Source: a virus | UHGV virus genome: UHGV-1378516 | Strand: one strand, 5' to 3' | Length of the DNA stretch: 64,000 bases | Shown here: one piece after another, positions 1 through 64,000 of the stretch | Position numbering within the stretch: position 1 is the stretch's first letter | Layout: every line of letters starts with the position of its first letter | Program-made: the position numbers and the translations under genes | The notes under the pieces: model-generated | What the model was told of the DNA's origin: nothing | The model's database searches: none | The model's input: the letters and a program-made list of their open reading frames with translations, nothing else

Positions 1-430
1 CAAACTTACCAAATAGTTTCTTTGCAGCAGGCCATAAACCACCTTGTAGCTGTGTTGTATTTCGACGGAAATATACAGCATTATAATTAGGGTCTTCAAT
101 AAACCTTAAAGAATCCATTAACAATGCAGCAGTTTTACCAGCACCAGCAGCACCACCATAGAGAACCAAGTCAGCATTAGTATTTAAAAAGACCTCTTGA
201 GAACCCGGCTGAGGGGCTACATAATTCTTATCAGTCATCAATTTGAAGATAAGTCTAACTTGGTCTGGTGTGTATCTTAATAAAGTCAGAATTTGAGTTG
301 GAAGGAATTTAGAGGGGTCTTTACCGAATGATTTGATAATTTCTTTTACTTCATCAGAAAGCCCCAACTCTCCAGCTAGGACTTTCCTAACATCTTCCAC
401 TCTCTTCTGCTTAACAGCATTTAAGTCCAT
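1..430 (-). CDS. terminase large subunit, N-terminal ATPase part (CDS runs off the window at coordinate 1)
   Basis: Minus-strand ORF with ATG at 428-430 preceded by GGAGGTG RBS; translation MDLNAVKQKRVEDV... contains Walker-A-like LVLYGGAAGAGKT typical of TerL ATPase domains. Confidence 0.55.
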   Translation of the reverse strand, partial: MDLNAVKQKRVEDVRKVLAGELGLSDEVKEIIKSFGKDPSKFLPTQILTLLRYTPDQVRLIFKLMTDKNYVAPQPGSQEVFLNTNADLVLYGGAAGAGKTAALLMDSLRFIEDPNYNAVYFRRNTTQLQGGLWPAAKKLFGKF

Positions 431-451
431 TAAGCACCTCCGCAAATAGAA

Positions 452-652
452 TTATTCAGAGTCTGTAGCAGTCTCTTCTTTCTTAACTTCGAACTTTGCA
501 TCAACAGCATCAAGAAGTGCATCCATAGATGCTTCTTTAATATCAATACCTGTTGCTACAGACAATCTGTCTGCAATTGCCATGATAGTATTCTGCATAA
601 ATTCTAGCTTTTTATTAGCTTCATAAAGTTCTTTATAAACGGTCTCGCTCAT
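452..652 (-). CDS. hypothetical protein (66 aa)
   Basis: ORF track; tightly placed upstream of terL-like gene; no recognisable motif. Confidence 0.4.
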   Translation of the reverse strand: MSETVYKELYEANKKLEFMQNTIMAIADRLSVATGIDIKEASMDALLDAVDAKFEVKKEETATDSE

Positions 653-877
653 TATGTTTTCTCCAAATAGTTAACCATGTTTCCCCTTAAAAAAGACGGC
701 ACAGAGACCGTCAAGGAGAAACCACAATGTACGTCAGAGACATACTGTATAAGTCTTCCTATAAAGTATAACTCTGTAAAAAAGCCCTGTCTAAAAATAC
801 TCTTCGGTAGCGAAAGGAAGAATACTTATAGCAGGGCATTATTATTATTTTAATTGAGAGAGAGTAAAATAACTTGG

Positions 878-950
878 AGAATCCGAAGGGACTCGAACCC
901 TTATAAACCTGTTTTGCAGACAGGCACATAGCCATTTCTGTCACGGATTC
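878..950 (-). tRNA. tRNA-Cys (anticodon GCA)
   Basis: Perfect 7-bp acceptor stem GAATCCG/CGGATTC, T-arm GGGTTCGAGTCCC, anticodon loop CTGCAAA. Confidence 0.7.
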
Positions 951-954
951 AAAT

Positions 955-1047
955 TGGAGGAAGATACCAGACTTGAACTGGTACACCGATTTCTCAGCTA
1001 CTGGCAGTTTAGCAAACTGCTCCCTTACCTTTTAGGGTTAATCTTCC
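955..1047 (-). tRNA. tRNA-Ser (anticodon GCT), type II, CCA encoded
   Basis: Acceptor GGAAGAT/ATCTTCC, T-arm ACCAGTTCAAGTCTGGT, anticodon stem GCAGT/ACTGC with loop TTGCTAA, long variable arm. Confidence 0.6.
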
Positions 1048-1049
1048 AT

Positions 1050-1784
1050 TTATTTCTGTAATACGTTCTTCATTTCTGGTGTTGCAATAGTGTCAATTAC
1101 ACCAGTTTTACAAGCATCATCAAACCAGTCTGGTAAGATACCTGCTAAGAACCCATTGATATTCGTTTTAAGGTACTCTGCAATAAGAGCAGCTTCTTCT
1201 TCAATCATCTGCACAACTTCATCTGCATAAGCTGTAATTTTTGAAATACCTTCATTAATCTTACTAACAGCTTGGTTAGCTAAATCAGAAATAGTATCAA
1301 GACCTTTGTCAATAGCGTCTTGTAAGTCACTTAATACATCATTAACACCGTCTAGTGCACTGTTAATCGTATCAATAGCTTTTTGACCATACTCTGTAGC
1401 AACACCCATAATACCACTAAATGGTGTACAACCAACTTGTTCACCTGCTGCACCCATAACATTAGAATAGCCTTTTGCTACCTGCATACGTGATGAGAAC
1501 TCATCAATGGACTTTTGACCGTAATCTGTCAGTGTTTTGGTAGTTGATGTAGTGCTTGTCAGACTCGTGGTAAAGCTGTTAAGCAGAACTGTTGTGAGTC
1601 CAGCAGCAACAAGCTTATCCTTTACTGTAGGGTCTGATACAGAGCTAATAGAGCTTACAAGTGATGTAGAGGCAGCTACGGTTCCGCCGAGAACTGCTGC
1701 ACCAGTAATAAGGGGGTTAGAAAACCCTTTACCAGTTTTTAAGAGATTGAAAATCTCCTTACCTTGTTCTGTCATCTCTTTCAT
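1050..1784 (-). CDS. hypothetical Ala/Thr/Ser-rich protein (start moved to internal ATG so it does not overlap tRNA-Phe)
   Basis: ORF 1050-1847 in track; ATG at 1782-1784 with AAAGGTG RBS; upstream 20 codons overlap a tRNA. Confidence 0.5.
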   Translation of the reverse strand: MKEMTEQGKEIFNLLKTGKGFSNPLITGAAVLGGTVAASTSLVSSISSVSDPTVKDKLVAAGLTTVLLNSFTTSLTSTTSTTKTLTDYGQKSIDEFSSRMQVAKGYSNVMGAAGEQVGCTPFSGIMGVATEYGQKAIDTINSALDGVNDVLSDLQDAIDKGLDTISDLANQAVSKINEGISKITAYADEVVQMIEEEAALIAEYLKTNINGFLAGILPDWFDDACKTGVIDTIATPEMKNVLQK

Positions 1785-1802
1785 TAAGCACCTTTGAAAT
1801 TG

Positions 1803-1877
1803 GTAGTCCAGTGGGATTTGAACCCTCTTCTCATGTTTTTCAGACACGCGCTTTAACCATATAAGCTACTTGGACTA
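1803..1877 (-). tRNA. tRNA-Phe (anticodon GAA)
   Basis: Acceptor TAGTCCA/TGGACTA, T-loop TTCAAAT, anticodon loop CTGAAAA. Confidence 0.65.
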
Positions 1878-1885
1878 TAAATTGG

Positions 1886-1958
1886 GGTGACCTACGGGAT
1901 TTGAACCCGTATAGACCATGTTCACAGCATGGGTCATTACCATTTATGATAAGGCCAC
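1886..1958 (-). tRNA. tRNA-His (anticodon GTG)
   Basis: Acceptor GTGGCCT/AGGTCAC, T-arm ACGGGTTCAAATCCCGT, anticodon stem CCATG/CATGG loop CTGTGAA. Confidence 0.7.
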
Positions 1959-1992
1959 ATTTAAGGACTCTCGTAAGAATCCTTAGAAGTGG

Positions 1993-2065
1993 CAGCGGCA
2001 TAAGGATTTGAACCTTAATAGGACAGCTTCAGAGACTGTTGCATTGCCAGTTATGCTATACCGCT
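1993..2065 (-). tRNA. tRNA-Gln (anticodon CTG)
   Basis: Acceptor AGCGGTA/TGCCGCT, T-arm TAAGGTTCAAATCCTTA, anticodon loop CTCTGAA. Confidence 0.6.
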
Positions 2066-2072
2066 AAATTTG

Positions 2073-2142
2073 GTACTCCATATCGGATTCGAACCGATAC
2101 ATAACACAGATTTTAAGTCTGGCCTCTCTGCCAATTGGAGTA
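2073..2142 (-). tRNA. tRNA-like gene, short (about 68-70 nt), anticodon loop CTTAAAA (UAA, nominally Leu); non-canonical D-arm
   Basis: T-arm ATCGGTTCGAATCCGAT and acceptor pairing present; D-arm does not fold canonically. Confidence 0.4.
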
Positions 2143-2154
2143 ATGGAGCATTGG

Positions 2155-2227
2155 CGGGGGATGTTGGAATTGAACCAACTTCTTCGATTTCAAAGACCGA
2201 GGTTTTAACCTTGTAAACTAATCCCCT
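2155..2227 (-). tRNA. tRNA-Gln (anticodon TTG)
   Basis: T-arm GTTGGTTCAATTCCAAC, acceptor AGGGGAT/ATCCCCC (1-72 mismatch), anticodon loop CTTTGAA. Confidence 0.55.
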
Positions 2228-2235
2228 TTAAATCT

Positions 2236-2793
2236 TTACTTTCTTAGTGGATGAATAAAGAATGCCAACATAACTCTTTCCCTTGAGAATGCTCTTTCTT
2301 CTGGGACAACGCTTTTAAGTTTCCACCCAACATAAATTCTCCAGTAAAATTGTTTACCAAAGATTTTGATTGATGGCACAAAAGCGAATAACCCCCAAGC
2401 ATTACTGTTCCACATTAGGAGATAACCAGTTTGATTATCTTCAGGGTTAGAACTTACGTTGATATTACCTTTCCACTTAGTAACGTCTTTTACATCTCTT
2501 CCTAACACATGGTAAGAGAAGTTATAAGCTTTGTTTCTCCAGAGCCATCCAACTCTCTGCATGTAGACACCAAGCTTACCAATCTTTCTAATCTTAGCCC
2601 ATCGTTTGATATGACCTGCATCACCATCAATTGGGTTGTCATAAGTCTCCATCCATCTGAACCCGAAAGGCAAGTGTCCTTTCTTCTCACTGTAGAATGG
2701 AACTACAAAAGGTGCTAAGATAACTGCTAAGATTGCTGCAAATGGCTCTAACAAAGCTAAGAAAATCCATGAAGCATACTTTAAGTATCTCAT
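2236..2793 (-). CDS. hypothetical membrane protein embedded in tRNA cluster
   Basis: ORF track 185 aa; hydrophobic N-terminus IFLALLEPFAAILAVILAPFVVPF. Confidence 0.5.
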   Translation of the reverse strand: MRYLKYASWIFLALLEPFAAILAVILAPFVVPFYSEKKGHLPFGFRWMETYDNPIDGDAGHIKRWAKIRKIGKLGVYMQRVGWLWRNKAYNFSYHVLGRDVKDVTKWKGNINVSSNPEDNQTGYLLMWNSNAWGLFAFVPSIKIFGKQFYWRIYVGWKLKSVVPEERAFSRERVMLAFFIHPLRK

Positions 2794-3032
2794 TGTCTAA
2801 TCCTCGTAAGGAGGTAAATGTTATTATTAGTTTCTAAACCTTCTGGTAAAACTGTCTCAAAAATAACACTCTTCAGATGTCTACCACCAAAACAATCACG
2901 TATAAATCTTTCTACTCTAGCGGGGTCACATAAGTATCCCACTTTTAAGAAAATGTGGTGTTCAACACCAATGACCCTGACAAACTCAATACTCTCACAG
3001 TTTTCATGTTCAACTACTGTTAATGTTTGCAT
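2790..3032 (-). CDS. hypothetical protein (80 aa)
   Basis: ORF track; 4-nt overlap with downstream gene suggests translational coupling. Confidence 0.4.
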   Translation of the reverse strand: MQTLTVVEHENCESIEFVRVIGVEHHIFLKVGYLCDPARVERFIRDCFGGRHLKSVIFETVLPEGLETNNNIYLLTRIRQ

Positions 3033-3052
3033 AGTATCACCTTTTTATCTGG

Positions 3053-3125
3053 CGCAGGATAAGGGATTCGAACCCCTATTAACAGCTTCGTAGACTGTTG
3101 CTCTTTCCATTTGAACTAATCCTGC
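3053..3125 (-). tRNA. tRNA-Arg (anticodon ACG)
   Basis: Perfect acceptor GCAGGAT/ATCCTGC, T-loop TTCGAAT, anticodon loop CTACGAA. Confidence 0.7.
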
Positions 3126-3133
3126 AAAATTGG

Positions 3134-3208
3134 TGTTCCAAGACGGATTCGAACCGTCACTAATACAAGGTTTGAGCTTGCATCCTCTGCCAATTGGGAT
3201 ACTGGAAC
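3134..3208 (-). tRNA. tRNA with anticodon CAA (nominally Leu) but short type-I architecture
   Basis: Acceptor GTTCCAG/TTGGAAC, T-arm GACGGTTCGAATCCGTC, anticodon loop CTCAAAC, discriminator A; no long variable arm. Confidence 0.5.
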
Positions 3209-3212
3209 ATGG

Positions 3213-3284
3213 TACTCACTAAAGGACTTGAACCTTTTTCTTCATCTTGTAAGGGTGATGTTTTACCATATAAACTAAGCGAGT
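3213..3284 (-). tRNA. tRNA-Val (anticodon TAC)
   Basis: Acceptor ACTCGCT/AGTGAGT (one GU), T-arm AAAGGTTCAAGTCCTTT, anticodon loop CTTACAA. Confidence 0.55.
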
Positions 3285-3288
3285 ATGA

Positions 3289-3376
3289 AAGAGGTCTGGA
3301 GTTGTGCCGCTAACTCAACTCCGTGGAATTTGTTACGGTCTTCAGTTGACTCAAAGCGGTCTTTCACTTGACCTCT
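3289..3376 (-). ncRNA. tRNA-sized structured RNA candidate without canonical T-loop
   Basis: 7-bp terminal pairing AGAGGTC/GACCTCT spaced 88 nt apart, internal 7-bp hairpin GGAGTTG...CAACTCC; no TTCRANT T-loop. Confidence 0.25.
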
Positions 3377-3383
3377 GAATTGG

Positions 3384-3456
3384 TGCTCCCACAAGGACTC
3401 GAACCCTGATAAGTTGCTTACAAGGCAACCGTAATAACCAATTATACGATAGGAGC
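3384..3456 (-). tRNA. tRNA-Thr (anticodon TGT)
   Basis: Acceptor GCTCCTA/TGGGAGC, T-arm CAGGGTTCGAGTCCTTG, anticodon stem GTTGC/GCAAC loop CTTGTAA. Confidence 0.65.
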
Positions 3457-3466
3457 ATTAATTTGG

Positions 3467-3538
3467 AGCATCCAGAGGGAATCGAACCCTCAACCTCAGT
3501 TTGGAAGACTGTAATTTTCCCGTTTAAACTATGGATGC
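3467..3538 (-). tRNA. tRNA-Gly (anticodon TCC)
   Basis: Perfect acceptor GCATCCA/TGGATGC, T-arm GAGGGTTCGATTCCCTC, anticodon loop CTTCCAA. Confidence 0.65.
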
Positions 3539-3547
3539 ACTAATTGG

Positions 3548-3620
3548 TGGAGTCACCGAGAATTGAACTCGGTTCCCAAGTTTGCAAAACTCGAATTTTA
3601 ACCATATAAACTATGACCCC
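3548..3620 (-). tRNA. tRNA-Ala (anticodon TGC)
   Basis: Acceptor GGGGTCA/TGACTCC with G3-U70, T-arm CCGAGTTCAATTCTCGG, anticodon loop TTTGCAA. Confidence 0.7.
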
Positions 3621-3629
3621 AATGTCTGG

Positions 3630-3702
3630 TACAGGTGGAGGGAATTGAACCCATCGTCTTACTGATTAAGAGTCAGCCGCATAACCATTTTGCTACACCT
3701 GC
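3630..3702 (-). tRNA. tRNA-Lys (anticodon CTT)
   Basis: Acceptor GCAGGTG/CACCTGT, T-loop TTCAATT, anticodon stem GCTGA/TCAGT loop CTCTTAA. Confidence 0.55.
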
Positions 3703-3712
3703 ATTAATTTGG

Positions 3713-3788
3713 TAGGAGACAAGGGATTCGAACCCTCAAGCATCTCGTTCTAAGCGAGATAGGTCTACCAAGTTGCCGTCAATCTCCC
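3713..3788 (-). tRNA. tRNA with anticodon TAG (nominally Leu), type-I length
   Basis: Acceptor GGGAGAT/GTCTCCT (two GU), T-arm GAGGGTTCGAATCCCTT, perfectly palindromic anticodon arm ATCTCG-CTTAGAA-CGAGAT. Confidence 0.5.
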
Positions 3789-4044
3789 ATTAAATCTTTT
3801 TAGAGAACTTCTAAGAACCTGAGCAACAAGGTTCCACAACAAGCGACTAATAACCTTAGAAGCCCTCTAAAAAGACCTAAATAGGTCTTTGCATAGTCTT
3901 GTTTAATCCGGTGACTAGAACCTTTGGAGAGCTTGATATTATCTCTTCTCCGTGACACCTACTAGGTGCTTTGACAGTGTACGACAATACACGAGGGATA
4001 AACCGACAATGCGAACAAGCATGGACGGAGTAAATCTTATTAGG

Positions 4045-4132
4045 CGGTAAGTAAAGGAGTCGAACCCTCACCGTATCTCTACAGTGGCAACAGTTTTCAA
4101 GACTGTTTGGCTGCCATTAGCCGCTACCTACC
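4045..4132 (-). tRNA. tRNA-Ser (anticodon TGA), type II
   Basis: Acceptor GGTAGGT/ACTTACC, T-loop TTCGACT, anticodon stem ACAGT/ACTGT loop CTTGAAA, long variable arm. Confidence 0.6.
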
Positions 4133-4148
4133 CCTAATAAGACTTTGG

Positions 4149-4228
4149 CATGGGACGGAGGAGTTGAACCCCTTTGAAACGGTTTTGGAGGCCGTTGCTC
4201 ATGCCTTAGAGTCTTAACATCGTCCCAT
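4149..4228 (-). tRNA. tRNA-like gene (80 nt), anticodon undetermined (possible 9-nt loop containing CCA)
   Basis: Perfect acceptor ATGGGAC/GTCCCAT and T-arm AGGGGTTCAACTCCTCC; interior does not fold into canonical D/anticodon arms. Confidence 0.4.
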
Positions 4229-4373
4229 ATTATAATTCGAAGCTTACCCTGTTATCTCAACACTGTCAAGCTTCTTCTCAGATTATTTACATGTTCTGGA
4301 AAACATGAGATACAGACCACCTCCCTACAGGAAGACCCGCTAAGGCCGTCTAAGTAATCTGCTAACTATTTGG

Positions 4374-4447
4374 TACACCCTACAGGATTCGAACCTGTAA
4401 CTAACGATTTAGAAGACCGTTGCTCTATCCAATTGAACTAAGGGTGC
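4374..4447 (-). tRNA. tRNA-Arg (anticodon TCT)
   Basis: Acceptor GCACCCT/AGGGTGT, D-arm GTTCAATTGGATAGAGC, T-loop TTCGAAT, anticodon loop CTTCTAA. Confidence 0.65.
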
Positions 4448-4696
4448 ATTATCTTTAAAGACTCTCTTAGAAAGCCCTTAAAGATGCCCACCTTATTAAT
4501 CATACCGTGGGCGAGTACGCCAAATTCTTTGATGAGGGATTGGAAGACCTCACTGGTGTTTAGCCTATCAAGCTACTGCCAGAAAAACATTGTCGTTTGC
4601 ATTTATTTTAAATTTGCAAAATAGACGCTACGCAACGAAAACTAAGGTTACTATAAAGTAGTCACATCTCAATGTCAACAACTTTATTGAAATTGG

Positions 4697-4769
4697 TACT
4701 GGTAGGTGGAATCGAACCACCGATGTTCCCTTATCAGGGGAGTGTTATAACCTTCTTAACTATACCAGC
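4697..4769 (-). tRNA. tRNA-Ile (anticodon GAT)
   Basis: Acceptor GCTGGTA/TACCAGT, T-arm GGTGGTTCGATTCCACC, anticodon loop CTGATAA. Confidence 0.65.
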
Positions 4770-4773
4770 TTGG

Positions 4774-4847
4774 AGGTTCAGATGGGAATCGAACCCACAT
4801 TCATAGGGCTTATGAGACCCTTGCATTACCTTATCTGCGACTGAACC
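4774..4847 (-). tRNA. tRNA-Met (anticodon CAT; initiator-like GGG/CCC in anticodon stem)
   Basis: Perfect acceptor GGTTCAG/CTGAACC, T-loop TTCGATT, anticodon stem AGGGT/GCCCT loop CTCATAA. Confidence 0.6.
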
Positions 4848-4854
4848 ATATTGG

Positions 4855-4927
4855 TAGAAGTGGAGGGATTCGAACCCATCGCCTGTCAGATTAAAAGTCT
4901 GCCGCATCACCATTCTGCTACACTTCC
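4855..4927 (-). tRNA. tRNA-Lys (anticodon TTT)
   Basis: Acceptor GGAAGTG/CACTTCT, T-loop TTCGAAT, anticodon loop CTTTTAA. Confidence 0.6.
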
Positions 4928-5126
4928 ATTAAATTATCTTTGTAGATAAGCTACCCAGACTTGCTTAAGGTCTGTAGCGATGTGCCTTTTGGGTTTAAAT
5001 CTAGAATTTACCCATTCACCCTTTGTGGTCGCATACTCACAGGTAAGCTTAATAACTTATCTACAAAGATAATTACCAGACCGTTGTTTATCATCTTAAG
5101 TGCTACCATTACACCAACTCGACATC

Positions 5127-5172
5127 TGCCGAGTGAAGGAATCGAACCTTCGCCTTTTCTTTACCGGAGAAA
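5127..5172 (-). pseudogene. tRNA remnant: 3' half (T-arm + acceptor 3' strand) plus an anticodon-arm-like hairpin (loop CCGGTAA), no matching 5' acceptor strand
   Basis: T-arm GAAGGTTCGATTCCTTC present; no complementary 5' acceptor strand within 100 nt. Confidence 0.3.
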
Positions 5173-5358
5173 TAGATTGTTTAAGTTTTGCTGTAAACGG
5201 TCTTCTGTAAATTTGTTGAGCCAGACCAAGTTTTAAATTTTCAAAATTAAATTGGCTTGAAATTTCATACGTTCTTGCTGTATTTGGTCTTCTGCTCCTT
5301 TAAAGAATACTCGTAAGAACTCTTTAAGGGAGGGGCTAAATAGCCCTCTCAAAATTGG

Positions 5359-5433
5359 CGGTTACGAAGGGATTTGAACCCTCATCATCTCCCGTGACAG
5401 GGGAGTATTTTAACCAGATTAAACTACATAACC
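5359..5433 (-). tRNA. tRNA-Asp (anticodon GTC)
   Basis: Acceptor GGTTATG/CGTAACC, T-loop TTCAAAT, anticodon stem CTCCC/GGGAG loop CTGTCAC. Confidence 0.65.
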
Positions 5434-5441
5434 TTTATTGG

Positions 5442-5526
5442 TGTGCCGTGTAGGAGTCGAACCTACCGAGTCTCAATGACAAGGGATTTACAGTCCCCAC
5501 CGCTACCATCTACGGGATAACGACAC
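5442..5526 (-). tRNA. tRNA-Tyr (anticodon GTA), type II
   Basis: Acceptor GTGTCGT/ACGGCAC, T-arm GTAGGTTCGACTCCTAC, anticodon loop CTGTAAA, long variable arm. Confidence 0.6.
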
Positions 5527-5598
5527 ATTTAATTTCTATTCAGGCTAAGGACTTGCACCTTACAAATCGGTGAGCAATCGCTTCTCTCCTAAATTTGG

Positions 5599-5672
5599 CG
5601 GTTAGTCAGGGATTCGAACCCTGTGCCATTCGCTTAACAGGCGACCGCACATACCTTATGTGCTTCCTAACC
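5599..5672 (-). tRNA. tRNA-Asn (anticodon GTT)
   Basis: T-arm CAGGGTTCGAATCCCTG, acceptor GGTTAGG/ACTAACC, anticodon loop CTGTTAA. Confidence 0.6.
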
Positions 5673-5759
5673 ATGTTTAGTATTACCAGACCGTATCTTT
5701 CAATTTTTTCCGCTAAAAATTTAATAAATATTGCTGTAAACGGTCTTCTGTAAATTTGG

Positions 5760-5833
5760 AGGCGGGTGCAGGAGTCGAACCTGCCGATACCATGCTAATG
5801 AGACATGTGAGACGCCCTTTCTCTATACCCGCA
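5760..5833 (-). tRNA. tRNA-Met (anticodon CAT), 1-72 mismatch
   Basis: T-arm GCAGGTTCGACTCCTGC, acceptor TGCGGGT/ACCCGCC, anticodon stem CATGT/GCATG loop CTCATTA. Confidence 0.55.
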
Positions 5834-5927
5834 ATTCTTAATGACCAGACCAAATCTCTTCTTTGTCCGATTTACCTTCAGATGAATAAGATTAAGTTTG
5901 CTGTAATTGGTCTTCTGTCAAAACTGG

Positions 5928-6002
5928 CGTTCCAGAAGGGATTTGAACCCTCAAATATCCACTTTGAAAGAGTGGTGACTTTACCATTTTGTCTACTGGA
6001 AC
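5928..6002 (-). tRNA. tRNA-Glu (anticodon TTC)
   Basis: Perfect acceptor GTTCCAG/CTGGAAC, T-loop TTCAAAT, anticodon stem CCACT/AGTGG loop CTTTCAA. Confidence 0.65.
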
Positions 6003-6012
6003 ATTAATTTGG

Positions 6013-6086
6013 TCTCTGTTGGAGGACTTGAACCTCCGGCCTTACCGCCCCAAACGGAACGCTCTACCAAGCTGAGCTAAACAGAG
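6013..6086 (-). tRNA. tRNA-Pro (anticodon TGG)
   Basis: Perfect acceptor CTCTGTT/AACAGAG, canonical D-arm GCTCAGCTTGGTAGAGC, T-arm GGAGGTTCAAGTCCTCC, anticodon loop TTTGGGG. Confidence 0.65.
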
Positions 6087-6251
6087 ATAAACTTTTCAAA
6101 CTCTATGTAACCACTTTAACATTATTTTTTAGTGGTTGTCAAGAACTTTTTTAAAATATTCTTCAGTATCTTAGAAAAGCTCTCATTTCGTTTCTATGTA
6201 GAACATATTAAAGGGTATTAAACACATTGTCAATACCCTTTTTAAAACTTT

Positions 6252-7667
6252 TTACCAGATGTAACGGTCAATCATTACTGCTTTGAGCATTACGCTGATT
6301 GGGTCAAACTTCTCACCACCAAGCAGAGCTTTTAAAGTGGCTGGAGAGAAACCAGATACCATTGCTACACCGTTATCCTTAACGGACACTTCGCAAGTAC
6401 CATTACGGTTTGCTAAGTACCAGAATACCAGTTGTGGCATCTCATATCCAGCTTTTTTGTACTTGCTCTGAATTGCTTCAAAGTTTGTACGACCGTTAGC
6501 TCCATCAACCTGATTGAACTCCATATCAGAGAATATGATAAGCTTACTTGGCATATCTTTCTGAGTCAAGTTGTTTCTCTTACCTATTTCAAGAATGCGG
6601 TCAAAAGCTGCTTGTAAGTTAGTTGAACCATATTCAACATGACGCATTACCTGACGATGACGGTTTCGTAAATCACCACTCAGTTCGATGAAGTGAGGGT
6701 TTGTTGAATAAACCATCAACTCATTCTTAAAGCAACCTGTATTGCGTTCTGCTACATACAAGGCAAGTGATACACCAATATCAAGGGCGGTGATTGAACC
6801 AAGATTCACCCAAGACATTGAGCTTGAAACATCAGTCATACACAAGATGTTTTCACCTTCTGCCATCCAGTTTGGTAGTGCTTTCCACTGCTCATTGGCA
6901 ACATCTGCATTACCATGCTTGATAGACTTAATCACATCGTATGGGTAAACAGCACCAGCATTAATCTTAGCCTCACCCTTTGATAAGGACTCAATGTAAG
7001 CTTTGTAGCGTTCTCCATCTTTACGGTTAAACAGTTTTTGGTAACGTGCAGCAGCAAGTGAAGGAATCTTACTGTAGTCAATCTTACCAAACTCATTAGC
7101 AGAGATTTTTTGCTCAACTGTATCAGATAGTGCAGACAACAGTGTGCGGTACTCTTTCTCACTCAAGTTGGCAAACTTGCAGAAACGTTTTACAAACTGC
7201 TTATGACGTGGTTTGACTCGTGGTAACCACTTAGCTGCCAAACCTGCTGTTGCAGGGTCTAGTAATGCTGCTTCTAAATGTTTGAAGGCATCTGTCTCGA
7301 AACGAGTACCTACGAAGATTTTGAAGTCATCAAAACGGCCAAGTTCTGCAATCTTATCCATAATACGAAGAACCTGCGTAGACTCTAAAACTTTGTCTTC
7401 AATTGCTTGAAGCAAAACAGTTCTGAAGGCTTTACGCTCACCCATACCTTCTCGTACATCTCGCATATGAAGCAAAATACGAACTGCAACATCAACATCC
7501 TCACGCAAAGCTTTGTAGAACAGGTCTGGTAAGATTTCTACGTTGCTACGGCTTGAACCAGCAGCTTTGTAAAAGTCTACAAGAGCAGACATTGATGAAG
7601 TATGGTTTACAGCACCATTTTCAGTTCGACCTGCATGAAGGTGCGCATGTTTAAATAATTCGCTCAT
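6252..7667 (-). CDS. von Willebrand factor A (vWA) domain protein, DUF2828-like
   Basis: 471-aa ORF; MIDAS-type DxSxS motif (MTDVSSSM) followed by a vWA-like C-terminal region. Confidence 0.5.
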   Translation of the reverse strand: MSELFKHAHLHAGRTENGAVNHTSSMSALVDFYKAAGSSRSNVEILPDLFYKALREDVDVAVRILLHMRDVREGMGERKAFRTVLLQAIEDKVLESTQVLRIMDKIAELGRFDDFKIFVGTRFETDAFKHLEAALLDPATAGLAAKWLPRVKPRHKQFVKRFCKFANLSEKEYRTLLSALSDTVEQKISANEFGKIDYSKIPSLAAARYQKLFNRKDGERYKAYIESLSKGEAKINAGAVYPYDVIKSIKHGNADVANEQWKALPNWMAEGENILCMTDVSSSMSWVNLGSITALDIGVSLALYVAERNTGCFKNELMVYSTNPHFIELSGDLRNRHRQVMRHVEYGSTNLQAAFDRILEIGKRNNLTQKDMPSKLIIFSDMEFNQVDGANGRTNFEAIQSKYKKAGYEMPQLVFWYLANRNGTCEVSVKDNGVAMVSGFSPATLKALLGGEKFDPISVMLKAVMIDRYIW

Positions 7668-7748
7668 ATTTTACTCTCTTCTCTCATTTGTTGTTTGATG
7701 TGACAGACTTTAGAGCAACTTTGTAGAGCCTGTCAACACCTTTTAAAA

Positions 7749-8120
7749 TTATTTTTTAAGCGTTGCTACAGCAGAGAATGTTGGTTTGTTATCTGTCTGA
7801 GACTGACCAACATTATCAGGGGTCTTCTTAGTGTCTGCTGCAATTGCTTTCATCTCACCCGCTGAGTGGGTCATGATAGTTTTACCAGCTTCCATCATCG
7901 ACTTCAGGTTTACATCGTCAGTCGTCAAACCGAACTCTGCAAGCTTAGCAGCGTCCCTTGTAACAATCGCTTCAAACAACTTTGCAGCAAACTCAGCAGA
8001 ATTATCAATGGTCAGTTGAGCTTTTACAAGTGAACTTTTGTTACGAGAGCCTTTTGGTCTTCCAGATGGGTTTCCAGATTGGCCTTTTTTAAACTGGCCT
8101 TTGTTTGTTCTGTTTTTCAT
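7749..8120 (-). CDS. hypothetical protein with N-terminal basic Gly-rich motif (GNPSGRPKG)
   Basis: 123-aa ORF; motif KGQSGNPSGRPKGSRNK common in phage proteins of unknown function. Confidence 0.5.
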   Translation of the reverse strand: MKNRTNKGQFKKGQSGNPSGRPKGSRNKSSLVKAQLTIDNSAEFAAKLFEAIVTRDAAKLAEFGLTTDDVNLKSMMEAGKTIMTHSAGEMKAIAADTKKTPDNVGQSQTDNKPTFSAVATLKK

Positions 8121-8248
8121 TGGTATGCCTCTTATAAGACCTCTTAAAAGGCTTTTAAGATAAAAGATAGATATCCAGAAAGATATCTGTTTAAATAGCC
8201 TTTTTAGAGGAACCTTTTAAGTTATCTTCTAAGTATTTATAAGCCTAC

Positions 8249-8280
8249 ACCTTGTCAAGTACTTTGTCAACAACTTTTTT
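8249..8280 (+). promoter_or_regulatory. promoter/operator-like element CCTTGTCAAGTACTTTGTCAAC (direct TTGTCAA repeat 11 bp apart) at head of plus-strand block
   Basis: Near-identical copy at 52571-52592 upstream of DNA polymerase gene; lies in divergent intergenic region. Confidence 0.35.
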
Positions 8281-8369
8281 AACTTGCAATAGTTCTTGAC
8301 TTGTTGTATGGATTACTGTACCATCTTACTTAAAGCTGTAGGTCTGCCTTGTTCTACAAAGGAGACTTA

Positions 8370-8531
8370 ATGAGAAAATCAAATAAACCGAAGAAAGGTA
8401 AGAATACCAATCACTGTAAGGAATCAAAAAGGGTAGAGTTAATCTACTATTCATCCTCTGAAATTGGTCTGTACCTGTTCTTTCAAAATTACAGAAGACA
8501 AGAGGATTATCTATGTGTAGTTCCCAATTAG
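8370..8531 (+). CDS. hypothetical small basic protein
   Basis: ATG at 8370 preceded by AAGGAGA RBS; within track ORF 8349-8531. Confidence 0.35.
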   Translation: MRKSNKPKKGKNTNHCKESKRVELIYYSSSEIGLYLFFQNYRRQEDYLCVVPN

Positions 8532-8746
8532 AAATCGCAGATATTATAGATTTATATCAAACTGCAAAGAGTCATGGCTATATAACCTCAATTGGAAAGA
8601 ATAGTCACTATGATGCTTTGACTGGAATGTATTTCAGGGCAATGGCTCAATCTAGTGAACAACACTTAATGGTTTCTTCCAGTGAGTTTACTTCGTTTCT
8701 CTATTGCAGCAAAATTATAAATCGCAGGAGAACTGAAAAATGTTAA
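8513..8746 (+). CDS. hypothetical protein (77 aa)
   Basis: ORF track; compact spacing. Confidence 0.35.
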   Translation: MCSSQLEIADIIDLYQTAKSHGYITSIGKNSHYDALTGMYFRAMAQSSEQHLMVSSSEFTSFLYCSKIINRRRTEKC

Positions 8747-9330
8747 CAGTAAGTTTTAATTACAATAGTGATGGCTCTGTATCAATTAATTCACCATATG
8801 CAAATGACCTACTTAAAGAGCTAGTCAATCAGTGTGATAGAGGTCTTCACTATGTTCAAAATTCTTTTAAACAGAAGACTATTGCTAATAACTTGATGCG
8901 TGTAACAGTAACGGCATCAAATCCAAATTATGACTTTGATAGTGAAAGTCCGTACTCATTAGTTGCGCTTGGAGAGAGCAGCCAATTCAAACTTGTTTGC
9001 CACGACTCAGAAACATTTCTTAAGGTATTTTCCAACCTTATCCATAATAATAAGTACAGCTACGTTGATGGTAGTGTAAATTTCTATCCAGCAAACTATA
9101 CATGTTTGTTGGTTGATAATATGAGAAAAAGTAAGCAAGAGCCTACGGAAATTTCATTTGATGTGAACTCTAGTCCAGACGCAGAAACAAGTAAGAACTT
9201 TGATATGAGTTACGCATTGTCACTCAGTAAGAAATCCGAGTTCATTGATTATGTCAATGGATTTGGTTTTAAGTTTGATGAGAGTATGAATCTTAAAAAA
9301 CTTAAGAACCTACTTAAGACCAAAGCTTAA
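8740..9330 (+). CDS. hypothetical protein (196 aa)
   Basis: ORF track. Confidence 0.5.
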   Translation: MLTVSFNYNSDGSVSINSPYANDLLKELVNQCDRGLHYVQNSFKQKTIANNLMRVTVTASNPNYDFDSESPYSLVALGESSQFKLVCHDSETFLKVFSNLIHNNKYSYVDGSVNFYPANYTCLLVDNMRKSKQEPTEISFDVNSSPDAETSKNFDMSYALSLSKKSEFIDYVNGFGFKFDESMNLKKLKNLLKTKA

Positions 9331-9377
9331 GTGTGAATAGGGGCTGATGCCCCTTTAACTATTTATAAGGATATTTA

Positions 9378-9749
9378 ATGAAAGCTAAGAGTGCAAAAGA
9401 CTTTTATTGCTTCCTACAATCCTATATCAATTCCGTGCAAAATGGTGAAAGGTACAACCTTAATGATGTTATCCCAACACCTTTGACATGGAGACTCAGT
9501 AAATGGCCTGAAGAAGATATTACACCAACAATCGAACAATGCACCTACAAACCCGAAATAAATATTCCAGACTCTGAGAATCTATTATATCCAATGTTCC
9601 ATATTGTTGGTCTTGGAAGATTCCTTATGGATATCCAGTATGTAATTGGTAAAGGTTATAAGGTTAAAGGTATTGTTGTTGGTGATGTATCTCCGCATCA
9701 CAAAGGTTATTTTAGACTAAACGCACATTTAGAGGCTAAAAAGAAATGA
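9378..9749 (+). CDS. hypothetical protein, paralogue of the N-terminal domain of the following Ig-like protein
   Basis: Shares motifs with 9746-11131 N-terminus (...FxxxxxxNVxxGxRY..., WPEE/WPEAD, DxxYxIG...). Confidence 0.5.
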   Translation: MKAKSAKDFYCFLQSYINSVQNGERYNLNDVIPTPLTWRLSKWPEEDITPTIEQCTYKPEINIPDSENLLYPMFHIVGLGRFLMDIQYVIGKGYKVKGIVVGDVSPHHKGYFRLNAHLEAKKK

Positions 9750-11131
9750 TTAAAGCAAAGACTTACCCAGACTTCAAAGAGTTTGTGAAGGGCTTCATTG
9801 CAAATGTAAAGGCTGGTAAGAGATATGATTTTAGAACATATCAAGAGGCTATTTTACCACTCACCTATAGTTCATATTGGCCTGAAGCTGATATTGCAGA
9901 AGTTGAGGAGTTTGACTACAAACCAGACTACAAAGTCCCATTTAGCGATGAGTTGCTTTACAGCGTTGGTGCTCAAATGAGAACTTCTGACTTCTTCATG
10001 GACTTACAATATACAATTATCAATGGTAAAGACGTTGATACAGTTTATTGTGAATGGCTGGCAAGAGTTAAACCGTTCTCAATGTTGAATGCTAAGTTGA
10101 AGGATGCTATCAAGCCACCAGCAATCACTCAGCAACCAACCAATCAAACAGTAAATGAAGGTGGTACACTTAACCTAAGCGTTATTGCAACTAATGCCAC
10201 AGGATATCAATGGAAAAAAGATGGTGAGGATATCACTAGCGCCACATCTGCAACCTACACAAAACAGTCTGTAGTACCTTCTGATGCAGGTTCATACACT
10301 TGCGTTGTATCTGGAGAGGCTGGAACAAGCGTTACCTCAGATGCGGCAACAGTTACTGTTAACGCACTACCTGTGATTACACAGCAACCTTCTAGCCAGA
10401 CCATCAATGAGGGTGGAAACATCAGCTTGGAAGTGACTGCAACGGGTGCAACTGGTTACCAGTGGAAGAAAGATGGCTCTGACATTCCTTCGGCTACAGA
10501 GGCTACCTATAGCAAGTCTGGTGCTCTGCCAGCAGATGCAGGTTCATACACTTGCGTCGTAACAGGGGCAGGTGGTTCTGTTACTTCTAGCCCTGCAACT
10601 GTCACGGTAAATGCTTTACCAGTTATTACCAAGCAGCCAACCAATCAGGTAGTTAATGAGGGTAGCTCTTTGACACTGAGTGTTGAGGCGACAGGTGCGG
10701 AAGGTTACCAGTGGAAAAAGGACGATGTGAACATCCCTAGTGCAACTGGTGCAACTTACACGAAAGCTAACGCAGTTCCTGACGATGCTGGTTCATATAC
10801 CTGTGTAGTTACTGGTGCTGGTGGCACAACAGTCACATCTAATGCTGCAACGGTTACTGTGAATGCACTTCCTGTAATCACTCAACAGCCAATCAATCAA
10901 GAAATCACTGAAGGTGAGACCTTAACGCTGAATGTTGTGGCAACAGGTGCAACAGGCTATCAGTGGAAGAAGGGTGAGGAAAACATCCCAGACGCAACTA
11001 CTGCAACTTACACCAAAGAAGGTGCAACCACTGCTGATTCAGGAAGCTACACTTGTGTAGTGACTGGCGCAGGTGGCTCTGTAACATCTAATGCGGCAAC
11101 AGTTACAGTTAACCCAGCAGGGGAGGCATAA
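9746..11131 (+). CDS. Ig-like (I-set/Big-like) repeat protein, 4 tandem ~82-aa domains; Hoc-like decoration or adhesin candidate
   Basis: Repeated unit P(V/A)ITQQPxNQxxNEGxxLxLxVxATGATGYQWKKDGxDIxSATxATYTKxxxxxxDAGSYTCVVTGAGGxxTSxxATVTVN. Confidence 0.65.
   Translation: MIKAKTYPDFKEFVKGFIANVKAGKRYDFRTYQEAILPLTYSSYWPEADIAEVEEFDYKPDYKVPFSDELLYSVGAQMRTSDFFMDLQYTIINGKDVDTVYCEWLARVKPFSMLNAKLKDAIKPPAITQQPTNQTVNEGGTLNLSVIATNATGYQWKKDGEDITSATSATYTKQSVVPSDAGSYTCVVSGEAGTSVTSDAATVTVNALPVITQQPSSQTINEGGNISLEVTATGATGYQWKKDGSDIPSATEATYSKSGALPADAGSYTCVVTGAGGSVTSSPATVTVNALPVITKQPTNQVVNEGSSLTLSVEATGAEGYQWKKDDVNIPSATGATYTKANAVPDDAGSYTCVVTGAGGTTVTSNAATVTVNALPVITQQPINQEITEGETLTLNVVATGATGYQWKKGEENIPDATTATYTKEGATTADSGSYTCVVTGAGGSVTSNAATVTVNPAGEA
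10123..11106 (+). repeat. 4 tandem ~246-bp coding repeats (Ig-like domains)
   Basis: Units begin near 10123, 10369, 10615, 10861. Confidence 0.7.
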
Positions 11132-11595
11132 TGCAACTCTCACAGAAAGGTTTAGAAGCTATTAAGTTCTTTGAAGGTCTGAAGCTAGAGGCTTACGAAG
11201 ATTCTGCTGGAATCCCAACAATTGGGTATGGGACTATCCGTATTGCTGGTAAGCCTGTTAAGATGGGTATGAGGATTACCGCTGAACAAGCTGAACAGTA
11301 TCTTCTCGCAGATGTTGAAAAGTTCGTTGCAGCAGTGAACAAAGCCGTCAAGGTTCCAACTTCTCAGAATGAGTTTGACGCACTTGTAAGTGAAACATAC
11401 AACATTGGCATCACAGCCATGCAGGACTCTACATTTATCAAGCGCCACAACGATGGTAATAAGGTAGGTTGTGCAGAAGCTATGCAGTGGTGGAACAAGG
11501 TTACAGTCAAAGGTAAGAAGGTCACTTCAAACGGCCTGAAAAACAGACGTAGAATGGAAGCTGACATTTATCTTGACAGTGTATACCCAAAGTAA
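11131..11595 (+). CDS. endolysin, T4-lysozyme-like (GH24) muramidase
   Basis: N-terminal signature EGLKLEAYEDSAGIPTIGYGT matching catalytic Glu/Asp/Thr region of T4 lysozyme; 154 aa. Confidence 0.8.
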   Translation: MQLSQKGLEAIKFFEGLKLEAYEDSAGIPTIGYGTIRIAGKPVKMGMRITAEQAEQYLLADVEKFVAAVNKAVKVPTSQNEFDALVSETYNIGITAMQDSTFIKRHNDGNKVGCAEAMQWWNKVTVKGKKVTSNGLKNRRRMEADIYLDSVYPK

Positions 11596-11605
11596 TATCT
11601 TCATA

Positions 11606-11632
11606 GGCTCCTTCGGGAGCCTTTTTTATTTT
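11606..11632 (+). terminator. rho-independent terminator
   Basis: Hairpin GGCTCCTTCGGGAGCC followed by TTTTTTATTTT. Confidence 0.7.
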
Positions 11633-11646
11633 CTAAGGAGAAAACT

Positions 11647-12045
11647 ATGAAACTTTGGGCTAGTGACTTTGGAACTTTTAAGTACACTCGTAATGGCTCG
11701 CTTGTACGCATTGTCGGGAACAATGTGGTTTCAAGAGGTGACAAGGTATATACACGGTTTACTGTAGAGCTTGTTGAACTGTCACCTATTGAGTCTGTGA
11801 ACAATGGCCTGTTCAAGTTTGAGACTTACAATGTCAACGAACATGGACAATTCAACCCTCTTGGTGAAAGTGGACTTGATATTATTTCAGAGCACCCATT
11901 GACAAAAGAGCAACTTGCAGGTTACTATAAAACTGTTCTGGAAAGGCAGTTAGCAACACATGAACAAGAAGCTAACTACCATTTACAGCATTGCGAAACT
12001 TTAAGAGCAAAAATCGAACAAGCAGAGAGAGGTTTTTATGAATAA
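11647..12045 (+). CDS. hypothetical protein (132 aa)
   Basis: ORF track; RBS AAGGAG upstream. Confidence 0.5.
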   Translation: MKLWASDFGTFKYTRNGSLVRIVGNNVVSRGDKVYTRFTVELVELSPIESVNNGLFKFETYNVNEHGQFNPLGESGLDIISEHPLTKEQLAGYYKTVLERQLATHEQEANYHLQHCETLRAKIEQAERGFYE

Positions 12046-12427
12046 AGAGATTCAAGTAAAAGTTGACACTTTTGGACATGATGGTCGAGAAGATGCTGGA
12101 CTTGCCGACGCAGTGATTTTTGAGTGTAATGGTAATATCAGTCTTCGCTTTACAGGCTCAGGTAGCACCCTTCGCAGAATGCGAGATGATGCAGATGGTT
12201 GCCCTGTATTTGGTTGGTATGACATGGAGTTCCCACTTTATGCAATCCATTATCCAGATGGTGGGGAAGATTGGACGACTCAATCAATCCGTGATGAGCT
12301 TAACGGTATTCCAGTTGAGCAAGAAGAGCAAGAACCTGTTGAACTCACCTTCACTTTTATCAAAGAAGAGAAAGTTGGTGATTTGTCTGTAACTGAAGCA
12401 ATTCAAGTCTCACAGGTTATTCGTTAA
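12038..12427 (+). CDS. hypothetical protein (129 aa)
   Basis: ORF track; overlapping start/stop. Confidence 0.5.
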   Translation: MNKEIQVKVDTFGHDGREDAGLADAVIFECNGNISLRFTGSGSTLRRMRDDADGCPVFGWYDMEFPLYAIHYPDGGEDWTTQSIRDELNGIPVEQEEQEPVELTFTFIKEEKVGDLSVTEAIQVSQVIR

Positions 12428-12720
12428 TGAGTAAAGTACAGGTTGTTTTCCCTATTTGTGACTTCTCACTAGAGCGTGAACTTGACCTGTACGAAGAAAT
12501 TACTGACGAAATTATCTGGTCTGTTGTAGAAGAGGCTATCAAGAAGCTGTATGGTGGCCTCTTAAACCCATCAAGTAAGAAGTTAAGCACTAAGCAAGTA
12601 GCTGACTCATATGTTTCATATGATGCCTACAACAAACCTTTTGAGAATACCTGCTTTGACCTTATGGTAGGTAATAATAAAGTCAACTATTTCTTCGTCA
12701 GAGAGTTTAACGATGAGTAA
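12427..12720 (+). CDS. hypothetical protein (97 aa)
   Basis: ORF track. Confidence 0.45.
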   Translation: MSKVQVVFPICDFSLERELDLYEEITDEIIWSVVEEAIKKLYGGLLNPSSKKLSTKQVADSYVSYDAYNKPFENTCFDLMVGNNKVNYFFVREFNDE

Positions 12721-13057
12721 GCTCCATGTCACAGTGTACAAAAACTTCTCAGATATCAAAGAGTCTTTAACAAATAAGCTTGACTTACAACGTAAAAGAC
12801 TCTTTTTAATGTACGACATAGACAACTACAACCATCCTAAAGAGTTTAACTACAAAGATGGTACAAAGGTTGTTGAGTTTGAAGATTCTGTGACGGTATA
12901 TGTCAAGCATGACTTACCAGCAAAGTACATAGGGATGTTAGAGTACTACATATTCAAACATACTGGTATGCGTGGTGAATCTGTTAAGATATCTTCTATA
13001 GAAGTTTTTGAGAAACCTAACACACAACTTAAAAAGTATTTAATGAGGAAACTGTAA
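12713..13057 (+). CDS. hypothetical protein (114 aa)
   Basis: ORF track. Confidence 0.45.
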   Translation: MSKLHVTVYKNFSDIKESLTNKLDLQRKRLFLMYDIDNYNHPKEFNYKDGTKVVEFEDSVTVYVKHDLPAKYIGMLEYYIFKHTGMRGESVKISSIEVFEKPNTQLKKYLMRKL

Positions 13058-13638
13058 TGTCAGAAGAACATGAGCATATCCAACCAGAAGTTACATTAGT
13101 AAAACATTTCGGAAATGTAGAAGGCTGTGTAGCACTTTTTCAGACCAACATCAATTCTCCAGTCAAACTGTGCAAATTGACGATAAACACCAACAACATC
13201 AGTGTATGTGTGAATGAAGAAGTCCAATACTTCAAATTCAATGATAAAGAGGTTGATGCTGCACTGCTGAAATACAGAGCAAATCTTGAAAAAGATATTG
13301 ACCATAAAGAAGTTGTGAGTCTCTTTGCAGACCTCCATAAGCTTCTTGATAAGGTTGAAAAAAGAACATATTACATGAATAACGGCTCTATCATCACCAC
13401 TATGATTTCACCATGTATCTCTGAGCCAATCTTCACAGATGATGGTGCTTATTATATTGTAGCTTCAGCAGTGTCTGATTGGTGGTTAAAAAATAACGCC
13501 CTGAAAACAGTGATTGATGCTATCAGAGAGCACATCCCTACATTTAGCCCGTGGAAGGGTAAAGGTGATGAATTTATCGCACTGTTGAGTGAAGAGAGCA
13601 ATAAGCGTAGCGCATTACTGCCTAAAAAATACTCTTGA
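13057..13638 (+). CDS. hypothetical protein (193 aa)
   Basis: ORF track. Confidence 0.5.
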   Translation: MSEEHEHIQPEVTLVKHFGNVEGCVALFQTNINSPVKLCKLTINTNNISVCVNEEVQYFKFNDKEVDAALLKYRANLEKDIDHKEVVSLFADLHKLLDKVEKRTYYMNNGSIITTMISPCISEPIFTDDGAYYIVASAVSDWWLKNNALKTVIDAIREHIPTFSPWKGKGDEFIALLSEESNKRSALLPKKYS

Positions 13639-13710
13639 CCGAGTATACAATATTGATTATGATGGGAGCTATCGAGAGGTAGTTCCCTTTTTAGTTTCTG
13701 GAGAATAGAT

Positions 13711-14256
13711 ATGGCTAAAGTGAAAGAACACGATAAAATTATTTTGTATGTTAAACAGAATCCTTCAAAGAGTGTTGAGGCTGTTGTAACACACATCTCA
13801 CACAATGGGATAGTTTATTTTCGACCACTGAAGAACTTAGACTTTGACACAACACCAAACCATACATTTAGTACTTCTGCAAGACTGTGTGCTGGAACTG
13901 TATACTCGACTGCTGAGATTGAGTCCTTATCTTTCACAGGTGCTTACAAGAACTTTATAGGTATTGCTTTAAAGGACTCTGAGGAATCTTTTAAATTTTT
14001 CATGGAGACCAATAAAGGTTGCTATGCACATGTTATGCCAGTCTATAAGAAAGTTGACACAGAACTTACAAGCAAGTGCGAAGAGATTAGCAGCGACCTG
14101 AAGGAGCGTAAAACAGCTATTCAGAATGCCATTTACATCATTGAGAGGGACCACTTAGAAGTTCTTTTCAGAGATATGCTAAAAGCAGGGTTTACTCCAA
14201 ACGAAATTACAAGAGAAACACAACGCCAGTTCAGAAATGCTATGGTGAAAGAATGA
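13711..14256 (+). CDS. hypothetical protein (181 aa)
   Basis: ORF track; GGAG RBS. Confidence 0.5.
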   Translation: MAKVKEHDKIILYVKQNPSKSVEAVVTHISHNGIVYFRPLKNLDFDTTPNHTFSTSARLCAGTVYSTAEIESLSFTGAYKNFIGIALKDSEESFKFFMETNKGCYAHVMPVYKKVDTELTSKCEEISSDLKERKTAIQNAIYIIERDHLEVLFRDMLKAGFTPNEITRETQRQFRNAMVKE

Positions 14257-14471
14257 AAAAACTAACTACAGTTGAAGATTACTACAAACTGTCCTTGTTA
14301 GAACAGTATCGCAGAAGCCAGAATATAAGAAAATGCTATGGTAAGCACGCTGAAGGTGACTTTTACCATTGTTACGATGCAGATTTAAAAGGTGTAACAC
14401 CTAGAGGAAAAGTTCTGCAAAGATTTGTTGACCTTGAATGGAACAAACGATTGAGAGGGGTTGGGAAATGA
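14253..14471 (+). CDS. hypothetical protein (72 aa)
   Basis: ORF track. Confidence 0.4.
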   Translation: MKKLTTVEDYYKLSLLEQYRRSQNIRKCYGKHAEGDFYHCYDADLKGVTPRGKVLQRFVDLEWNKRLRGVGK

Positions 14472-14971
14472 TTTACGAAGAAAGATATAAGATAGACTAT
14501 CAGGATACTCGCCACCACACTTCTTTAAGAGTAACCAAACCAAATGGGGATACTGGTATCATAGCACATTTTGGTGGTGATTATTGGTACGGTACAGGTT
14601 GCTTTGAAGGCTACACTCAAGAATACTTGAAAGCTTTCTACAGAGACTTTACAAATGACTACAACAGGGTTGTTGAAGAGAAGAATAAGTGCATTAAGCA
14701 TGAATACCACGCCAGAGGTTGTCTGAATATTGTTATGATACTGGTTTTCTTCTTAGCAACATTACTAGCCGTATCATCAATCAGCTACATAGCTCAAGAC
14801 TTGACCATTACACAGATTACTGCAAAGGTACATGATGTTTGGTACTTGTATGCTGTTCCTTTAGCTGTTATCATCATCTCACTAATGAGGTTCAGAGTTC
14901 ATAAGAAACGACTTAAGGACTCTGAGGTTAAACTTGAAGAGGTAAGTAAAGAATGCAACCTACAATTATAG
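14468..14971 (+). CDS. hypothetical membrane protein
   Basis: ATGA overlap start; hydrophobic segment NIVMILVFFLATLLAVSSISYIA. Confidence 0.45.
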   Translation: MIYEERYKIDYQDTRHHTSLRVTKPNGDTGIIAHFGGDYWYGTGCFEGYTQEYLKAFYRDFTNDYNRVVEEKNKCIKHEYHARGCLNIVMILVFFLATLLAVSSISYIAQDLTITQITAKVHDVWYLYAVPLAVIIISLMRFRVHKKRLKDSEVKLEEVSKECNLQL

Positions 14972-15047
14972 CCGTATGTGTTCGTTTTGCAATCGCTGAA
15001 ATGATTAACAAGGCAATCTTGAAAGATGCCTATGGAGAGACTAAGTA

Positions 15048-15272
15048 ATGATTAAGACACCTGTACCAATTTTTGGATTTCCTTCTATAGAAGAGTTCAA
15101 AGTTTATCTTGACAAAAACTTCTACAATGAGCAGCCTGTTACTTTACTGAAGAGTGACTTATCAGAGCTTCTTGATATGGTTATCAAGGCAACTTCTGAG
15201 AAGGAACCTGAGCAGAAAGCTGAGAAGAAGACTAGCAAGAAATCCGATAAGAAGACTGAAAAGTCTGAGTAG
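15048..15272 (+). CDS. hypothetical protein with Lys-rich C-terminus
   Basis: ORF track; tail EQKAEKKTSKKSDKKTEKSE. Confidence 0.4.
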   Translation: MIKTPVPIFGFPSIEEFKVYLDKNFYNEQPVTLLKSDLSELLDMVIKATSEKEPEQKAEKKTSKKSDKKTEKSE

Positions 15273-15327
15273 TAACTTGAGGGGGTTACTTGATAGCCCC
15301 TTTGTAGAAACTTAGAAGGTAGCGAAT

Positions 15328-15756
15328 ATGCAAATCATTGCTGGTCAAGAGCTTGACATCATAGATGCAAAAACACAGAAGTATATCGCAACAGTGAAGG
15401 TTATAGGGGTTAGGGATTGGAATACTGAATACCCCATTCAATGCCTTGTGCTGGAAAAGTTTAAAGCTAATGGTGTACACTTTTATCATGGTGACTACAT
15501 CAGCTTTAACAAAGACGGCTATTGGCAAGGTAAGAACCATCCTCAAGCAAATGAGTTTGATATGCGTCTAGTGATACCACAAAAAGGTAATCCACAAAAC
15601 GTAAAAGATATCCTTGTGGAAGCCTATGCAGAAGGTATAATAGATGTTGTGCATGATGTTGAAGAAGCTTTAAAACTCATTATGCCACATTTAGAATCTG
15701 GAAAGCTGACTTTAGAGATGCTTAATAGGGTTATTCGGAGAGCTTATGAAAATTAA
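15328..15756 (+). CDS. hypothetical protein (142 aa)
   Basis: ORF track; GAAGGTAG RBS. Confidence 0.5.
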   Translation: MQIIAGQELDIIDAKTQKYIATVKVIGVRDWNTEYPIQCLVLEKFKANGVHFYHGDYISFNKDGYWQGKNHPQANEFDMRLVIPQKGNPQNVKDILVEAYAEGIIDVVHDVEEALKLIMPHLESGKLTLEMLNRVIRRAYEN

Positions 15757-16210
15757 AGAAGTAGTTCAAAAAGCAATGCTTAACAATTCAACTAAAGATA
15801 AAATGTACAAAGAGATTTGTGATAAGCTGAGTTGTTCAAGACATGCTGCTAAGGCTCTTGTGCATTGCTTTATCTTGGAATGCTCAGAAGCTTATATGAA
15901 ACATATAGCTTTTGAAAGTTCTAACTTACTAGGTGATGTAGAAGTTGGTGAGAAGCTAAAAGAACCTGAAGTGAAAACAGTTCCTAAAGTTGGTAATGTA
16001 TACCGACTTAAAGACTTCAAGACTGGAGAGGTTGTTGCAAAAGGTGTAGTAGAGTCTGTTTATCATGACGGTAAATACCTATTTAAGATATTTGAGTGTG
16101 ATAGCATCTATTTACATTTGTTTGGTCTTACATTCTTAGTAACAGAAGAAGACCTCATTAAGAACAACGGCAACAAGTTTGCAGTTCCAGCTTACCAAGT
16201 TTTACGATAA
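15746..16210 (+). CDS. hypothetical protein (154 aa)
   Basis: ORF track. Confidence 0.5.
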   Translation: MKIKEVVQKAMLNNSTKDKMYKEICDKLSCSRHAAKALVHCFILECSEAYMKHIAFESSNLLGDVEVGEKLKEPEVKTVPKVGNVYRLKDFKTGEVVAKGVVESVYHDGKYLFKIFECDSIYLHLFGLTFLVTEEDLIKNNGNKFAVPAYQVLR

Positions 16211-16223
16211 TGGTGTGATAGCT

Positions 16224-16772
16224 ATGGAAAAAGATAACTTAAAAGATGTTGAAGGTAACTATCTAGTCCTTGATTGGAGTGATGCTCAAGAAGCACTCTC
16301 TGAAGAAAGTCTTGACAGATTAAAACAGATTGTTTTTGCAGTACGGGGTTACAGAGAAGTTAAAAATGGTAAAGACCCACTTGAAGGAGTCTTTGTAGAG
16401 AAATCTTATCCGTTCTATGAAGACACTTTGCAGAAAGTTAAGATGTACTTTAGACAGAAGAACCGTAAAGTGGTCACTATGGTATCTCTTGGTGGACAGA
16501 ATATGTCTGTGATGGAAGATATTAATCCTAAGAGACCGAGTAAAGGTATCTGTATAAAAATCACAGGACATGAAGAGTATATCTCAGTGGATGACTTTAG
16601 TGCATTCTGTAATGGCTCTTGCGTCTTTAATGGTTTTCACTATGATATCCGAGTGTACCCAATTAAGGGTGATGATATCATGATGCAGGTATTCGATAAT
16701 AACAATGGATTTACTCATTTTTATCAGACAACCAAGTCATCATTGAAAACAGTTCTGGAAACACTGATTTAA
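16224..16772 (+). CDS. hypothetical protein (start moved to internal ATG after upstream stop)
   Basis: Track ORF 16179-16772 overlaps previous gene; ATG at 16224 is first after stop. Confidence 0.45.
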   Translation: MEKDNLKDVEGNYLVLDWSDAQEALSEESLDRLKQIVFAVRGYREVKNGKDPLEGVFVEKSYPFYEDTLQKVKMYFRQKNRKVVTMVSLGGQNMSVMEDINPKRPSKGICIKITGHEEYISVDDFSAFCNGSCVFNGFHYDIRVYPIKGDDIMMQVFDNNNGFTHFYQTTKSSLKTVLETLI

Positions 16773-16783
16773 AATATCTTAAG

Positions 16784-16810
16784 AGCCCCCTTAATTGGGG
16801 GCTTTTTAAT
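16784..16810 (+). terminator. rho-independent terminator
   Basis: Hairpin AGCCCCCTTAATTGGGGGCT followed by TTTTTAATTTTT. Confidence 0.7.
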
Positions 16811-16829
16811 TTTTATAAAATTTTATCGG

Positions 16830-17950
16830 TTGTTCCAACCTCTGGGTCACCATCATATGTGAATAAAATATCTATCCTTCTTAACAACCTTCTTAATCTT
16901 ACTCTCTATATAGTTATATAGTACTATATAGTATCTTAGTAACTATCTAGTGGTCTTAATAGCCCTCTGTATAACCCTTCTAAATAGCCCTCTAAACACT
17001 CTTCTAACAAGCCTTCTTAACAACCTATACAATCACCTTAACCATCTCTCTATACCCTCTTAGAAGCCCCTATACACCTCTTAATCTCTAGGTTAGCTAT
17101 GATACCCTCTATAGGTGTTCACTAGGTATTACTAAGCCTCTATATAGACTGTTTTAACAAACTTAACAGGAATATCTTCACAGACCTTATCTCACAAGGT
17201 CTAACACGGTACTAACAAGGTATCTTATAAGCCTGTTTCTACCTGTATTTTTAAAAGACTGTCTAGGTAATTATTCAGATTTTTAAAATTTTTATAAAAT
17301 AGGACTATCAAGTCATTTTTTAGGGTCTTTGAAGGAACTCAAAAATATCTGTAGGAGATGTATATCTGCTTGGTAGCCCTTAACAGCTCCCTTACAAGTA
17401 CTTTGCAAAATTTTAAAATATCCTTAACAATCTCTTAACAGTTCTCACATCTTCTTAACAACTCTTCAAAGGTCTTAACAGTTTCTTAACAGAACTAACA
17501 AGGGCTTAACAGTTTTCTAACAAGTGCTGAATAGGTTTTACAGAATCTTAACAGATGACTAACAAGAGCTAACAAGTTAATTTTAAAGAGTTATTTTGTT
17601 AGGGATTGGTAACAATACCAATTAGATAACTAACAAGTTCCTAATAAGTGTTTAATCTTTTTAACAAGCTATTAACATGGTCACTATCTCTTTTCTTATC
17701 GTTCCCTTTCTCTCTTAGTGATTCTCTAAACATACCTTTTAAAAACTCTCTATAGCTCCTTGTAAGCTCTTTTAAATCTCTTCCTAGTATCTACCCATCA
17801 ACTGTATGGATAGCTCTTTATAGGGCTTTACAGGAGCTTTTAAGGCTATGTCAAAGACTCTTACAAGGCTTTTACGTGGTCTTAACAGAGATTTAACAAG
17901 GGGCTAACAAGTCTCTAACAAGAATAACTATGTAGGGATTGTTAAGAAAT
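16830..17950. repeat. dense array of short YTAACAR motifs (CTTAACAA / CTTAACAG / CTAACAAG), more than 25 copies
   Basis: Read directly; densest at 17425-17580 with about 12 copies at 8-12 bp spacing; plus strand C+T-rich and G-poor. Confidence 0.6.
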
Positions 17951-18399
17951 TGTTAAGAAAATGTTAAGGGGGCTAGCATTTACGTAACTTTATAGCCTTT
18001 TTTACGTTACTTTGAAGTAACTTTATAGCCCCTATAACATGCTTTTTAGTGACTATCAAGGGGATTGTTTAGTTATTCACAAGATACTAGCCAGCCTATA
18101 AACTTTCACCCTTATAAGATTCTTTTAAGGCTCTGGGAAGCTCTATAAAGGGCTTTTTAGAGTGGGTTAATATGATTGCTTAAGTTAGGTTGATAAGGCT
18201 GTTATAGAGCTTTATAGAGCGTTTTAGTGGTTGCCCTTCCCTTTCGGATTATGGGCTTGTATTTAAGTTGATTTGATAAAAGGTTATAGAGTAGACTATA
18301 GAGTTATTGCTTTTAAGGTATGGGATAGATTCTATCGAATTAGTGGGATAGATTCTGGGAAGGAAAGGAAAGGGTTTTAATAGAGGCTATTACATAGAC

Positions 18400-18423
18400 G
18401 TAAAAAGCCCCATTTAAGGGGCT
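18400..18423 (-). terminator. rho-independent terminator ending the long minus-strand block
   Basis: Hairpin GCCCCTTAAATGGGGC followed by T-run on minus strand. Confidence 0.6.
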
Positions 18424-18461
18424 GTAAAGGTATCTGGGGCTATTTAGCCCCGTTGCGTCGA

Positions 18462-18710
18462 TTAGTTATGACCGTCTTTATCGTAATAAAGAGAAATAAT
18501 TTTATCGCCCCAATAGTGCCAATGTGTACCATCTTTCACCGCTTCTTGAATAGCTGCAATCCAAAAATCCGATTCAGGGTTATAATCCTTGACAATCTGG
18601 CTAACAAGGCTTTTCACCATGTCAAAAGCACTGTCAGTGCCTATAATGTCAAATTTAACGTCCAGAGAGTAGAAGCCAAATTCGTTAACAGTTGCGCGGA
18701 TAGTAGCCAT
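18462..18710 (-). CDS. hypothetical small protein (start trimmed to ATG after conserved RBS cassette)
   Basis: Track ORF read through the intergenic module; ATG at 18708-18710 follows AGGAG-ATTCTAAA spacer. Confidence 0.5.
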   Translation of the reverse strand: MATIRATVNEFGFYSLDVKFDIIGTDSAFDMVKSLVSQIVKDYNPESDFWIAAIQEAVKDGTHWHYWGDKIISLYYDKDGHN

Positions 18711-18780
18711 TTTAGAATCTCCTAGTTTAAGGGTTTTATTTAGTGGGGTGGGGGTTATCTCCTCCCCGTTGATTAGTAAT
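18711..18780 (-). repeat. intergenic cassette, variant A (GC-clamped hairpin + conserved RBS)
   Basis: TAGAATCTCCTAGTTTAAGG...TTTAGTGGGG...CTCCCCGTTGATTAGTAATTTA on plus strand. Confidence 0.6.
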
Positions 18781-19044
18781 TTACTGCATATTGGCGTATG
18801 TTGCAAGCCTTTTTTCGTTGTATTTTGTAAGAATCTCACAAGATAAAACATCGAACTTTGTAACCGCGTTGCCTTTGTCGAGGTCAAAAAAGCCAAACGC
18901 TTTACCATCTTTGAATCCGACAACTTCGTAAGACTCTTTGATGATTTCATCATTGAACAAATCGCTTTCGATACGGTGGAATAATGCTACATCTTCTTTG
19001 TCGGTTGCAATTTGTAAAAGTGTGGTTAATTCTACGTTTTCCAT
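18781..19044 (-). CDS. hypothetical small acidic protein (87 aa)
   Basis: ORF track; preceded by cassette copy. Confidence 0.5.
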   Translation of the reverse strand: MENVELTTLLQIATDKEDVALFHRIESDLFNDEIIKESYEVVGFKDGKAFGFFDLDKGNAVTKFDVLSCEILTKYNEKRLATYANMQ

Positions 19045-19110
19045 CTTGATAACTCCAGTTTAGGACTTTATTTAGTGGGGAAGGTCATTCCCTCCCCGTT
19101 GATTGACAAT
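19045..19110 (-). repeat. intergenic cassette, variant A
   Basis: GGACTTTATTTAGTGGGGAAGGTCATTCCCTCCCCGTTGATTGACAATTTAC. Confidence 0.6.
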
Positions 19111-19641
19111 TTACAGACTTTTGATTGTTTCGTCAATATCTTTTTCAATATCTTTTAAAGTTTTTTCTAAGTTCTTGATATTGAAAGATAAACCTTCACC
19201 GAGAGTCTTAGAGTAACCGCTAGGACGTAAATCATAAAGGCTAATTTGTTCTACATTAGAGAGGCTGACCATTTCACCGCTTACATCATAAGCTATTGAT
19301 ACAGTATTTTCAGGGGCTTTATAGAACTTGTTTAGTGACTTGATAGAACGTTCATAAGCCATTTTATAACCGTTTAAAAGGTTTTTAACATGGTTGTAAA
19401 CGTTTTTACACTCATCCAAGTAAATCCCTAAGAATAGCGGTAATAATTCTGCTACAGCTTGCATAAAGTGAGAGACTACAACGGTTGCAGCATTACGACG
19501 ATGAACGTAATAAGCTCCGTTTTCTGATTTAGTGATGGTTGCAAAGTGTACCCCATTGCAGCGAAATTCGTAGGTATCTTTGACAGGCTTTGACATTACA
19601 GCACTTGAGCGGATGTAATTGATGGCTTTGAACTTGTTCAT
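19111..19641 (-). CDS. hypothetical protein (176 aa; start trimmed)
   Basis: ATG at 19639-19641 directly after cassette RBS. Confidence 0.5.
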   Translation of the reverse strand: MNKFKAINYIRSSAVMSKPVKDTYEFRCNGVHFATITKSENGAYYVHRRNAATVVVSHFMQAVAELLPLFLGIYLDECKNVYNHVKNLLNGYKMAYERSIKSLNKFYKAPENTVSIAYDVSGEMVSLSNVEQISLYDLRPSGYSKTLGEGLSFNIKNLEKTLKDIEKDIDETIKSL

Positions 19642-19725
19642 TTTAGAGTCTCCTAGTTTAAGGATTTTGTTTAGTGGGAAGGTCATTCCCTCCCCGTTGA
19701 TTAGTAATTTACTTGCTTTGATAGC
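19642..19725 (-). repeat. intergenic cassette, variant A
   Basis: TTTAGAGTCTCCTAGTTTAAGGATTTTGTTTAGTGGGAAGGTCATTCCCTCCCCGTTGATTAGTAATTTAC. Confidence 0.6.
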
Positions 19726-19862
19726 TGATTGCAAGCAATTTTTTAAGCTTATCTATAAAGAATCTTTTAAGTGAATCCTTTTAGATAAACCCCCTCGAAC
19801 AAAGTTACCAATGTCAAGGGGTATTGTCAACACTTTTTTAAAAGTTTTTTGTAAGTTATTGA

Positions 19863-20204
19863 TTAACTGATGAATATTTTTTCAGGTTTTACATAGCTGA
19901 TACGCTGACTTTTTAGCAGGTCATCCCAGATTAACGCGGCGATATGGGCATAACCGGATTCACGTAAAAGTTTCATTGTTTTACTTCTCGTTTCAAAACG
20001 GCTTGCGTAGTACTCACTATTTAAAACCGTTTTATTCCCTTCGTTATCTACATGGATAACCTGCATCACTTGAAAGGGGCTTGTGTCCTCGCCTTTATTC
20101 CACTGTTCAAAGTATTTTAGGCACTGCATAGGTGACATCTTATCACTAACCTGAGTTGACCAAGATGAACCCTCTTTATCGGTAATTACGGTTACATAAG
20201 CCAT
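19863..20204 (-). CDS. hypothetical protein (113 aa)
   Basis: ORF track; ATG follows cassette. Confidence 0.5.
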   Translation of the reverse strand: MAYVTVITDKEGSSWSTQVSDKMSPMQCLKYFEQWNKGEDTSPFQVMQVIHVDNEGNKTVLNSEYYASRFETRSKTMKLLRESGYAHIAALIWDDLLKSQRISYVKPEKIFIS

Positions 20205-20285
20205 TTTTAGAATCTCCTAGTTTAAGGACTTTATTTAGTGGGGAAGGTCATTCCCTCCCCGTTGATGTGTAATTTAATCTATCTA
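20205..20285 (-). repeat. intergenic cassette, variant A
   Basis: Identical core to 21071-21160 copy including trailing TGTGTAATTTAATCTATCTAAAAAACAGTGTCAACA. Confidence 0.6.
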
Positions 20286-20308
20286 AAAAACAGTGTCAAC
20301 AAAATTTT

Positions 20309-20713
20309 TTAGAGTTCTGCATAAATTGCGTCGCAGATGTCACGAAAGTCATGATTTGCCAAATTACGTTGTAACCAAGTGGCAAAGAAATCAGCGATTG
20401 CAAAATTTGCGTCATACTCGACAGATAGCCACACTTTAACAGCAAATCTAAACATTTTCAAGTCTAACTCTTTATTCATTACCTTAGATTTGCCTAACAT
20501 GTCGGCCATTTCATATTGTGCGCCATCTAGTGTGATACCTGCTGCAACGTCAGCCAATGAACTTTTTACGTTTTCAACGTCTAAGATAACGCTTTGAATC
20601 TTTCCGATAATGTTGTGCAATGTTTCATCAGGCGCTGATGATGTCAGAACATTAATCCGGTTGACGGTCAAACGTGCTTTTAAGATTGATAATTCACGGT
20701 TATTAATGGTCAT
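20309..20713 (-). CDS. hypothetical protein (134 aa)
   Basis: ORF track; ATG 20711-20713 follows cassette. Confidence 0.5.
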   Translation of the reverse strand: MTINNRELSILKARLTVNRINVLTSSAPDETLHNIIGKIQSVILDVENVKSSLADVAAGITLDGAQYEMADMLGKSKVMNKELDLKMFRFAVKVWLSVEYDANFAIADFFATWLQRNLANHDFRDICDAIYAEL

Positions 20714-20797
20714 TTTAGAATCTCCAATTTAGGATTGAGTGGTAAAGCTCTTTATCTGGGGCTATCTTATCAGCTTGATAACCCCCTGTAAAGTACT
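20714..20797 (-). repeat. intergenic cassette, variant B (GGGGCT...CCCC hairpin + palindrome GTAAAGTACTTTAC)
   Basis: TTTAGAATCTCCAATTTAGGATTGAGTGGTAAAGCTCTTTATCTGGGGCT...CCCCCTGTAAAGTACTTTAC. Confidence 0.6.
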
Positions 20798-21070
20798 TTA
20801 CACTAAATGCAGTTTTTTACCTTTTACTATAATGTAACTCGATGCACTATTGCTTTGCACATCCTGATAAATTCTGCGCAAACGGCCTTCGTAGTGTACT
20901 TTCCAACTGGTTGGAATCTTTTTACCGTATCCCGTAGCAGTTTTTTGGAGTCCTGCGACTTGCCAATCTAAGATATGTTGTTCAGCTTGTAAGTCTTCAA
21001 AGTGCATGACACCATCTACATAGTGACGTAGTGTGACATTTAAAGTGCGACCGTTGTTAGTAGTATACAT
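20798..21070 (-). CDS. hypothetical protein (90 aa)
   Basis: ORF track. Confidence 0.5.
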   Translation of the reverse strand: MYTTNNGRTLNVTLRHYVDGVMHFEDLQAEQHILDWQVAGLQKTATGYGKKIPTSWKVHYEGRLRRIYQDVQSNSASSYIIVKGKKLHLV

Positions 21071-21160
21071 TTTAGAATCTCCTAGTTTAAGGATTTTATT
21101 TAGTGGGGAAGGTCATTCCCTCCCCGTTGATGTGTAATTTAATCTATCTAAAAAACAGTG
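21071..21160 (-). repeat. intergenic cassette, variant A
   Basis: Near-identical to 20205-20285 copy. Confidence 0.6.
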
Positions 21161-21493
21161 TCAACAGTTTTGTTTTCGTTTGCTCAATTCTTGAACAATT
21201 ACAGCGTAGTAGTCTTTTAAGTCACTGATATTTAAAGCATTTATTAGTGAATTATAATCATCGATTAACTGAAAATCATCTTTGAAAATGTCGCTAATCT
21301 GATACGTTCTCGCTTTAAATCTGAAGCTCATTTCTAACCGCTTTATTTGCTCATCACTGAGACGCCCTAGAAAGCTTTCTACAAGGTTATTGCTAACCTG
21401 CTGTGTGATTGCCTTATTTGCTAGATTATAGGCTTTATATGCCTTATATAGCGCGAAAATGGCAATGATTGCAGTGATACCAGTCATTAACAT
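21161..21493 (-). CDS. hypothetical membrane protein (N-terminal TM helix)
   Basis: MLMTGITAIIAIFALYKAYKAY hydrophobic start; overlaps upstream gene by 7 nt. Confidence 0.5.
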   Translation of the reverse strand: MLMTGITAIIAIFALYKAYKAYNLANKAITQQVSNNLVESFLGRLSDEQIKRLEMSFRFKARTYQISDIFKDDFQLIDDYNSLINALNISDLKDYYAVIVQELSKRKQNC

Positions 21494-21783
21494 GGTGTTT
21501 CCTCTTTACGTGATACTTTGCCATTTACAGTTATCTCATAGGATTCTAATAAATCGCTTTTAGACTTTACAGGGCTTTTAAAAGTATCATCATAGATATT
21601 GACTTGCAATACAGGTTTTTTATATTCCCTGCAACTATTCCATAAGCAAATCACTACACGACGGCCTTTGATTTTTCCGTGCAACCATTCCATAACATCA
21701 TGCCTATTCCTTGATGTTTCAATGAAATCAATTTTATTAAGTAACTTGCTTAGATTTTCACGGACTTTATTTGATAGTTTCAT
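21487..21783 (-). CDS. hypothetical protein (98 aa)
   Basis: ORF track; ATG follows cassette. Confidence 0.5.
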   Translation of the reverse strand: MKLSNKVRENLSKLLNKIDFIETSRNRHDVMEWLHGKIKGRRVVICLWNSCREYKKPVLQVNIYDDTFKSPVKSKSDLLESYEITVNGKVSRKEETPC

Positions 21784-21868
21784 TTTAGAATCTCCAGTTT
21801 AGGATTTAGTTGTAAAGCTCTTTATCTGGGGCTTAAGATATCAACTTTTAAACCCCCTGTAAAGTACT
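21784..21868 (-). repeat. intergenic cassette, variant B
   Basis: GGTAAAGCTCTTTATCTGGGGCTTAAG...CCCCCTGTAAAGTACTTTAT. Confidence 0.6.
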
Positions 21869-22162
21869 TTATTTGTTAATTTTCAGCTTTGCATAACCTC
21901 TCATTGTACGAATTGGAGATGTTAAGGCTACGCGTCTAATATATGCCTTTTTCGTGTATACATTTGTCTTCCCGATAGTGTTTACACATGTAAAAAGATT
22001 TATTGGTGAATTTTTTAACTTCAACTGTTTATCAGCCTTCACACCCCATCTTACAGCAGATTGTTTTCCGTTGTCAACCACTTTCCCGCCTAACTTTTTC
22101 GCCATGATGCGAGCGTCATCGCGAGTTTTTGCAGTAATTACAACGTTTTTAATAATAGCCAT
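21869..22162 (-). CDS. hypothetical basic protein (start trimmed to MAIIKN)
   Basis: ATG 22160-22162 after TGGAGAACTTAAAA cassette RBS. Confidence 0.5.
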   Translation of the reverse strand: MAIIKNVVITAKTRDDARIMAKKLGGKVVDNGKQSAVRWGVKADKQLKLKNSPINLFTCVNTIGKTNVYTKKAYIRRVALTSPIRTMRGYAKLKINK

Positions 22163-22248
22163 TTTTAAGTTCTCCAATTTAGGATTTAGTGGTAAAGCTC
22201 TTTATCTGGGGCTTACTTTATCGAACTATAAGCCCCCTGTAAAGTACT
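22163..22248 (-). repeat. intergenic cassette, variant B
   Basis: Hairpin GGGGCTTACTTTATCGAACTATAAGCCCC then CTGTAAAGTACTTTAT. Confidence 0.6.
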
Positions 22249-22629
22249 TTATTTAATTTTGAAGATTGTTACATAACCATCACTCCCGATGATTTGTGAT
22301 ACTCCAGCCTTTTCTACTTGATAGCCCATATTTTCAAGATGATAAATAGCATCATCATAACCATATGCGCCACCCTGATAACGTCTCTTATCACATCTTA
22401 TCAGGTTTTTTCCACGTCCAGCAAGTGCATGGAGAATGGTTTTTTCACTTGAAAGAGTGCCATCTAACATGGTTGCCGTGTAATGGTTGATTTTATTCCC
22501 GTTGATATCATACTTGAAATTGAACGAGTGAACAACAATCACATTACCTTTGAAATTTTCATCAAGTGACTTCTCCAGTACGCTACGAAAGTTGTCTTTG
22601 TTGATGAATTTAGGCGCACGATATTTCAT
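22249..22629 (-). CDS. hypothetical protein (126 aa), first gene of the cassette array
   Basis: ORF track. Confidence 0.5.
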   Translation of the reverse strand: MKYRAPKFINKDNFRSVLEKSLDENFKGNVIVVHSFNFKYDINGNKINHYTATMLDGTLSSEKTILHALAGRGKNLIRCDKRRYQGGAYGYDDAIYHLENMGYQVEKAGVSQIIGSDGYVTIFKIK

Positions 22630-22700
22630 TTTCTGAATCTCCTAGTTTAAGGACTTTATTTAGTGTGGAAGGTCATTCCCTCCCCGTTGATGCAAATACT
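22630..22700 (-). repeat. intergenic cassette, variant A (most upstream copy)
   Basis: TTCTGAATCTCCTAGTTTAAGGACTTTATTTAGTGTGGAAGGTCATTCCCTCCCCGTTGATG. Confidence 0.6.
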
Positions 22701-22897
22701 AGATAACCACGTTCAAAGAGTCAAGAAAAATTTTAAAAATATTTTTGACAAAACTGTAATGAAACGGGCGCACACGACTACCACAAAACAGAACACAAAT
22801 CAAGAATTATTTTTCAATCCGCTACAAATTTTTCCCTTGACTTTTGGGGAGAGGGGGAGTAAGAGGGGGAGAGGGGTTGGTCTGGCTCTCTATAAAA

Positions 22898-23110
22898 ACC
22901 TACCTGCACGATTCTAAAATGATTTTTCTTGCCCGACCTGAGCGGGGTCTGCACGTTTTGAAAATGAAAAATCTCTTTGGAGATTACCTGCACAGTTTGA
23001 AAATGAATTTCCTCTTTGGAGTTCAAAATTTCCTCTACAGATTTCTCTATAGAAATATACCTGCACAATTCTGAAATGAAAAAGCCCTCCTTACCTGAAA
23101 AATTTACCAG
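22898..23110. repeat. four direct repeats CCTGCACNNTTYTRAAATGA(W) with CTCTTTGGAG-like spacers, preceded by a G-rich tract (22850-22890)
   Basis: Copies at about 22898, 22946, 22988, 23061. Confidence 0.5.
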
Positions 23111-23152
23111 ATAAGAAAGGCTTAGTCTATTGTGAATATCCTACGAAGTTTC

Positions 23153-23938
23153 TTAGTTCTTTGCGTCTAAGAAGGTAACTTCTGGCGAAGAGAAAACTGT
23201 CTCAATATCCTCATCAGTTCTTGCATAGATGTAAGTGTCTGCATCACTGCCAAATGTTACTGCAATCCTGTGATTGCTCTTCGACAGGTGGGTAACTAGA
23301 GCGTTACTTAGAGACATCTTTTCAACCGGAGGGTTACTTTGATGTATCTTACCTTTTCTTCGTCTGAAGAGGGTAACTGCATTATCCGTGAACACAACTA
23401 CACCTGCGAAGTATTCTGGTTCACAGTAGTTCTTCCAACCTGAGCGTAACTTGTGGTACATCTCTCCTTCATAGACATATAGATAAACATCTACACTCTT
23501 CATTGCCTGATTGATGATAACTGTGACGGCTTGAGGGTCCAACCCACCGATACCTGCACCAATCATAGGTAAACCAACTTTCTTCAACTGATTAACTTCA
23601 CAGTATCTGTTAAGCTGTTTCAAAGATGACTCTAAAGCACTGTATCGGGCATCTTTACCAGTCTTAAGCTGAGTGTAAAGGTTAGCTATACGGCCTTGTT
23701 TTACACGTGCTACAGAGAAATTACCCAGTAAATTTTCACAGGGTTTGTGTCCTATACCACCTGCATATAGATAAACTTCTGTATCGGTCTCATATGCTTT
23801 TGGGTAAAGTTTAGAAATCTTGTCAGCGATACCTGCACCCATTAAATTCATACAGTTGCAACCGTGACCGATGATGTCAAACTTACCTTTATCAAATGCG
23901 GAAAAGATATCACCGTTGATAATTTTTACAATACCCAT
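23153..23938 (-). CDS. macro-domain-like protein (putative ADP-ribose binding/processing) with C-terminal extension
   Basis: N-terminal GDIF...DIIGHGCNCMNLMGAGIA and later VGLPMIGAGIGGLD resemble the GDIT...VNAAN...GGGV and ...FPAISTGVYGYP elements of macro domains (by-eye alignment to E. coli YmdB). Confidence 0.45.
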   Translation of the reverse strand: MGIVKIINGDIFSAFDKGKFDIIGHGCNCMNLMGAGIADKISKLYPKAYETDTEVYLYAGGIGHKPCENLLGNFSVARVKQGRIANLYTQLKTGKDARYSALESSLKQLNRYCEVNQLKKVGLPMIGAGIGGLDPQAVTVIINQAMKSVDVYLYVYEGEMYHKLRSGWKNYCEPEYFAGVVVFTDNAVTLFRRRKGKIHQSNPPVEKMSLSNALVTHLSKSNHRIAVTFGSDADTYIYARTDEDIETVFSSPEVTFLDAKN

Positions 23939-23939
23939 A

Positions 23940-24140
23940 CTAATAATGCTCCCAACGTTGCATGTCTTCGGATGGTTTTACACGGTTACCCTCATGGTCT
24001 ACATAACCTGCACCACAACCTTCACAGATAACTGGCATAGCTGAACCAGCTTCAAACTCTTCTTTGGTGAAGAGACCTTTCAAGTCCCCTGTATCAACAC
24101 CAAAATGTTCTATTGCACACTTCTTGCAGAAATCAGCCAT
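23940..24140 (-). CDS. small zinc-ribbon protein
   Basis: CKKC ... CEGC Cys pairs in 66 aa. Confidence 0.45.
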   Translation of the reverse strand: MADFCKKCAIEHFGVDTGDLKGLFTKEEFEAGSAMPVICEGCGAGYVDHEGNRVKPSEDMQRWEHY

Positions 24141-24360
24141 GAATAATTACCTCTTGAATGATGATACCTTTACCACAACGGCTTTTAAAGTCTTCCAATG
24201 GTTGGGAGATGAAGCCACGCAAGCAATCACTAAATACTAAGTTTTTCCTGTAGGCTATCACATCGTTTGCTGTAAACGGGATGACTTCATTTCTTCCAAT
24301 GAATACTGCTGACCGGATGAGTTTCCGTGTCTTTTTATCTCTGGCTAGAATTACTCTCAT
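24133..24360 (-). CDS. hypothetical protein (75 aa)
   Basis: ORF track; overlapping neighbours. Confidence 0.4.
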   Translation of the reverse strand: MRVILARDKKTRKLIRSAVFIGRNEVIPFTANDVIAYRKNLVFSDCLRGFISQPLEDFKSRCGKGIIIQEVIIHG

Positions 24361-24661
24361 AATTTACCTTCTCAGTTAGCTCATATAAATCAACATGCTC
24401 AATACTATCAATGTTGATATCAATCTTTTTGAAGCGTTCTATCACTTCGTTGTCAGTCATCCATATCAGACACCAATGATTCTGAATGGATTCTTCAAGA
24501 AGGTCAACACAATCTTTAAAAGTTTTTGTATCACTTCTCGTTCCAACTACTGCGATTGTTCCATATAGCCACCCACCATTGCCATAAGATACTTGCGCTA
24601 CGCCAACTTCTTTATCTTTCTCGTAGTAAACGGCTACAAAGTCTCTTCCATTAATCTGCAT
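24335..24661 (-). CDS. hypothetical protein (108 aa)
   Basis: ORF track. Confidence 0.45.
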   Translation of the reverse strand: MQINGRDFVAVYYEKDKEVGVAQVSYGNGGWLYGTIAVVGTRSDTKTFKDCVDLLEESIQNHWCLIWMTDNEVIERFKKIDINIDSIEHVDLYELTEKVNYESNSSQR

Positions 24662-24663
24662 AG

Positions 24664-24933
24664 TTACTTCCTCGTTTTAAGAACTGCTAAGATTTCTTTA
24701 GAGTCTGGTAAGAACCATGTGTAGTGATTCTCTTTGATTTCTGGATGAGTGTCAACCTTTATTTTGCACTCTTTACCAACATGCTTAAGCTGTGCTGTGA
24801 CACCCTGCATAAAGATATGACACATCACATTATCCATAATGGTTGGTATAAAGTCAATTCGCATATAAGTTTCTTTTGGTCGCGGTAACAGTAAGTACCC
24901 TTCTACGTAAAAAGTATCTTCATTCTCTGTCAT
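24664..24933 (-). CDS. hypothetical protein (89 aa)
   Basis: ORF track. Confidence 0.45.
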   Translation of the reverse strand: MTENEDTFYVEGYLLLPRPKETYMRIDFIPTIMDNVMCHIFMQGVTAQLKHVGKECKIKVDTHPEIKENHYTWFLPDSKEILAVLKTRK

Positions 24934-25199
24934 TGCTGTTTATTTCCTAATAAAATCATATCAATAAGGTTATTAGCTTTGATTGTGCACTGGTAAAATC
25001 CATCACGATAGAACTCAAGGGCTGCTGCCACATCACTACCAGTATTGCCTTTGATAGTGAATCTTGAATCTTCTTGAGTGTACTTATCACTCTCACTTAC
25101 TTGGGAGTTTTTGAATGTACTGCTCACTTTGTTCGTTGAACACCCTGACATAATTATCAGTAACACAAACATTATAAAACTCTGGCTTAGTTTTTTCAT
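24930..25199 (-). CDS. o-spanin-like outer-membrane lipoprotein (Rz1-like), overlapping the i-spanin gene
   Basis: Signal peptide with lipobox LIIMSGC; gene starts inside the 3' end of 25093-25440 in another frame. Confidence 0.5.
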   Translation of the reverse strand: MKKLSQSFIMFVLLIIMSGCSTNKVSSTFKNSQVSESDKYTQEDSRFTIKGNTGSDVAAALEFYRDGFYQCTIKANNLIDMILLGNKQQ

Positions 25200-25440
25200 A
25201 TGTTAGTACCTCTTTTGTGTGCTTATTCTTAGCAAGCACATCTTTCAAATCATTTTTGTAATTGGTGCTCAGTGTAGCTAATCCTTCCTGATAAGCGTCT
25301 TTAGCTACACTTATCAGCTTCTCATTGTTTAGCTCAGTTTCAGCAACTTGGTAGTCTCTGTAAGAGTATCCTCCCCAGACACCTGCCCCAACTAAGAAAA
25401 CAATTATGAAAGTAGCTTGACAGAACTCTTTAAATGTCAT
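25093..25440 (-). CDS. i-spanin-like protein (Rz-like): N-terminal TM helix + periplasmic domain
   Basis: TM segment FIIVFLVGAGVWGGY followed by charged helical region; overlapped architecture with lipoprotein gene. Confidence 0.55.
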   Translation of the reverse strand: MTFKEFCQATFIIVFLVGAGVWGGYSYRDYQVAETELNNEKLISVAKDAYQEGLATLSTNYKNDLKDVLAKNKHTKEVLTYEKTKPEFYNVCVTDNYVRVFNEQSEQYIQKLPSK

Positions 25441-25457
25441 TTAACAATCTCCTGAAA

Positions 25458-25480
25458 TGAAAAAGGCTCCCGAAGGAGCC
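25458..25480 (-). terminator. rho-independent terminator
   Basis: Hairpin GGCTCCTTCGGGAGCC followed by T-run on minus strand. Confidence 0.65.
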
Positions 25481-25492
25481 TGTATCTTAACC

Positions 25493-25972
25493 TTAACCGA
25501 GGACTTTAGCAAGGATATTTGCAGCCATCGAAGAAGCTTTTGCAGCAGCAACTACGCCAGCTTTGACAGTGCTATCCTTAATAGCAGATACCGTTGCAGC
25601 ATCAGTAAAGAGATAAGTGATTGTTTTGGAACCACTTGTAAAGGAAAGCATAAGAGTAGTTTCCAGATTGAAAGAGCGATACGGAGCACCTTCTTTAACG
25701 ATACCTTCAGCACCTAACTCTGAAGCCTTACCCATATCATAGATAGTCATCAGGTTTTCTTTGTGTGCAGTCGTTGAACCAACACCTTTTACGTGCTTCT
25801 TAACGTTCAACAATGCACGATATTCACGAATGCTGCCATCAGCTTTTACATTAACAGCACGGAAAATTTTACCTTCAAAGTTACCTTGAATCATTTTACG
25901 AACTACTTCAGATTTGTTTGCCGTATCATCCAGTGCTACCGTAATGATATTGTTCATAAGTTTTTCTCTCAA
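25493..25972 (-). CDS. hypothetical protein (159 aa)
   Basis: ORF track. Confidence 0.45.
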   Translation of the reverse strand: MREKLMNNIITVALDDTANKSEVVRKMIQGNFEGKIFRAVNVKADGSIREYRALLNVKKHVKGVGSTTAHKENLMTIYDMGKASELGAEGIVKEGAPYRSFNLETTLMLSFTSGSKTITYLFTDAATVSAIKDSTVKAGVVAAAKASSMAANILAKVLG

Positions 25973-26664
25973 TGTTTAACTAACATGGTTTTAATGTGTG
26001 GAAGGATTCTGTTTACCTTCTGAACATTCTTCTCTGTATCTTCTATAAAGCATACTATATTAAAGTAAGGAAGAATGCAAGACTGAATCATCCTCACTTT
26101 CAAACTTTCTGCACTTATAGAGTTAGTTCCAAAACCACGCATAAAAAGCAAGTAATCATGCTCTATATTGTGCCTTAAAAACATCTCAGTAGGTATTCTC
26201 TGAGATTCACCTCTTGCTGTCAAGAGTCCAACTGCTGCATGATTTGCAATTGCATCAATAATGTTGAAAACATATGTTGGTTTTGCTCTTACAGAATCAA
26301 GAAGATTAGTGTACTGTGAGAATGACCCATCAGTCAATTCCGTTGAGCAATCTTCGTGATTAAAATTTGTAAGAACACCATCAATATCTGCTAAGATGAG
26401 GTTACCTTTTTCTACAAGGTCTTTATTGACTATCACTAAACTATCACGCCTTACACCTATAGCTTGTCCAGTCTCTTTGTCCACAACGTTCACAATGGGT
26501 TCTGATGTGTGGAACTCTTCAAGTGAACATACAACCTCTCTTGCAGTGTCTTCAAAATCTCTGCACTGTTCTGGAGTCCATACACAGGAATCAAGACCTA
26601 ACTCATGAGGATGCAAGTCATAAGCGTGGCACAGGACTTCATCAGACTTTCTTAATTTTTTCAT
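25969..26664 (-). CDS. HAD-superfamily phosphatase-like protein (possible nucleotidase)
   Basis: Motif I-like LILADIDGVLT and downstream GLLTAR / IEDTEKN elements. Confidence 0.4.
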   Translation of the reverse strand: MKKLRKSDEVLCHAYDLHPHELGLDSCVWTPEQCRDFEDTAREVVCSLEEFHTSEPIVNVVDKETGQAIGVRRDSLVIVNKDLVEKGNLILADIDGVLTNFNHEDCSTELTDGSFSQYTNLLDSVRAKPTYVFNIIDAIANHAAVGLLTARGESQRIPTEMFLRHNIEHDYLLFMRGFGTNSISAESLKVRMIQSCILPYFNIVCFIEDTEKNVQKVNRILPHIKTMLVKH

Positions 26665-27190
26665 GATTTACCTTAGAAATGTTTGTTGCAAATTCACATT
26701 GAGCGATAACTTTCATATTGTTATAGACATCTTGAGAGTATTTCTTAGCTTTAGGGATTTTGTACGAATACCCAGCATTATATGATGCTAAAACTTTTTG
26801 TAAAGTCTTCTTTGACTTTGGGTGACCATGTACCTTCGTCCAAAACTCAAGCTCTTTATGTGTTTCTTTTGCGGCATAGTCAAAATCTTTTAAGAGTTTC
26901 TTTTTAGCAACATTAGGACTAATTTTGTTACGCTTTACAACAGTCTTCAAGTGATTCTGGAAGATACCGTAGTCATGGGTCTTTTTATTTTCTACCTTCA
27001 GACCTAACTCTGACTCTTGTAAGGCTATAGCTGCTAGAGTGATACCCCAACCTTTACCCATGTTATTCTCACCATACTGGTAAGCTTTTAACATGTTCAC
27101 TTTTTGGCTAATTGATAGCTCTGGGCAGTCAACTGCATAAGATAAGTGTGCTGTAAACATTAAGCACAAACCTAGAATCAATTTCTTCAT
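26642..27190 (-). CDS. secreted lytic-transglycosylase-like (SLT domain) protein
   Basis: Cleavable-looking signal peptide MKKLILGLCLMFTAHLSYA; AIALQESELG...YGIFQ resembles SLT catalytic region. Confidence 0.45.
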   Translation of the reverse strand: MKKLILGLCLMFTAHLSYAVDCPELSISQKVNMLKAYQYGENNMGKGWGITLAAIALQESELGLKVENKKTHDYGIFQNHLKTVVKRNKISPNVAKKKLLKDFDYAAKETHKELEFWTKVHGHPKSKKTLQKVLASYNAGYSYKIPKAKKYSQDVYNNMKVIAQCEFATNISKVNHEKIKKV

Positions 27191-27246
27191 TGGTTCTCCT
27201 GTTTAGTTTATCGTGACAACAATTATACAGCACTCTGCACAAAATA

Positions 27247-27274
27247 CAAATAAAAAAGGCCGCCGAAGCAGCCT
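27247..27274 (-). terminator. rho-independent terminator
   Basis: Hairpin GGCTGCTTCGGCGGCC followed by TTTTTTATTT on minus strand. Confidence 0.6.
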
Positions 27275-27290
27275 TTTAAGAAATTACTTA

Positions 27291-28400
27291 TTAGATTTCA
27301 CGTTTACGTTGAGAGATAAGTTCACCAGCAGTGCCAACGATGACATGCAAAGCTTCAGTCTTACCGTCCCATGCTTCCAGCACTTTACGTTGATTATCAA
27401 CGATTGCTGCAACTTCATAACGAGAGGAACGCATCTTCATATCGTTGTAATCAGTTGGAACAGATACAACATCTCGTGGGTGGACACGAACTTTCAGGAT
27501 TGTATCACCTGAGAAGCTGCGAACATAATCCCAAGCACCAACATGAAGACCTTGAGAGCAAGTCACGTTACGGTTATTATCAACCATCCAACGTGGCATC
27601 TCTACAATGTTACCCAAATCGTTAGGAACTTTGTAGGTGTGGGAGTCAACCAGCTTACCTTCACGAGTAGAGACTTTCTTCCAACCAATGATGTAGCCTT
27701 CTTCATCAATCTCAACATCGAGATGAGATACGAATCCCCAAAGCTGTTCTACAGAGTCTTTTGATGGGTTTTCCATCAGTTTTTCGAAGAACATTACAAG
27801 TCGTTCAAAACCTTTATCACCAGTCTTCATCATGTGAAGAATACGGTCAACCAGAGTAGAACGCATCTCAACAGCACCGTAGAAGAGCTTGTCACCTTTG
27901 ATTGTGATAGCACCCTGAGTGAAGTTTTCGATAGACTTACGAATGTTCATCAGTTCAAATGCTTTCTTGAACTCACCTTTCACAACATGAACTACAATCT
28001 CTTGATAGTTTGGATGAGTAGACTCAACAATTTCAGATTCTGAACCATAAGTCATAATTACAGAATCACCAGTAATCATGTACTCAATCTTGTCATCTTT
28101 CTGCATAGCTTCGTGCAGTTTATTTACTGGAGCTTTCTGTACAGTGTCTTTAACGACCTTTTCAACTGGTTTGCCAGCTTTCTTTTTAAAAGTCTTAGCA
28201 ACTTGTTTCAAAGTCTTCGTAGCTGGTGTAGAAGTTACCTTTTTATTCCCTTTTAGGGTTGCTTCATGACGCTCTACAGCACGACCAACTGAACGGGTTG
28301 AAGTGTTAAATTTCTGTGCAATAGCTGTTTTGGTCAGCTTACCTTCTTTAACCAGTTTGTAAATTTCTGCGTCAATCTGTGCTTTAGTTTTAGTAGTCAT
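27291..28400 (-). CDS. rIIB: rIIB-like protein (assignment by position next to rIIA-like gene; N-terminal HTH-like segment)
   Basis: 369-aa ORF immediately downstream of rIIA-like gene. Confidence 0.35.
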   Translation of the reverse strand: MTTKTKAQIDAEIYKLVKEGKLTKTAIAQKFNTSTRSVGRAVERHEATLKGNKKVTSTPATKTLKQVAKTFKKKAGKPVEKVVKDTVQKAPVNKLHEAMQKDDKIEYMITGDSVIMTYGSESEIVESTHPNYQEIVVHVVKGEFKKAFELMNIRKSIENFTQGAITIKGDKLFYGAVEMRSTLVDRILHMMKTGDKGFERLVMFFEKLMENPSKDSVEQLWGFVSHLDVEIDEEGYIIGWKKVSTREGKLVDSHTYKVPNDLGNIVEMPRWMVDNNRNVTCSQGLHVGAWDYVRSFSGDTILKVRVHPRDVVSVPTDYNDMKMRSSRYEVAAIVDNQRKVLEAWDGKTEALHVIVGTAGELISQRKREI

Positions 28401-28479
28401 CTTATTACTCTCTCTTGTTAGTTAATCAATCAATTTGTGAGGCTATTTTAAGGGGCTTTGAAGCCCCTTGTCAAACACT

Positions 28480-30846
28480 TTAATCGTAAATTGTAGTCCC
28501 TTCTGGAACACACTTCACATCAAAGCCTAAAAACTTACTCACTTCGATAGGTGATACTTTATTCCAATCTAAGTGTGAAAGCAAGAAGTTTTCTTGTTTT
28601 CTTTTTGAAAGATAGTTTGTCAGCTTAATAACCATGCGGTCACCAGCTTTCTTAATCTTTTTGTACAGTTTTGTGTCATTATCAAGGCATGACTTCAAAT
28701 CCTGAAGAACACTGATAGTGTAAGTGTATGCAAACGGTGCAGCCACATACTGAATCTTACCGAACATTGCCTCAACAGCATCTTCATTCCCTTCTAAGAA
28801 GATTGTCTTAATAGTATCCCTTGAATAACAATACCCACGAGAAATCTTCCTGTTATTAAACGTAAAGTTTCTGGCAATAATCCAACTGCTTGTAAGGTCA
28901 AGGACACCATTCATATAGATACGTGTCATATATCTGTTATGGTTAATCCAGTGAACATCAGTTAAGCTGTCATTCAAGAGTTTCTCATCTACTTCAATCC
29001 AATCTTCTGGTATCTTTTTCCAATTTGCTTTTCGGAAAACATAGACTGTCTTACCTGTAACATTAGCAACTGACTTAGCTACATCTTCTGGAGATGAGCA
29101 AAAACATCTACCATCAACTGTGTCACCAACTGCCTTAATGTAAAGTTGAGGTTCTTCAATTGTGTCTAAGTCTTCTGACACCTCTTTGTATGAAGCTACA
29201 GATTCTGCTGGAACAGCTTTCCATAGTTTTACAACACCTCTCACAGCCTCTTTACGCTGATAATGATGCTCCTTATCAGACATTTTCACAATCTTTAACA
29301 AGCTTTTATCAAGTTTGTGTAGATTGATTAAATCATCTAACTCTTTTTCAGTCGAGAATACAAACACAATACCATTGTATCTGTGGAACAGGCCTGACTC
29401 GTTAGCGTAGTCTCGACATGCACCACGCAAGATTTGATTTCGTCCTACAGTCTTCTCAGTACCGTTTTTATTGCGACGGTCATTAATCACGAACAAAAAC
29501 TGTTCAATTTGGCTTTTACGCATTGCACCAAAGATATTGAACATGCTTGCCTCTTGAGTGTAGGAAAGTGCTGTTGCACGAATCTTACTCTCTAAAGAGT
29601 TGAACTTGACATAAGCAACTGGGTCATAAAGATAATCTACTTTAGGGATATTGTTCCCGTTCCTATCAACCTTAATATTGCCTTTACCGTCACGTTCATA
29701 AATGACTGAGCCGTCTTCTGCGTAGATAATTCCACGACGAATGTTTAACAATTCTTCTTCCAGAGAATCAAGCTTAACGCCTCCCCACTCTAGCTTTGGA
29801 CACACAGCATTAAACATCTCTCGTGAGTTCAAACGTAACTCTGCATAAGCCTGTGCAGCATCCATGAGTGTAGGTTGGCTATTAACTTTCTTGATAACAT
29901 CCTTTGTAATTGCTTCAGTTATCTTTTTGGTAGCCTCGATGATAACATTTTTTGTCGTATCATTCATCTGCAATGCTTCACGAGAAGCTGCTATAGCAAC
30001 TGAACCAATAGGCATGTAGATGTTTACAAGGTCTACGCTCCTACGGAAAAACTCTGGCAAGACTTTGAAGAAATCATCACCAAGTAACGCTTCCATGTTC
30101 ACTGGATAGGCAATATTACCCATCACCACATTAAACTCTGTCCTGTTACCACTAGAACGCCAGCTTTGCTTATGAATCATGGCATCATAAACACCTTCTT
30201 CACGGGCAATGACGTTCATATCTGCTAATACATCGTCGTACTCAATATTACTTTCTGGTTTTACAGTGAAGTATGAGTACACATTCCCAGCTTCTTCAAA
30301 GAACTTTGAGATACGGTGGTCAGCAACTGCCACACGTACAGCTAAACCATTAGGCTCTTTTGTTGGGTTAGTTGTCAGCTTAGTTACTTGAGGGATGCCA
30401 TTCTCAAGATAAACAGAGTACTTATTAACAACACCGTCAACATAGCTAGACACTGTGAATGACTGAGCAATTGCAAATGGGGATTTTGAGCCGATACCCA
30501 TTGCACCAATGTAGTCATTAGAGTCATTCTTCGTAGAAGCCCCGTAGTTTAGGTACAAACTCATAACTTTATCATGAGTCAATCCAGTTCCAAAATCACG
30601 AACTTCAAAGTAAGGCTCAAAACGAGTAGGTAAATGCACATGGAACGGAATGTTCTCTTTTCCAGCTTCTTTCTGAGCATCTACTGCGTTACATGACAGT
30701 TCACGAATCACTGCCCTTTCTTTAAAGGTATATACACCAGAACTCAAAAGGCTGAACATCTCAGGTGTCATTGTAATCTGTGCTTGAGACGTCTCTAAAG
30801 AAGTTGAACTCTTAATCACTTCTGCGTGGTCATTTACCATGCGCAT
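28480..30846 (-). CDS. rIIA: rIIA-like protein with N-terminal GHKL (histidine-kinase-like) ATPase domain
   Basis: GHKL N-box RELSCNAVDA, G1 box VRDFGTGL, G2 box GAMGIGSKS; 788 aa. Confidence 0.55.
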   Translation of the reverse strand: MRMVNDHAEVIKSSTSLETSQAQITMTPEMFSLLSSGVYTFKERAVIRELSCNAVDAQKEAGKENIPFHVHLPTRFEPYFEVRDFGTGLTHDKVMSLYLNYGASTKNDSNDYIGAMGIGSKSPFAIAQSFTVSSYVDGVVNKYSVYLENGIPQVTKLTTNPTKEPNGLAVRVAVADHRISKFFEEAGNVYSYFTVKPESNIEYDDVLADMNVIAREEGVYDAMIHKQSWRSSGNRTEFNVVMGNIAYPVNMEALLGDDFFKVLPEFFRRSVDLVNIYMPIGSVAIAASREALQMNDTTKNVIIEATKKITEAITKDVIKKVNSQPTLMDAAQAYAELRLNSREMFNAVCPKLEWGGVKLDSLEEELLNIRRGIIYAEDGSVIYERDGKGNIKVDRNGNNIPKVDYLYDPVAYVKFNSLESKIRATALSYTQEASMFNIFGAMRKSQIEQFLFVINDRRNKNGTEKTVGRNQILRGACRDYANESGLFHRYNGIVFVFSTEKELDDLINLHKLDKSLLKIVKMSDKEHHYQRKEAVRGVVKLWKAVPAESVASYKEVSEDLDTIEEPQLYIKAVGDTVDGRCFCSSPEDVAKSVANVTGKTVYVFRKANWKKIPEDWIEVDEKLLNDSLTDVHWINHNRYMTRIYMNGVLDLTSSWIIARNFTFNNRKISRGYCYSRDTIKTIFLEGNEDAVEAMFGKIQYVAAPFAYTYTISVLQDLKSCLDNDTKLYKKIKKAGDRMVIKLTNYLSKRKQENFLLSHLDWNKVSPIEVSKFLGFDVKCVPEGTTIYD

Positions 30847-30874
30847 AATACTTTCCTCTTAGTTTACTGTTAAA

Positions 30875-31051
30875 TTACTTATTAAACATTTTACCAGAAC
30901 CGCCACACATAGGGCAACAACCTGCTCTTGTATAGCCTTCTCCATTACAGTAGTCACATTTTTTGTGCTCTGCATAGTACTTGCAAAGAAGGTAAACAAA
31001 CACTGCTACACTACCAAGTGACAGTAAAATTTCTATCCAATATGCTTGCAT
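30875..31051 (-). CDS. small membrane zinc-ribbon protein (58 aa), not in ORF track
   Basis: ATG with GAGGTGAG RBS; translation MQAYWIEILLSLGSVAVFVYLLCKYYAEHKKCDYCNGEGYTRAGCCPMCGGSGKMFNK. Confidence 0.4.
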   Translation of the reverse strand: MQAYWIEILLSLGSVAVFVYLLCKYYAEHKKCDYCNGEGYTRAGCCPMCGGSGKMFNK

Positions 31052-31368
31052 GACTCACCTCTCATATTCTTGTAAAGGATAAAGCTTCTGTCATGGACGA
31101 TACTTGTAGATACTGCAAAGTTACTTTCAAGCATCTGTTTGTTTGGATTGTAGAAGCTTTCTTTAAACTCGTCAAGTGCAAATTGGTGATTGTCTGGAAG
31201 ACCTTTTACACACACCTTTATTGTGATTGCTGCTGCAATCTTGCCAGTCAGTTCTTCTTTAGCTGCTACTAAGATTTTATTGAGGAACTTATGACCATTT
31301 TCAGGTTTCTTGATGTTCTCCCAACGCTCTTCTAAGACAATGTTGATGTTCATCTCTTTGATTTTCAT
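31033..31368 (-). CDS. hypothetical protein (111 aa)
   Basis: ORF track. Confidence 0.5.
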   Translation of the reverse strand: MKIKEMNINIVLEERWENIKKPENGHKFLNKILVAAKEELTGKIAAAITIKVCVKGLPDNHQFALDEFKESFYNPNKQMLESNFAVSTSIVHDRSFILYKNMRGESCKHIG

Positions 31369-31383
31369 AATTTTCTCCAGAAA

Positions 31384-31406
31384 TTAAAAAGGCTCCCGTA
31401 GGAGCC
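31384..31406 (-). terminator. rho-independent terminator downstream of NAMPT-family gene
   Basis: Hairpin GGCTCCTACGGGAGCC + T-run on minus strand. Confidence 0.65.
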
Positions 31407-31421
31407 TCTTATCATATACTT

Positions 31422-33203
31422 TTAAAGTTGCTTGTCAATATTATTTCGAATATCACCAAGAGTTGTGTAGCCGAACTGCTCAGAGTCGCTAAAGACTAAA
31501 CGTAAAGCACAAGCTGGATGCTCAAGTGCATCTGCAAAACTCTGGAATCCATAGCCATCTACAGCTTTCAGGTTCTCACCATCCCACATAGGGGCTACAC
31601 CACCAAAAGCAGACTTCTTAATACCACTGTCTGTTTTAGGGTCTTTTGCAAGCATAATCTCTTTACCACCAATACTTGCAAGAGTTGCTTTGACAGCAAA
31701 TGCAAAGGTGTCACGAGTCATGTACTGGTAAGTGTAAGAACCTACACCAAACACTACGTTAGAGCTTGCAAAACCCATTTCATACAAACGCTTCAGGATT
31801 TCGTTTGCACGTTCCAACGTGATAGAGTCACCATAGATAAGGCCAATGTGCTCATCCAGTACCTTAAACCCTTTAGAGTTGATAGTTCCTCCAAAGATGT
31901 TATACAGTGTCTTGATAGCTCCATCAATCTCCGCTACAGGACGTGTTACAACGTTTGCAGAACCAACCATATAAGCATTTTTCAACATCACTGTATCAGC
32001 AACTTCAAAGTCTTCTCTGTCAACAACCATTTCGTAACCTTCTGACAGTAGCCATCCAGCAATACCATAATTGATGTTTTCAAGCTTCATGTTCAGAACA
32101 GCATTCAGCATTGTGTCGCTGGCTTCCAGCTTACTTAGGTGTTCGTAATAAGCCTTTTTAGCACACTCTAAATGGATTGCTTTGTATCCTGTGACAATAT
32201 GTACAGGGTCTCCAGAATCAGGACGAATTACCAGTTTGCCATCACGTTCCATAATCTCTTTACGGAGTTCTGGCAATATGACTGATACAGTTCTCCAGAA
32301 GTTATAAGTATCTGAAACAACACTTGCAATACCAGTTGGGTAAGTTTCTGTTAAGAAACGACGGAAGGTTTGTAACTCACCTTTAAAGCGTCTTTCTTCT
32401 TCAATCAACTCGTTACCACCTTCCCAAGCAATGTTTGCACACATTACAGAATGTTCAGTGGCTGGTACAGAACTACCAATATCAGAGATTTGGTAGGACT
32501 GTCCATAGATGCGTTTAGCTGTATACACAGCAGGGAAGCTATCAGTCCCTTTAAAGCTTGTTAAGTGACCTACAGCGTTAAATGCGTCATCAGTAAAGCC
32601 GGACATACCACGCATAGCAAAATCATGGCACTGATAAGGTAAATGTAAGTCATTGTCACAAGTAAGGTCAGCCCACTTCTTACAGATGCGTTTGTAATGC
32701 AATGCAATAGTTGCAATGGTGCAAGCCTTCCAAATTTCAGCAGAGAAAGCATCTTCCAGATAACCTGCTACCCAATGAAAACCTGAAACAGTGTTCTGAA
32801 AGACAATCATCGGGACACGCATTGGAACAACTGTGCCTTCTTCTACAGCGTATACTTCAACTGGTAGATAACCTAAGTCGTGAAGTGCTTCCCAATGCTC
32901 TCGACCGATAGCATCTTTACCCAGAACACCATTCATGACTTCTAAGATTTCATCAATGGCTTCTTTTTTATCACGTTCAAAGAAAGTGGCATTCCAGTGG
33001 TCTATCAAGTAATCTTTAACAAAACGTTGAATACCAAAAGCCACTACACCGTCAATTGCTAAAGGGCTGTTAAACCATTTATCACTACGTGGTGTTAGGT
33101 TGAACATCAAGTACTCTGTTGCGCTAGGATACTGGTAAACATGACCAGATTTGTAAGCATCTGCATTTAAACCTGCTGGTACTGCATAAAGTGATTTAGT
33201 CAT
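31422..33203 (-). CDS. NAMPT-family phosphoribosyltransferase; best interpreted as Namat (nicotinamide ADP-ribose transferase) of NARP1
   Basis: 593-aa ORF; N-terminus MTKSLYAVPAGLNADAYKSGHVYQYP typical of NAMPT/NadV family; adjacent Prs-family gene. Confidence 0.7.
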   Translation of the reverse strand: MTKSLYAVPAGLNADAYKSGHVYQYPSATEYLMFNLTPRSDKWFNSPLAIDGVVAFGIQRFVKDYLIDHWNATFFERDKKEAIDEILEVMNGVLGKDAIGREHWEALHDLGYLPVEVYAVEEGTVVPMRVPMIVFQNTVSGFHWVAGYLEDAFSAEIWKACTIATIALHYKRICKKWADLTCDNDLHLPYQCHDFAMRGMSGFTDDAFNAVGHLTSFKGTDSFPAVYTAKRIYGQSYQISDIGSSVPATEHSVMCANIAWEGGNELIEEERRFKGELQTFRRFLTETYPTGIASVVSDTYNFWRTVSVILPELRKEIMERDGKLVIRPDSGDPVHIVTGYKAIHLECAKKAYYEHLSKLEASDTMLNAVLNMKLENINYGIAGWLLSEGYEMVVDREDFEVADTVMLKNAYMVGSANVVTRPVAEIDGAIKTLYNIFGGTINSKGFKVLDEHIGLIYGDSITLERANEILKRLYEMGFASSNVVFGVGSYTYQYMTRDTFAFAVKATLASIGGKEIMLAKDPKTDSGIKKSAFGGVAPMWDGENLKAVDGYGFQSFADALEHPACALRLVFSDSEQFGYTTLGDIRNNIDKQL

Positions 33204-33248
33204 CTTTTAATCTCTCTCAAAATGGGGCTTGGAAGCCCCTATAAAGTT

Positions 33249-34145
33249 TTAATCAAGGTTTGCTACAGTAACTTGGCTATAATGTGTTAAGCCACGGTCT
33301 TTAGCTTCCCCTAAAGAGTTTGTAGTGTAGATATGGTCAATGCCATTGTCAAGCAAGTTTTCAACATCTTTAGAGAAGATACCATGTGTTACATAGAGTT
33401 CCACACGTTTTGCACCTGCTTCACGAAGATGCTTAGCTGCTTCTATGAAGGTTCGACCACCATCACAGATATCATCCAGAATCATGACGGTTTTATCTGT
33501 CAAATCAACATCATCAAGGATTCGCATACCAGTAATTTCACCAGTCTTAAGGTTACGCACCTTAGACATTGTGATATATGGTTTATCCACCTCTTTAGCG
33601 GTCTCTGCAACCTTCTTAGCAGCACCTGCATCTGGGGCTACTAAGTAATCAACCAGTGGGTCATTTGCATAGTGGACTGCAATTTCCTTTTGAGGAATAC
33701 TCTGGAAGCAGTTAAACAGGTTATCTGGAACGTAACTGTGAGGGTCAACTGCACAGACTGCACCAAATCCCATTGCATTTACCTGTTTAGCAAAAACCTT
33801 CAAAGCTGCTGCGTCGCCTTTAAACATGTGACGGTCATAACGTGCATTTGGTAAGTAGTAAAAGATGACAGTCTTTAAAGCATAATCATGAGGAATTAAA
33901 TCATCAATTGCTTCTTTAGCAAGTGCCACAGCAAACAATGTATCCTTATCATAACCTTTTACAATCATAATCACATTGTTTATGGATGATGCTGCATAAG
34001 CAGTGAAATCAACAAACTCTGGCGAAAAGTGTCCACCAATCTCACCAGAAGGAAATTGGATGATGTTAAACTCCTCTTCATGAGTTCCTTTAGTTGGTGA
34101 ATGAACTGTAACACGGATAGATGTTTTCATAGTTTTCTCTCTCAA
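33249..34145 (-). CDS. Prs-family (ribose-phosphate pyrophosphokinase-like) enzyme; best interpreted as Adps (ADP-ribose pyrophosphate synthetase) of NARP1
   Basis: PRPP-synthetase signatures YYLPNARYDRHMF and VMILDDICDGGRTF...VTHGIFS; no HxGH nucleotidyltransferase motif (so not NMNAT). Confidence 0.7.
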   Translation of the reverse strand: MREKTMKTSIRVTVHSPTKGTHEEEFNIIQFPSGEIGGHFSPEFVDFTAYAASSINNVIMIVKGYDKDTLFAVALAKEAIDDLIPHDYALKTVIFYYLPNARYDRHMFKGDAAALKVFAKQVNAMGFGAVCAVDPHSYVPDNLFNCFQSIPQKEIAVHYANDPLVDYLVAPDAGAAKKVAETAKEVDKPYITMSKVRNLKTGEITGMRILDDVDLTDKTVMILDDICDGGRTFIEAAKHLREAGAKRVELYVTHGIFSKDVENLLDNGIDHIYTTNSLGEAKDRGLTHYSQVTVANLD

Positions 34146-34420
34146 TCAAAAGTTACGTTTGTTACTGCCATTGCAGATTTGCATTTTGCAGGGTCTACAA
34201 CGTGATAAAGTACACTACAGTTACCTGTGCTGTCTGGTACAGGTTTAACCCATTGTTGCTTGACAGTTGGTTCGCCTAAGTCTTTGTAAGAACCATCTGT
34301 AAAGTTGTTTACCATCTCAAGTGCGATTGGCTCTGGAACATGACCACGTATCATGTACATTTCACAACCATTGCCTCCTTCACTGACTAATGGTAAAATC
34401 TCCCACTTTTCTTTAGCCAT
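34142..34420 (-). CDS. hypothetical protein (92 aa) co-transcribed downstream of Prs-family gene
   Basis: ORF track; 4-nt overlap with upstream gene. Confidence 0.45.
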   Translation of the reverse strand: MAKEKWEILPLVSEGGNGCEMYMIRGHVPEPIALEMVNNFTDGSYKDLGEPTVKQQWVKPVPDSTGNCSVLYHVVDPAKCKSAMAVTNVTFD

Positions 34421-34928
34421 TATAAGTTGCCCTATAAACTATCTCGAACTTCAACAGGAGAGATATTGCCAAATCTGTATAGTTGTTGTCAAGCACATCT
34501 GGCATATTATTTTTGATATATCTCTCTTGCTCTTCATAGGTCATCTTAGGGGCACTTAAAAGGCTATCTCCTTGCTTCTGGTTATCAGCTTTAGTCTGAA
34601 TAAACCAGTTTGCACAGTGATGTTCACCACCTTTTGTAACAGGTTTGTGGTGGCCTAATGTGAAGGATTGACTGCCTGTGTATCTGCAAAGTTTATTGAG
34701 TACTGTAATGGTGTTCTTCACAACAAAACATTCATACAGGTTGTCTATGGTGTAGTGTGGATAATATCGAAATAATGCTCTTTCACGAGTACTCTCACGA
34801 TTCCAGAGAATCATGTGATTGGAGTTGGAAGGGTCGTATTGGTGGGAGTCAATGAACTCTTGACGTTCCTCAAAACTGAGTCTTAACACTGACATTGCAG
34901 CAGAACGTTTCAGATTTGACAGATACAT
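34413..34928 (-). CDS. HNH homing-endonuclease-like protein
   Basis: HNH-type motif LGHHKPVTKGGEHHCANW. Confidence 0.5.
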   Translation of the reverse strand: MYLSNLKRSAAMSVLRLSFEERQEFIDSHQYDPSNSNHMILWNRESTRERALFRYYPHYTIDNLYECFVVKNTITVLNKLCRYTGSQSFTLGHHKPVTKGGEHHCANWFIQTKADNQKQGDSLLSAPKMTYEEQERYIKNNMPDVLDNNYTDLAISLLLKFEIVYRATYNG

Positions 34929-34979
34929 ATTATCTCCAAAATAAAAAGGGAACCTTTACAGTTCCCTTATAGTATCTGC

Positions 34980-35300
34980 TTACTGAGCTACTTTCAAGAT
35001 TCTTGTGAATGGAATTTCACTTTCTTCCATTAACTCTTTAGTTTCTTTGGTAACTTTCACAAAGTTATCTAGGCAGATAATCTTCTTATCTTTCTTACTA
35101 TAGGTTAATTTAACCTTTTCAATATCTTTCTCAGAGCTTTTCTCTTCATTGAAGAGTTTTACAGCCTCTTTGAATGGGAGATATGAGCCATCATTATCAC
35201 TAATGAATCCTGTACCACAATAGTAGGAGTTATGCTCTCTAGCCATAAACTGGCACAGTAAGAAAATCTGTAATTTACGAGTGTTATAAACTTTGCTCAT
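34980..35300 (-). CDS. hypothetical protein (106 aa)
   Basis: ORF track. Confidence 0.45.
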   Translation of the reverse strand: MSKVYNTRKLQIFLLCQFMAREHNSYYCGTGFISDNDGSYLPFKEAVKLFNEEKSSEKDIEKVKLTYSKKDKKIICLDNFVKVTKETKELMEESEIPFTRILKVAQ

Positions 35301-35302
35301 GA

Positions 35303-35569
35303 TTATTTAGCCTTCTTATTACGTTTACGGTTACGAGCTTTCTTAGCTGCTCGTTTAATAGCTGCTGCACCAGACGGACGATGGGCTTGTTTCTTACCAC
35401 CTTTGCCACGGCCTACATAGATGTAAGGCTGCTGTTCAATTTGGCTTGTAAGAACCTGTGCAACCGCTGAAGCATCTACACCGACCTGCTTTCCAGTCAT
35501 AGAAACAATTGCTGCTGCTTTTGCCAGTGCCTTCAAGAATCCAGCTTTCATATTACCTAAAATTCCCAT
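35303..35569 (-). CDS. hypothetical protein with highly basic C-terminus
   Basis: C-terminal KRAAKKARNRKRNKKAK. Confidence 0.45.
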   Translation of the reverse strand: MGILGNMKAGFLKALAKAAAIVSMTGKQVGVDASAVAQVLTSQIEQQPYIYVGRGKGGKKQAHRPSGAAAIKRAAKKARNRKRNKKAK

Positions 35570-35665
35570 TTTTAGTCTCTCTCATTAAAGTTTAATACAG
35601 AACTTATGAAGTTCTTCTTCAGTGATACCAATTGGAGTTATACCTTAGCCCATTTGCCAGAATAA

Positions 35666-36166
35666 TCACTCTGCTCTCCACTGACAATCACCTTGCCACC
35701 CATACTCTTTTCTCCAGAGGTTTTGGTTATCAGAACCACGATATGGTTTAACTGTTGGTTTAGATGAATCATACTTACCATCAATCACCACGTCAACATA
35801 TTTCATCACATCAAGGTGAATTTTTTCATGTAACTGAAAACCTGTCCAGAGCCAGATAGATTTCTCTGGATAGATTGATTTAACCTTCTGACAAATCTTA
35901 GTGACTTCTCCAATGTTACGGTCATCCAATGGTTCTCCACCGAGGATAGACAGCCCACTTAAAGAGTCATCTTCCAAAAGTCTTAGAATGCCATAAAGGT
36001 TTGCATAAGTGAACTCTTTACCAGCATTAAACTTCCAAGACTCCCTGTTAAAGCAACCTTCACAGTGATGTTTGCAGCCAGCTACGAAGAGACTTACACG
36101 GACCCCTTCACCATTAGCTGTGTCAAATGGCCTAATCTCCATGTAATTCATTAGTTTAACCTCCAA
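35666..36166 (-). CDS. nrdG: anaerobic ribonucleotide reductase activating protein (radical SAM)
   Basis: CxxxCxxC cluster GCKHHCEGCFN; size 166 aa; adjacent to nrdD. Confidence 0.8.
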   Translation of the reverse strand: MEVKLMNYMEIRPFDTANGEGVRVSLFVAGCKHHCEGCFNRESWKFNAGKEFTYANLYGILRLLEDDSLSGLSILGGEPLDDRNIGEVTKICQKVKSIYPEKSIWLWTGFQLHEKIHLDVMKYVDVVIDGKYDSSKPTVKPYRGSDNQNLWRKEYGWQGDCQWRAE

Positions 36167-36273
36167 ATCAAAGGGTTTGGTAATCCAATTACTGACGCTA
36201 CTAATGTATATACAAATGCCACCATTAAGAAAATGACAAACGCACCTATAACCCTATACATTCACAAATTACC

Positions 36274-36573
36274 TCACCAATACATATAGACGTTCTTTGC
36301 AGCTTTCTTTGGAGACTTGCTATCAATGTCAAAGTCTTCATCTAAGAAGGATGTCTTAGAAAGCTGTCTTATTTGTGTTCTTGTAATACGTTTAGTAGCC
36401 TTCTTAATCTCTCTACAAGGTTGACTTGTAAAGTCATAAGAGCCACCTTTTCTGGACATCATATCAGAATGGAAGTAGATATCTGAAGCGTTCTCTCTGT
36501 TACGCGCTTCATTTCTCCACTCATAGAATCCGTGAACGTTCTTTAAACCTTTTCTTCGAATTGTTTTACTCAT
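36274..36573 (-). CDS. hypothetical protein (99 aa)
   Basis: ORF track. Confidence 0.45.
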   Translation of the reverse strand: MSKTIRRKGLKNVHGFYEWRNEARNRENASDIYFHSDMMSRKGGSYDFTSQPCREIKKATKRITRTQIRQLSKTSFLDEDFDIDSKSPKKAAKNVYMYW

Positions 36574-36965
36574 TCAAATACCACCTGACAAGGTACATGC
36601 TTAGTAATAAACTCTTCGCAGTGTTTCTTGATGAAATCCTGCAAGATTACACAGTCTTGTGCACAGGTCATTAGTGCAATATACTCTGGGTTCATAATAT
36701 TTTCAAGACTATAGAAGACAACATTGTTAGATAGTTCATGACCGTCTTCTTCAGACCAAGTTCCAGTGACTACAGCTAATTTGTCAAGCAATCCATTAGG
36801 CAATGCTACACCATCTTCTACAGAATCACTTAGAACGTTGTCGCTGATGTACAATGTGAAGGTCGTATGGAATGTTGAATATCTTACGTGATTCTTTTCG
36901 CAAGAGCCACACTCTGAGGCATAATCTTTAATCCACTCTAACTGTTTTTTGTTCAACTTAATCAT
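36570..36965 (-). CDS. hypothetical protein (131 aa)
   Basis: ORF track. Confidence 0.45.
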   Translation of the reverse strand: MIKLNKKQLEWIKDYASECGSCEKNHVRYSTFHTTFTLYISDNVLSDSVEDGVALPNGLLDKLAVVTGTWSEEDGHELSNNVVFYSLENIMNPEYIALMTCAQDCVILQDFIKKHCEEFITKHVPCQVVFE

Positions 36966-37162
36966 AATTTCACCTTAGTTGGTAATGCACTGAATGCTAT
37001 GACTAACCCTAAAAATGGTTTGAAGCATGACCATAAATCCATCTGACCCTGATATGCGAAACTCCATTGTGGGTCTGAAAAACCCCATACCATAACACTA
37101 ACCCCAAAGAAGAAGATTAGAATGTGGAGAATGTATATCAATGCTTTTGATATTTTAAACAT
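36962..37162 (-). CDS. small membrane protein
   Basis: Hydrophobic ALIYILHILIFFFGVSVMVWGF. Confidence 0.4.
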   Translation of the reverse strand: MFKISKALIYILHILIFFFGVSVMVWGFSDPQWSFAYQGQMDLWSCFKPFLGLVIAFSALPTKVKL

Positions 37163-37315
37163 TTTAACTTGCCTCTTAATTCACAATAAGAGAGTCCTAA
37201 AAAGAACCCTAGTAAGACAGAACCTATGAACAACCCAATAATACTCTCTGCCATATCTAACATCCAATAAAAAGGTGATGTAAGCCTATCAAGACTCACA
37301 CCACCATGTCAAGTT

Positions 37316-39460
37316 TTACATAGAAACTCTGTCACGAATCTCAGCGATTTTTGCATCGTTCATTCGGGATTCACCTTTAATCTTAGTCCATCCAAGATAC
37401 CCACACACTCTGTTAATCACAGAGATATCATGTGAGTGACAAACTTCACACTCTTCAACATCTGATTTTGGTCTGTTACCACAATGCTCACAGATTGCTA
37501 AGTCAAAGTTAAGTCCCTGATAGAAACCTTTCAACATACCTCTGGTAATACAACTTTTAAGTGCTGATAAGTTTTCTGGGTTAGCTACTCTTACATACTG
37601 GATTCTACCGCCTCTACAGATATGGAAGTATGGCTCTTCTAAGTCCTGCTTCTCAAATGGCGAGATGTCTGCTGCAACATTCATATGGAAACTGTTTGTA
37701 AAGTATTCCTTATCGGAAACACCTTTGATAACCCCAAACATATCTCTGAACTGTTTTAGCTGAGTCCCACATAGTGATTCTGCTGGAGTACCATAGACGG
37801 CATATAAGAAGCCATCTTCATTTTTAAACTCTTCGGTTTTCATGTTGATGTATGCCAGAACATCATATGCAAAACTATAGCTTCCAACTTCATGAAGTCG
37901 TTTACCTTCAGCAAGAACAGACAACTCATCAAGCGCAGTAACACCAAAAGAAGCTGTGAAGGACTTCACAATATCCCAACCAACCTTGTCAGTAGGTTTC
38001 TTAGTTCCTTTGTACAGACCACCTTGTGTGAATGCAAGAGGGTTAGAACTTGCTGGCATATTAGCAATCATTTCGTAGCGTTTCTTATGGAAACTACGAA
38101 TCATCTCTAGGTACTTATCAAGCTCTTTCCAGAAATCTAAACCATTCTCTTTAGAATACTGGTAAATCATTGGTAAGTTCAAAGATACAGCACCAATGTT
38201 AGCACGACCAACGTAGAACTCTTCTCCACCCTCATTAAGATATGGAGATAAGAAAGCTCTACAACCCATCGGTGAAATTACCTTACCAGAACGCTCAAAA
38301 GCCTCTGCTACAGCACCATGACCAGACACACTTAAGAAATCTGGGTACATTGCTTTAGAGCAACACTCAATAGCTTTACTGTACAGGTGACCTTGACAGA
38401 TATTTTCATCATGTCTCTTCTGGTCATAAATATAAACCAGTTTAGGGAATACAACAGGTTTTTTGCTCTTGCCTTGTCCATTCATACGAACATCTAGGAG
38501 AGTACTTGCAATCATGTATTGTAGTCGATTATCCTCATTAGACATATCTGAGTCAAGTAAACCAAATGTTAAAGTTGTGAATGCAAAATCACCACGGCTA
38601 CAAGGTACGGTATTTAGTTTCATCTCAAGTGACTGAAAACCTTGAGTCAGTTCAATTTGTAACTGCTCCATTACATAATTGTGGTAATGCTCTTTAGGAA
38701 TACCATAAGATGATGCTTTCTCAGCATGATAGCGTAGAGACTTCTTAGCATACGGTACAAGTACCTTATCAATCTCTGCTAAAGTAAAACCACCAAATTG
38801 CTGTGCAGTTGCTGAAAGTACTACGTCACCAATAACCTGCAACGCTGACAGTACAGATTTAGGTTCACAGTACTCAATGCCGGACATTTCAAAGCCACCT
38901 TTTAGTACTTTACCAATGTCAAACAGGCAACAGTTAATACCACCAAAAATCAGGTCTCTCAAATCGTGGATATAGATAAAGCCTTTCTCAATGGCTTCAA
39001 GTTCCTCTGGTGTTAGATGATACTGTTTAAAGATTTCTTTAGTCAGGTAACCACGGATAATTGAACCTTTCGTAGAAATTAAACTGCTGTCAAAGTTAGC
39101 ATTTTCACGGTCACCTAAGAAGAGTGTGTCTCTAGTCTTTTGGTAAAGTTCATCCCAATTTTGAGCAACCTCTTTACGGTAATTTCTGTATGTTGAGTAA
39201 GACTCGTAAATCTCGTGATTAACTTCTGCCAAAGCACCCTCAACAATACTGTGAATATCATTTACTGAAATGAGCAAATTATTCTGCTTAGTGGACTTTA
39301 CCAGAATCCTCATGAATGCTGACTCAAGAGCTTGGGTAACATCTGGTGGCAGTTCTTTATATCCAACCCTGTTAGCTGACTTTGTTACTGCCGCTAAAAC
39401 TTTTTTGATATCAGGTTCTTCAAGTGAGCCATTCTTTTTAATAATCTGTACTTTGTTCAT
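37316..39460 (-). CDS. nrdD: anaerobic ribonucleoside-triphosphate reductase (class III)
   Basis: 714 aa; C-terminal glycyl-radical region RVCGYLGWTKIKGESRMNDAKIAEIRDR and Cys-rich zinc ribbon CEHCGNRPKSDVEECEVCHS. Confidence 0.85.
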   Translation of the reverse strand: MNKVQIIKKNGSLEEPDIKKVLAAVTKSANRVGYKELPPDVTQALESAFMRILVKSTKQNNLLISVNDIHSIVEGALAEVNHEIYESYSTYRNYRKEVAQNWDELYQKTRDTLFLGDRENANFDSSLISTKGSIIRGYLTKEIFKQYHLTPEELEAIEKGFIYIHDLRDLIFGGINCCLFDIGKVLKGGFEMSGIEYCEPKSVLSALQVIGDVVLSATAQQFGGFTLAEIDKVLVPYAKKSLRYHAEKASSYGIPKEHYHNYVMEQLQIELTQGFQSLEMKLNTVPCSRGDFAFTTLTFGLLDSDMSNEDNRLQYMIASTLLDVRMNGQGKSKKPVVFPKLVYIYDQKRHDENICQGHLYSKAIECCSKAMYPDFLSVSGHGAVAEAFERSGKVISPMGCRAFLSPYLNEGGEEFYVGRANIGAVSLNLPMIYQYSKENGLDFWKELDKYLEMIRSFHKKRYEMIANMPASSNPLAFTQGGLYKGTKKPTDKVGWDIVKSFTASFGVTALDELSVLAEGKRLHEVGSYSFAYDVLAYINMKTEEFKNEDGFLYAVYGTPAESLCGTQLKQFRDMFGVIKGVSDKEYFTNSFHMNVAADISPFEKQDLEEPYFHICRGGRIQYVRVANPENLSALKSCITRGMLKGFYQGLNFDLAICEHCGNRPKSDVEECEVCHSHDISVINRVCGYLGWTKIKGESRMNDAKIAEIRDRVSM

Positions 39461-39478
39461 TATTGCCCCTTTACATGC

Positions 39479-39500
39479 TAAAAAGGTCTCCGAAGAGACC
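39479..39500 (-). terminator. terminator/attenuator hairpin between upstream small gene and nrdD
   Basis: Hairpin GGTCTCTTCGGAGACC followed by T-run on minus strand. Confidence 0.55.
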
Positions 39501-39508
39501 CTTTCATT

Positions 39509-39715
39509 TTAAATCTTTTTAGAAAACTTCGAAACGAGTTTTCTTAGTTTTTCAGTGATGCCTAACTGTATCTCTAATATTTCAAAGATAACCCATAGTA
39601 ACATGGCCCCAAACAATGAACCTTGTTCAAAATCAGTAAATAGGTTAACAATCAGCATACCAATCACAATAGCTGGTGCATCAACAACCAAACCTTCCCA
39701 AATGCGTTTAAGCAT
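39509..39715 (-). CDS. small membrane protein
   Basis: Hydrophobic stretches in 68 aa. Confidence 0.4.
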   Translation of the reverse strand: MLKRIWEGLVVDAPAIVIGMLIVNLFTDFEQGSLFGAMLLWVIFEILEIQLGITEKLRKLVSKFSKKI

Positions 39716-39950
39716 TATTCACCTCTGCCATAAAATTCTGTAGCGTCCCAACAGGCTTTAGGTTTTGTCCATCAGTTTTCATGATGAATGGCATCTGACG
39801 AACTGGCATCTGTGCAATATCCATCAGGTCTGACAGTTCATAATCCTGCCCTAACATTCTCACAACATGGTCAATACCACGAGCTTTTGCAAAATTCTTT
39901 GCAGTCTCACACTGAGGGCATCCAGTTTTGGAGTAAATCACATAAGTCAT
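39708..39950 (-). CDS. glutaredoxin/NrdH-like redoxin
   Basis: CPQC active site in MTYVIYSKTGCPQCETAK; 80 aa; adjacent to nrdB. Confidence 0.65.
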   Translation of the reverse strand: MTYVIYSKTGCPQCETAKNFAKARGIDHVVRMLGQDYELSDLMDIAQMPVRQMPFIMKTDGQNLKPVGTLQNFMAEVNNA

Positions 39951-41023
39951 TAAGGAACCTCTAAAAATCCACTATTCAAATCATCTACAACAGTATTCAA
40001 CAGGTACGCACCGTTCTGTTGCTCCTGATTAGCATTCTGCTCTTTATCAATTTCCATCTTCTTAATCATATACTTCAAAGGTGGTTCTTTAGGAGCTACA
40101 AAATCTCTGGGAATGCCAAACATATCATACAGTGGGGCAGCATTATAGTAAACCCACTCATGAAGAAGTTTTGTATTTAAGCCAACTACAGCACGTCCTT
40201 CGGAGAAGATATAATACGACCATTTCTCTTCACTTTCAACTACTTCATCTAAGATTACTTTAATCTCTGGAAGAATTTGTTGAAAAGCTTTCTGCCACTC
40301 ATCATCTCTTAAAGTTTCTTTTAAAACTTCAATATCAATTTTGGTGTGAAGGATTTCATCAAGCATAATCTTCTGGACAGCTTGAGCAATACCCTGAAAT
40401 TTATCCTGAGCATCAAGTGCAAAGGTACATGCAAAAGATGCCATGAAGGAAATACCTTCAAGTGCAGTCACTGCAAACAGCCCTTTCAGAATCACTTTAT
40501 GGAAGTGTAAAGGGTCTTTGTCCAGAAGTGAATCACGGACATAACTCAGGCGATAGTTTATACCTTCATCCAGTAATTCTTCAAGAACACGATTCACAGT
40601 TTTTAATCGGTCTTGTACAGCAACATTCTGGTTAATCTCATCTAAGATTGTTTCAGGGTTTTTAATACATTGCCTTACAATCTCTGAGTAAGTAAGAGCA
40701 TGTAGGTTTTCAATCTCAGACTGCTTCATAATTGCAGTTGCATAGATGTCATCAGAGATGAATGGTGCAAAGGCGAATGCCAAGCTCTTAGCAACTTGGG
40801 TATCTGCTTCCCACTGCCACTTAAGAATCTCAAGCATTACACCTGACATTGATGCTGGCACACTCTCAAAATCAAGACGTGATTGTTCAAAAGGAAACTC
40901 ATCTTCTGACCAGTCTTGCGCTTTTTGTTGTTTATATAGCTCAAAGATTTTTGGGTAGTGTTTATTAAGTGAGTCAAATGTCTTTCTCTCACCACCTAAA
41001 AAGATTGGGTGTTGGTTAATCAT
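39950..41023 (-). CDS. nrdB: ribonucleotide reductase class Ia beta subunit
   Basis: Ferritin-like di-iron helices; start set at MINQHPIF with AAGGAGA RBS. Confidence 0.8.
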   Translation of the reverse strand: MINQHPIFLGGERKTFDSLNKHYPKIFELYKQQKAQDWSEDEFPFEQSRLDFESVPASMSGVMLEILKWQWEADTQVAKSLAFAFAPFISDDIYATAIMKQSEIENLHALTYSEIVRQCIKNPETILDEINQNVAVQDRLKTVNRVLEELLDEGINYRLSYVRDSLLDKDPLHFHKVILKGLFAVTALEGISFMASFACTFALDAQDKFQGIAQAVQKIMLDEILHTKIDIEVLKETLRDDEWQKAFQQILPEIKVILDEVVESEEKWSYYIFSEGRAVVGLNTKLLHEWVYYNAAPLYDMFGIPRDFVAPKEPPLKYMIKKMEIDKEQNANQEQQNGAYLLNTVVDDLNSGFLEVP

Positions 41024-41277
41024 AGTGTGATTTCTCCTTTCTTTATCATCTCTAAGGCTTGTTTTCTGTCTAAAACTTCCCAATTTTCTTTGTTAAACAT
41101 GTCATAAGGTCTTGCATATATTTTACCATCTGCTGTAGAGATGTAAGAGACACCAGCGACCCATGAGTCATCATTCTGTTTTATCATCATATATGTGCTA
41201 CTCACATAGTACAGCGTTTTCCGAGGTTTGTGGAGCAAGTATATAGGCCACTCGTGATTTGCTATTAAATCTTTCAT
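41020..41277 (-). CDS. hypothetical protein between nrdA and nrdB (start trimmed to MKDLIANHEW)
   Basis: Track ORF 41020-41361; upstream part overlaps nrdA 3' end. Confidence 0.4.
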   Translation of the reverse strand: MKDLIANHEWPIYLLHKPRKTLYYVSSTYMMIKQNDDSWVAGVSYISTADGKIYARPYDMFNKENWEVLDRKQALEMIKKGEITL

Positions 41278-41332
41278 AGTCTCTCCAAAGTTAATTTTAG
41301 AGGGTCTTTTACGACCCTCATAGTTATTAAAA

Positions 41333-43567
41333 CTAAACACCACAACCCTCGCAATAAGCATCTTGCAGTGCAGATTTACCTACACCAATGCGACTGTTAA
41401 GGTAGTACATGGTTTTCATACCTACCGAGTTGGCATAAATCATGTACTTCAAAGCTTGAGCCAATGATACCTTCTTAGCTTTTGCGTAGTCAACATAGAA
41501 ATCTGAAGAGATAGCTTGACCAGTGAACTTTTGAACAATTGCATAACAATCAATCAGGTCAAAGGTGTCAATACCCCAAGCAATTTCATATACATACTTC
41601 AACTCTTCATAATCTGGAACAATAAACAGCACGTTACCAGTTGCAGACTTTTTAGTTAAAATAAAGTCACGAATTGGGTACAAGCCATTTGTCGTATTAG
41701 TTGCTAGTGAAGAACTCTCATTAGGCATGTAAGCTTCTAATACAGAGTTTCGGATTCCACCATTCTCTTTGATACGTTGTGCTAAGTCATCCCAATCATA
41801 TCGTAGTTTCGCATCATGCTTTTCATCAATCTTCTTGTTAGCTGTCTTTGGAGGAACCCACCCTTCAGGATACTTAGTGAACTGCATATACTCAGGTACA
41901 CCACGTTCTTTAGCAAGTCTCAAAGAAGCTTCGTGTAAGTAGTAAGAGTGCATTTCAGCAAGCTCATGAAGCTTCGTTTTACCTGCTCTTGAAGAATAGT
42001 TCACGTAGTTCTTCGCAAGGTAATGAGCCACATTTGTAAGGCCAATCCCAACAGAACGACGCTTCTGAACATGGTTACGCATCGACGGATACGGATAATC
42101 CATAAGGTCAATAACGGAGTCAACCATTGCAAGAGCATAATAAGCAACGTCAGCGTATTCATCTTCTGAAATTCTCCCTGCAACCAAACTAGCTAGGAAG
42201 CAAAGAGCCACCTCACCATCCTCTTTCACAGCATCGTCTCTGTAAAGGTCTGTCTCTTTCTCAAAACCATACACTGGCAATACAATTTCCATACAAAGAT
42301 TTGACATCTTCAATGGTTCTTTAAATGGTGTATGTGTGTTTGCATTGTTAGTGAAGAATGGATACACACGGCCTGTAGCATAACGCTGTTGAATAAACAG
42401 CTTAGCAATTTCACGAGCCTTGACTCGTCTGTGTTTAACACCTGAATGTACTGCATGACCAACTGCCATAGCAAACTCATCAGCAGATGCTGTGTAGAAC
42501 ATGTCATAGAGTTTTGGTGCATCTTTGTAAGAGAATAGCAACCAATCTGTATCATACTGAACACACTGCCAGAAATAATCGTTTGTGCCGAATGAGTAGT
42601 CCATCTCATTAATACGTTTAGAAGGAACCGTTGTAGGGTGCTTCAAACGCAGTAAATCTTCAATCTGCGGGTCTAGAGCAGTGTAGAAGTTATTAGCTGA
42701 ACCACCACGACTCTTCTGTTTGTTTGCCTCTACAGATGAACGTACAAGCTTGTAATAAGGTAGCTTACCCATGTGCTCAATAGTATTTTGACGAATACCA
42801 TCACCAATAGTGCGAGTCTCCATCAGCATACCAATACCAGCTTGCTTTGTAGTCATATCATAAGCAACCTTTGCAGCAATACCAAGTGATTCAGCGGTAT
42901 CATTCGCCTTAATCAAACAGCATGACGCATAACCTGATTTAGTAGCCCTTAAACCATTCAGATAAGGCGTAGGAGCATTAATCTTAAGGTCAGATAGGTA
43001 AGTGTACAGTTTGATAACATCTTGCAGTCTACGGTGCTTTGGTTGCTTCTCAAAGGCTTTCATAGCCATACCCATAAACATAAATTGTGGTGACTCAAAA
43101 AGTCTTCCCGTTTTAATATCACGGATACCATACTTGTCTCTGAACTGTTTCAAGACTGCATAACCGTAAGAGATATCTTTTGAGTGCACAATGTACCCTT
43201 GCAGATATTCAAGCTCTTCCTGAGAATAGTCCATCTTCTCCCAAAGTCCTGCTCTCTCCATATTTTTAACGAAGGTAACCAGCGTAGGAACCTTAGTAAA
43301 GCCTCCAAAGGCTTCTTTGTAGATAATCCCTAGAAGTAGCCGTCCAGCCATGTCTGAGTACTCTTGAGTTTGTTTATCAACACAAACATCAATCATGGCT
43401 TGGTGCATCTCTTTTGTGGTGCAACCCTCGTAGACACGCTTCATGGCTTCCATAGTGACTTCTGACCAGATAATTCCACGCTTGTCTGCCCATGATGCCC
43501 ACTTATTCAGTCTTTCTGGGTCAAAGCTTACTACTGTACCGTTTGATTTTTTAATTGTCTTAATCAT
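41333..43567 (-). CDS. nrdA: ribonucleotide reductase class Ia alpha subunit
   Basis: 744 aa; N-terminal ATP-cone-like MIKTIKKSNGTVVSFDPERLNKW; C-terminal redox Cys pair region. Confidence 0.85.
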   Translation of the reverse strand: MIKTIKKSNGTVVSFDPERLNKWASWADKRGIIWSEVTMEAMKRVYEGCTTKEMHQAMIDVCVDKQTQEYSDMAGRLLLGIIYKEAFGGFTKVPTLVTFVKNMERAGLWEKMDYSQEELEYLQGYIVHSKDISYGYAVLKQFRDKYGIRDIKTGRLFESPQFMFMGMAMKAFEKQPKHRRLQDVIKLYTYLSDLKINAPTPYLNGLRATKSGYASCCLIKANDTAESLGIAAKVAYDMTTKQAGIGMLMETRTIGDGIRQNTIEHMGKLPYYKLVRSSVEANKQKSRGGSANNFYTALDPQIEDLLRLKHPTTVPSKRINEMDYSFGTNDYFWQCVQYDTDWLLFSYKDAPKLYDMFYTASADEFAMAVGHAVHSGVKHRRVKAREIAKLFIQQRYATGRVYPFFTNNANTHTPFKEPLKMSNLCMEIVLPVYGFEKETDLYRDDAVKEDGEVALCFLASLVAGRISEDEYADVAYYALAMVDSVIDLMDYPYPSMRNHVQKRRSVGIGLTNVAHYLAKNYVNYSSRAGKTKLHELAEMHSYYLHEASLRLAKERGVPEYMQFTKYPEGWVPPKTANKKIDEKHDAKLRYDWDDLAQRIKENGGIRNSVLEAYMPNESSSLATNTTNGLYPIRDFILTKKSATGNVLFIVPDYEELKYVYEIAWGIDTFDLIDCYAIVQKFTGQAISSDFYVDYAKAKKVSLAQALKYMIYANSVGMKTMYYLNSRIGVGKSALQDAYCEGCGV

Positions 43568-43583
43568 TTTTAAATCCTACAGA

Positions 43584-43606
43584 TGAAAAGAGCCTCCAAA
43601 GAGGCT
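43584..43606 (-). terminator. rho-independent terminator
   Basis: Hairpin GAGCCTCTTTGGAGGCTC + T-run on minus strand. Confidence 0.6.
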
Positions 43607-43613
43607 CCCTAGT

Positions 43614-43946
43614 TTAAATCTTGAAAATTTGCTCATTCTGCCACATATCGTAAAACTTATCACTTACTTTTGTGACTGATGAAGTGTGCATACAGTTGAC
43701 GAACCATGATATATTATTATTCATAATTATTTCAAGCTGTTTTGTGACATCCACATTCATGTCTTCAACAACGTAATTACCTCGCATCTTGCAAACAATT
43801 CTCCCAAACAAGATTGCACTTCTGCCTCTTCGGTCATCACAGTACATAACTGTGTCCCCGTGCTTAACATCTTGTCCGATACTATCAACACCTAATTTAG
43901 CACCTGAGATAATGTCATCATAAGATAGCTTTTTTGCTTTAGACAC
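43614..43946 (-). CDS. hypothetical protein (110 aa)
   Basis: ORF track. Confidence 0.45.
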   Translation of the reverse strand: MSKAKKLSYDDIISGAKLGVDSIGQDVKHGDTVMYCDDRRGRSAILFGRIVCKMRGNYVVEDMNVDVTKQLEIIMNNNISWFVNCMHTSSVTKVSDKFYDMWQNEQIFKI

Positions 43947-44271
43947 GGTATTTCTCCAAGTTTCTTTTTAGATATAACCAACCATAGTCAGTCCTTTCTA
44001 CACCCATGAAGAGTGGAGCCATTACAACTTTACCAAAAGTATTCCTGTGTTGACAGATTTCAAAAGAATACTCTTTCTCAATATCAATCCCGTATTTGTA
44101 CAGAACTGCTTTTAAAACTTGTTCATTGTCCAGAAGTGTATCTGGAGTCTCACCATACTTCTCAAGTAACGGGTCATTCATAAACACCGTCATAGAAATA
44201 TTATAGTTTGAGAAGTGGCTCTTCTGAGCCACACCTTCTTTATTAATGTTCTGTGAATCCATTATAACCAA
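43939..44271 (-). CDS. hypothetical protein (110 aa)
   Basis: ORF track. Confidence 0.45.
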   Translation of the reverse strand: MVIMDSQNINKEGVAQKSHFSNYNISMTVFMNDPLLEKYGETPDTLLDNEQVLKAVLYKYGIDIEKEYSFEICQHRNTFGKVVMAPLFMGVERTDYGWLYLKRNLEKYRV

Positions 44272-44998
44272 CCCCTTTTAACCAGCACTTCAGGTTATTA
44301 GCATCATAATTCAGTTTCGGGTATGAGGTTACATGGAACTGCTCACCATCATAGTAGACAATATCTGCAATCCATAGTCCGTTCTCTTTACAGAAATCTT
44401 TATCTGCTTTAGAGGTAATTGGATTAACTTCTACAAAACCATCTACACCCAAATCCTTTAAGCTACCTACAATACCTTTGCAGATAACGCATGTCTCAGA
44501 TACTACCACAAAAAGTTCTTGGCTTTCAAGTTCTACAATGTATTCACCAAGCTGTACTTTTGGGAGATTCGATTGCTTCATAATCTTCCCATCGGCTACA
44601 CGAACAATTGCATACCATTCTTTACCATCAACAACTGACATTCTGATAATACACTCTTGACCAGTGCGCTTTTCAATGTCTGCAAGACGTTTTAAAGCTT
44701 CTTCATAATTGTCTGTGTATTTCAGGTCATTATTATGGCAAACAGCTTTCATAGCACCGTTATGGTCATGCTGTGACAGATAAATCAAGCCGTCAAGGAC
44801 ATATTGCAAATCTGCCTGAGCATCCAGTGTCTCAATGGGGTCTTTCTCTTCAATTGCTTTTACAAGCTCTTTTGCTTCTTCAAGCATACACAGAGATTGA
44901 GATTTCAAAGACTCCCAATACTCATTACTGTAGGGTTGTTTTTGAGTATTTCCGCAACGAAGATTCCAGTTTTTTACTGATTCTCTTGAGTTAAACAT
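44243..44998 (-). CDS. hypothetical protein (251 aa)
   Basis: ORF track. Confidence 0.5.
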   Translation of the reverse strand: MFNSRESVKNWNLRCGNTQKQPYSNEYWESLKSQSLCMLEEAKELVKAIEEKDPIETLDAQADLQYVLDGLIYLSQHDHNGAMKAVCHNNDLKYTDNYEEALKRLADIEKRTGQECIIRMSVVDGKEWYAIVRVADGKIMKQSNLPKVQLGEYIVELESQELFVVVSETCVICKGIVGSLKDLGVDGFVEVNPITSKADKDFCKENGLWIADIVYYDGEQFHVTSYPKLNYDANNLKCWLKGVGYNGFTEH

Positions 44999-45236
44999 TC
45001 GGACTCCTTAAAAATCTGTTAACTTTTAGCTCTCGTGTTTCAATATATTCTAGATGCTCACGTAGCTCTTGGCGTTTAAGCATTAGGTGCTGCATTTGTG
45101 ATTCAACAGCTTCAACTTCTTTAATTATTGACTCTCTGGCATTTGCAAGGATGCGCTCAAGTTCTTCAATCTTGCTGTCAACTTTTGCTACATGGCTCAC
45201 AGCTTTACTTTTGTTAAACATTTTATTCTCTCTCAA
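44991..45236 (-). CDS. hypothetical coiled-coil protein (81 aa)
   Basis: ORF track. Confidence 0.4.
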   Translation of the reverse strand: MRENKMFNKSKAVSHVAKVDSKIEELERILANARESIIKEVEAVESQMQHLMLKRQELREHLEYIETRELKVNRFLRSPNV

Positions 45237-45242
45237 TAGTTA

Positions 45243-45740
45243 TCAAGCACAGTTTGCTTTCATTACCTTATGGATTCTTTTTTCAGCATCTTCATAAGTT
45301 TCTTTAGTAATAAACTTAATTGCTGCAATATTGGCATTGTAGAAGAGTCTGAGCTTAGAGTCAATCCTTTTTGTCATTACATCGAATTTATGTTGAAGGT
45401 TTGCTTCACCATAGACTAGGCCACCTTTCGTGTAGTAGGTCTGAATAATGTAAAAGTCAAAAAATTCTTTTCCAAAGCTCTCAATATCTTTTTTAATATA
45501 CTCAGAAGAAGTTTCATAAGTCATCCAATCACTCTCCTTAGTGACTACCTTCTTCCGAGTCTTGCCAGCAACTTTTCTTTTAGTCACACTATTAAGCTGT
45601 TTCTTTCCGATATAATATTGTCCGGTTTTCTTACAGTGTACTAAATAGACAAAACCAAAATGTTTAGTGGGGTCAACTTCCCCACATAAAGATACCCAAT
45701 GACCATAGGTGGGGCAATTGCCAAATCCTTTAATCTTCAT
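45243..45740 (-). CDS. GIY-YIG homing-endonuclease-like protein
   Basis: GIY-YIG-type N-terminus FGFVYLVHCKKTGQYYIGK. Confidence 0.5.
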   Translation of the reverse strand: MKIKGFGNCPTYGHWVSLCGEVDPTKHFGFVYLVHCKKTGQYYIGKKQLNSVTKRKVAGKTRKKVVTKESDWMTYETSSEYIKKDIESFGKEFFDFYIIQTYYTKGGLVYGEANLQHKFDVMTKRIDSKLRLFYNANIAAIKFITKETYEDAEKRIHKVMKANCA

Positions 45741-46770
45741 TCATACGTGGCTCCCAATTATATTTCTTAAAAGAGAAATTATCTTTTGGATTTCTTTCTT
45801 GATAAGCTATCCAGAAATGCTGTTCCATTAACTCTAACGGTGTCTTTGTAACTGTCTGTCCATCCCATGATACATAGGTGTAAGAGTCTTTTTTAGCATA
45901 GAGTTCATAGATAGCATCAAGACACTCTTTGTATGTCTCTTTGCCATCTAAAGCATTCATCACAGCTACTTTACCAGCACCTTTAAGGCCAAAGTAGTTG
46001 TCTGCATTATCTCCAGCAACAGCCTGATAGCACAAGAATTTAAAACCTACACCAACTGTTTTTGCAGCTTTTGGTTTTGATTTGATAGGACAATCCCAGA
46101 TATCACCAACATTATTATCAGCAATAAAGATTAGTGGTGATTTTTCATAAGTCATATCAATACAATAAGTTCCTTCAGCTTGTCGAAGGTCTTTGTCAAT
46201 ACTCATAAGAGCAGCCTTCTTACCCATCTTTTCAGCTTTAGCAATTACGATTGAATCGGCTTCGAAGCCTCCCTTTAAGAGCTTGAACTCTGGTCTGGAT
46301 AAAAGGTATTCACGACAAGCGACTAAGTGTGTTGGTGTGACAGCATCTTTACGGTTACCTTGATATTGGTGCTCAAGACCTTTAATGTCTTTATGTTTAT
46401 GCACACCTTTCTCTGTTAAATAACCCACCCAAGTTCTTTCTTTACCAACAACCTTAAGCCATTCCTGAAGAACCTGTTGAGTAGCCATGATAGCTTCTTT
46501 TTCACTCTTAGCTTCTTTCCAAGTTTGTCTTTCCCATTCATCTTCATCAAATGTCAGGCCAAGCTCTTCCACAAGGATTCTCTGGTCTGCTAACCATCTT
46601 GCAGCATCTTTCGCATTATCAAATGGTTCAGATTCTTCTGCTGTGAGTTTATTAACGTATTTATACTTTGCTTTCTCAACTACACAAGCACCTTTATAGG
46701 CAATGCTGTCAGAGTCAATAAAGACATGTGTAACTGAATCGGGAAGCTTTGTTAATGTGTACTTCTCCAT
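45730..46770 (-). CDS. 5'-3' exonuclease / flap endonuclease (FEN-like)
   Basis: Asp clusters FIDSDSIAY, MSIDKDL and H3TH-like AGDNADNYFGLKGAGKV. Confidence 0.6.
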   Translation of the reverse strand: MEKYTLTKLPDSVTHVFIDSDSIAYKGACVVEKAKYKYVNKLTAEESEPFDNAKDAARWLADQRILVEELGLTFDEDEWERQTWKEAKSEKEAIMATQQVLQEWLKVVGKERTWVGYLTEKGVHKHKDIKGLEHQYQGNRKDAVTPTHLVACREYLLSRPEFKLLKGGFEADSIVIAKAEKMGKKAALMSIDKDLRQAEGTYCIDMTYEKSPLIFIADNNVGDIWDCPIKSKPKAAKTVGVGFKFLCYQAVAGDNADNYFGLKGAGKVAVMNALDGKETYKECLDAIYELYAKKDSYTYVSWDGQTVTKTPLELMEQHFWIAYQERNPKDNFSFKKYNWEPRMNED

Positions 46771-46783
46771 TATGGCTCTCCAT

Positions 46784-46816
46784 ATGAAAAAGCCCCATAC
46801 TAAGTACAGGGCTTTA
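46784..46816 (-). terminator. rho-independent terminator
   Basis: 7-bp stem AAAGCCC/GGGCTTT + T-run on minus strand. Confidence 0.5.
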
Positions 46817-46832
46817 AAGTAACTTTTAGAGA

Positions 46833-47690
46833 TTAGTCTTCTGTATCGAAGTCTTCCTCTTCTTCGTCATCTGGGTCCGGCAAGTCTTCGTCATCACCAT
46901 CATCAGAGTCATTCGAAGGTTTGTGGTCTGTTGCATCTTCTTCAGTGATTTCACCGTTATCTTCAACGCCATCAAGACCAAGCATAGCCAGTTCATCTTC
47001 ATCCAGTTCAGGTTCACCGTTAGCACCGTTACCCCCAGTGTAAGGTACAAGAGTATCAATGATAAACTGTTCCTGAATAGGTTTTGTCAGAACGTTATTC
47101 TCAAAAGTGTAGAAGTGAGTAGAGAGAATCACACTACCAAAAGAACCGTTACCAACTGCAATATCTGGATGAATTACATCATAGTTCTTATCATCTTCAT
47201 GTTTGTCAGATGCTTGAGCTTTGATTTTCTTCATCGGCTGTTTAACAGCTACACGCTTACCATTTACTTCTTCAATCAGCATTACAGGGAATGACTGTTT
47301 AGCTGTCCACACAGCACCATCTTTATAAGCTGCTGCACGACTTACTTTCAAGATGTAGTAAGTATCTGCTTCAAATGGTGGTTTGCAACCAAACTTCTCT
47401 TCGAAGTCATCTGCATCAACTGCTTCAGTAGTAACTTTATCCCAACCTTCTGGGTTTTTCTTAGACTTAGTAAACTCTTTAAACAGCTTGTTACCATCTT
47501 CTGCCAGAATTGAAACGCTGTAGTTACAGTCTTTGCCTGGGAATTTCTTATCAATGGACTTACCTTTTCCCGGACGTGGTGAAGTGTTCAGGTAATAAAA
47601 CCAGACATCTTTCAGAAGGTAACGCAGAGTTTGACGTTCAGTACCGTTGTACTTCTCTACCGGAGCTTTCATTTTAACAACTTTAGACAT
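46833..47690 (-). CDS. single-stranded DNA-binding protein candidate (T7 gp2.5-like acidic C-terminal tail)
   Basis: Very acidic C-terminus ...DDGDDEDLPDPDDEEEEDFDTED; genomic context among replication genes. Confidence 0.4.
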   Translation of the reverse strand: MSKVVKMKAPVEKYNGTERQTLRYLLKDVWFYYLNTSPRPGKGKSIDKKFPGKDCNYSVSILAEDGNKLFKEFTKSKKNPEGWDKVTTEAVDADDFEEKFGCKPPFEADTYYILKVSRAAAYKDGAVWTAKQSFPVMLIEEVNGKRVAVKQPMKKIKAQASDKHEDDKNYDVIHPDIAVGNGSFGSVILSTHFYTFENNVLTKPIQEQFIIDTLVPYTGGNGANGEPELDEDELAMLGLDGVEDNGEITEEDATDHKPSNDSDDGDDEDLPDPDDEEEEDFDTED

Positions 47691-47762
47691 TATTTAAACC
47701 TCTATCTCAATTTATGAAGAGTACCAATTCTAATTTGTTGATACTCTATTGTCAAACATTAA

Positions 47763-47912
47763 TTACTGGAAGTTGTGCTTATCTTTAGAAGCTGCTTTAC
47801 GTGCAGTTTTTCCAGTTCTTACACGCTTCTCTTCATAGTATTTTGCTGGTTTTCCAGCAGTGGCTTTTAAGGAATCCCCAAAAACTTTTTCAAATGCTTT
47901 AGAGTGTTTCAT
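47763..47912 (-). CDS. small basic protein (49 aa), not in ORF track
   Basis: ATG coupled (ATGA) to stop of upstream gene, GGAGAA RBS. Confidence 0.35.
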   Translation of the reverse strand: MKHSKAFEKVFGDSLKATAGKPAKYYEEKRVRTGKTARKAASKDKHNFQ

Positions 47913-48202
47913 GATATTCTCCGATATACTTGATATTCAAACACATTTTCTTTTATTACAAACAGCCAACCAATATTATGTTCAGGCATAGTGATGATGA
48001 CTGTGACAGTATTGTGATAGGACTTTTTCTCTACTTCGACACCACCATCACATTTCATGTAGAGCATTCTATAGAACCTATCAACCTTTGTCAAACACTC
48101 TTCCTGAAATTTATTTAAACTTTTTTCTTCAAAGAAGGGTATGAACCCCTCTCTTTTATAGCTATCACTCAGTTTCGAACGGGCAGTCATCTGCATCCTC
48201 AC
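47909..48202 (-). CDS. hypothetical protein (97 aa)
   Basis: ORF track. Confidence 0.45.
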   Translation of the reverse strand: MRMQMTARSKLSDSYKREGFIPFFEEKSLNKFQEECLTKVDRFYRMLYMKCDGGVEVEKKSYHNTVTVIITMPEHNIGWLFVIKENVFEYQVYRRIS

Positions 48203-50156
48203 TTAATACAGGTGGAATCGTTGAGCTTTGACGCTGCTCATCAGTATAGACTTCACCAGTCTCACGGTCAAACACTTCATCCTCATAATGTGGCAAAGAG
48301 TCATCGTAATGGTCTTCAGCCTCACCAATACCAAACTGTTGACGGATATTTTCTGCTGCACCATCAATGTCAACTCCACAACCAGATGCTTTAATGAGAC
48401 GCCCTGTATCTGGATTGTACCAAGTATGACCAGCAATACCCGTTGACTTACCGTGACGACGACATTTAGTTAACTTGATTTTTGTCAAGTTTTTCTTAAC
48501 AGGGTCTGGGTCAACCTTGTTGCGCATTAACAGAATGTTGTTCATAGAAATCTGGAAATACGCACCAGAGCCTTTAATATCCTCTTCAGAGATATCTCCA
48601 CCTTCAGAGTTAGCTTTCTGACCACCTGCACTCTTACGAACGTGACAGACGTTTACCTGTGCATACTGGTAGCGTTTACAACGACGCAATAGCTCAGACA
48701 AAACTTCCTCTTCATCCGTATCGGAACGTGACAGAGCCAATGTAATAGGGTCAAGAATGATAATCTTGCAATCTAAACTGTTAACAAGATAGTCAACAAA
48801 TTCCAGCAGGTTATCTTGGTCAATTGCCCCTTGATGGTCAACGATATGTATACGACGGCCTTTAGACAGTTCTGCGTGTGCTTCCTTCAATTCATCCCAA
48901 TCACGTTCGTCATAAGGAATCTCAGAAATCTGCTTGCTCAGGTGGATTGCACAGAGCATTTCCATAAGTTCTTCGTAAGTATCTTCTACAGGAATTACAC
49001 CGATATTGTAATCAGTTTCTTTCCAAGCTGAATAAATCATCTCACGAGTGTAAGCTGACTTACCTACTGAAGATGGTGCTGCAATAGTCGTAATCTCACC
49101 CAAACCATAACCACCGTAAGTCAGTCTGTTCAAATCCCCGAAAGATTCTGGGAAAGGAATCAATGGAATCTGACCACGATTCTTCATTGCCTCAAAACCA
49201 TCTGCAAAGTTCTTGATACCAGCAGGACAGTAACGAGGTGCGTTGTAGATACGCTGCTTAAATCCTTCCAGAACTGTGTCTTTCTCTTTATAGAACTTTG
49301 TCCACCATTCGTTAAGGTCTTTTACACCCTCTGGATACTGGAATAAACGAACCTTCTCAATAGGTAAGATACCAGCAGCCTCTTTGGTAGCTTTAGCACC
49401 TGCTTCATCGTTATCAAAGCACAAGTAGATTTCATCAAATGATGTGATGTACTGATAGTTATCTTTGATAGACTTGATGTTTGCACCTGACGGAACAGAT
49501 ACATGACAGTAATTCTTACGACGAGACTTGTCTTTAATCGCAAGAGAGGTCATATAGATTGCTGTCGCACATTCCATCTCACCTTCCCAGATGAATAGAC
49601 GGTTACCACCTTCTGGAGCAATCCATGAACCGAACATTGCCAGTTCACCTTTAATGTCTCCAACACCACCTGAAAAGTCTTTTAGCTTACCACGTAGGTG
49701 CTCTTTTGGATGGTCTTCTGGGTAACGGTGACGAACACGGTAGCCAACATGTTCTAGCTTACCATCTTCATTACGTTTGTAAGTTGGATAGAAGTGCGCA
49801 TCAATTTCACCGTCACTGTCAATGTCAACCTTGATACCTAAGCGTTCAAGGACTTTTGCAGGAATCTTCCTATCTTTCAAGTCCATTGCTTCTAGGTTTT
49901 CTTTTACATCGTCTAAATCCATTCCACGGAAAGTACGGTTTTTATTGTCTGAACCAGTAGAATAAGTGCTCACGATTTGTCCTTTATCAAAATCCCATTC
50001 TGGGAAACCTTTGTTACAACTAAAGCAAGTCATTGAATAAGAATCATCGTCATGATGATAGATTGAACCAGCATCTGATGAACCACAACGTGGACATGCG
50101 CAATGACCAACAAACTGACCAGCCTCTTTCAATTTACGACCTTTAGACATTAGCAC
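48165..50156 (-). CDS. bifunctional DNA primase-helicase (T7 gp4-like)
   Basis: N-terminal Cys4 zinc finger CPRCGSSD...CFSCNKG, central TOPRIM-like region, C-terminal Walker A APSSVGKSAYTRE. Confidence 0.8.
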   Translation of the reverse strand: MLMSKGRKLKEAGQFVGHCACPRCGSSDAGSIYHHDDDSYSMTCFSCNKGFPEWDFDKGQIVSTYSTGSDNKNRTFRGMDLDDVKENLEAMDLKDRKIPAKVLERLGIKVDIDSDGEIDAHFYPTYKRNEDGKLEHVGYRVRHRYPEDHPKEHLRGKLKDFSGGVGDIKGELAMFGSWIAPEGGNRLFIWEGEMECATAIYMTSLAIKDKSRRKNYCHVSVPSGANIKSIKDNYQYITSFDEIYLCFDNDEAGAKATKEAAGILPIEKVRLFQYPEGVKDLNEWWTKFYKEKDTVLEGFKQRIYNAPRYCPAGIKNFADGFEAMKNRGQIPLIPFPESFGDLNRLTYGGYGLGEITTIAAPSSVGKSAYTREMIYSAWKETDYNIGVIPVEDTYEELMEMLCAIHLSKQISEIPYDERDWDELKEAHAELSKGRRIHIVDHQGAIDQDNLLEFVDYLVNSLDCKIIILDPITLALSRSDTDEEEVLSELLRRCKRYQYAQVNVCHVRKSAGGQKANSEGGDISEEDIKGSGAYFQISMNNILLMRNKVDPDPVKKNLTKIKLTKCRRHGKSTGIAGHTWYNPDTGRLIKASGCGVDIDGAAENIRQQFGIGEAEDHYDDSLPHYEDEVFDRETGEVYTDEQRQSSTIPPVLSEDADDCPFETE

Positions 50157-50343
50157 CTCTTCGTTGTAGTTCTGCCCTCAATCCATTTTCAATCTTGTCC
50201 AGTTCATGAATTTCATCTGCAATCTCTTTCCTTCGTGATTCAACTCTCTTAAGACGTTCAATCATTACCTCATTGGAAAGAGATGAGAGTTCCACTAAAC
50301 GGTGGTCAATAACTTTAAAATTGTCTTTTACTCTCATCTTCAT
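50143..50343 (-). CDS. hypothetical coiled-coil protein (66 aa)
   Basis: ORF track. Confidence 0.4.
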   Translation of the reverse strand: MKMRVKDNFKVIDHRLVELSSLSNEVMIERLKRVESRRKEIADEIHELDKIENGLRAELQRRGANV

Positions 50344-50351
50344 TCTCTCTT

Positions 50352-51095
50352 TTAAACTTTAATGATGGCTCTTAGCTTGTTCTCAAGGTCTGCAAGAGTA
50401 CCATTATTATGAATAATGTCACGCTCATATTTTGTAGAAATACCATTTTCTGAAACATGTGATGAAACTTTGTCCACATTGTCTCTTTTTACTTCAATAG
50501 TTTGGTGTGCAAATCTACTCAGCCATTCAGCTTCAGAGTCAAATCTTAAATCACTGATTAAGACAAAACCATATTGATTTCTAAGTGAGCACATTTCATG
50601 GAATCTAACCATTCTTTTTTCAAGGTCTTTAGACCAGAACTTGTCGCCCATTACTTTACGGACAACTTCAGTACCCCAAATCTGTTGAATTTGTCTTGAT
50701 GAGAATTTATACTTTTTACTAAACCCCAGACGTGTCAATAGAGTCGGTTTAGCAACCTTCTTAAGCTCCATGATTAATCGTCCGGTTAACTCTGACATAA
50801 GCTTGAAGTCCATATGGTAACGTTCATCTCTGAAGGTGAACTCCATAGCTTCCGTAACTTTAAACATCAGTTCAGGATATGATAAGTCAAAAACCTGTGG
50901 AGTCTCTTTAGTTTCACCGTACAGGTCATTCCAAGTCAAGTCAAATATCTTTGATGCAGATAGTTTAAGGTTGTCTGCAAAGGCCATTACTTCAACATTG
51001 TAGCCATACTCATCCTCTAAGATGTTCTTCACAATAGAACATGAGGTGTCTTTTCCAGAACGTGCCTTTCCAGTAAATGCGATAATATTACTCAT
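50352..51095 (-). CDS. deoxynucleoside monophosphate kinase (T4 gp1-like)
   Basis: P-loop FTGKARSGKDT closely matching T4 gp1 N-terminus; 247 aa. Confidence 0.7.
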   Translation of the reverse strand: MSNIIAFTGKARSGKDTSCSIVKNILEDEYGYNVEVMAFADNLKLSASKIFDLTWNDLYGETKETPQVFDLSYPELMFKVTEAMEFTFRDERYHMDFKLMSELTGRLIMELKKVAKPTLLTRLGFSKKYKFSSRQIQQIWGTEVVRKVMGDKFWSKDLEKRMVRFHEMCSLRNQYGFVLISDLRFDSEAEWLSRFAHQTIEVKRDNVDKVSSHVSENGISTKYERDIIHNNGTLADLENKLRAIIKV

Positions 51096-51113
51096 TTTAT
51101 CTCCATTAATTAC

Positions 51114-51140
51114 TAAAAAGCCCCCAACTAAGGAGGCTTG
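51114..51140 (-). terminator. terminator-like hairpin
   Basis: AGCCTCC...GGGGGCT stem + T-run on minus strand. Confidence 0.45.
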
Positions 51141-51156
51141 TAAGATTTATAAAGAC

Positions 51157-51957
51157 TTAGTGCAGTTGCTCAGCAGACTCTTTTTCAGCCATAGCTGAGA
51201 GTTGCTTCACAAAATCATCACCGAAGTTAATGCGTAGTTTCTCTTCAATGATGGAAGCACCAATGTTCACCAAAACATCATTGATTGCTTGCATACTGAC
51301 GCCACCAGTCATCTCTTCAATGAACTCAATACTCACACCCATCATCTGTGAAAGTTGTATTAGTGCAACGATATTCATCATCGTAGAGATAGCTGGAATC
51401 ATCAGTGCAACTTTCACCTGAAGAGGTTCTATATCAGCTACAGAGTCATTTTCAATAGCTTCTTCCAAAGACTCTTTAGTTTGCTGGATAATTTCTTTGA
51501 TTCGTGGGCTTAATTCTTCTACGCCCCAATCAAGTTTTTCATATCGTGAAAGTTTCTCTTCCATACGCTTCTCAAGAACAGCCATAACAGCACTTGTTGA
51601 TGAGATAAGCGTATCAATAATGAAATCAGTGTCCTTAGTCAGCAACAGCTCCTTATCTTCGTCTGACATCCTGATATAGTCATTTCTCTGCATCTCATAA
51701 AAAATGAACTCTGCAAGAGCATCAACACCAACCGCAATAGATGCCAGAGCAAGTGTTTTGTCGCAAAGCATCATGTTAACCTGTTCTGCAAAAGCATCGT
51801 TATCAGACTTGTCTTTAGGCAGATTGTAGCTTGCAGGCATAAACTGTTCTGTATAGTTGTTACCACGAAGAATCATAGCCATGCTTTCTACGGCATTGAT
51901 TAAAAATGCTTCGTCAATACCTTTTTCTTCAAGCATCTTTTCTACATCGATATTCAT
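51157..51957 (-). CDS. hypothetical acidic protein (266 aa)
   Basis: ORF track. Confidence 0.5.
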   Translation of the reverse strand: MNIDVEKMLEEKGIDEAFLINAVESMAMILRGNNYTEQFMPASYNLPKDKSDNDAFAEQVNMMLCDKTLALASIAVGVDALAEFIFYEMQRNDYIRMSDEDKELLLTKDTDFIIDTLISSTSAVMAVLEKRMEEKLSRYEKLDWGVEELSPRIKEIIQQTKESLEEAIENDSVADIEPLQVKVALMIPAISTMMNIVALIQLSQMMGVSIEFIEEMTGGVSMQAINDVLVNIGASIIEEKLRINFGDDFVKQLSAMAEKESAEQLH

Positions 51958-51958
51958 A

Positions 51959-52381
51959 TTATTTCTCTCTCAGTTGGTTAAGTTTCTTTCTAGAACATTT
52001 TAAGTTTTCAGATGAAGAAAAGTCAAGTGTCTTTTCAGAACGTGGATAGTAATGCCTATCCCAAGAAGTTTCAACATCGTTAATCAGTGATGCTAGATTA
52101 CACAGGTCTGTACCACTTTGCAACCTCTTTTTAAGAGAATCTAGTAAAGCAACTGTGTCTTTAGCTTTACGTCTCGCTGTAGCAACATCTTTCATATGCT
52201 CAAATACAGAGCATTTTAAGTCATCTTCATAGTCTTCTGATAACTCTATCTCATGTTGTATATCAACCATTCTCCTGTGATGGTGAGCATATTCCCGTTG
52301 AGCAGCAATGTCAAGTTCTTCCAACTTCTGCAAAGCTCTAACAAAGTCAGCTATGTCTGGGTGAACAAACATTTTCTGCAT
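51959..52381 (-). CDS. hypothetical protein (140 aa), first gene of long minus block
   Basis: ORF track. Confidence 0.5.
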   Translation of the reverse strand: MQKMFVHPDIADFVRALQKLEELDIAAQREYAHHHRRMVDIQHEIELSEDYEDDLKCSVFEHMKDVATARRKAKDTVALLDSLKKRLQSGTDLCNLASLINDVETSWDRHYYPRSEKTLDFSSSENLKCSRKKLNQLREK

Positions 52382-52570
52382 GTAAGCCTCTTTTAAGTAA
52401 CTATTAAGTTTTAATCTTTTATCTTAACGTATTCTATACGTTATACTTTAAAGCTTTTTAAAAGCTATTAAATAATCTTTTAAGAGTTTTAAAGTATCTG
52501 TATAGTTAAACTGTTAAGTAACCTTTTAAGTAAAAACCCACTTCGCAAAGATTAACACCTTGTCAAGTAC

Positions 52571-52600
52571 ATTGTCAACTTGCTTTTTATAATTTTTTGC
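52571..52600 (+). promoter_or_regulatory. promoter/operator-like element CCTTGTCAAGTACATTGTCAAC + TTATAAT upstream of DNA polymerase
   Basis: Direct TTGTCAA repeat; TATAAT-like hexamer 52590-52596; copy of 8249-8270 element. Confidence 0.4.
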
Positions 52601-52638
52601 AGTAATGTATGAGGTTAATGCTTTTAGAGGGAGTAAAA

Positions 52639-55338
52639 ATGGAAAACGTAGATTTTAAAAACTTACATTTAGTTGGTGATACAGAAACTGATGGTTTACT
52701 CCTTGAGTTCACTAAAGTTCACGTAATGGCTTTCGCAGACTACAAATCTGACGACGAAGAACCACCAGTATGGGTTTTTACTGATGAGCCTATTCTCGGT
52801 CACAAGTACACTAAGTACATCAAGGGTGGATTACGTGAAGGTATTGAGTTTGCGTTGAAGGCAAAACGACTTTGTATCCATAATGGTCTCGGTTATGACT
52901 GGTGGGTTTTCAATCACATTGCGCCGGATTTATGGAACTTTGATAATCCAAAATGTAAGCCGTGGAGTAATTTCTTTCAGGACTCTCTTATCCAGTCTCG
53001 TGTTCAGTGGATGGATAGACCAACTCCAAAGGGTTATAAAGGTGCTCATGGTTTGGCTGCATGGGGTGCTCGTGTTGGTGTTCGTAAACCAGAGATTGAA
53101 CATTGGGGTGTGTGGAATGCAGAAATCTTCACTCGTGTTGTAGAAGATATCCGTATTAACGCCAAAACTAAACGGGCACTTGATAACGAGTATCTCAAGC
53201 TTAAGAAGTGTGGTATAGACACTTATGAAACTTACATGCGAGCTAAAGAGACATCTTTCTGGATGAGCCAACAAGCTATCAATGGTTGGAAAGCTGATAA
53301 GGAGCTTATGGAGTTCCATGTAAAGGAACTTGACAAGTTGACTAATGAGCTTGCTTCAGAGGTTGAACCACACCTTCCTCCAACTATTAAGACCAAAGGT
53401 AAAGTCACTGGAGAAGAGTTTGCAAAAGCTTGGAATGAGTATGTTGAAACATTTGGTCATGCAGATGGACTGAAGAGAATTACCAAGTATCCTAAGACAA
53501 AGTATCGTCAACAGGTGCGTAACGGTGAGATGCAGACATACGAAATCAAGCCATTTGGTAAGCCAACTACAAAGATTTTTAACATTGAAAAGAGGAATTG
53601 CTATACACCAACCAACTCTGTAACTGGCGAAGAGTACAAGGAAGGATTTGTAGCAATGAAGGATGCTCGTGCAATTTGCAATGAGTTGAACGCAAAGATT
53701 GGTAAGAAATGCAAAGACTGGAAGCCAGTAAAAACAGTCAAAACTGTGAAGTACTATAACAGCCACGTTGTTAATCACTTTGAACTTGAGTCAAGTCGCT
53801 ACACAGGTTTGATTGATGCACCATATACACCAATTGAGTTTGAAGTTTCTCGTATGACTCAGGTAGCAGTTGTTAAAGACTACTTGAAATCAGTTGGTTG
53901 GATTCCAGATGACTGGAATTACAAAAAAGACTCAGATGGTCGCCCTGTCAAAGTTTGTCGTTTCAAAGACAATAAAAAGATGATTACAAAGCATCCTAAG
54001 TGGCAGGAAATGGTTGAGCGGTGTGGTTTGAGTTATGTTGAACATGAAGGTGTACAGTACATCGAGCATAACTGGTCTGTGAAGAAATACACAGATTTGC
54101 TTGAACCTTGCTTAATCCGTACTTCACCAAAACTTACTGAATCATCTTATGATACGATTGAAGGTGAGCTTGGACAGAAGATTGCTAAGTACTATACTTT
54201 GATGCACCGACGCAGAACTATTGAGAACTCAAAGGATGATGAAAAAGGTTGGTTGAACCAGATTCGTCCTGATGGTCGCCTTAGTGCTGGTGCAATGGTG
54301 TTTGGCACTTCAACTGGACGTATGACACAATATGGTATTGTAAACGTACCGTCTGGTGCTGCTGTCTATGGGGAACCAATGAGGGCAGTGTGGATTTGTG
54401 AAGAAGGTACTAACGTTGTCTCTGTAGACATGAACTCAGCCCAGCTAGTTCTCCTTTGTAACTTTATGGGTGACAAAGACTTCACCAAAGCGGTAACGCA
54501 AGGTAAAGAAGAGATTGAGTTTATTCGTCAAGAAGATGGACGCTATTACTGCAAACACTTTGATGAGTACCTCAACCCAGAGATTGATAAGTACCTTCGT
54601 TATGACTCTGAGAATGACCTGTACGTTGTCTATTCAGGGACTGATGCACATACACTGAACAGTATTTACTTTAGCTTGAATGATGAGCAGGATATTTTGA
54701 CTTGTCGAGCTACTCAGGATGAGAACCTTCTCCATGAGATTAGTAAGGGTCGTAAGAAAGCTAAGAATGGTATCTATGCACTGCTGTTCGGTGCAGGTGA
54801 TGAGAAGTTTGCTAAGACGATTAAAGCTGCAACTACTCAGGAAGGCGCACTAACTAAACAGACTTACTTTATTCGTTTGCCTAAAATTAAGAAGCTGCTA
54901 GATGACTTGGAAGCTGACTACAAAGCAACTAAAAAGGCACTTGAAGAGGTGTTTGGTAAGACTGCTGCAATCTCTAAAGGGGGTTTTGTAAAGGTTGCTG
55001 GAGCTTGGTTGTGGTGTAAATCTCCACACAAACTGTTGAACTATCTTTTGATGGGTTCAGAGGCTCAGATTCAAAATGAGGCAATTAACCTTGCTTGTCG
55101 TCGTATGATTGACGAAGGTTTGATGAAGTTGAATGGTCGTCAACCAGCTATTGGTGCTCGTTTGCTCTGCGCATATCACGATGAAACAAGTTGGGAATGT
55201 CCAGAAAGTATGACGGCAGAAGTGAAAGCAGTTACTGACTGGTATTATGGACAAGCTTCTAAAAACTTAGGTCTTAAGAAAGAAACACTTGTTACAGGTA
55301 CTGGTAAGGTTGGTAAAAGCTGGCTTGAGGTTCACTAA
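52639..55338 (+). CDS. DNA polymerase, family A, with 3'-5' exonuclease domain
   Basis: Start at ATG 52639 with GAGGGAG RBS; Exo I DTETDGL; motif A-like VSVDMNSAQLVLL; motif B-like KGRKKAKNGIYALLFGAG; motif C YHDE. Confidence 0.85.
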   Translation: MENVDFKNLHLVGDTETDGLLLEFTKVHVMAFADYKSDDEEPPVWVFTDEPILGHKYTKYIKGGLREGIEFALKAKRLCIHNGLGYDWWVFNHIAPDLWNFDNPKCKPWSNFFQDSLIQSRVQWMDRPTPKGYKGAHGLAAWGARVGVRKPEIEHWGVWNAEIFTRVVEDIRINAKTKRALDNEYLKLKKCGIDTYETYMRAKETSFWMSQQAINGWKADKELMEFHVKELDKLTNELASEVEPHLPPTIKTKGKVTGEEFAKAWNEYVETFGHADGLKRITKYPKTKYRQQVRNGEMQTYEIKPFGKPTTKIFNIEKRNCYTPTNSVTGEEYKEGFVAMKDARAICNELNAKIGKKCKDWKPVKTVKTVKYYNSHVVNHFELESSRYTGLIDAPYTPIEFEVSRMTQVAVVKDYLKSVGWIPDDWNYKKDSDGRPVKVCRFKDNKKMITKHPKWQEMVERCGLSYVEHEGVQYIEHNWSVKKYTDLLEPCLIRTSPKLTESSYDTIEGELGQKIAKYYTLMHRRRTIENSKDDEKGWLNQIRPDGRLSAGAMVFGTSTGRMTQYGIVNVPSGAAVYGEPMRAVWICEEGTNVVSVDMNSAQLVLLCNFMGDKDFTKAVTQGKEEIEFIRQEDGRYYCKHFDEYLNPEIDKYLRYDSENDLYVVYSGTDAHTLNSIYFSLNDEQDILTCRATQDENLLHEISKGRKKAKNGIYALLFGAGDEKFAKTIKAATTQEGALTKQTYFIRLPKIKKLLDDLEADYKATKKALEEVFGKTAAISKGGFVKVAGAWLWCKSPHKLLNYLLMGSEAQIQNEAINLACRRMIDEGLMKLNGRQPAIGARLLCAYHDETSWECPESMTAEVKAVTDWYYGQASKNLGLKKETLVTGTGKVGKSWLEVH

Positions 55339-55399
55339 TTAGTATTGACAAGGTGCTCATGGAAGAGTACCTTATACTGTATCTTATATAGGAGTGATT

Positions 55400-55609
55400 A
55401 TGAGCCACCGTGGAAGAACCCATGCAGCAATGATGAAAGGTGCTTCAAAGGAAACCATCAAGAATCGTAAGCAGAAGTTGTTTGAGAGAATGAACAGGCT
55501 AATTGATAATTCATCTCTTTCAGGTTCTGAGAAGGTTTTCTTGAAAGGTAATCTGAAAAGCATTGCACAAGAGCTTATTGACATTGAATATTGGAGACAT
55601 CAAAAATGA
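55400..55609 (+). CDS. hypothetical protein (69 aa)
   Basis: ATG with GGAGTG RBS. Confidence 0.4.
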   Translation: MSHRGRTHAAMMKGASKETIKNRKQKLFERMNRLIDNSSLSGSEKVFLKGNLKSIAQELIDIEYWRHQK

Positions 55610-55824
55610 CACTTGCAGACGTTATTCAGCAACTTCATGATAACTGCTACACTCCAGAGTTAATTCAGGAGATGTCCATTGTAGTCATGCCTAGCAAGTT
55701 CGTAAAAACCTTTAACAACGACGCTTTAAGGTCTACACACATCCTTATCGTTGACGGTAAGATTGCAAAAGACCATACTGGAGTACTCAAAGGTGAACGT
55801 ATTGATATTCTGGAGTTGCTATGA
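55606..55824 (+). CDS. hypothetical protein (72 aa)
   Basis: ATGA overlap; GGAGA RBS. Confidence 0.4.
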   Translation: MTLADVIQQLHDNCYTPELIQEMSIVVMPSKFVKTFNNDALRSTHILIVDGKIAKDHTGVLKGERIDILELL

Positions 55825-55956
55825 AGAAGATGTACAGTCTCTGGGGAAGGGTTGGTAAAGGTTTTGACTGGACACTTCTTCGTTCAAACGTTAAACGTAG
55901 TGAATTACCAGAACTCATCACTCACTATTTAAAAACATACAGAGAGGTAGACTATC

Positions 55957-56214
55957 GTGAACAATAAGGTTAAGAGTTGTGTGAAAGCAATGGTTGCACT
56001 TGGAGTAATTTTTCTGGCTGGCTGCAACCCATCTTATGAAAACAAAGATGCTTCTTACAGCCTCCCTCCAGAGATGCAAGACTGCAAAATCTACAAACTC
56101 AATGGTGATGCTATAAGCAGAGATATTGTTGTTGTCAGATGCCCAAACTCTCAAACAACAACATCTTATAGCTATGGTAAAAATGGTCAATCACATACCA
56201 CGGTTATTGAGTGA
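55957..56214 (+). CDS. small lipoprotein (GTG start)
   Basis: Signal peptide with lipobox FLAGC (MNNKVKSCVKAMVALGVIFLAGCNPS). Confidence 0.5.
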   Translation: MNNKVKSCVKAMVALGVIFLAGCNPSYENKDASYSLPPEMQDCKIYKLNGDAISRDIVVVRCPNSQTTTSYSYGKNGQSHTTVIE

Positions 56215-56224
56215 GGTTTTTACG

Positions 56225-56431
56225 ATGGAAGTATTAGTAAACTATATCTATCGTTATGATGTTGTTCACTCCACTACAACTGTAGCTCAACGCAATCCAA
56301 TAGTTCCACGAGAAGGTGAGCTTGTTCGCATTGATGGTTGGACTTACACTGTGGAAAGCATCATTCATAAGTTTGATGTTGTTGGTGATGTTCAAGTTAT
56401 CGACGTGGAAATTGGTGGTAAGAGAAAATGA
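56225..56431 (+). CDS. hypothetical protein (68 aa)
   Basis: ATG after GAGG RBS. Confidence 0.4.
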   Translation: MEVLVNYIYRYDVVHSTTTVAQRNPIVPREGELVRIDGWTYTVESIIHKFDVVGDVQVIDVEIGGKRK

Positions 56432-56587
56432 AATCTAAGCAAACAATGACAGATGCAATCTTCACAGTACACAGTTTCGAAAGGTTGCACATTAAAGATG
56501 TAAAAAATACACCAAAATGCGTTGTACATTTCATTAAAAGACGTAGTGAGAGGTCTTATATAAAATCTGACACAGGCGAGAGTACAA

Positions 56588-56806
56588 ATGGGTAAAGATA
56601 ATAAATTTCAGAACGCAGTTCTTACAGAAGATGGTGAGCTTGAAACATTCATTCTTCGTGTTGATGGTAAGTTATTCCGGTGTCGTTGTGGGTCAAACTG
56701 TTTCCATAAACCAGATAAAAACGACTTAGAGCTTTACGCATGTAATGCTTGCAACACTTGGTATCACTCAGAGGTTAAAAATGACAATTCTGTACAAACA
56801 AAATAA
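56588..56806 (+). CDS. small zinc-ribbon protein
   Basis: CRCGSNC ... CNACN Cys pairs. Confidence 0.45.
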   Translation: MGKDNKFQNAVLTEDGELETFILRVDGKLFRCRCGSNCFHKPDKNDLELYACNACNTWYHSEVKNDNSVQTK

Positions 56807-57884
56807 AGATGGTTCCTTCAACGTCTGGTCATGTGTTGCTGTAGGTGACAAAGTTATCACAACCTATGGTAAAGAAAATGGCAAGATGATGTTTGAAGAG
56901 TACACAGCAGAGCCTAAGAACATCGGTAAAAAGAATGAGCGTAATGCTGAACAGCAAGCTCTCTTTGAAGTTGCTGCTAAGTATAAAAAGCAAGTTGACC
57001 GTAAAGGTTATGCTTACACAAAAGAGTCTGCACAGAATACTGAGAAGGTAGGTGTACAGCTTGCTCATGATGCTGCAAAGGTTAGTCATGCAAAGTATCT
57101 GAAGTTCCCTGCTGATGCTCAACCAAAACTTGATGGTGTCCGTTGTAGAATTTCAAGACACTTGAGTATTGGCAGTGTATTTACAGCATATTCTCGTGAG
57201 AATACTGTTTACAAAATCCCTACTGAGCTAATACCTGACATTATGGCAATGTTAAGGCTCCACAAAGATGTTGATGAATTTGATGGAGAGATTTATGCTC
57301 ATGGGTGGGACTTAGAAGATATCGTCTCCATGATTAAAAATGAAGACAATCCTGACAGACACTTACTCAAGTTTTACTGGTATGATATCTGTGACAGTAC
57401 TAAGACGTGGCCTGAGCGTAGAGATATTATTGAGACTTCACCATTGAATGACTTCAGAGACGGCTGTAAAGTTGTTCCTGTTAAGTCTCGTCGTGTGAAC
57501 TCTTGGGAAGAGTTTGATGAAGCTCATGATAAGTGGGTTGAAGCTAAGTTTGAAGGTGCAATGTACCGTTCAATCTCTGAAGAATCTTTCTATGAGTGTG
57601 GTCACCGTTCATACTTCTTGATTAAGCACAAGAAGATGCACACTGAAGAGTTTAAAGTGACTGGTGTCAAGACTGATAAACGTGGCCACGGTAAGTTCGT
57701 TGTAGAGACTCTTCCTAACGTCTTTGTAGATGTCTCATGGAAGACTACTCATGAGAAGAAACAGTATCTTGCTGAGCATCCTGAAGAGTTTATCGGGAAG
57801 CCTTTAACGGTTCAGTTCCAGAAGATGACTCGTAAGGGTTCTTTACAGTTCCCTGTTGGTCTCGTTATACGAGATTATGAATAA
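56781..57884 (+). CDS. ATP-dependent DNA ligase
   Basis: Adenylation motif I KLDGVR (QPKLDGVRCRI); size and C-terminal OB-like region typical of T7-type ligases. Confidence 0.75.
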   Translation: MTILYKQNKDGSFNVWSCVAVGDKVITTYGKENGKMMFEEYTAEPKNIGKKNERNAEQQALFEVAAKYKKQVDRKGYAYTKESAQNTEKVGVQLAHDAAKVSHAKYLKFPADAQPKLDGVRCRISRHLSIGSVFTAYSRENTVYKIPTELIPDIMAMLRLHKDVDEFDGEIYAHGWDLEDIVSMIKNEDNPDRHLLKFYWYDICDSTKTWPERRDIIETSPLNDFRDGCKVVPVKSRRVNSWEEFDEAHDKWVEAKFEGAMYRSISEESFYECGHRSYFLIKHKKMHTEEFKVTGVKTDKRGHGKFVVETLPNVFVDVSWKTTHEKKQYLAEHPEEFIGKPLTVQFQKMTRKGSLQFPVGLVIRDYE

Positions 57885-57939
57885 AAGTTGTTGACATAGA
57901 AAATTTGGTGAGTATACTGAGCAGCATAAACCAACGGGT

Positions 57940-58260
57940 ACTCACCAGCATCACTTAAGAGTCTTTTAAAAGGGTTTTTAAGTGATGTTTGGTTAGGTAT
58001 GGTTGGGTGGTGTGAGGTCAGGTTTAGTTTGGTCTGGTAAGGTATGGGTAGTTAGTCTCAGCTACATTAAAATGAGACTTACCTTTTTAAAAGGTCTTTA
58101 GAGAGGGTCTTTTAATAAGGTCTGGTCGTGTCCGGTTCGGTAGTGTTGGGCTTGGCTTGGTCTGGTCTGGTAAGGGTGGATGGTAGTAGCCACGTTAAAA
58201 ATCTACCAAGTTTCTAAAGAGTCTTCTGTTGAGGGTTCTTTACAAACAACTTAACAATCA
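57940..58260. repeat. composite non-coding module A: palindrome CACTTAAGAG...TTAAGTGATG, GGT-rich tract, AAAAGGTCTTTAGAGAGGGTCTTTTAAT box
   Basis: Second copy at 59320-59640. Confidence 0.55.
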
Positions 58261-58265
58261 ACTAA

Positions 58266-58871
<606 letters not shown>

Positions 58872-58873
58872 TT

Positions 58874-59314
58874 ATGAATACAAAAGCATTAGCAGCAAAG
58901 TTCAGTTACGGTGACACTGTATCACATTCTGAGATGGACACCTTCTTAGGTATTGTGAAGCCAACTTATCAAGGTGACATTGTTAAGTACGAAGATGAAA
59001 TGAAGGCTTATGCACTTACACGACTAAACCGACTTGAGAAGTTTATTGAAAAGCTTCTTAAAGAAGAGAAGATTTATCTGGTTGCTTCAATGGGTGTTGG
59101 CTATCGTGTGGTTGAACCTAAACATCAAGCAACTATTGCAAAACGTAAAATGTCTGGTAAGATTGGTCGTGCTTTAAAGCAAGCCACTCAAGCGATTGAG
59201 AATGTGAACACTATGGCACTTAGCCATCAAGAACGCTCACGACTGATTGAACAGCAAAACCATTTAGCTGCTATGAAAGCTAACATTAACAAGCAACGTA
59301 GAAAACCTTTCTAA
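58874..59314 (+). CDS. hypothetical protein (146 aa)
   Basis: ORF track. Confidence 0.5.
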   Translation: MNTKALAAKFSYGDTVSHSEMDTFLGIVKPTYQGDIVKYEDEMKAYALTRLNRLEKFIEKLLKEEKIYLVASMGVGYRVVEPKHQATIAKRKMSGKIGRALKQATQAIENVNTMALSHQERSRLIEQQNHLAAMKANINKQRRKPF

Positions 59315-59325
59315 GTTGACTAGGT

Positions 59326-59349
59326 AGCCTCTTCGGAGGCTCCTTTTTA
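59326..59349 (+). terminator. rho-independent terminator
   Basis: Hairpin AGCCTCTTCGGAGGCT followed by CCTTTTTAAAA. Confidence 0.65.
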
Positions 59350-59640
59350 AAAGGTCTTTAAGAGGGTCTTTTAATGAGGTACGGCGCGGTTAGGTAAGGT
59401 CTGGTAGGGTAGGGTGAGGTTTGGTAAAGTGCGGGTAGTTAATCGGAGCTACATAAAAATTCGATTACATCACTTAAGAGTCTTCTAAGAGGATTTTTAA
59501 GTGATGCTCGGTCGGGTTTGGTAGGGTTTGGTAGGGTGTGGTTCGGTATGGTGTGGTTTGGTGTGGTATGGTATGGAAGGATGGCAGTAGCCTTATAAAA
59601 AATCTGCCAAATAAGCTATAAAATCTGTTGACAAGTCAGG
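59350..59640. repeat. composite non-coding module B (second copy of 57940-58260 module)
   Basis: GGT-rich tract GGTTTGGTAGGGTTTGGTAGGGTGTGGTTCGGTATGGTGTGG; palindrome CATCACTTAAGAG...TTAAGTGATG. Confidence 0.55.
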
Positions 59641-59672
59641 TGTTATAGCTTATTTTTATACTCAACGTAATA
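59636..59672 (+). promoter_or_regulatory. sigma70-like promoter candidate (TTGACA ... TATACT)
   Basis: TTGACA at 59636 with AT-rich -10-like hexamers downstream, upstream of secreted-protein gene. Confidence 0.4.
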
Positions 59673-59700
59673 CAAAATTTAATATAACTTTGAGGTCATT

Positions 59701-60084
59701 ATGAAAAAGATTTTATTAGCTGCTGCAATGGTTATGGCAATGAATTTACCAGTCAATGCAACAGAACTTCCAAATGTGGACTTATCAGGTGTTCCAGAAG
59801 ACACTTGCCAGATTGTAAAAGGTATTGCTCTAGCTAATGGTGAGTTACTTAAACCAATCTCTGAAGAGTCTTTGACAGAGATGACTGATAAGGTAACTGA
59901 CTATCAATATCGTGTTCTTGCAGAGTATTTCCTGCAATCTGCAAACATTAAAGAGAAACACCATGATGATATTGATGTACAGGCGATGCTCAACCACCGT
60001 ATCCAGTTTAAAGAAGATTTGATGCAAAAAGCTATGTATGGTGTTGAGTATTTCTTAGAAAACAGAAGCTGCACAGGTATTTGA
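59701..60084 (+). CDS. secreted/periplasmic hypothetical protein
   Basis: Signal peptide MKKILLAAAMVMAMNLPVNA; GAGG RBS. Confidence 0.5.
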   Translation: MKKILLAAAMVMAMNLPVNATELPNVDLSGVPEDTCQIVKGIALANGELLKPISEESLTEMTDKVTDYQYRVLAEYFLQSANIKEKHHDDIDVQAMLNHRIQFKEDLMQKAMYGVEYFLENRSCTGI

Positions 60085-60085
60085 T

Positions 60086-60298
60086 ATGGCTCTTAAAAAG
60101 TTACATCCCAGAAGCGGTTATGGTAAGATAATTGACGATACAGACGGCTTTACAGTTTTTACAGTTATCTGTCAAGATGATTCACAGATTGAAAAGGTTC
60201 TTGACGATTATCTTAACGATGAACGTGAAAAGGTTAGGGCTACAAACATAGATTCATTGATTGACACTTCACGCAAACGGAAGAAGAAAGATGAATGA
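60086..60298 (+). CDS. hypothetical protein (70 aa)
   Basis: ORF track. Confidence 0.4.
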   Translation: MALKKLHPRSGYGKIIDDTDGFTVFTVICQDDSQIEKVLDDYLNDEREKVRATNIDSLIDTSRKRKKKDE

Positions 60299-60590
60299 GG
60301 TTTTTGACCCTTATGCCCCACAAGATGATTGGGAGGCTGATAGAGAGGCTGAAATGGAGAGTTATATTTGTCCAATGGATGTAGACGAAATGAGAGACTT
60401 CGTTGCACATCGTTTTAAGAGAGAGATTAAATCAAGAGGTCTTTCTCAAGAGCAAGTTGCTAAAATTTGTGGTATCTCTCAGGCTCGTGTATCCAACATA
60501 ATCCACCTCACTGGGAATGTTTCCCTTGAGTATATGTTGGAAGTATGTGAAAAATTTGGTGTTAATTTTAATTTAAGGTTGGCAGATTAA
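60291..60590 (+). CDS. HTH (XRE-like) DNA-binding protein
   Basis: Helix-turn-helix-like segment QEQVAKICGISQARVSNII. Confidence 0.45.
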   Translation: MNEVFDPYAPQDDWEADREAEMESYICPMDVDEMRDFVAHRFKREIKSRGLSQEQVAKICGISQARVSNIIHLTGNVSLEYMLEVCEKFGVNFNLRLAD

Positions 60591-60591
60591 T

Positions 60592-60951
60592 ATGAAACGT
60601 GAAAACATTATCCACTCTGAAAACTTCGCATTAGGCTTTTATGGTGTACCTACTCACCTTGAAAAGTATTATGGTGTAAAAATTCTTTCCAATCTCATTA
60701 TGGCTTACAAAGATGGTAAGATTAAGCACACTGAGAAGAAACGTGTCATGGGCTATATGGCGGTAGGTTCAGCAATCTCGAACATTAAGCTGGAAACAAC
60801 TAGCAGTCAGATTGTGAAAGACCACTTCATCAAAGAGCTTTACCACAATCTTGATGGTGTAGATGTTCAGGCTGTTTGGCTGGATGTTGACGGTCATAAC
60901 TACACAAGTTTCGTTTTCAAAAACGATGACATTAAGTGTTTATTCCCTTAA
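60592..60951 (+). CDS. hypothetical protein (119 aa)
   Basis: ORF track. Confidence 0.45.
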   Translation: MKRENIIHSENFALGFYGVPTHLEKYYGVKILSNLIMAYKDGKIKHTEKKRVMGYMAVGSAISNIKLETTSSQIVKDHFIKELYHNLDGVDVQAVWLDVDGHNYTSFVFKNDDIKCLFP

Positions 60952-60964
60952 TAGGTGATTAACT

Positions 60965-61480
60965 ATGATTGATATCTACTTACAAGATGCTCATGCAGAC
61001 TTCCTTAAAGTGATGCTTAAAAAGTTTATGGCTTCACAGGGTGAGAATGAAGCATCTTTTAAAATAGTTACATGTGGCGACGAAGCTGGTTTTGTTGAGG
61101 TTGAACATGAAGGTACTGGAAAGACTGTTTGTAAGTTACCTGATAGTATGTTCTCTAGCACGTTCTTAACAAAGACTAGTATAAATGTTAAGCTTGTACC
61201 TCAGATTGAAACATACTCTGGTACAGATTACCCTAAAGGTTTCAAGTCACTGATGAAGTACTTCTTAGATGACTTTGTGAGTAATCTTCTTCGGGAGGTA
61301 AAAGAAAGTCGTACAGTGTTAACTGTAGAGAATATAGGAGGCACTATAAGGGTCACTTCTGACTGTTTTGTTATGAGCCTCTTTGACTTCGTTCCTAAGA
61401 ATTTTGACGGTATTCTGGATGAAGAAGACGACTGTGTAGATTTTATATTGGTTCTTGAACCAGTTTTTGAGGTTAAATAA
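60965..61480 (+). CDS. hypothetical protein (171 aa)
   Basis: ORF track. Confidence 0.45.
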   Translation: MIDIYLQDAHADFLKVMLKKFMASQGENEASFKIVTCGDEAGFVEVEHEGTGKTVCKLPDSMFSSTFLTKTSINVKLVPQIETYSGTDYPKGFKSLMKYFLDDFVSNLLREVKESRTVLTVENIGGTIRVTSDCFVMSLFDFVPKNFDGILDEEDDCVDFILVLEPVFEVK

Positions 61481-61741
61481 ATGAAAATTGAACACTGCTA
61501 TGAGTCTGATGGAACACCTATCCGATGCCCACATTGTGGATGTACAGACTTGCAAGGTGAAGTTCATGTGATTGTTAATGGTCATATAGCTGAAGAGAGT
61601 ACGACATGTGTTGGTTGTGGTGAGCATCTATCATTCTGGGCCTATGGTTCATACCAACCTACACCACACTTAATCTACCACAGCAATAAAGCTGTGAAGA
61701 ATGTCATCAACTGGTTCATTAAGAAAGGATTTACAAAATGA
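61481..61741 (+). CDS. small zinc-ribbon protein
   Basis: CPHCGC ... CVGCGEH. Confidence 0.45.
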   Translation: MKIEHCYESDGTPIRCPHCGCTDLQGEVHVIVNGHIAEESTTCVGCGEHLSFWAYGSYQPTPHLIYHSNKAVKNVINWFIKKGFTK

Positions 61742-62283
61742 TTAAACTAATCTTTGCAAGTGGCGAAAATGGTGAATTTGGTACACCGACTGGTATGCCG
61801 TGGCCTAGACATAAACAGGACATGCAAGAGTTTAAGAGACTCACTAAAAATAACTTAGTAGTCATGGGTAATGAGACTTTTAAGACTCTGGGTAGTAAAC
61901 CTTTACCAGAACGTGCAAACCTCATCTTAACAAATTCTGTACCATACTTAGGCATAGACTTTGGCAAAGATGATGTAATGTATGCTAAAGCCAGTAAAGA
62001 GTCATTTGGAGCATTTTTGAAGTATCTTGATAGCTCTATTGATGAAGATGTCTTTGTAATTGGTGGTGCAGGTATCCTTGTCAATGCTTTACCGTATGCT
62101 AGTGTGGTGTTCCATACTGTTTTCCATAAAGTTACTGAAGAGGCCACTGTGCATTTACCTTTTGAAAACTTCTTTGAGAAGCTGTATGATAACCGTGTGT
62201 TTACAAAGGTACAGTCAAAACCATCAGAGGATGGTAAAGCAACTTTTGAAATTTATGTTCCACAAGTAAAAGGACACTTTTGA
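61738..62283 (+). CDS. folA: dihydrofolate reductase
   Basis: N-terminal MIKLIFASGENGEFG...MPW and LVVMGNETFKTLG motifs typical of DHFR; 181 aa; directly upstream of thyA. Confidence 0.8.
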   Translation: MIKLIFASGENGEFGTPTGMPWPRHKQDMQEFKRLTKNNLVVMGNETFKTLGSKPLPERANLILTNSVPYLGIDFGKDDVMYAKASKESFGAFLKYLDSSIDEDVFVIGGAGILVNALPYASVVFHTVFHKVTEEATVHLPFENFFEKLYDNRVFTKVQSKPSEDGKATFEIYVPQVKGHF

Positions 62284-62284
62284 T

Positions 62285-63184
62285 ATGTCACAAGCAGATA
62301 CAAGTTACAAAAATATCCTGAACCATGTTTTATCCGTTGGTGAACTGCGTACTACACGAACTGGAGATGTTATCTCTGCTTTTGCTCCACCTCAGTTTCG
62401 TTTTGATATGCGTACTGGTTTCCCGCTCTTAACATCTAAACAGGTGTTTACACGGCAAGTTATTGGGGAGGCTTTATGGTTCCTGAATGGTGAGAATAAG
62501 CTTGGTGAACTTCGTTACCGTACTTGGGATGAAAATGACGGAGAACGCTGGACTATCTGGTCAGATGATTTTAAACGTTGGTTAAGCTCTAATTATTCTT
62601 CTGAACAAGACTGGTTAGATGACGCAGGTGGGAGAATCTACGGGGTTCAGTGGAGAAACTTTGAAGGTCATAATGGTTGTGTTGTAGACCAGTTAGAGAC
62701 CTTAGTAACGAAGATGAAGGGTGATATTACAGACCGCTACATGCTTGTTAATGCTTGGAATGCAGCAGATATTGCATCCAACTCGATGGCTTTAGCACCT
62801 TGTCATGTTCTGTTTCAGATTTATATCACTAATGAGGGTGAAGTTGACTTACAGTGGTATCAACGTTCAGTAGACACCTTTTTAGGACTTCCGTTTAATA
62901 TTGCATCTTACGGTTTTATTCTGGAAGTTCTTTGTAAGATGACTGGATACACTCCACGGTACTTGATAGGTGTCTTTGGAGATACTCAGATTTATCAGAA
63001 CCATATGAAACAGGTTTATGAACTGATGAACAATGAAGAGTTCCATGCACCTACTTTTGAGATTGGTGTACCACTTAACACACTAAGTGACCTAAAACAC
63101 CTTACTGCAAGTGATTTTATTGGTGGCATTTACAACTACCAACATGCAGGAAAGATTGAAGCACCTTTGTCAGTAGGTAAGTAG
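62285..63184 (+). CDS. thyA: thymidylate synthase
   Basis: Signatures RTGxG (RTGDVIS), LAPCH active-site Cys (ALAPCHVLFQ), 299 aa. Confidence 0.9.
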   Translation: MSQADTSYKNILNHVLSVGELRTTRTGDVISAFAPPQFRFDMRTGFPLLTSKQVFTRQVIGEALWFLNGENKLGELRYRTWDENDGERWTIWSDDFKRWLSSNYSSEQDWLDDAGGRIYGVQWRNFEGHNGCVVDQLETLVTKMKGDITDRYMLVNAWNAADIASNSMALAPCHVLFQIYITNEGEVDLQWYQRSVDTFLGLPFNIASYGFILEVLCKMTGYTPRYLIGVFGDTQIYQNHMKQVYELMNNEEFHAPTFEIGVPLNTLSDLKHLTASDFIGGIYNYQHAGKIEAPLSVGK

Positions 63185-63194
63185 AAACAAAAAA

Positions 63195-63222
63195 GGCTCC
63201 TTTTTACGGGAGCCTTAAACTT
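63195..63222. terminator. bidirectional rho-independent terminator between convergent genes
   Basis: Hairpin GGCTCCTTTTTACGGGAGCC flanked by A-run upstream and T-run downstream. Confidence 0.65.
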
Positions 63223-63593
63223 TATTTTTCAGTACTTTTTGTGTTCTTCTCAGTAATAGCTTGGAGGGCTGATACTGATTGAGCCAGATTATTTACACTG
63301 TCAGAGAACTTATCAAGAGTTTTGGTAAGTTTTGCATTCTCACCCTTAACATTCTCTAACTGAACTTTCTGATTCTCCATCCCTAACTGAATAAGTCTCA
63401 TGTCAGACTGTAAATCACGAATAGCTGAATAGTTACTTTTGGTGTAATTATCTAGCTGCTGTAACTTCGTTGTGACAGACACTTCTTGCTTACCACTTGA
63501 AACTTGCATCGTGGTATACATCCCAATAACACTAAAAATACCAACTACAATTGCACCAATATTATTTTTAAAAGCATCCTCTAGCCACTTCAT
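63222..63593 (-). CDS. hypothetical membrane-anchored coiled-coil protein
   Basis: N-terminal TM IGAIVVGIFSVIGMYT then heptad-rich region. Confidence 0.45.
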   Translation of the reverse strand: MKWLEDAFKNNIGAIVVGIFSVIGMYTTMQVSSGKQEVSVTTKLQQLDNYTKSNYSAIRDLQSDMRLIQLGMENQKVQLENVKGENAKLTKTLDKFSDSVNNLAQSVSALQAITEKNTKSTEK

Positions 63594-63787
63594 TTATTCT
63601 CCCCCTTAAAAGCTTTTTCTAAGTTATCTACGAACTCATCATCAATAGGTGTGTCTGTTTTACTCGCAAGGTATCTTGCAAGCTTAAAGAACACTTTCTC
63701 AATCATGTATTCACTTAGAAGGGATAAAATGAGTTTCCAGAAGAAGCTACCTAGATTTTTTAGAAGAATTGCTAGGATTGTAGGCAT
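63590..63787 (-). CDS. small membrane protein
   Basis: Hydrophobic N-terminus MPTILAILLKNLGSFFWKLILSLL. Confidence 0.4.
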   Translation of the reverse strand: MPTILAILLKNLGSFFWKLILSLLSEYMIEKVFFKLARYLASKTDTPIDDEFVDNLEKAFKGENK

Positions 63788-63862
63788 TTAATCACCTCAT
63801 CAGCCAAGATGGTGAGAATACCCATAAAGAATATTAACACCATCTTAACAATCAGTCAACAA

Positions 63863-64000
63863 GGGATTAAGCAGTTCTTACCCAAGCCATTAACTTATAG
63901 AACTGGTTAGTAACACTAAATGCTGAACCAGAACCAGTACCACCTGTGTTACCACTAACTGTGTGGCTGTGAGCACCAATACCAACAGTGTGGCTGTGGT
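63863..64000 (-). CDS. C-terminal end of a probable tail fibre protein (CDS starts beyond window end)
   Basis: Open frame to window edge ending ...HSHTVGIGAHSHTVSGNTGGTGSGSAFSVTNQFYKLMAWVRTA; His-box-like HSHTV repeats. Confidence 0.35.

What the first reader, a model, noticed from the sequence alone, without database searches (positions are those of the whole stretch)
4934..5068. Perfect 15-bp inverted repeat (ATCTTTGTAGATAAG / CTTATCTACAAAGAT) enclosing about 100 bp inside the tRNA region
A long-range perfect inverted repeat in a non-coding stretch suggests either a large structured RNA stem or the ends of a tiny mobile or recombinogenic element. It sits directly after tRNA-Lys(TTT).
Basis: seen in the sequence. 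Interest (0 to 1): 0.45.

Follow-up and report, generated by a model that had tools for sequence, protein, structure and literature searches.

The report
Conserved structured RNA beside phage tRNA-Lys
The inverted repeat is the 24-base-pair closing stem of a conserved, about 145-nucleotide non-coding RNA in the tRNA array of a Felix O1-like phage, just downstream of a Ro60-like gene, so it is a candidate RNA partner of that anti-defence protein rather than a mobile element.

Summary
The repeat is real and longer than reported: 19 perfect bases, and 24 uninterrupted pairs when read as minus-strand RNA, the tRNA strand. It is the only such repeat in the 64 kb window.

The window is a Felixounavirus. 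About nine in ten Felix-type genomes carry the element. Diverged homologues sit directly 5' of tRNA-Lys(UUU) in seven clades, down to 52-56% identity of the neighbouring protein.

All versions keep two features:
- a 21-25 bp closing helix whose sequence drifts while pairing is kept (97.9% paired, 10 of 29 pairs with compensatory changes);
- a terminal hairpin with a conserved 9-nt loop, CYUWWGCAA.

There is no conserved ORF, no second copy, no Rfam match and no copy in E. coli genomes. Absences are deletions. So it is a structured RNA, not a transposon end.

The array lies downstream of a DUF2828/vWA protein whose predicted fold matches Ro60. Its Bas63 orthologue, gp130, counters the ppl defence. 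The array also holds four stem-bulge-stem "ACAGCAA" modules, one enclosing a permuted tRNA-like domain.

Best reading: a stable small RNA cut from the polycistronic tRNA transcript, possibly a Y-RNA-like accessory. Its function is inferred, not shown.

The parts
5051..5074 (-). 5' strand of the closing helix (RNA: AAUUAUCUUUGUAGAUAAGUUAUU)
   Evidence: Covariation (alignment columns 5-28).
4932..4955 (-). 3' strand of the closing helix (RNA: GGUAGCUUAUCUACAAAGAUAAUU). With the 5' strand it forms 24 bp, including 3 G.U pairs.
   Evidence: 97.4% of cells in this helix are paired, and 8 of its 24 pairs show changes on both sides.
4956..4974 (-). Terminal hairpin CAGAC-CUUAAGCAA-GUCUG, directly abutting the 3' strand of the closing helix. 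The 9-nt loop (consensus CYUWWGCAA) is conserved across the clades.
   Evidence: 94.9% paired across 7 clades, 5 of 6 pairs with compensatory changes, slid controls 20-42%.
4990..5014 (-). Internal hairpin UGGGUAAAUU-CUA-GAUUUAAACCCA. Its apex sequence UUCUAGA is kept in the Felix and SUSP/Moogle types, while the stem differs.
   Evidence: Predicted only; no formal covariation count was made.
5016..5046 (-). First internal hairpin, UUACC...GGGUGA. It contains a partly conserved box, GAGUAUGCG.
   Evidence: Predicted only.
4928..4931 (-). 4-nt linker (UAAU) between the helix and the 5' end of tRNA-Lys(UUU). RNase P cleavage of the tRNA would create the 3' end of the element.
   Evidence: Linker length is 0-4 nt in six clades (about 9 nt in L037). 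The cleavage itself is inferred.
4852..4927 (-). tRNA-Lys(UUU), the invariant downstream neighbour of the element in all seven clades
5073..5212 (-). Neighbouring module B. It has a stem-bulge-stem closure (UUAC-AGA-AGACCGU-UUACAGCAA ... ACGGUCU-G-GUAA) around a circularly permuted tRNA-like domain: V hairpin, T arm, closed 7-bp acceptor-like hairpin, D arm. Its last helix abuts the closing helix of the inverted-repeat element.
   Evidence: tRNA model, 22 bits; covarying acceptor-like hairpin. The YrlA anatomy it resembles is described in PMC4201824.
6252..7667 (-). 471-aa DUF2828 + DUF7788/vWA protein with a Ro60-like fold. It lies upstream on the same strand and is the orthologue of Bas63 gp130.
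   Evidence: (Foldseek: the 12 best PDB hits are all Ro60/TROVE; E 5.6e-8, TM 0.66).
6113..6233 (-). Two sigma-70-like promoter matches between the Ro60-like gene and tRNA-Pro. These are the probable start of the polycistronic tRNA/ncRNA transcript that contains the element.
   Evidence: These are consensus matches only. No minus-strand terminator was predicted between here and 4928.

Best explanation
The inverted repeat is the closing helix of an independently folding non-coding RNA of about 145 nt (window 5074-4932, minus strand). The RNA belongs to the phage's polycistronic tRNA transcript. Shown: the helix and a terminal hairpin are maintained by compensatory evolution in seven clades of Felix O1-like and related phages. 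The element always sits 0-9 nt 5' of tRNA-Lys(UUU). It is non-coding and single-copy. Inferred: RNase P cleavage at tRNA-Lys sets its 3' end. The 21-25 bp duplex, about two turns of dsRNA and conserved in length, is a likely RNase III entry site that frees the RNA from the upstream module. The released stable RNA, with its conserved 9-nt loop, then acts in trans within the RNA system encoded here. That system comprises a Ro60-like protein (the orthologue of Bas63 gp130, a counter-defence factor), four stem-bulge-stem 'ACAGCAA' modules including a YrlA-like tRNA mimic, and the tRNAs. In this reading the element is a Y-RNA-like accessory or substrate of the Ro60-like particle.
For: Structure:
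- MFE -49.2 kcal/mol, z -5.5, with 0 of 200 shuffles folding as well.
- On 10 sequences from three clades, 97.9% of cells pair against 31-45% in slid controls; 10 of 29 pairs change on both sides; covariation score 0.348 against 0.08 or less.
- A naive 13-sequence MAFFT/RNAalifold run already gave 8 of 17 pairs with double changes.
- The terminal hairpin across 7 clades is 94.9% paired, with 5 of 6 pairs compensatory.
- The closing helix is 21-25 bp in the eight family members measured; the L037 helix was read by eye.

Strand:
- 28 of 284 cells are G.U, so the paired fraction would drop to about 89% on the + strand (derived).
- Single-sided changes within the Felix type give G.U pairs (L009, L027).

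Conservation:
- 196 phage records hold the Felix-type element, against about 210 records with a Ro-like gene at 95% identity or more.
- Homologues lie next to tRNA-Lys(UUU) in L036/L042, L038, L037, L039 (Yersinia phage P778), L040 and L041.
- ESCO50 kept the element while losing the sequence on both sides.

Context:
- The Ro60-like fold of the upstream protein.
- Bas63 gp130 counters ppl, and its authors suspect Y RNAs among the tRNAs (PMC11482910).
- Phage Ro60 binds phage-encoded Y-like RNAs in Thermus phage phiLo (PMC12135203).
- Y RNAs are defined by a long 5'/3' stem closing a large loop, and occur as several RNAs per locus processed from one precursor (PMC4201824).
Against: - No expression, processing or binding data exist for this RNA.
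- The element lacks the features that mark Ro60 ligands. It has no conserved GNCGAA motif and no bulged helix in the Felix type. It does not match Rfam YrlA or Y_RNA.
- The better candidates for the Ro-like protein's ligand are the neighbouring ACAGCAA stem-bulge-stem modules. A profile of their 5' motif does not detect the 5' strand of the inverted-repeat element.
- One isolate lineage (L015) has lost the element together with tRNA-Lys(UUU) and half of module B, so it is dispensable at least in some hosts.
- Its strict linkage to tRNA-Lys(UUU) rather than to the Ro-like gene could point to a cis role instead.
Confidence: 0.45

Rival explanations
1. The element is only a processing or insulating device. 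The long duplex would be an RNase III site, like the stems that flank rRNAs. It would separate the upstream RNAs from the Lys-Met-Ile tRNAs and expose the tRNA-Lys leader. The interior would have no function of its own.
For: - The helix length is held at 21-25 bp while its sequence drifts.
- Other long helices hug tRNAs in the same array: a 13-bp leader-trailer helix around tRNA-Ser(UGA) (I4) and a hairpin of about 15 bp ending at the 5' end of tRNA-Arg(UCU), whose outer sequence resembles the inverted-repeat helix (D14/I3/I5).
- Model R1 also picks up the stems that enclose tRNA-Ser(UGA) in L039-L041.
Against: - The interior is not free to vary. The terminal hairpin covaries, and its 9-nt loop sequence is conserved in clades whose helices share almost no sequence.
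- A bare processing stem would not need about 100 nt of structured insert, kept at similar size (145-172 nt) in all clades.
Confidence: 0.25
2. The element is a cis-acting leader of tRNA-Lys(UUU). It would control the maturation, timing or amount of this tRNA, which phages are known to supply against tRNA-Lys-cleaving defences.
For: - The element is adjacent to tRNA-Lys(UUU), within 0-9 nt, in all seven clades, although the upstream neighbour (module B or tRNA-Ala) and the tRNA after Lys (Met or Leu) differ.
- From general knowledge, not tested here: PrrC, RloC and PARIS target tRNA-Lys(UUU).
Against: - ESCO50 retains an intact element although its tRNA-Lys(UUU) is truncated.
- No mechanism is evident.
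- A structured leader ending at the RNase P site would be expected to hinder processing rather than help it.
Confidence: 0.15
3. The element is a decayed tRNA-type gene, for example a duplicate of the long-arm tRNA-Ser unit with its leader-trailer helix. It would persist by linkage, without function.
For: - Model R1 hits the helix-enclosed tRNA-Ser(UGA) units of L039-L041 (E 9e-4 to 0.5).
- By eye, the seven pairs GAUAAGU/GCUUAUC near the inner end of the helix resemble the tRNA-Ser acceptor stem GGUAGGU/ACUUACC.
- The terminal hairpin abuts the 3' strand as a T arm would.
Against: - ARAGORN and the Rfam tRNA model find nothing in the element.
- Global alignment to the tRNA-Ser(UGA) unit scores below the shuffle mean (56.5 against 61.9 +/- 5.4).
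- Compensatory changes and a conserved loop over deep divergence show selection, not decay.
Confidence: 0.08
4. The repeat marks the ends of a miniature mobile element, or a DNA-level recombination or protein-binding palindrome.
For: - It is a long, perfect inverted repeat enclosing about 100 bp.
- Presence and absence vary among related genomes.
Against: - There is one copy per genome, at a fixed position.
- No flanking direct repeat is present.
- No copy exists in E. coli genomes.
- The arms change by compensatory substitutions and tolerate G.U pairs, which would be A.C mismatches in a DNA cruciform or on the other strand.
- The absences are microhomology or T-arm-by-T-arm deletions that take neighbouring genes with them.
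Confidence: 0.03

Closest known systems
Bacterial and phage Y RNAs (YrlA/YrlB, Rfam RF02553; Yrl1/Yrl2 of Thermus phage phiLo)
   Same: - It is a non-coding RNA of about 100-150 nt whose 5' and 3' ends form a long helix closing a large, branched loop.
- It is encoded on the same strand next to a Ro60-type protein.
- There are several different RNAs per locus, one of them a tRNA mimic, and they are cut from a common precursor (PMC4201824; PMC12135203).
   Different: - It has no conserved GNCGAA/CGAA motif, no bulge in the Felix-type helix and no T or D arm.
- It has no Rfam hit.
- The protein is the DUF2828 branch, not canonical TROVE.
- Binding has not been tested.
- The neighbouring ACAGCAA modules fit the Y-RNA definition better than this element does.
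Phage T4 stable RNAs, species 1 and 2 (rnaC, rnaD), in the T4 tRNA cluster
   Same: They are small stable RNAs embedded in a phage tRNA gene cluster (annotated in NC_000866). By general knowledge they are co-transcribed with the tRNAs, released by tRNA-processing enzymes, and their function is still unknown.
   Different: There is no sequence or structural likeness. rnaC carries a canonical T arm near its 3' end, and rnaD folds weakly (z -0.8). T4 has no Ro60-like gene beside them.
RNase III processing stems (rRNA operon stems, T7 early-region sites)
   Same: Distant complementary segments form a duplex of at least 20 bp around a functional RNA inside a polycistronic transcript. The helix length is held near two turns.
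   Different: Cleavage has not been shown. The interior is only about 100 nt, and its function is unknown.
Miniature inverted-repeat transposable elements
   Same: Terminal inverted repeats enclose about 100 bp of non-coding DNA.
   Different: This element is single-copy at a fixed site, has no target duplication, shows RNA-type covariation, and is absent from host genomes.

Membership tests
Y RNA / YrlA-YrlB | Encoded adjacent to a Ro60 (TROVE + vWA) gene | tested here: met
   The 471-aa protein at 6252-7667(-) has a Ro60-like predicted fold. The element lies 1.2 kb downstream on the same strand, within the same tRNA/ncRNA array. The protein is in Pfam DUF2828/DUF7788, not PF05731 TROVE.
Y RNA / YrlA-YrlB | 5' and 3' ends pair into a long stem that closes a large internal or branched loop; size 80-150 nt | tested here: met
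   A 24-bp helix closes 95 nt, for 143 nt in all. The pairing is supported by covariation.
Y RNA / YrlA-YrlB | Conserved Ro60-binding site: a bulged helix with the GNCGAA(N)G / CGAA motif on the 5' strand | tested here: not met
   No such motif is conserved in the family. GCCGAAG occurs only in L024 and L038, in the interior. The Felix-type helix has no bulge.
Y RNA / YrlA-YrlB | Match to the Rfam covariance models (YrlA RF02553, Y_RNA) | tested here: not met
   No hit at E <= 10 in the window element or in the L040 and L037 homologues. As a positive control, the Mycobacterium phage MsGreen module scores 39 bits with YrlA.
Y RNA / YrlA-YrlB | Physical binding to the Ro60 protein | not testable with these tools
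   This needs pull-down, CLIP or EMSA with gp130.
RNase III substrate | Roughly 20 bp or more of near-perfect dsRNA | tested here: met
   24 bp uninterrupted in the window; 21-25 bp with 0-2 interruptions in relatives.
RNase III substrate | Cleavage by RNase III in vivo or in vitro | not testable with these tools
   This needs 5'/3' end mapping in rnc+ and rnc- hosts.
MITE / IS-type mobile element | Multiple dispersed copies | tested here: not met
   There is one copy in the window and in each related locus, and none in 5,426 E. coli genomes.
MITE / IS-type mobile element | Target-site duplication flanking the inverted repeats; empty sites in relatives | tested here: not met
   The flanks CATTA and ACCAG are not repeats of each other. 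Genomes without the element carry larger deletions with junctions inside tRNA or tRNA-like sequence.
tRNA / tRNA-like element | Cloverleaf with T loop and D loop, recognised by tRNA models | tested here: not met
   ARAGORN and Rfam tRNA find nothing in 4932-5074. There is no similarity to the tRNA-Ser(UGA) unit.

The most novel reading that the evidence does not exclude
This RNA and the adjacent 'ACAGCAA' stem-bulge-stem modules (one a permuted tRNA mimic) form a previously undescribed set of Y-RNA-like partners for the DUF2828 branch of Ro60-like proteins. That branch is widespread in phages of Enterobacteria, Listeria, Campylobacter, Mycobacterium and others. The helix-closed RNA would be a specialised member that loads or regulates the particle through which Felix O1-like phages (gp130 in Bas63) defeat a host defence.
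Probability: 0.25. Interest if true: 0.8.

Novelty: new variant of a known kind. Interest (0 to 1): 0.6.

Why it matters
Felix O1-like phages are classical typing and therapy phages, yet this RNA is unannotated. In some genomes it is covered by spurious antisense ORFs, such as bas63_0138 and wV8 gene 48.

A 2024 preprint showed that the neighbouring Ro60-like protein counters a bacterial defence. Its authors could only guess that "some tRNA genes" might be its Y RNAs.

The present analysis gives concrete, covariation-supported RNA candidates with coordinates. These are this helix-closed RNA and four ACAGCAA modules. The question of which RNAs the phage Ro60-like protein uses becomes directly testable by CLIP, EMSA and targeted deletions. 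It also adds an RNA family that is not in Rfam.

Tried and rejected
- **Rfam.** Scans of the window and of two distant homologues found no family for the element.
- **tRNA origin.** ARAGORN and Rfam were negative. Alignment to the tRNA-Ser(UGA) unit scored below the shuffle mean.
- **Diverged fifth ACAGCAA module.** By eye, the 5' strand in L037 (UUUGC-AAA-GAAUCUU-UCAGCAUU) and in L040/L041 (CUGUGCGCAA) looks module-like. A profile of 19 module 5' motifs does not recover any 5' strand of the element at E <= 10. This stays a weak lead only.
- **Target for the conserved loop.** A search for the complement TTGCTTAAG in the window gave chance-level matches.
- **Coding potential.** The longest open frames differ in strand, frame and sequence between clades.
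- **T4 rnaC/rnaD as homologues.** They are unrelated in structure.
- **Sequence search of the Ro-like protein against PDB.** Nothing was found. Only the fold comparison was informative.
- **Canonical Ro motif.** GNCGAAG appears in two sequences only and is not conserved.
- **Module motif antisense to tRNA-Arg(UCU).** The 11-nt complementarity between the module motif AGAAGACCGUU and the anticodon arm of tRNA-Arg(UCU) (I9/I10) is within what chance gives for 11-mers in 2.5 kb. It was not pursued.
- **PhageMaP supplementary fitness data** for bas63_0137 and bas63_0138 are not held.

Full report
**Observation.** The two 15-mers are in the sequence at 4936-4950 and 5056-5070. The repeat extends to 19 perfect bases (4932-4950 / 5056-5074), or 22 bases with one mismatch. 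All 26 tRNA genes of the window are on the minus strand. On that strand the mismatch is a U.G wobble, so the RNA helix runs 24 uninterrupted pairs (5074-5051 with 4955-4932). No other perfect inverted repeat of at least 15 nt with a gap of 200 nt or less exists in the 64 kb window, and only 1 of 200 shuffles produced one. In the direction of transcription the element lies upstream of tRNA-Lys(UUU), 4 nt from its 5' end.

**Identity of the window.** The 511 nt around the element match 252 phage records at 78-99% identity. These are Felix O1, wV8, Bas63 and other Felixounavirus genomes, plus the SUSP and Moogle groups. The element alone is found in 196 records. About 210 records carry the neighbouring protein at 95% identity or more. 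So roughly nine in ten Felix-type genomes carry the element. The Felix O1 genome paper does not mention it.

**It is a structured RNA.**
- The minus-strand transcript 5080-4928 folds to -49.2 kcal/mol (z = -5.5). The fold has the long closing helix, three or four internal hairpins, and a terminal hairpin that abuts the 3' strand.
- In the SUSP/Moogle-type phages the interior has diverged strongly, but the helix is kept through paired substitutions and a paired one-base-pair deletion.
- On 10 sequences from three clades, 97.9% of cells pair, against 31-45% when the partners are slid. Ten of 29 pairs change on both sides. The covariation score is 0.348, against 0.08 or less.
- A naive 13-sequence alignment already gave 8 of 17 pairs with double changes.
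- Ten per cent of cells are G.U. They would be A.C on the other strand, which would lower pairing there to about 89% (derived).
- Within the Felix type, single-sided changes give G.U pairs (L009, L027).
- No open reading frame is shared between clades.

**Deeper relatives.** I used the neighbouring protein to fetch syntenic contigs at 80, 63 and 52-56% protein identity. In every one a helix-closed element lies directly 5' of tRNA-Lys(UUU): L038, L036/L042, L037, L039 (Yersinia phage P778), L040 and L041.
- Their helices share little sequence with the window's, but helix length stays at 21-25 bp with 0-2 interruptions.
- All keep a 5-6 bp terminal hairpin with a loop of consensus CYUWWGCAA.
- That hairpin is 94.9% paired across the seven clades, with compensatory changes in 5 of 6 pairs.
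- A covariance model built from the three closer clades (R1) finds one copy in the window and one per related locus. With filters off it also recovers the distant ones (E from 3e-4 to 0.35).
- The upstream neighbour differs between clades (module B in Felix-type phages, tRNA-Ala in the distant clades). So does the tRNA after Lys (Met or Leu). The link to tRNA-Lys(UUU) is therefore specific.

**Not a mobile element.** There is one copy per genome at a fixed site, no flanking duplication, and no match in 5,426 complete E. coli genomes. The genomes that lack it are deletion variants. In L015 the T arm of the upstream tRNA-like module recombined with the T arm of tRNA-Lys, removing the element with both neighbours. 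Phage ESCO50 kept the element intact while microhomology deletions removed Ile-Met-Lys on one side and module B to tRNA-Asp on the other.

**Context.** Upstream on the same strand is a 471-aa protein (6252-7667).
- It belongs to Pfam DUF2828 + DUF7788/vWA and to PHROG 850, 'RNA-binding protein'.
- Its AlphaFold model (pLDDT 88) matches Ro60/TROVE structures over its full length. The 12 best PDB hits are all Ro60/TROVE, including Xenopus Ro60, Deinococcus Rsr and the Ro60 of Thermus phage phiLo (E 5.6e-8, TM 0.66).
- Its Bas63 orthologue is bas63_0130. A 2024 preprint reports that gp130 is Ro60-like by structure and counters the ppl defence. The authors speculate that 'some tRNA genes' may be Y RNAs (PMC11482910).
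- Promoter-like sites lie between this gene and tRNA-Pro. No terminator was predicted before the element. It should therefore be part of the polycistronic tRNA transcript.

**Other RNAs in the array.** Four modules share a stem-bulge-stem closure: H1 - AGA - AGACCNN - UNACAGCAA ... NNGGUCU - G - H1'. They lie at 5922-5842, 5755-5683, 5299-5218 and 5212-5073. H1 and H2 covary.
- Module B (5212-5073) encloses a circularly permuted tRNA-like domain: V hairpin, T arm GAAGG-UUCGAUU-CCUUC, a closed 7-bp acceptor-like hairpin that covaries between clades, and D arm GUGU-AAUGGUA-GCAC. This is the anatomy described for YrlA (PMC4201824).
- The same ACAGCAA closure appears beside DUF2828 Ro-like genes in an AT-rich phage at 29% protein identity (L032), Listeria phage P100, Campylobacter phage NCTC12673 and Mycobacterium phage MsGreen. 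In MsGreen one module scores 39 bits with Rfam YrlA.
- These modules, not the inverted-repeat element, best fit the stem-bulge-stem definition of a Ro60 ligand (PMC12135203).

**Mechanism.**
- Shown: a selected RNA fold, its position, and its context.
- Inferred: RNase P cleavage of tRNA-Lys gives the 3' end. The duplex, held at about two turns, is a likely RNase III site that frees the RNA from module B, whose last helix abuts it. The released RNA presents its conserved loop to a partner.
- I place it, with moderate confidence, as a Y-RNA-like accessory or substrate of the Ro60-like particle.
- Against this: there is no Ro motif, bulge or Rfam match. A profile of the module 5' motif does not detect it. 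It tracks tRNA-Lys(UUU) rather than the protein gene.
- The main rivals are a pure processing stem and a cis-acting leader of tRNA-Lys(UUU). A decayed tRNA is unlikely.

**Comparison and novelty.** The closest known things are Y RNAs (same shape and neighbourhood, defining motif absent), the T4 stable RNAs in its tRNA cluster (same situation, unrelated structure), and RNase III processing stems. The family is not in Rfam 15, and I found no paper describing it. I rate it a new variant of a known kind: a small structured RNA of a phage tRNA/Ro60-type locus. Interest is 0.6, mainly because it and its neighbours make the RNA partners of a phage counter-defence protein directly testable.

Noticed in passing
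window 5922-5842, 5755-5683, 5299-5218 and 5212-5073 (all minus strand); also L036-L041, L032 ~5670-5900, L044 ~2611-2900, L045 4454-4722, L047 2858-2990: Four modules share a conserved stem-bulge-stem closure: H1 - AGA - AGACCNN - UNACAGCAA ... NNGGUCU - G - H1'. H1 and H2 covary. The same ACAGCAA closure lies beside DUF2828 Ro60-like genes in Listeria P100, Campylobacter NCTC12673, Mycobacterium MsGreen and an AT-rich phage. These are probably the cognate Y-RNA-like ligands of this protein family. They are not in Rfam.
   Followed up: partly
window 5212-5073 (minus strand): Module B encloses a circularly permuted tRNA-like domain: V hairpin, T arm, closed 7-bp acceptor-like hairpin, D arm. 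This is the YrlA anatomy, and the domain is conserved and covarying in all related clades. Some genome records annotate it as a pseudo-tRNA or tRNA-Thr; Rfam tRNA gives 22 bits and Rfam YrlA gives no hit.
   Followed up: partly
window 6252-7667 (minus strand): The 471-aa DUF2828/DUF7788 protein has a predicted fold matching Ro60 over its full length. It has about 2,800 homologues, mostly in phages, and is the orthologue of Bas63 gp130, a reported counter to the ppl defence. In Listeria P100 the homologue lies near an RtcB-type ligase.
   Followed up: yes
window 4032-4044 / 4133-4145, and 4448-4490: A 13-bp leader-trailer helix extends the acceptor stem of tRNA-Ser(UGA). A hairpin of about 15 bp ends exactly at the 5' end of tRNA-Arg(UCU), and its outer pairs (AUCUUUAA/UUAAAGAU-AAU) resemble the outer part of the inverted-repeat helix (I3, I4, D14, I5). 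Model R1 also hits the helix-enclosed tRNA-Ser units in L039-L041. Long helices hugging tRNAs seem to be a theme of this array.
   Followed up: partly
L015 8306-8542; L002 (ESCO50) 2460-2720: The tRNA array is remodelled by deletions. In L015 the T arm of module B recombined with the T arm of tRNA-Lys. In ESCO50, microhomology (CATC) deletions occurred on both sides of the element.
   Followed up: yes
window 6233-6205, 6142-6113 and 4678-4650 (minus strand): A promoter-like repeat (TTGACA - 17/18 - TAATAT/TAAAGT/TATAGT) occurs in three copies: two ahead of tRNA-Pro and one between tRNA-Ile and tRNA-Arg(UCU) (D7).
   Followed up: no
L048 (Bas63) 2809-2919 and 2645-2797; L003 (wV8) 1631-1888: The annotated 'hypothetical protein' CDSs bas63_0138, bas63_0137 and wV8 gene 48 lie antisense over the element and module B. 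The frames are not conserved between clades, so these are probably mis-annotations.
   Followed up: partly
window 4448-4752 (minus strand): The spacer between tRNA-Ile and tRNA-Arg(UCU) gives weak sub-threshold Rfam matches to tmRNA and permuted tmRNA (29 and 16 bits). L037 11097-11210 gives similar weak hits. These were not examined.
   Followed up: no
window 4411-4421 versus 5196-5206 and 5739-5749: The module motif AGAAGACCGUU is perfectly complementary to 11 nt of the anticodon arm of the phage tRNA-Arg(UCU), including the anticodon (I9/I10). Matches of this length are expected by chance in 2.5 kb, so this is probably a coincidence.
   Followed up: no

Follow-up and report, generated by a model that had tools for sequence, protein, structure and literature searches.

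The early promoters of phage T5, the A1-A3 promoters of phage T7, and rrnB P1 of Escherichia coli are sigma-70 promoters with UP-like A-tracts; an UP element is an A/T-rich tract at about -40 to -60 with which the alpha C-terminal domain makes contact. TTGACA is the sigma-70 -35 consensus, and a -10 is classically recognized by a hexamer whose T, A, and last T persist although the bases inside it differ among relatives; the sequence of the spacer between the two elements is normally unconstrained, and transcription starts 6-8 nt after the -10. The late promoter lambda PR' contains a Q-binding element, and in it a -35-like TTGACT lies downstream of the -10, by a -10-like pause site within the first ~25 transcribed nt, and is reused by sigma region 4. 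Pho boxes and lambda CII sites are direct repeats, located in the -35 region, to which activators bind.

Phages of the Felix O1 type are in wide use for biocontrol, therapy, and typing directed at Salmonella and E. coli. In Felix O1 itself, the predicted promoter P41, TTGACA(N15)TATAGG at 21515-21541, was assigned to the unit of genes 41-79, which covers tRNAs and morphogenesis (PMC3185647). For the 96-97 region the same authors reported no obvious promoter, and they left unexplained both the temporal control and the way in which transcription gets past the many terminators (PMC3185647). Our literature search found no transcriptome or start-site map for a Felixounavirus and nothing directly applicable on -35-like elements.

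The window analyzed here, the whole 64,000-nucleotide stretch of UHGV virus genome UHGV-1378516, belongs to a Felixounavirus (Felix O1/wV8-like). When the two regions described below were compared with phage genomes by BLAST, more than 250 Felixounavirus records, among them Felix O1, wV8, and VpaE1, matched at 95-99% identity. The window has four main strand blocks, namely minus (1-8120), plus (8370-~16770), minus (~18450-52381), and plus (52639-~63180), with a short minus-strand segment beyond ~63180 at the right end. Two intergenic regions are divergent: 8121-8369, which holds what we call site 1, and 52382-52638, which holds site 2 and ends where the DNA polymerase ATG begins at 52639. Leftward of site 1 lie a DUF5681 gene, a putative Ro-like RNA-binding gene, and a minus-strand cluster of 26 tRNA genes, with structural genes beyond the window. 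The unit leftward of site 2 comprises the gp97 homolog and genes of replication and nucleotide metabolism. P41 of Felix O1 maps to window positions 8270-8244 on the minus strand, which is site 1, and the 96-97 region corresponds to site 2.

The two regions share a 22-bp sequence, CCTTGTCAAGTACWTTGTCAAC, that occurs in exactly two plus-strand copies in the window (8250-8271 and 52558-52579), where shuffled sequences give an expectation of zero. Both copies sit in the divergent intergenic regions, and the two sites are identical at 25 of 26 bases. No further copy was found in the window even at three mismatches, nor is there one in the remaining 24.5 kb of the genome, the structural module, as read from wV8. 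The first-pass annotation had placed such an element at the heads of two blocks. Both copies are real, but the second lies 13 bp to the left of the assigned 52571-52592 and the first is off by 1 bp, and the TTGTCAA repeats, given as 11 bp apart, have starts 12 bp apart. Taken alone, the word TTGTCAA is not significantly enriched (27 copies against 22.2 expected, a count reached by 23 of 100 shuffles), which rules it out as an enriched stand-alone signal. Scanning IMG/VR for CTTGTCAAGNNNNNTGTCAA was uninformative, returning mainly unrelated contigs in numbers close to the chance estimate. The same annotation had reported a related element in the repeated cassettes, and this holds: AAGTACTTTACA occurs three times, at 20786, 21857, and 22237. 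On the minus strand the cassette element TGTAAAGTACTTTACA (20786-20803, 21857-21869, 22237-22249) reads AAGTAC-TTTACA-N17-TATCTT; it is another -35 in the shared upstream context and overlaps a G/C-rich inverted repeat.

TGTCAA is the exact reverse complement of TTGACA, and read on the minus strand the motif takes on the layout of a promoter. Site 1 is ttAAAAAAgttg-TTGACA-aagtac-TTGACA-aggtg-TAGGCT, and site 2 is atAAAAAgcaag-TTGACA-atgtac-TTGACA-aggtgt-TAATCT; we refer to the upstream and downstream TTGACA as hexamers 1 and 2 (Table 1). Both sites have an exact TTGACA followed at 17±1 nt by a TAnnnT hexamer, lie in non-coding DNA, and face a gene, with minus-strand start codons 115-160 nt downstream. 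The A-tracts (AAAAAA and AAAAA) fall at about -46 to -41, are separated from the -35 by 4-5 nt, and are conserved as A/T runs, that of site 2 doubling as the spacer of the opposing promoter. Between hexamer 2 and the -10 there are 5-6 nt. Since the -10 hexamers match TATAAT at only 3 of 6 positions, these leftward promoters are not listed by a simple promoter scan.

Table 1. Coordinates of promoter elements in the window.
Feature	Position	Strand	Remarks
A-tract AAAAAA, site 1	8275..8280	-	4 nt upstream of -35; resembles proximal UP-element subsite; A/T run in all relatives
Hexamer 1 TTGACA, site 1	8265..8270	-	-35 (Felix O1 'P41'); invariant in 15 distinct sequences, 3 genera
Hexamer 2 TTGACA, site 1	8253..8258	-	in spacer, ~-23 to -18; invariant in all relatives
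-10 TAGGCT, site 1	8242..8247	-	17 nt from hexamer 1
A-tract AAAAA, site 2	52584..52588	-	upstream of -35; invariant in 22 distinct sequences
Hexamer 1 TTGACA, site 2	52573..52578	-	-35 ahead of gp97/replication unit; invariant; annotated promoter in AYO145A
Hexamer 2 TTGACA, site 2	52561..52566	-	in spacer; invariant in 22 distinct sequences
-10 TAATCT, site 2	52549..52554	-	18 nt from hexamer 1; TGt before it gives an extended -10
TTGACT-N17-TACCAT, for the 8370 block	8296..8324	+	from promoter scan; both hexamers invariant in all relatives
TTGCTT-N17-TAATGT, for DNA polymerase	52580..52608	+	-35 invariant; back to back with leftward -35
Third doubled promoter, TTGACA-N7-TTGACA-TTGG-TAACTT	19802..19830	-	-35 to -10, 17 nt

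Promoters of this build are found across the window. All 23 TTGACA-N16-18-TAnnnT sites are co-oriented with the genes downstream of them, and 15 of the 23 are intergenic, although intergenic DNA makes up 14% of the window (P = 3.5e-8). The A-tract context aaaaaagtNNTTGACA recurs at minus-strand promoters at 6142, 6233, 7736, 19830, and 20299, and an aaaaaagtNN-TTGACA-type context precedes minus-strand genes at 4678, 6142, 6233, 7736, 19830, 20299, 21164, 28474, 31438, 37312, 47755, and 48094; plus-strand genes have the -35 context in plus orientation (55345, 57891, 59628). TTGTCAA copies do occur at other gene starts, as the first-pass annotation observed. Because all 23 TTGACA-N16-18-TAnnnT sites face downstream genes, these copies are -35 boxes of minus-strand genes read backwards.

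For footprinting, both regions were aligned with those of Suspvirus and Mooglevirus relatives and then with all distinct IMG/VR versions, which gave 22 distinct sequences of site 2 and 15 of site 1. Some 180 records show the two intergenic regions at 99% identity or more, a conservation so strong that the few variable positions are informative; the flanking DUF5681 protein is less than 95% identical in most records. Among the relatives, which span three to four genera, the two TGTCAA hexamers are unchanged throughout and stay in a 12-bp register. All six bases between the hexamers vary at site 1, and at site 2 four of them take eight forms (TACA, TGTA, TGCA, CGCA, TTAT, TGAA, TGAT, and TGCT). 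The chance of all variable columns falling between the hexamers is 5e-5 for site 1 and 5e-3 for site 2. With the bases between the hexamers hypervariable, the GTAC center is not part of the signal, and a palindromic operator centered on this most variable part of the region is ruled out. The T that opens TTGTCAA varies as well, being A at site 1 in Mooglevirus and C at site 2 in one relative (L154). In the site 1 -10, TAGGCT is replaced by TAGCCT, TAAGTT, or TAGTGT, with the T, A, and final T invariant and the inner bases free, and the site 2 -10 appears as TGtTAGTCT or TGgTAGTCT, with TG, T, A, and final T kept.

More distant Ounavirinae carry a single TTGACA-N16/17-TAnnnT at equivalent positions and in the same orientation (Arno18, SE5, PMBT37, phiEa21-4, and Yersinia phage P778). 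Arno18 has TTGACA-N17-TAGGCT, with the same TAGGCT as site 1, back to back with a rightward TTGACC, while SE5 and PMBT37 have TTGACA-N17-TACATT. The latter sequence is also present in the site 2-equivalent region of phiEa21-4, at 64744(+), and the record of that phage annotates a promoter at 64862-64891 (+) that faces the gp97 homolog in the same direction. Ahead of the DUF5681 homolog, phiEa21-4 has TTGACA-N16-TAGAAT and P778 has TTGACA-N17-TAAAGT. Two GenBank records also annotate minus-strand promoters over the motif, ASO1A at site 1 and AYO145A at site 2. The leftward promoters as such have therefore already been predicted, in these records and as Felix O1 P41. For the shared 22-mer and the doubled -35 we found no description in the literature, and the Felix O1 paper is silent on the second TTGACA.

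We consider it quite probable, from strand, geometry, and conservation, that the motif forms the central part, -35 plus spacer, of two sigma-70 promoters that host RNA polymerase recognizes and that fire leftward. We infer that initiation at both sites would be by E. coli or Salmonella RNA polymerase with sigma-70, with predicted leftward transcription starts near 8235 (site 1) and 52542 (site 2). The site 1 promoter would drive the DUF5681/tRNA/structural unit and the site 2 promoter the gp97/replication unit. Assigning the correct strand thus gives likely start points for the two largest units, tRNA plus structural and replication. Ordinary sigma-70 promoters that had been predicted before account for most of the motif, and the doubled -35 is a modest novelty.

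The plus-strand blocks have conserved promoters of their own close by (Table 1). The -10 of the DNA polymerase promoter reads TAATGT, TAAGGT, TAGGGT, or TAGTGT, always keeping TAnnnT, and its spacer, which includes the TATAAT at 52588-52593, is constant in its 17-nt length and variable in sequence. The opposed -35 boxes at site 2 are 1 bp apart, which makes this region a back-to-back divergent pair. On the plus strand of site 1, hexamer 1 read as TTGTCA is followed 18 nt downstream by a TG-extended AATAGT, a combination that is listed by the promoter scan and partly conserved and may be a secondary rightward promoter. As site 2 has no equivalent, this is not the function that the two sites share. 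Each divergent region would then be a back-to-back pair, with the plus blocks served by their own adjacent promoters.

The first-pass annotation had instead read the motif as heading the plus-strand blocks, a reading in which a plus-strand promoter or operator, TTGTCAA-N5-TTGTCAA, replaces the -35, is bound by an activator, and drives these blocks from a -10 located 10 nt downstream. A TAnnnT hexamer does follow the motif by 10 nt at both sites (TAACTT at 8280-8285 and TATAAT at 52588-52593). The TGTCA direct repeats also resemble the PhoB box, CTGTCAT-N4-CTGTCAT some 10 nt upstream of the -10, and, like the Pho box and the TTGC-N6-TTGC of lambda CII, they are direct repeats of a TGTCA-like or TTG half-site overlapping the -35 region. 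Yet the AT-rich hexamers, although present here as annotated, are not conserved: relatives have TCAGTT or TTAGTT in place of TAACTT, and TGAAAC, TGAAGA, or TGTGTC in place of TATAAT, so that a key A or T is lost in Suspvirus and Mooglevirus, and the hexamer at site 2 falls in a spacer whose sequence varies freely. The repeat has a period of 12-13 bp (12 bp at sites 1 and 2), unlike the 11 bp of Pho boxes and the 10 bp of CII sites, and its initial T varies among relatives. With the wrong period and no conserved plus-strand -10, we rejected activation of the Pho-box or CII kind; nor is an activator needed, because the functional minus strand has a perfect -35. Conserved sigma-70 promoters for the plus blocks already lie 1-25 bp further on, and the distant relatives keep only one hexamer, paired with a minus-strand -10. 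A role in heading the plus blocks is accordingly very improbable, since it is the minus-strand blocks that the conserved TTGACA, A-tract, and TAnnnT at 17-18 bp face. Of the earlier suggestion that one promoter class or one regulator coordinates these units, the promoter class stands, in that the motif is promoter DNA that heads major units and is of a sigma-70 type found genome-wide; a dedicated regulator is no more than a possibility, which the conserved second hexamer allows.

A plain -35 does not account for the invariant second TTGACA in the spacer, which leaves part of the motif over. The doubled build recurs. In a third promoter, upstream of a 191-aa gene (19114-19686), the hexamers are 13 bp apart, and among the Felixounavirus variants recovered both are invariant while six of the seven inner bases vary. 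In phiEa21-4, TTGACA-N6-TTGACA-N5-TAnnnT is found at 16494 and 2390, which are non-homologous places. Pairs of TTGACA separated by 3-10 nt number four in the window and three in phiEa21-4, compared with 0.08 and 0.05 in shuffles; no such pair occurs in Yersinia phage P778. As in a direct-repeat operator, the hexamers are invariant and keep a fixed register at any given locus around a hypervariable linker. Judged by this pattern of substitution, hexamer 2 is under selection. Of the two doubled sites in phiEa21-4, one reads into a 1.2-kb ORF-free region (16472-17659), and the other lies at the end of rIIA, ahead of rIIB.

What the second hexamer does can be approached through several alternatives. 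It might be the -35 of a second, overlapping promoter that starts leftward transcription about 12 nt downstream, as suggested by its upstream context AAGTACTTGACA, which it shares with other -35s (6142 and the cassette promoters AAGTACTTTACA-N17-TATCTT), by an AATACT 15 nt downstream at site 1 that is annotated as a promoter in ASO1A, and by the true tandem TTGACA promoters of P778 in the equivalent region. However, nothing -10-like is found 15-18 nt after hexamer 2 at site 2 (CGAAGT, GAAGTG, AAGTGG), nor after hexamer 2 at 19817 (GGGGGT) or in phiEa21-4, and the AATACT of site 1 has an indel and a T-to-C change in relatives. We rejected hexamer 2 as a second -35 on the lack of a conserved -10 at the former three places, and as a general account tandem promoters are improbable. 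A neutral relic, left when the promoter region was copied between sites or when a 12-bp slippage duplicated the -35, is a little less probable still. The 25 of 26 bases common to the two sites and the resemblance of [AAGTNN TTGACA] to a tandem 12-bp duplication would fit such an origin, but a neutral hexamer should decay like its neighbors, whereas this one is invariant across genera and its build recurs at unrelated loci. An operator is the least unlikely of these alternatives, though we regard it as tentative, and it would add to the leftward promoters rather than replace them: the TTGACA pair would bind a phage or host protein that switches them off (or on). The hexamers and their 12-bp register are invariant across three genera around a linker that is the most variable part of the intergenic region, the doubled build reappears at 19830 and at two non-homologous places in phiEa21-4 with pairs far above shuffles, and the temporal control of Felix O1 transcription lacks an explanation (PMC3185647). 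Against this, no candidate regulator was found among seven neighboring proteins, those encoded first in the units included, in which searches with Pfam and PHROGs detected no recognizable DNA-binding domain. Two of the promoters have a period of 12 bp and the third one of 13 bp, the distance to the -10 ranges over 4-6 nt, and P778 and three other relatives have a single hexamer. In addition, the RT-PCR timing data, in which genes 41, 96, and 97 reach their maximum at 25 min as most genes do, are too coarse to define a class.

Returning to the leftward sigma-70 promoters, the conservation pattern leads us to guess that a protein, either a regulator or sigma region 4, makes an additional contact at hexamer 2 and so tunes or switches promoters at the heads of units. 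Hexamer 2 might be one half of an operator whose other half is the -35, or sigma region 4 might dock there a second time. The nearest analog that we know of is the -35-like element of lambda PR', which has a different geometry. More speculatively, and with somewhat less confidence than in an operator, the doubled TTGACA may mark a head-of-unit promoter subclass (three in Felixounavirus and two in phiEa21-4) in which hexamer 2 would be where a regulator, or a repositioned sigma region 4, docks and, together with the structured, CTTAAAAGR-rich leaders described below, would carry temporal or anti-termination control.

The two sites resemble consensus sigma-70 promoters with UP-like A-tracts in their TTGACA, 17-18 nt spacer, TAnnnT, A-tract, and position at the head of a unit, facing its genes. 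They differ from those of T5, T7 A1-A3, and rrnB P1 in their weak -10s and in the conserved second TTGACA within the spacer; we know of no second spacer TTGACA in those promoters. By analogy they may also recall lambda PR', as strong constitutive promoters that head long, terminator-studded late units and have, between or beside the core elements, extra conserved DNA that includes a -35-like hexamer. Unlike in PR', the extra hexamer is upstream of the -10, and the doubled build also heads an early (replication) unit. As for a pause element of the lambda Q type, no -10-like hexamer downstream of the -10 is common to the three doubled promoters, and no Q-like gene was noticed. The conserved second -35-like box is a target for mutagenesis and footprinting, which could uncover a regulator or show sigma-70 being used in an unusual way; if it proves inert, only ordinary strong host-type promoters remain.

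The leaders downstream of both leftward promoters (8121-8235 and 52382-52542, minus strand; 115-160 nt) are more conserved than the flanking genes, at 99% identity or more within the genus and about 90% between genera, and fold better than shuffled sequences (z = -3.1 and -2.6). An inverted repeat at 52426-52442, AACGTATtctATACGTT, has a compensated C:G to T:A change in Mooglevirus. The conserved leader could be a structured RNA or hold a protein-binding palindrome. CTTAAAAGR boxes number 13 in the window against 2.8 expected, at 8143, 8213, 19763, 52389, 52476, and 52522 and at seven other sites, and are concentrated in the leaders of the three promoters with a doubled -35. In the site 1 leader, these boxes are the arms of a long hairpin.

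Several other features of the window were observed along the way. A 471-aa protein encoded on the minus strand (6255-7667), immediately upstream of the tRNA cluster, matches DUF2828/DUF7788 and has a weak, sub-threshold VWA match; its PHROG family is named 'RNA-binding protein'. These matches suggest that it is Ro/TROVE-like. Between the converging plus and minus blocks, a 1.7-kb stretch (16773-18461) has no ORF of at least 45 aa on its block's strand. It contains a TTGACA promoter-like site at 17854, with others close by at 18625 and 18652, and phiEa21-4 has an equivalent of this gap. An Rfam search of 6000-60000 at gathering thresholds returned a single tRNA, with no match in 16773-18461. 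In the right-hand plus block, repeated elements occupy intergenic gaps at 57949-58180 and 59349-59576; they begin with a hairpin, CATCACTTAAGAG...CTTAAGTGATG, after which come long runs rich in GGT (GGTTTGGTAGGGTGTGG...).

Follow-up and report, generated by a model that had tools for sequence, protein, structure and literature searches.

The analysed DNA (the window) is a stretch of 64,000 nucleotides of the virus genome UHGV-1378516, which originates from a Felixounavirus, i.e. a myophage of the Felix O1/wV8 type; DNA identity to many genomes of this genus is 92–99%. Within the window, a compact cassette of three genes was recognized, encoding (i) a short protein of 123 aa, (ii) a long protein of 461 aa (ORF 9746–11131) and (iii) an endolysin (Table 1; the names used there are justified below). 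The first two ORFs have exactly the coordinates given in the initial annotation, and the lysozyme gene which it had placed beside them follows directly downstream. Start and stop codons of consecutive genes overlap: the ATG of the long ORF overlaps the TGA of the short one (ATGA), and the ATG of the endolysin gene overlaps the stop codon of the long ORF (TAATG), with the Shine-Dalgarno sequence of the endolysin gene (GGGGAGG) located within the 3' end of the latter. Synteny is kept with phages wV8, Sf14, Moogle, SUSP1 and phiEa104.

Table 1. Features of the three-gene cassette and its boundaries (positions within the window).
Feature	Position	Strand	Basis
GC-rich hairpin GGGGC-TGAT-GCCCC followed by TTT; upstream boundary of the cassette	9340..9356	+	Read from the sequence
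CapBD paralogue, stand-alone, without Ig domains, 123 aa	9378..9749	+	BLASTP, PDB match, AF2/Foldseek, dN/dS
Predicted Hex-Dec CapBD, residues 1-124	9746..10117	+	96.8% identity to Bas63 CapBD
Ig-like module 1, type A, residues 125-208	10118..10369	+	Pfam, repeat comparison, AF2
Ig-like module 2, type B, residues 209-291	10370..10618	+	Pfam, repeat comparison, AF2
Ig-like module 3, type C, residues 292-375	10619..10870	+	Module identity to Bas63/SME50
Ig-like module 4, type D, residues 376-456, then a 5-residue tail and stop codon	10871..11131	+	Repeat comparison, AF2
Endolysin, GH24 phage lysozyme	11131..11595	+	Pfam PF00959 Phage_lysozyme (E 1e-40); phrog_7
Intrinsic terminator AGGCTCC-TTCG-GGAGCCT followed by a T-run; downstream end of the cassette	11605..11632	+	Terminator scan

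The upstream hairpin has the same sequence as a rho-independent terminator listed for Felix O1 (Table 2 of that study), and a terminator is annotated at the equivalent position in wV8; a simple terminator scan missed it because its T-run is weak. The downstream terminator is also annotated at the same place in wV8. A sigma-70 promoter scan of the region between the upstream hairpin and the ATG of the short ORF found none. The box CTATTTATAAGG, conserved upstream of this ORF, was considered as a shared late-promoter motif and rejected, as the window holds no excess of it: allowing up to 2 mismatches, it matches 11 times where 8.0 would be expected, and 14 of 100 shuffles also reached 11. In the window, as in its relatives, the long ORF is located outside the structural module, directly upstream of the GH24 endolysin gene. 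The initial annotation had described this position beside the lysozyme gene correctly; its placement of the locus among early/middle genes needs to be revised, since RT-PCR of Felix O1 (Table 3 of that study) assigned ORF36 and ORF37 to the late class (60 min), along with the structural genes.

The long ORF encodes an N-domain of 124 aa followed by four tandem units of 84, 83, 84 and 81 aa. Searches against Pfam returned four stretches each for Ig_3, Ig_2 and I-set (E 1.7e-43 to 7.7e-34), residues ~125–455 were modelled by AF2 as four beta-sandwiches (pLDDT 92–97), and Foldseek matched this part of the protein to the Ig arrays of Robo, titin and sidekick (E 1e-26), all of which agrees with the Ig-like repeats proposed earlier. 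Their description as near-identical DNA repeats does not hold, as the four units share only 63–71% identity in DNA (68–73% in protein), with longest common exact words of 11–23 nt. Tandem Repeats Finder detected no array of the Ig-unit period, and the repeat search returned only cores of 36–41 nt with 64–83% identity. A recent tandem repeat was thus rejected, there being no high-identity array by any of these comparisons, and instability of the slippage type is not expected. The predicted variation in repeat number is nevertheless real, the relatives carrying from four Ig units down to one.

The long ORF is, judging by its sequence, the hexamer decoration protein of the Felixounavirus group, which goes by the names Hex-Dec (phage Bas63), gp20 (Sf14) and gp36 (Felix O1). 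With Hex-Dec of Bas63 (PDB 9NCF chain S) it shares 90.8% identity, and a phmmer search of PDB matched this chain (9ncf_S) over residues 1–459 (E 7e-271) as well as 9c2d_S (E 3.8e-209). The CapBD and Ig-like modules 1, 2 and 4 are each 96–97% identical to their Bas63 counterparts, and alignments with relatives revealed that both arginines known to be linked by salt bridges with Asp221 of the major capsid protein (PMC11821841), Arg79 and Arg107, are kept. When 1.84 billion representative proteins were searched with a profile, only 12 clusters were recovered, all of Ounavirinae-like CapBD proteins. In cryo-EM structures, the N-domain is found at hexamer centres of both Bas63 (PMC12609058) and Sf14 (PMC11821841), where one monomer sits on each of the 60 hexamers of the T=9 head that adjoin a pentamer. 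Mass spectrometry detected Felix O1 gp36 (44% coverage; PMC3185647) and Sf14 gp20 (PMC11821841) in purified virions. The virion decoration of the Hoc kind that had been suspected from the Ig-like repeats is therefore borne out on close homologues. For the CapBD, experimental chains were used, because the AF2 full-length model is poor across this domain (pLDDT 30–54); the Sf14 authors likewise report that the predicted CapBD does not fit the density.

In most database records, in PHROG 3995 and in the Felix O1 paper (as 'major tail protein'), this protein is assigned to the tail. This label was given because the Ig domains resemble those of tail proteins, and it is hardly credible, since the N-domain density of two phages lies at the centres of capsid hexamers; it is refuted by PDB 9NCF and 9C2D, and the Bas63 authors explicitly call it a mis-annotation. 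The long gene is thus already known and characterised in Felix O1-like phages, and finding it here is ordinary. Both its location outside the structural module and the variation in Ig number (1 to 4) have been published for relatives, so that the puzzle raised by the initial annotation was already covered. The value of the present identification is mostly corrective, as most records, including those of the closest relatives, still read 'tail protein' or 'hypothetical protein'.

Comparison of individual Ig-like modules provided an addition to the published picture. Module 3 of the window protein is only 65.5% identical to module 3 of Bas63, i.e. no closer than the repeats within the window protein are to each other, and is 92% identical to module 3 of SME50; Bas63 thus carries a different allele of this module. 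The four Ig domains of Bas63 were described as unique to this phage among ICTV species (PMC12609058). At least 8 deposited genomes carry four Ig domains (H1–H5, H31, H103 and the window's own type), so four-Ig alleles are not limited to Bas63 and occur in at least two versions, which differ in the third module. Copy-number variation is therefore a matter of whole, old, positionally orthologous modules being gained, exchanged or lost, and not of recent slippage.

The proposed working of Hex-Dec was established on close homologues and would extend to the window protein by virtue of the 97% identity of its CapBD. One monomer would insert its N-terminal CapBD of ~120 aa into the centre of each facet-edge hexamer (60 in the T=9 head), anchored partly via the salt bridges of Arg79 and Arg107, and the four acidic I-set Ig-like domains, which are known from prediction only, would extend outward as a flexible fibre. 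By analogy with T4 Hoc, whose functions the authors propose for it, this fibre may adhere weakly to surfaces or to mucus, or keep particle aggregation under control.

The short ORF is the less familiar part of the cassette. The initial annotation had described it as a paralogue of the N-domain, which was upheld by BLASTP (35% identity over 121 aa, E 2e-18), reciprocal PHROG cross-matches (E 2.7e-15 and 3.3e-17) and a PDB sequence search (9ncf_S, E 3e-12). Its AF2 model, with a pLDDT of only 65.6, was matched by Foldseek to 9ncf_S and 9c2d_S with a TM of 0.62 and a probability of 1.0. Equivalents are phrog_4463, wV8 gp42, Felix O1 gp37, Sf14 gp21 and VpaE1 gp40. No domain was found in Pfam, and the PHROG family is without an assigned function. 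The cassette including this paralogue has been kept throughout Felixounavirus, Mooglevirus and Suspvirus relatives, and it recurs on a divergent metagenomic contig of 87 kb; profile and paralogue searches found no stand-alone copy beyond these three genera and one metagenomic lineage. It is absent from Kolesnikvirus, and the duplication therefore postdates the split from this genus. The short ORF is thus an ancient tandem duplicate of the CapBD alone and a real, selected gene. Its dN/dS (median 0.139 in 36 pairs, dS up to ~1.2) indicates purifying selection, weaker than that on the CapBD (0.034), and it is translationally coupled to Hex-Dec.

A decaying duplicate or annotation artefact, or a fusion of both ORFs by -1 frameshifting on the A-rich AAAAAGAAATGA, would make the short ORF something other than a gene in its own right. 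In the REP9/Z31 lineage the paralogue is indeed a pseudogene, and it is dispensable there, Hex-Dec being intact and its CapBD almost unchanged; a -1 slip at AAA-AAG would also reach the Hex-Dec frame. Yet the ORF is intact (122–124 aa) in 233 of 253 records, and a dN/dS of 0.14 at saturating dS argues against decay. As regards fusion, the mass at which Felix O1 gp36 was identified, 31.6 kDa, is the one predicted for this protein by itself (PMC3185647), and a programmed frameshift was rejected because the slippery-like A-run is not kept among relatives (GAAAAG in wV8, GCTAAG in Sf14, and another overlap, of 8 nt, in Suspvirus). These explanations are accordingly considered very improbable.

What the paralogue may do is addressed by its differences from the CapBD. 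All 16 sequences examined have Gly at position 79, at position 107 they carry His or Gln (Arg only in P0099, the divergent metagenomic sequence), and net charge is reversed (pI 8.8 versus 5.0), so the paralogue may not bind the site of the CapBD at all. It also has invariant motifs of its own that are absent from the CapBD (e.g. YPMFHIVGLG and SPxHKGYFRLNA). Together with the higher dN/dS and the virion data given below, these differences would be consistent with a function off the capsid, e.g. late binding of a host or phage factor or a role with the adjacent endolysin, for which only the CapBD scaffold has been kept. Such a function is nonetheless judged unlikely: the tight coupling to Hex-Dec, conserved across genera, suggests a linked function, and neither Pfam nor PHROG revealed a domain or motif for another activity. 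The distant Ig-bearing CapBD proteins P0104 and P0105 also lack Arg79, and the loss of arginines in the paralogue is therefore not decisive on capsid binding.

The opposite possibility, that the paralogue is a second hexamer decoration, occupying the 20 three-fold-axis hexamers empty of Hex-Dec or sites of low occupancy and missed owing to symmetry averaging and its small size, accords with its predicted fold, which is that of the resolved CapBD, and with its late transcription and translational coupling upstream of Hex-Dec. Its basic charge would fit the acidic Asp221 ring and, as Asp221 is displaced in the true three-fold hexamers, one can conceive of a binder whose contact surface is different. 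However, neither cryo-EM study shows density on the other hexamers (PMC12609058, PMC11821841). The paralogue is also not among the virion proteins of Sf14 (gp21; PMC11821841), Felix O1 (PMC3185647) and, going by the wording of its main text, VpaE1 (gp40), although the proteomes of the latter two did include low-copy proteins. A second decoration is thus regarded as distinctly improbable.

The reading that we prefer, tentatively and at less than an even chance, is that, while heads are being assembled, the paralogue continues to target the centres of capsomers or Hex-Dec, as an accessory that is transient or sub-stoichiometric and is not kept in the virion. Instead of being a stable decoration, it would in that case influence the place or time of Hex-Dec loading. 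It is possible, if somewhat doubtful, that it is either an Ig-less 'blank', an assembly accessory of a new kind, or a third decoration that lies hidden on the 20 three-fold hexamers. As a 'blank' binding transiently to capsomer centres or to Hex-Dec, it would help to decide which hexamers (60 of 80) receive an Ig fibre, or when; as a hidden decoration, it would have been missed by icosahedral averaging and stringent proteomics.

Taken as a whole, the locus is very probably best explained by the identity of the long ORF as Hex-Dec, the three-gene cassette and the old CapBD-only duplicate upstream. No mention of the paralogue was found in the Bas63 paper, the Sf14 paper or the Sf14 supplement, a search of the 2025–26 literature on 'Hex-Dec' or Felixounavirus found no follow-up, and the mBio Citrobacter paper contains nothing relevant to it. 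The existence of a conserved, selected and co-expressed bare-CapBD partner of the decoration gene is therefore an addition to both structural papers, in which it is undiscussed. Both cryo-EM studies raise the question why Hex-Dec binds facet-edge hexamers only. If the paralogue controls the choice of hexamers, it would bear on this question and would matter for the use of Hex-Dec as a phage-display anchor.

Among known systems, the closest is Hex-Dec of Bas63 (Escherichia phage JohannRWettstein), of the same genus and with the same gene and architecture (CapBD plus four Ig-like domains), whose gene likewise adjoins the endolysin gene outside the structural module. Shigella phage Sf14 has the same cassette (paralogue gp21, decoration protein gp20 and endolysin gp19), and its gp20 (PDB 9C2D/9C3A chain S) has a homologous CapBD with Arg79 and Arg107, and was found as a monomer on pentamer-proximal hexamers and detected by mass spectrometry (PMC11821841); it differs in belonging to Mooglevirus and in having three Ig domains of divergent sequence. 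In Kolesnikvirus (Erwinia phages phiEa104/phiEa21-4), gp038 has a homologous CapBD and is also encoded directly upstream of the endolysin, but it carries one Big_2-type Ig domain in place of the I-set modules and has no stand-alone paralogue beside it. Protein pb10 of T5 (PDB 5LXK) similarly has a capsid-binding domain at its N terminus together with a C-terminal Ig-like domain at hexamer centres, and its Ig domain is detectably similar to the Ig part of the window protein (E 3.2e-12); in contrast to Hex-Dec, it has a single Ig domain and an unrelated capsid-binding domain, and binds all 120 hexamers.

Hoc of T4 resembles Hex-Dec in being a non-essential decoration of which a single monomer occupies the hexamer centre, and in its row of Ig-like domains, which vary in number among relatives and have an acidic surface, and 'Hoc-like head decoration' families of PHROG match the Ig part of the window protein (E 7.9e-57). 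The domain order is reversed, the CapBD being C-terminal in Hoc and N-terminal in Hex-Dec, and Hex-Dec, unlike Hoc, occupies only a subset of hexamers. Hoc is not known to have a stand-alone CapBD paralogue. The CapBD of Hex-Dec is larger than that of Hoc, topologically distinct, pseudo-C2 symmetric and without sequence similarity to it (PMC12609058), and when PDB was searched with the whole protein, the best 60 of 123 matches included no Hoc chain of T4 or RB49. By analogy, Hex-Dec of the window appears to work like Hoc and is not a member of the Hoc family.

At 92-99% nucleotide identity, the window DNA matches many genomes of Felixounavirus, myophages of the Felix O1/wV8 type with Escherichia, Salmonella and Shigella as hosts. 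PDB sequence searches matched the product of its long ORF (Hex-Dec) over nearly the full length to the Bas63 'Immunoglobulin-like domain protein' (9NCF chain S, E 7e-271) and to Shigella phage Sf14 gp20 (chain S of 9C2D and 9C3A, E 3.8e-209). Both are Hoc-like decorations, of which one monomer occupies the centre of each facet-edge, pentamer-adjacent hexamer of the T=9 head, while their flexible Ig-like domains are unseen in cryo-EM density (PMC12609058, PMC11821841). In Sf14, gp20 is salt-bridged through Arg79 and Arg107 to the major capsid protein residue Asp221 (PMC11821841). The window protein shares 90.8% identity with Bas63 Hex-Dec (96.8% within the N-terminal domain for capsid binding, CapBD) and keeps both arginines; therefore, the main gene is already known and structurally characterised. 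By every feature checked the protein belongs to the Ounavirinae Hex-Dec/gp20 family, and the finding as such is thus not new. The initial annotation had proposed that the Ig protein decorates virions, and this is borne out by cryo-EM of the Bas63 and Sf14 homologues and by mass spectrometry of virions, in which Sf14 gp20 (PMC11821841) and Felix O1 gp36 (44% coverage, labelled a tail protein at the time) were found. The 'tail protein' annotation is called wrong by the Bas63 authors (PMC12609058). The published mechanism was adopted for the long protein with high confidence: CapBD would plug 60 hexamer centres as a monomer, and the four acidic Ig domains would form an outward fibre with putative adhesion or aggregation roles, by analogy with Hoc.

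In Hex-Dec, four units of 84, 83, 84 and 81 aa stand in tandem behind an N-terminal part of 124 aa. Pfam models Ig_3, Ig_2 and I-set each matched four stretches (E 1.7e-43 to 7.7e-34), AlphaFold2 predicted four beta-sandwich domains (pLDDT 92-97), and Foldseek matched these to I-set arrays, e.g. Robo, titin and sidekick. Together with the alignment of the short upstream product described below, this upholds the anatomy described earlier, an N-domain plus four Ig-like repeats. The Ig modules also strikingly resemble repeats in GhpA, the grappling-hook protein of Aureispira, both in sequence (PDB 9FLP, E 1.2e-80, 16 stretches) and in structure (9FLU, TM 0.44-0.57), and therefore this I-set module type is common to Hex-Dec and bacterial surface fibres. 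CapBD itself was modelled poorly within the full-length protein (pLDDT 30-54), despite a 97% identical experimental domain; this agrees with the report of the Sf14 authors that the predicted CapBD was at odds with the density (PMC11821841).

The repeats had been described as near-identical at the DNA level and prone to expansion and contraction. The first point did not hold: the four units share 63-71% nucleotide and 68-73% amino-acid identity, their longest common exact words are 11-23 nt, and Tandem Repeats Finder reported no array with the repeat-unit period. The number of modules does vary, Felixounavirus homologues having one to four Ig-like domains (PMC12609058). In a spread sample of 60 of the 256 matching records, cassette lengths fell into four groups with a spacing of about 250 nt, which correspond to four modules (2218 nt, roughly 3 sampled records), three (1966 nt, roughly 14), two (about 1717 nt, roughly 21) and one (about 1465 nt, roughly 9). 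Clustering of individual modules showed them to be positionally orthologous and old, with types A (first) and D (last) kept in every architecture observed: A-D (VpaE1, BPS15Q2), A-B-D (wV8), A-B-C-D (window, SME50) and A-B-C'-D (Bas63). The variation thus suggests that whole diverged modules were lost, gained or exchanged, rather than slippage within a homogeneous repeat. Module 3 of the window is 65.5% identical to that of Bas63, against 96-97% for all other parts, and 92% identical to that of SME50, which makes at least two independent four-Ig alleles; the four-module form accordingly exists in at least two versions, with mosaicism inside the decoration gene. The four-module span also occurs in relatives' records H1-H5, H31 and H103, and such alleles are not unique to Bas63.

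Both ORFs were confirmed at the positions first assigned to them, as was the lysozyme gene directly downstream of the Ig gene. The short and long ORFs overlap by 4 bases (ATGA), the lysozyme ATG overlaps the long-ORF stop (TAATG), with a ribosome-binding site (GGGGAGG) closely upstream, and the first overlap is kept at 4 nt in Felixounavirus and Mooglevirus and is 8 nt in Suspvirus. By these overlaps, the upstream hairpin and the downstream terminator, the three genes form a compact, translationally coupled cassette. No convincing promoter was found: a sigma-70 scan of the hairpin-to-ATG interval gave none, and the conserved box CTATTTATAAGG was not enriched within the window. On its other side, the cassette is flanked by two divergently oriented genes and a 26-tRNA cluster (among them three tRNA-Leu genes and two each for Met, Gln, Lys, Arg and Ser), beyond which the structural module lies in the Felix O1 and wV8 annotations. 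A gene for a DUF2828/DUF7788 protein adjoins the tRNA island.

Features of the Hex-Dec locus and of related loci
Feature	Coordinates	Strand	Source or remark
tRNA island, Felix O1-type, 26 tRNA genes	875-6086	-	oriented away from Hex-Dec cassette
471-aa protein, DUF2828 + DUF7788, weak VWA match	6252-7667	-	PHROG 850 'RNA-binding protein'
GC-rich hairpin, 5' of short ORF	9340-9356	+	rho-independent terminator in Felix O1 and wV8 annotations
Paralogue (short) ORF, 123 aa	9378-9749	+	ORF call
Hex-Dec (long) ORF, 461 aa	9746-11131	+	ORF call
CapBD of Hex-Dec	9746-10117		
Ig module 3 of Hex-Dec	10619-10870		
GH24 phage lysozyme ORF	11131-11595	+	Pfam PF00959, E 1e-40
Clear intrinsic terminator, 3' of lysozyme	11605-11632	+	terminator scan
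Paralogue pseudogene, REP9	L004:1378-1569		
Paralogue pseudogene, Z31	L002:2806-2997		
Interrupted Hex-Dec, Z31	L002:2998-3570		
Metagenomic cassette (paralogue 122 aa, Hex-Dec 298 aa, lysozyme)	L012:4001-5726		ENA ERZ28599557
Felix O1-type paralogue, Staphylococcus phage SA1	143190-143558		GenBank GU169904.1

The cassette had been placed among early/middle genes. It does lie outside the structural module, by >10 kb in Bas63 (PMC12609058), but this position does not mean early expression: in RT-PCR time courses of Felix O1, the short gene (ORF37) and the Hex-Dec gene (ORF36) were both maximal at 60 min, in a class that also holds genes for portal, tail and fibre, whereas ORF35, the lysin gene, peaked at 25 min.

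The short gene is the only part of the locus outside the coverage of the searched papers; the words paralog and gp21 occur in neither of the structural papers, nor is the upstream gene discussed there (PMC12609058, PMC11821841), and no later literature using the term Hex-Dec was found. Its product aligns with the N-terminal part of Hex-Dec (35% identity over 121 residues, E 2e-18) and each protein matches the other's PHROG family, which confirms it as a stand-alone paralogue of the N-domain. With phmmer it matched both solved CapBD chains (E 3e-12 and 1.4e-11), and these were the only significant PDB matches of its moderate-confidence AlphaFold2 model (pLDDT 65.6, pTM 0.67; TM 0.62, probability 1.0). 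Nine phages that represent three genera were compared in pairs, at dS values reaching about 1.2; the short gene had a median dN/dS of 0.139, against 0.034 (CapBD), 0.113 (Ig module 1) and 0.087 (lysozyme). A full-length gene is present in 233 of the 253 phage records that matched (about 19 have no intact copy), and the order paralogue, Hex-Dec, lysozyme recurs in a divergent, Ounavirinae-like 87-kb metagenomic contig (ERZ28599557), where the nearest relatives found for the paralogue are the Mooglevirus copies (about 48% identity). Judged by these substitution rates and this spread, the short gene is real and under selection, so decay, an artefact or a frameshift fusion is very improbable; moreover, the A-run at the ORF junction is not conserved. 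GenBank GU169904.1, labelled Staphylococcus phage SA1, contains the Felix O1-type paralogue at 99.2% identity with an adjoining 'tail protein'; this assembly is probably chimeric or contaminated.

Only 12 clusters came out of a profile search against 1.84 billion representative proteins; CapBD is therefore a domain of narrow distribution, of the Ounavirinae type. Erwinia Kolesnikviruses carry it in fusion with a Big_2 domain, likewise adjoining the endolysin, and a stand-alone copy is absent from these phages, which places the duplication after the Kolesnikvirus split and before the divergence of Felixounavirus, Mooglevirus and Suspvirus.

As to the role of the short gene, we tentatively rank first a transient or sub-stoichiometric head-assembly accessory acting on capsomer centres or on Hex-Dec and not kept in the virion. 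Late co-expression, tight coupling to Hex-Dec and the common CapBD fold speak for such an accessory, as does its absence from virions: the paralogue is missing from the proteins that were identified in CsCl-purified particles of Felix O1 and, going by the wording of the VpaE1 paper, from the 22 proteins of that virion. A function away from the capsid, ranked second, is a weaker possibility, favoured by the loss of contact residues (the Arg79 equivalent is glycine in all paralogues and that of Arg107 is His, Gln or, in the ERZ28599557 lineage, Arg) and by reversed charge (pI 8.8, against 5.0 for CapBD). The same basic charge and the fold would suit a decoration that lies hidden on the 20 three-fold hexamers, which is unlikely given the proteomic data and the lack of density in hexamers left empty by Hex-Dec in both cryo-EM studies (PMC12609058, PMC11821841). 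The remaining probability falls to other functions.

Natural lesions add to this picture. In REP9 (USA) and Z31 (China) the paralogue is a pseudogene, with the start codon lost and about 220 nt deleted internally between identical boundaries, a single ancestral lesion common to both; the paralogue is therefore dispensable for a viable phage. Hex-Dec of REP9 is intact, with CapBD almost unchanged. In Shigella phage Z31, Hex-Dec is cut by a stop codon ten residues past CapBD, perhaps a genuine natural variant, perhaps an error of sequencing. What remains is an Ig-less CapBD protein of 134 aa and a fragment (55 aa) from the last Ig module, which illustrates a route to Ig-less CapBD proteins.

The additions to the published picture are modest: a second four-module allele, variation at the level of modules rather than by slippage, and a selected CapBD-only paralogue undiscussed in the structural papers. 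No Hoc chain was present among the best 60 of 123 PDB sequence matches. By analogy, the window protein would work like T4 Hoc and T5 pb10; it is not of the same family as Hoc, in which the domain order is reversed and the domain that binds the capsid bears no relation to CapBD in sequence and topology (PMC12609058).
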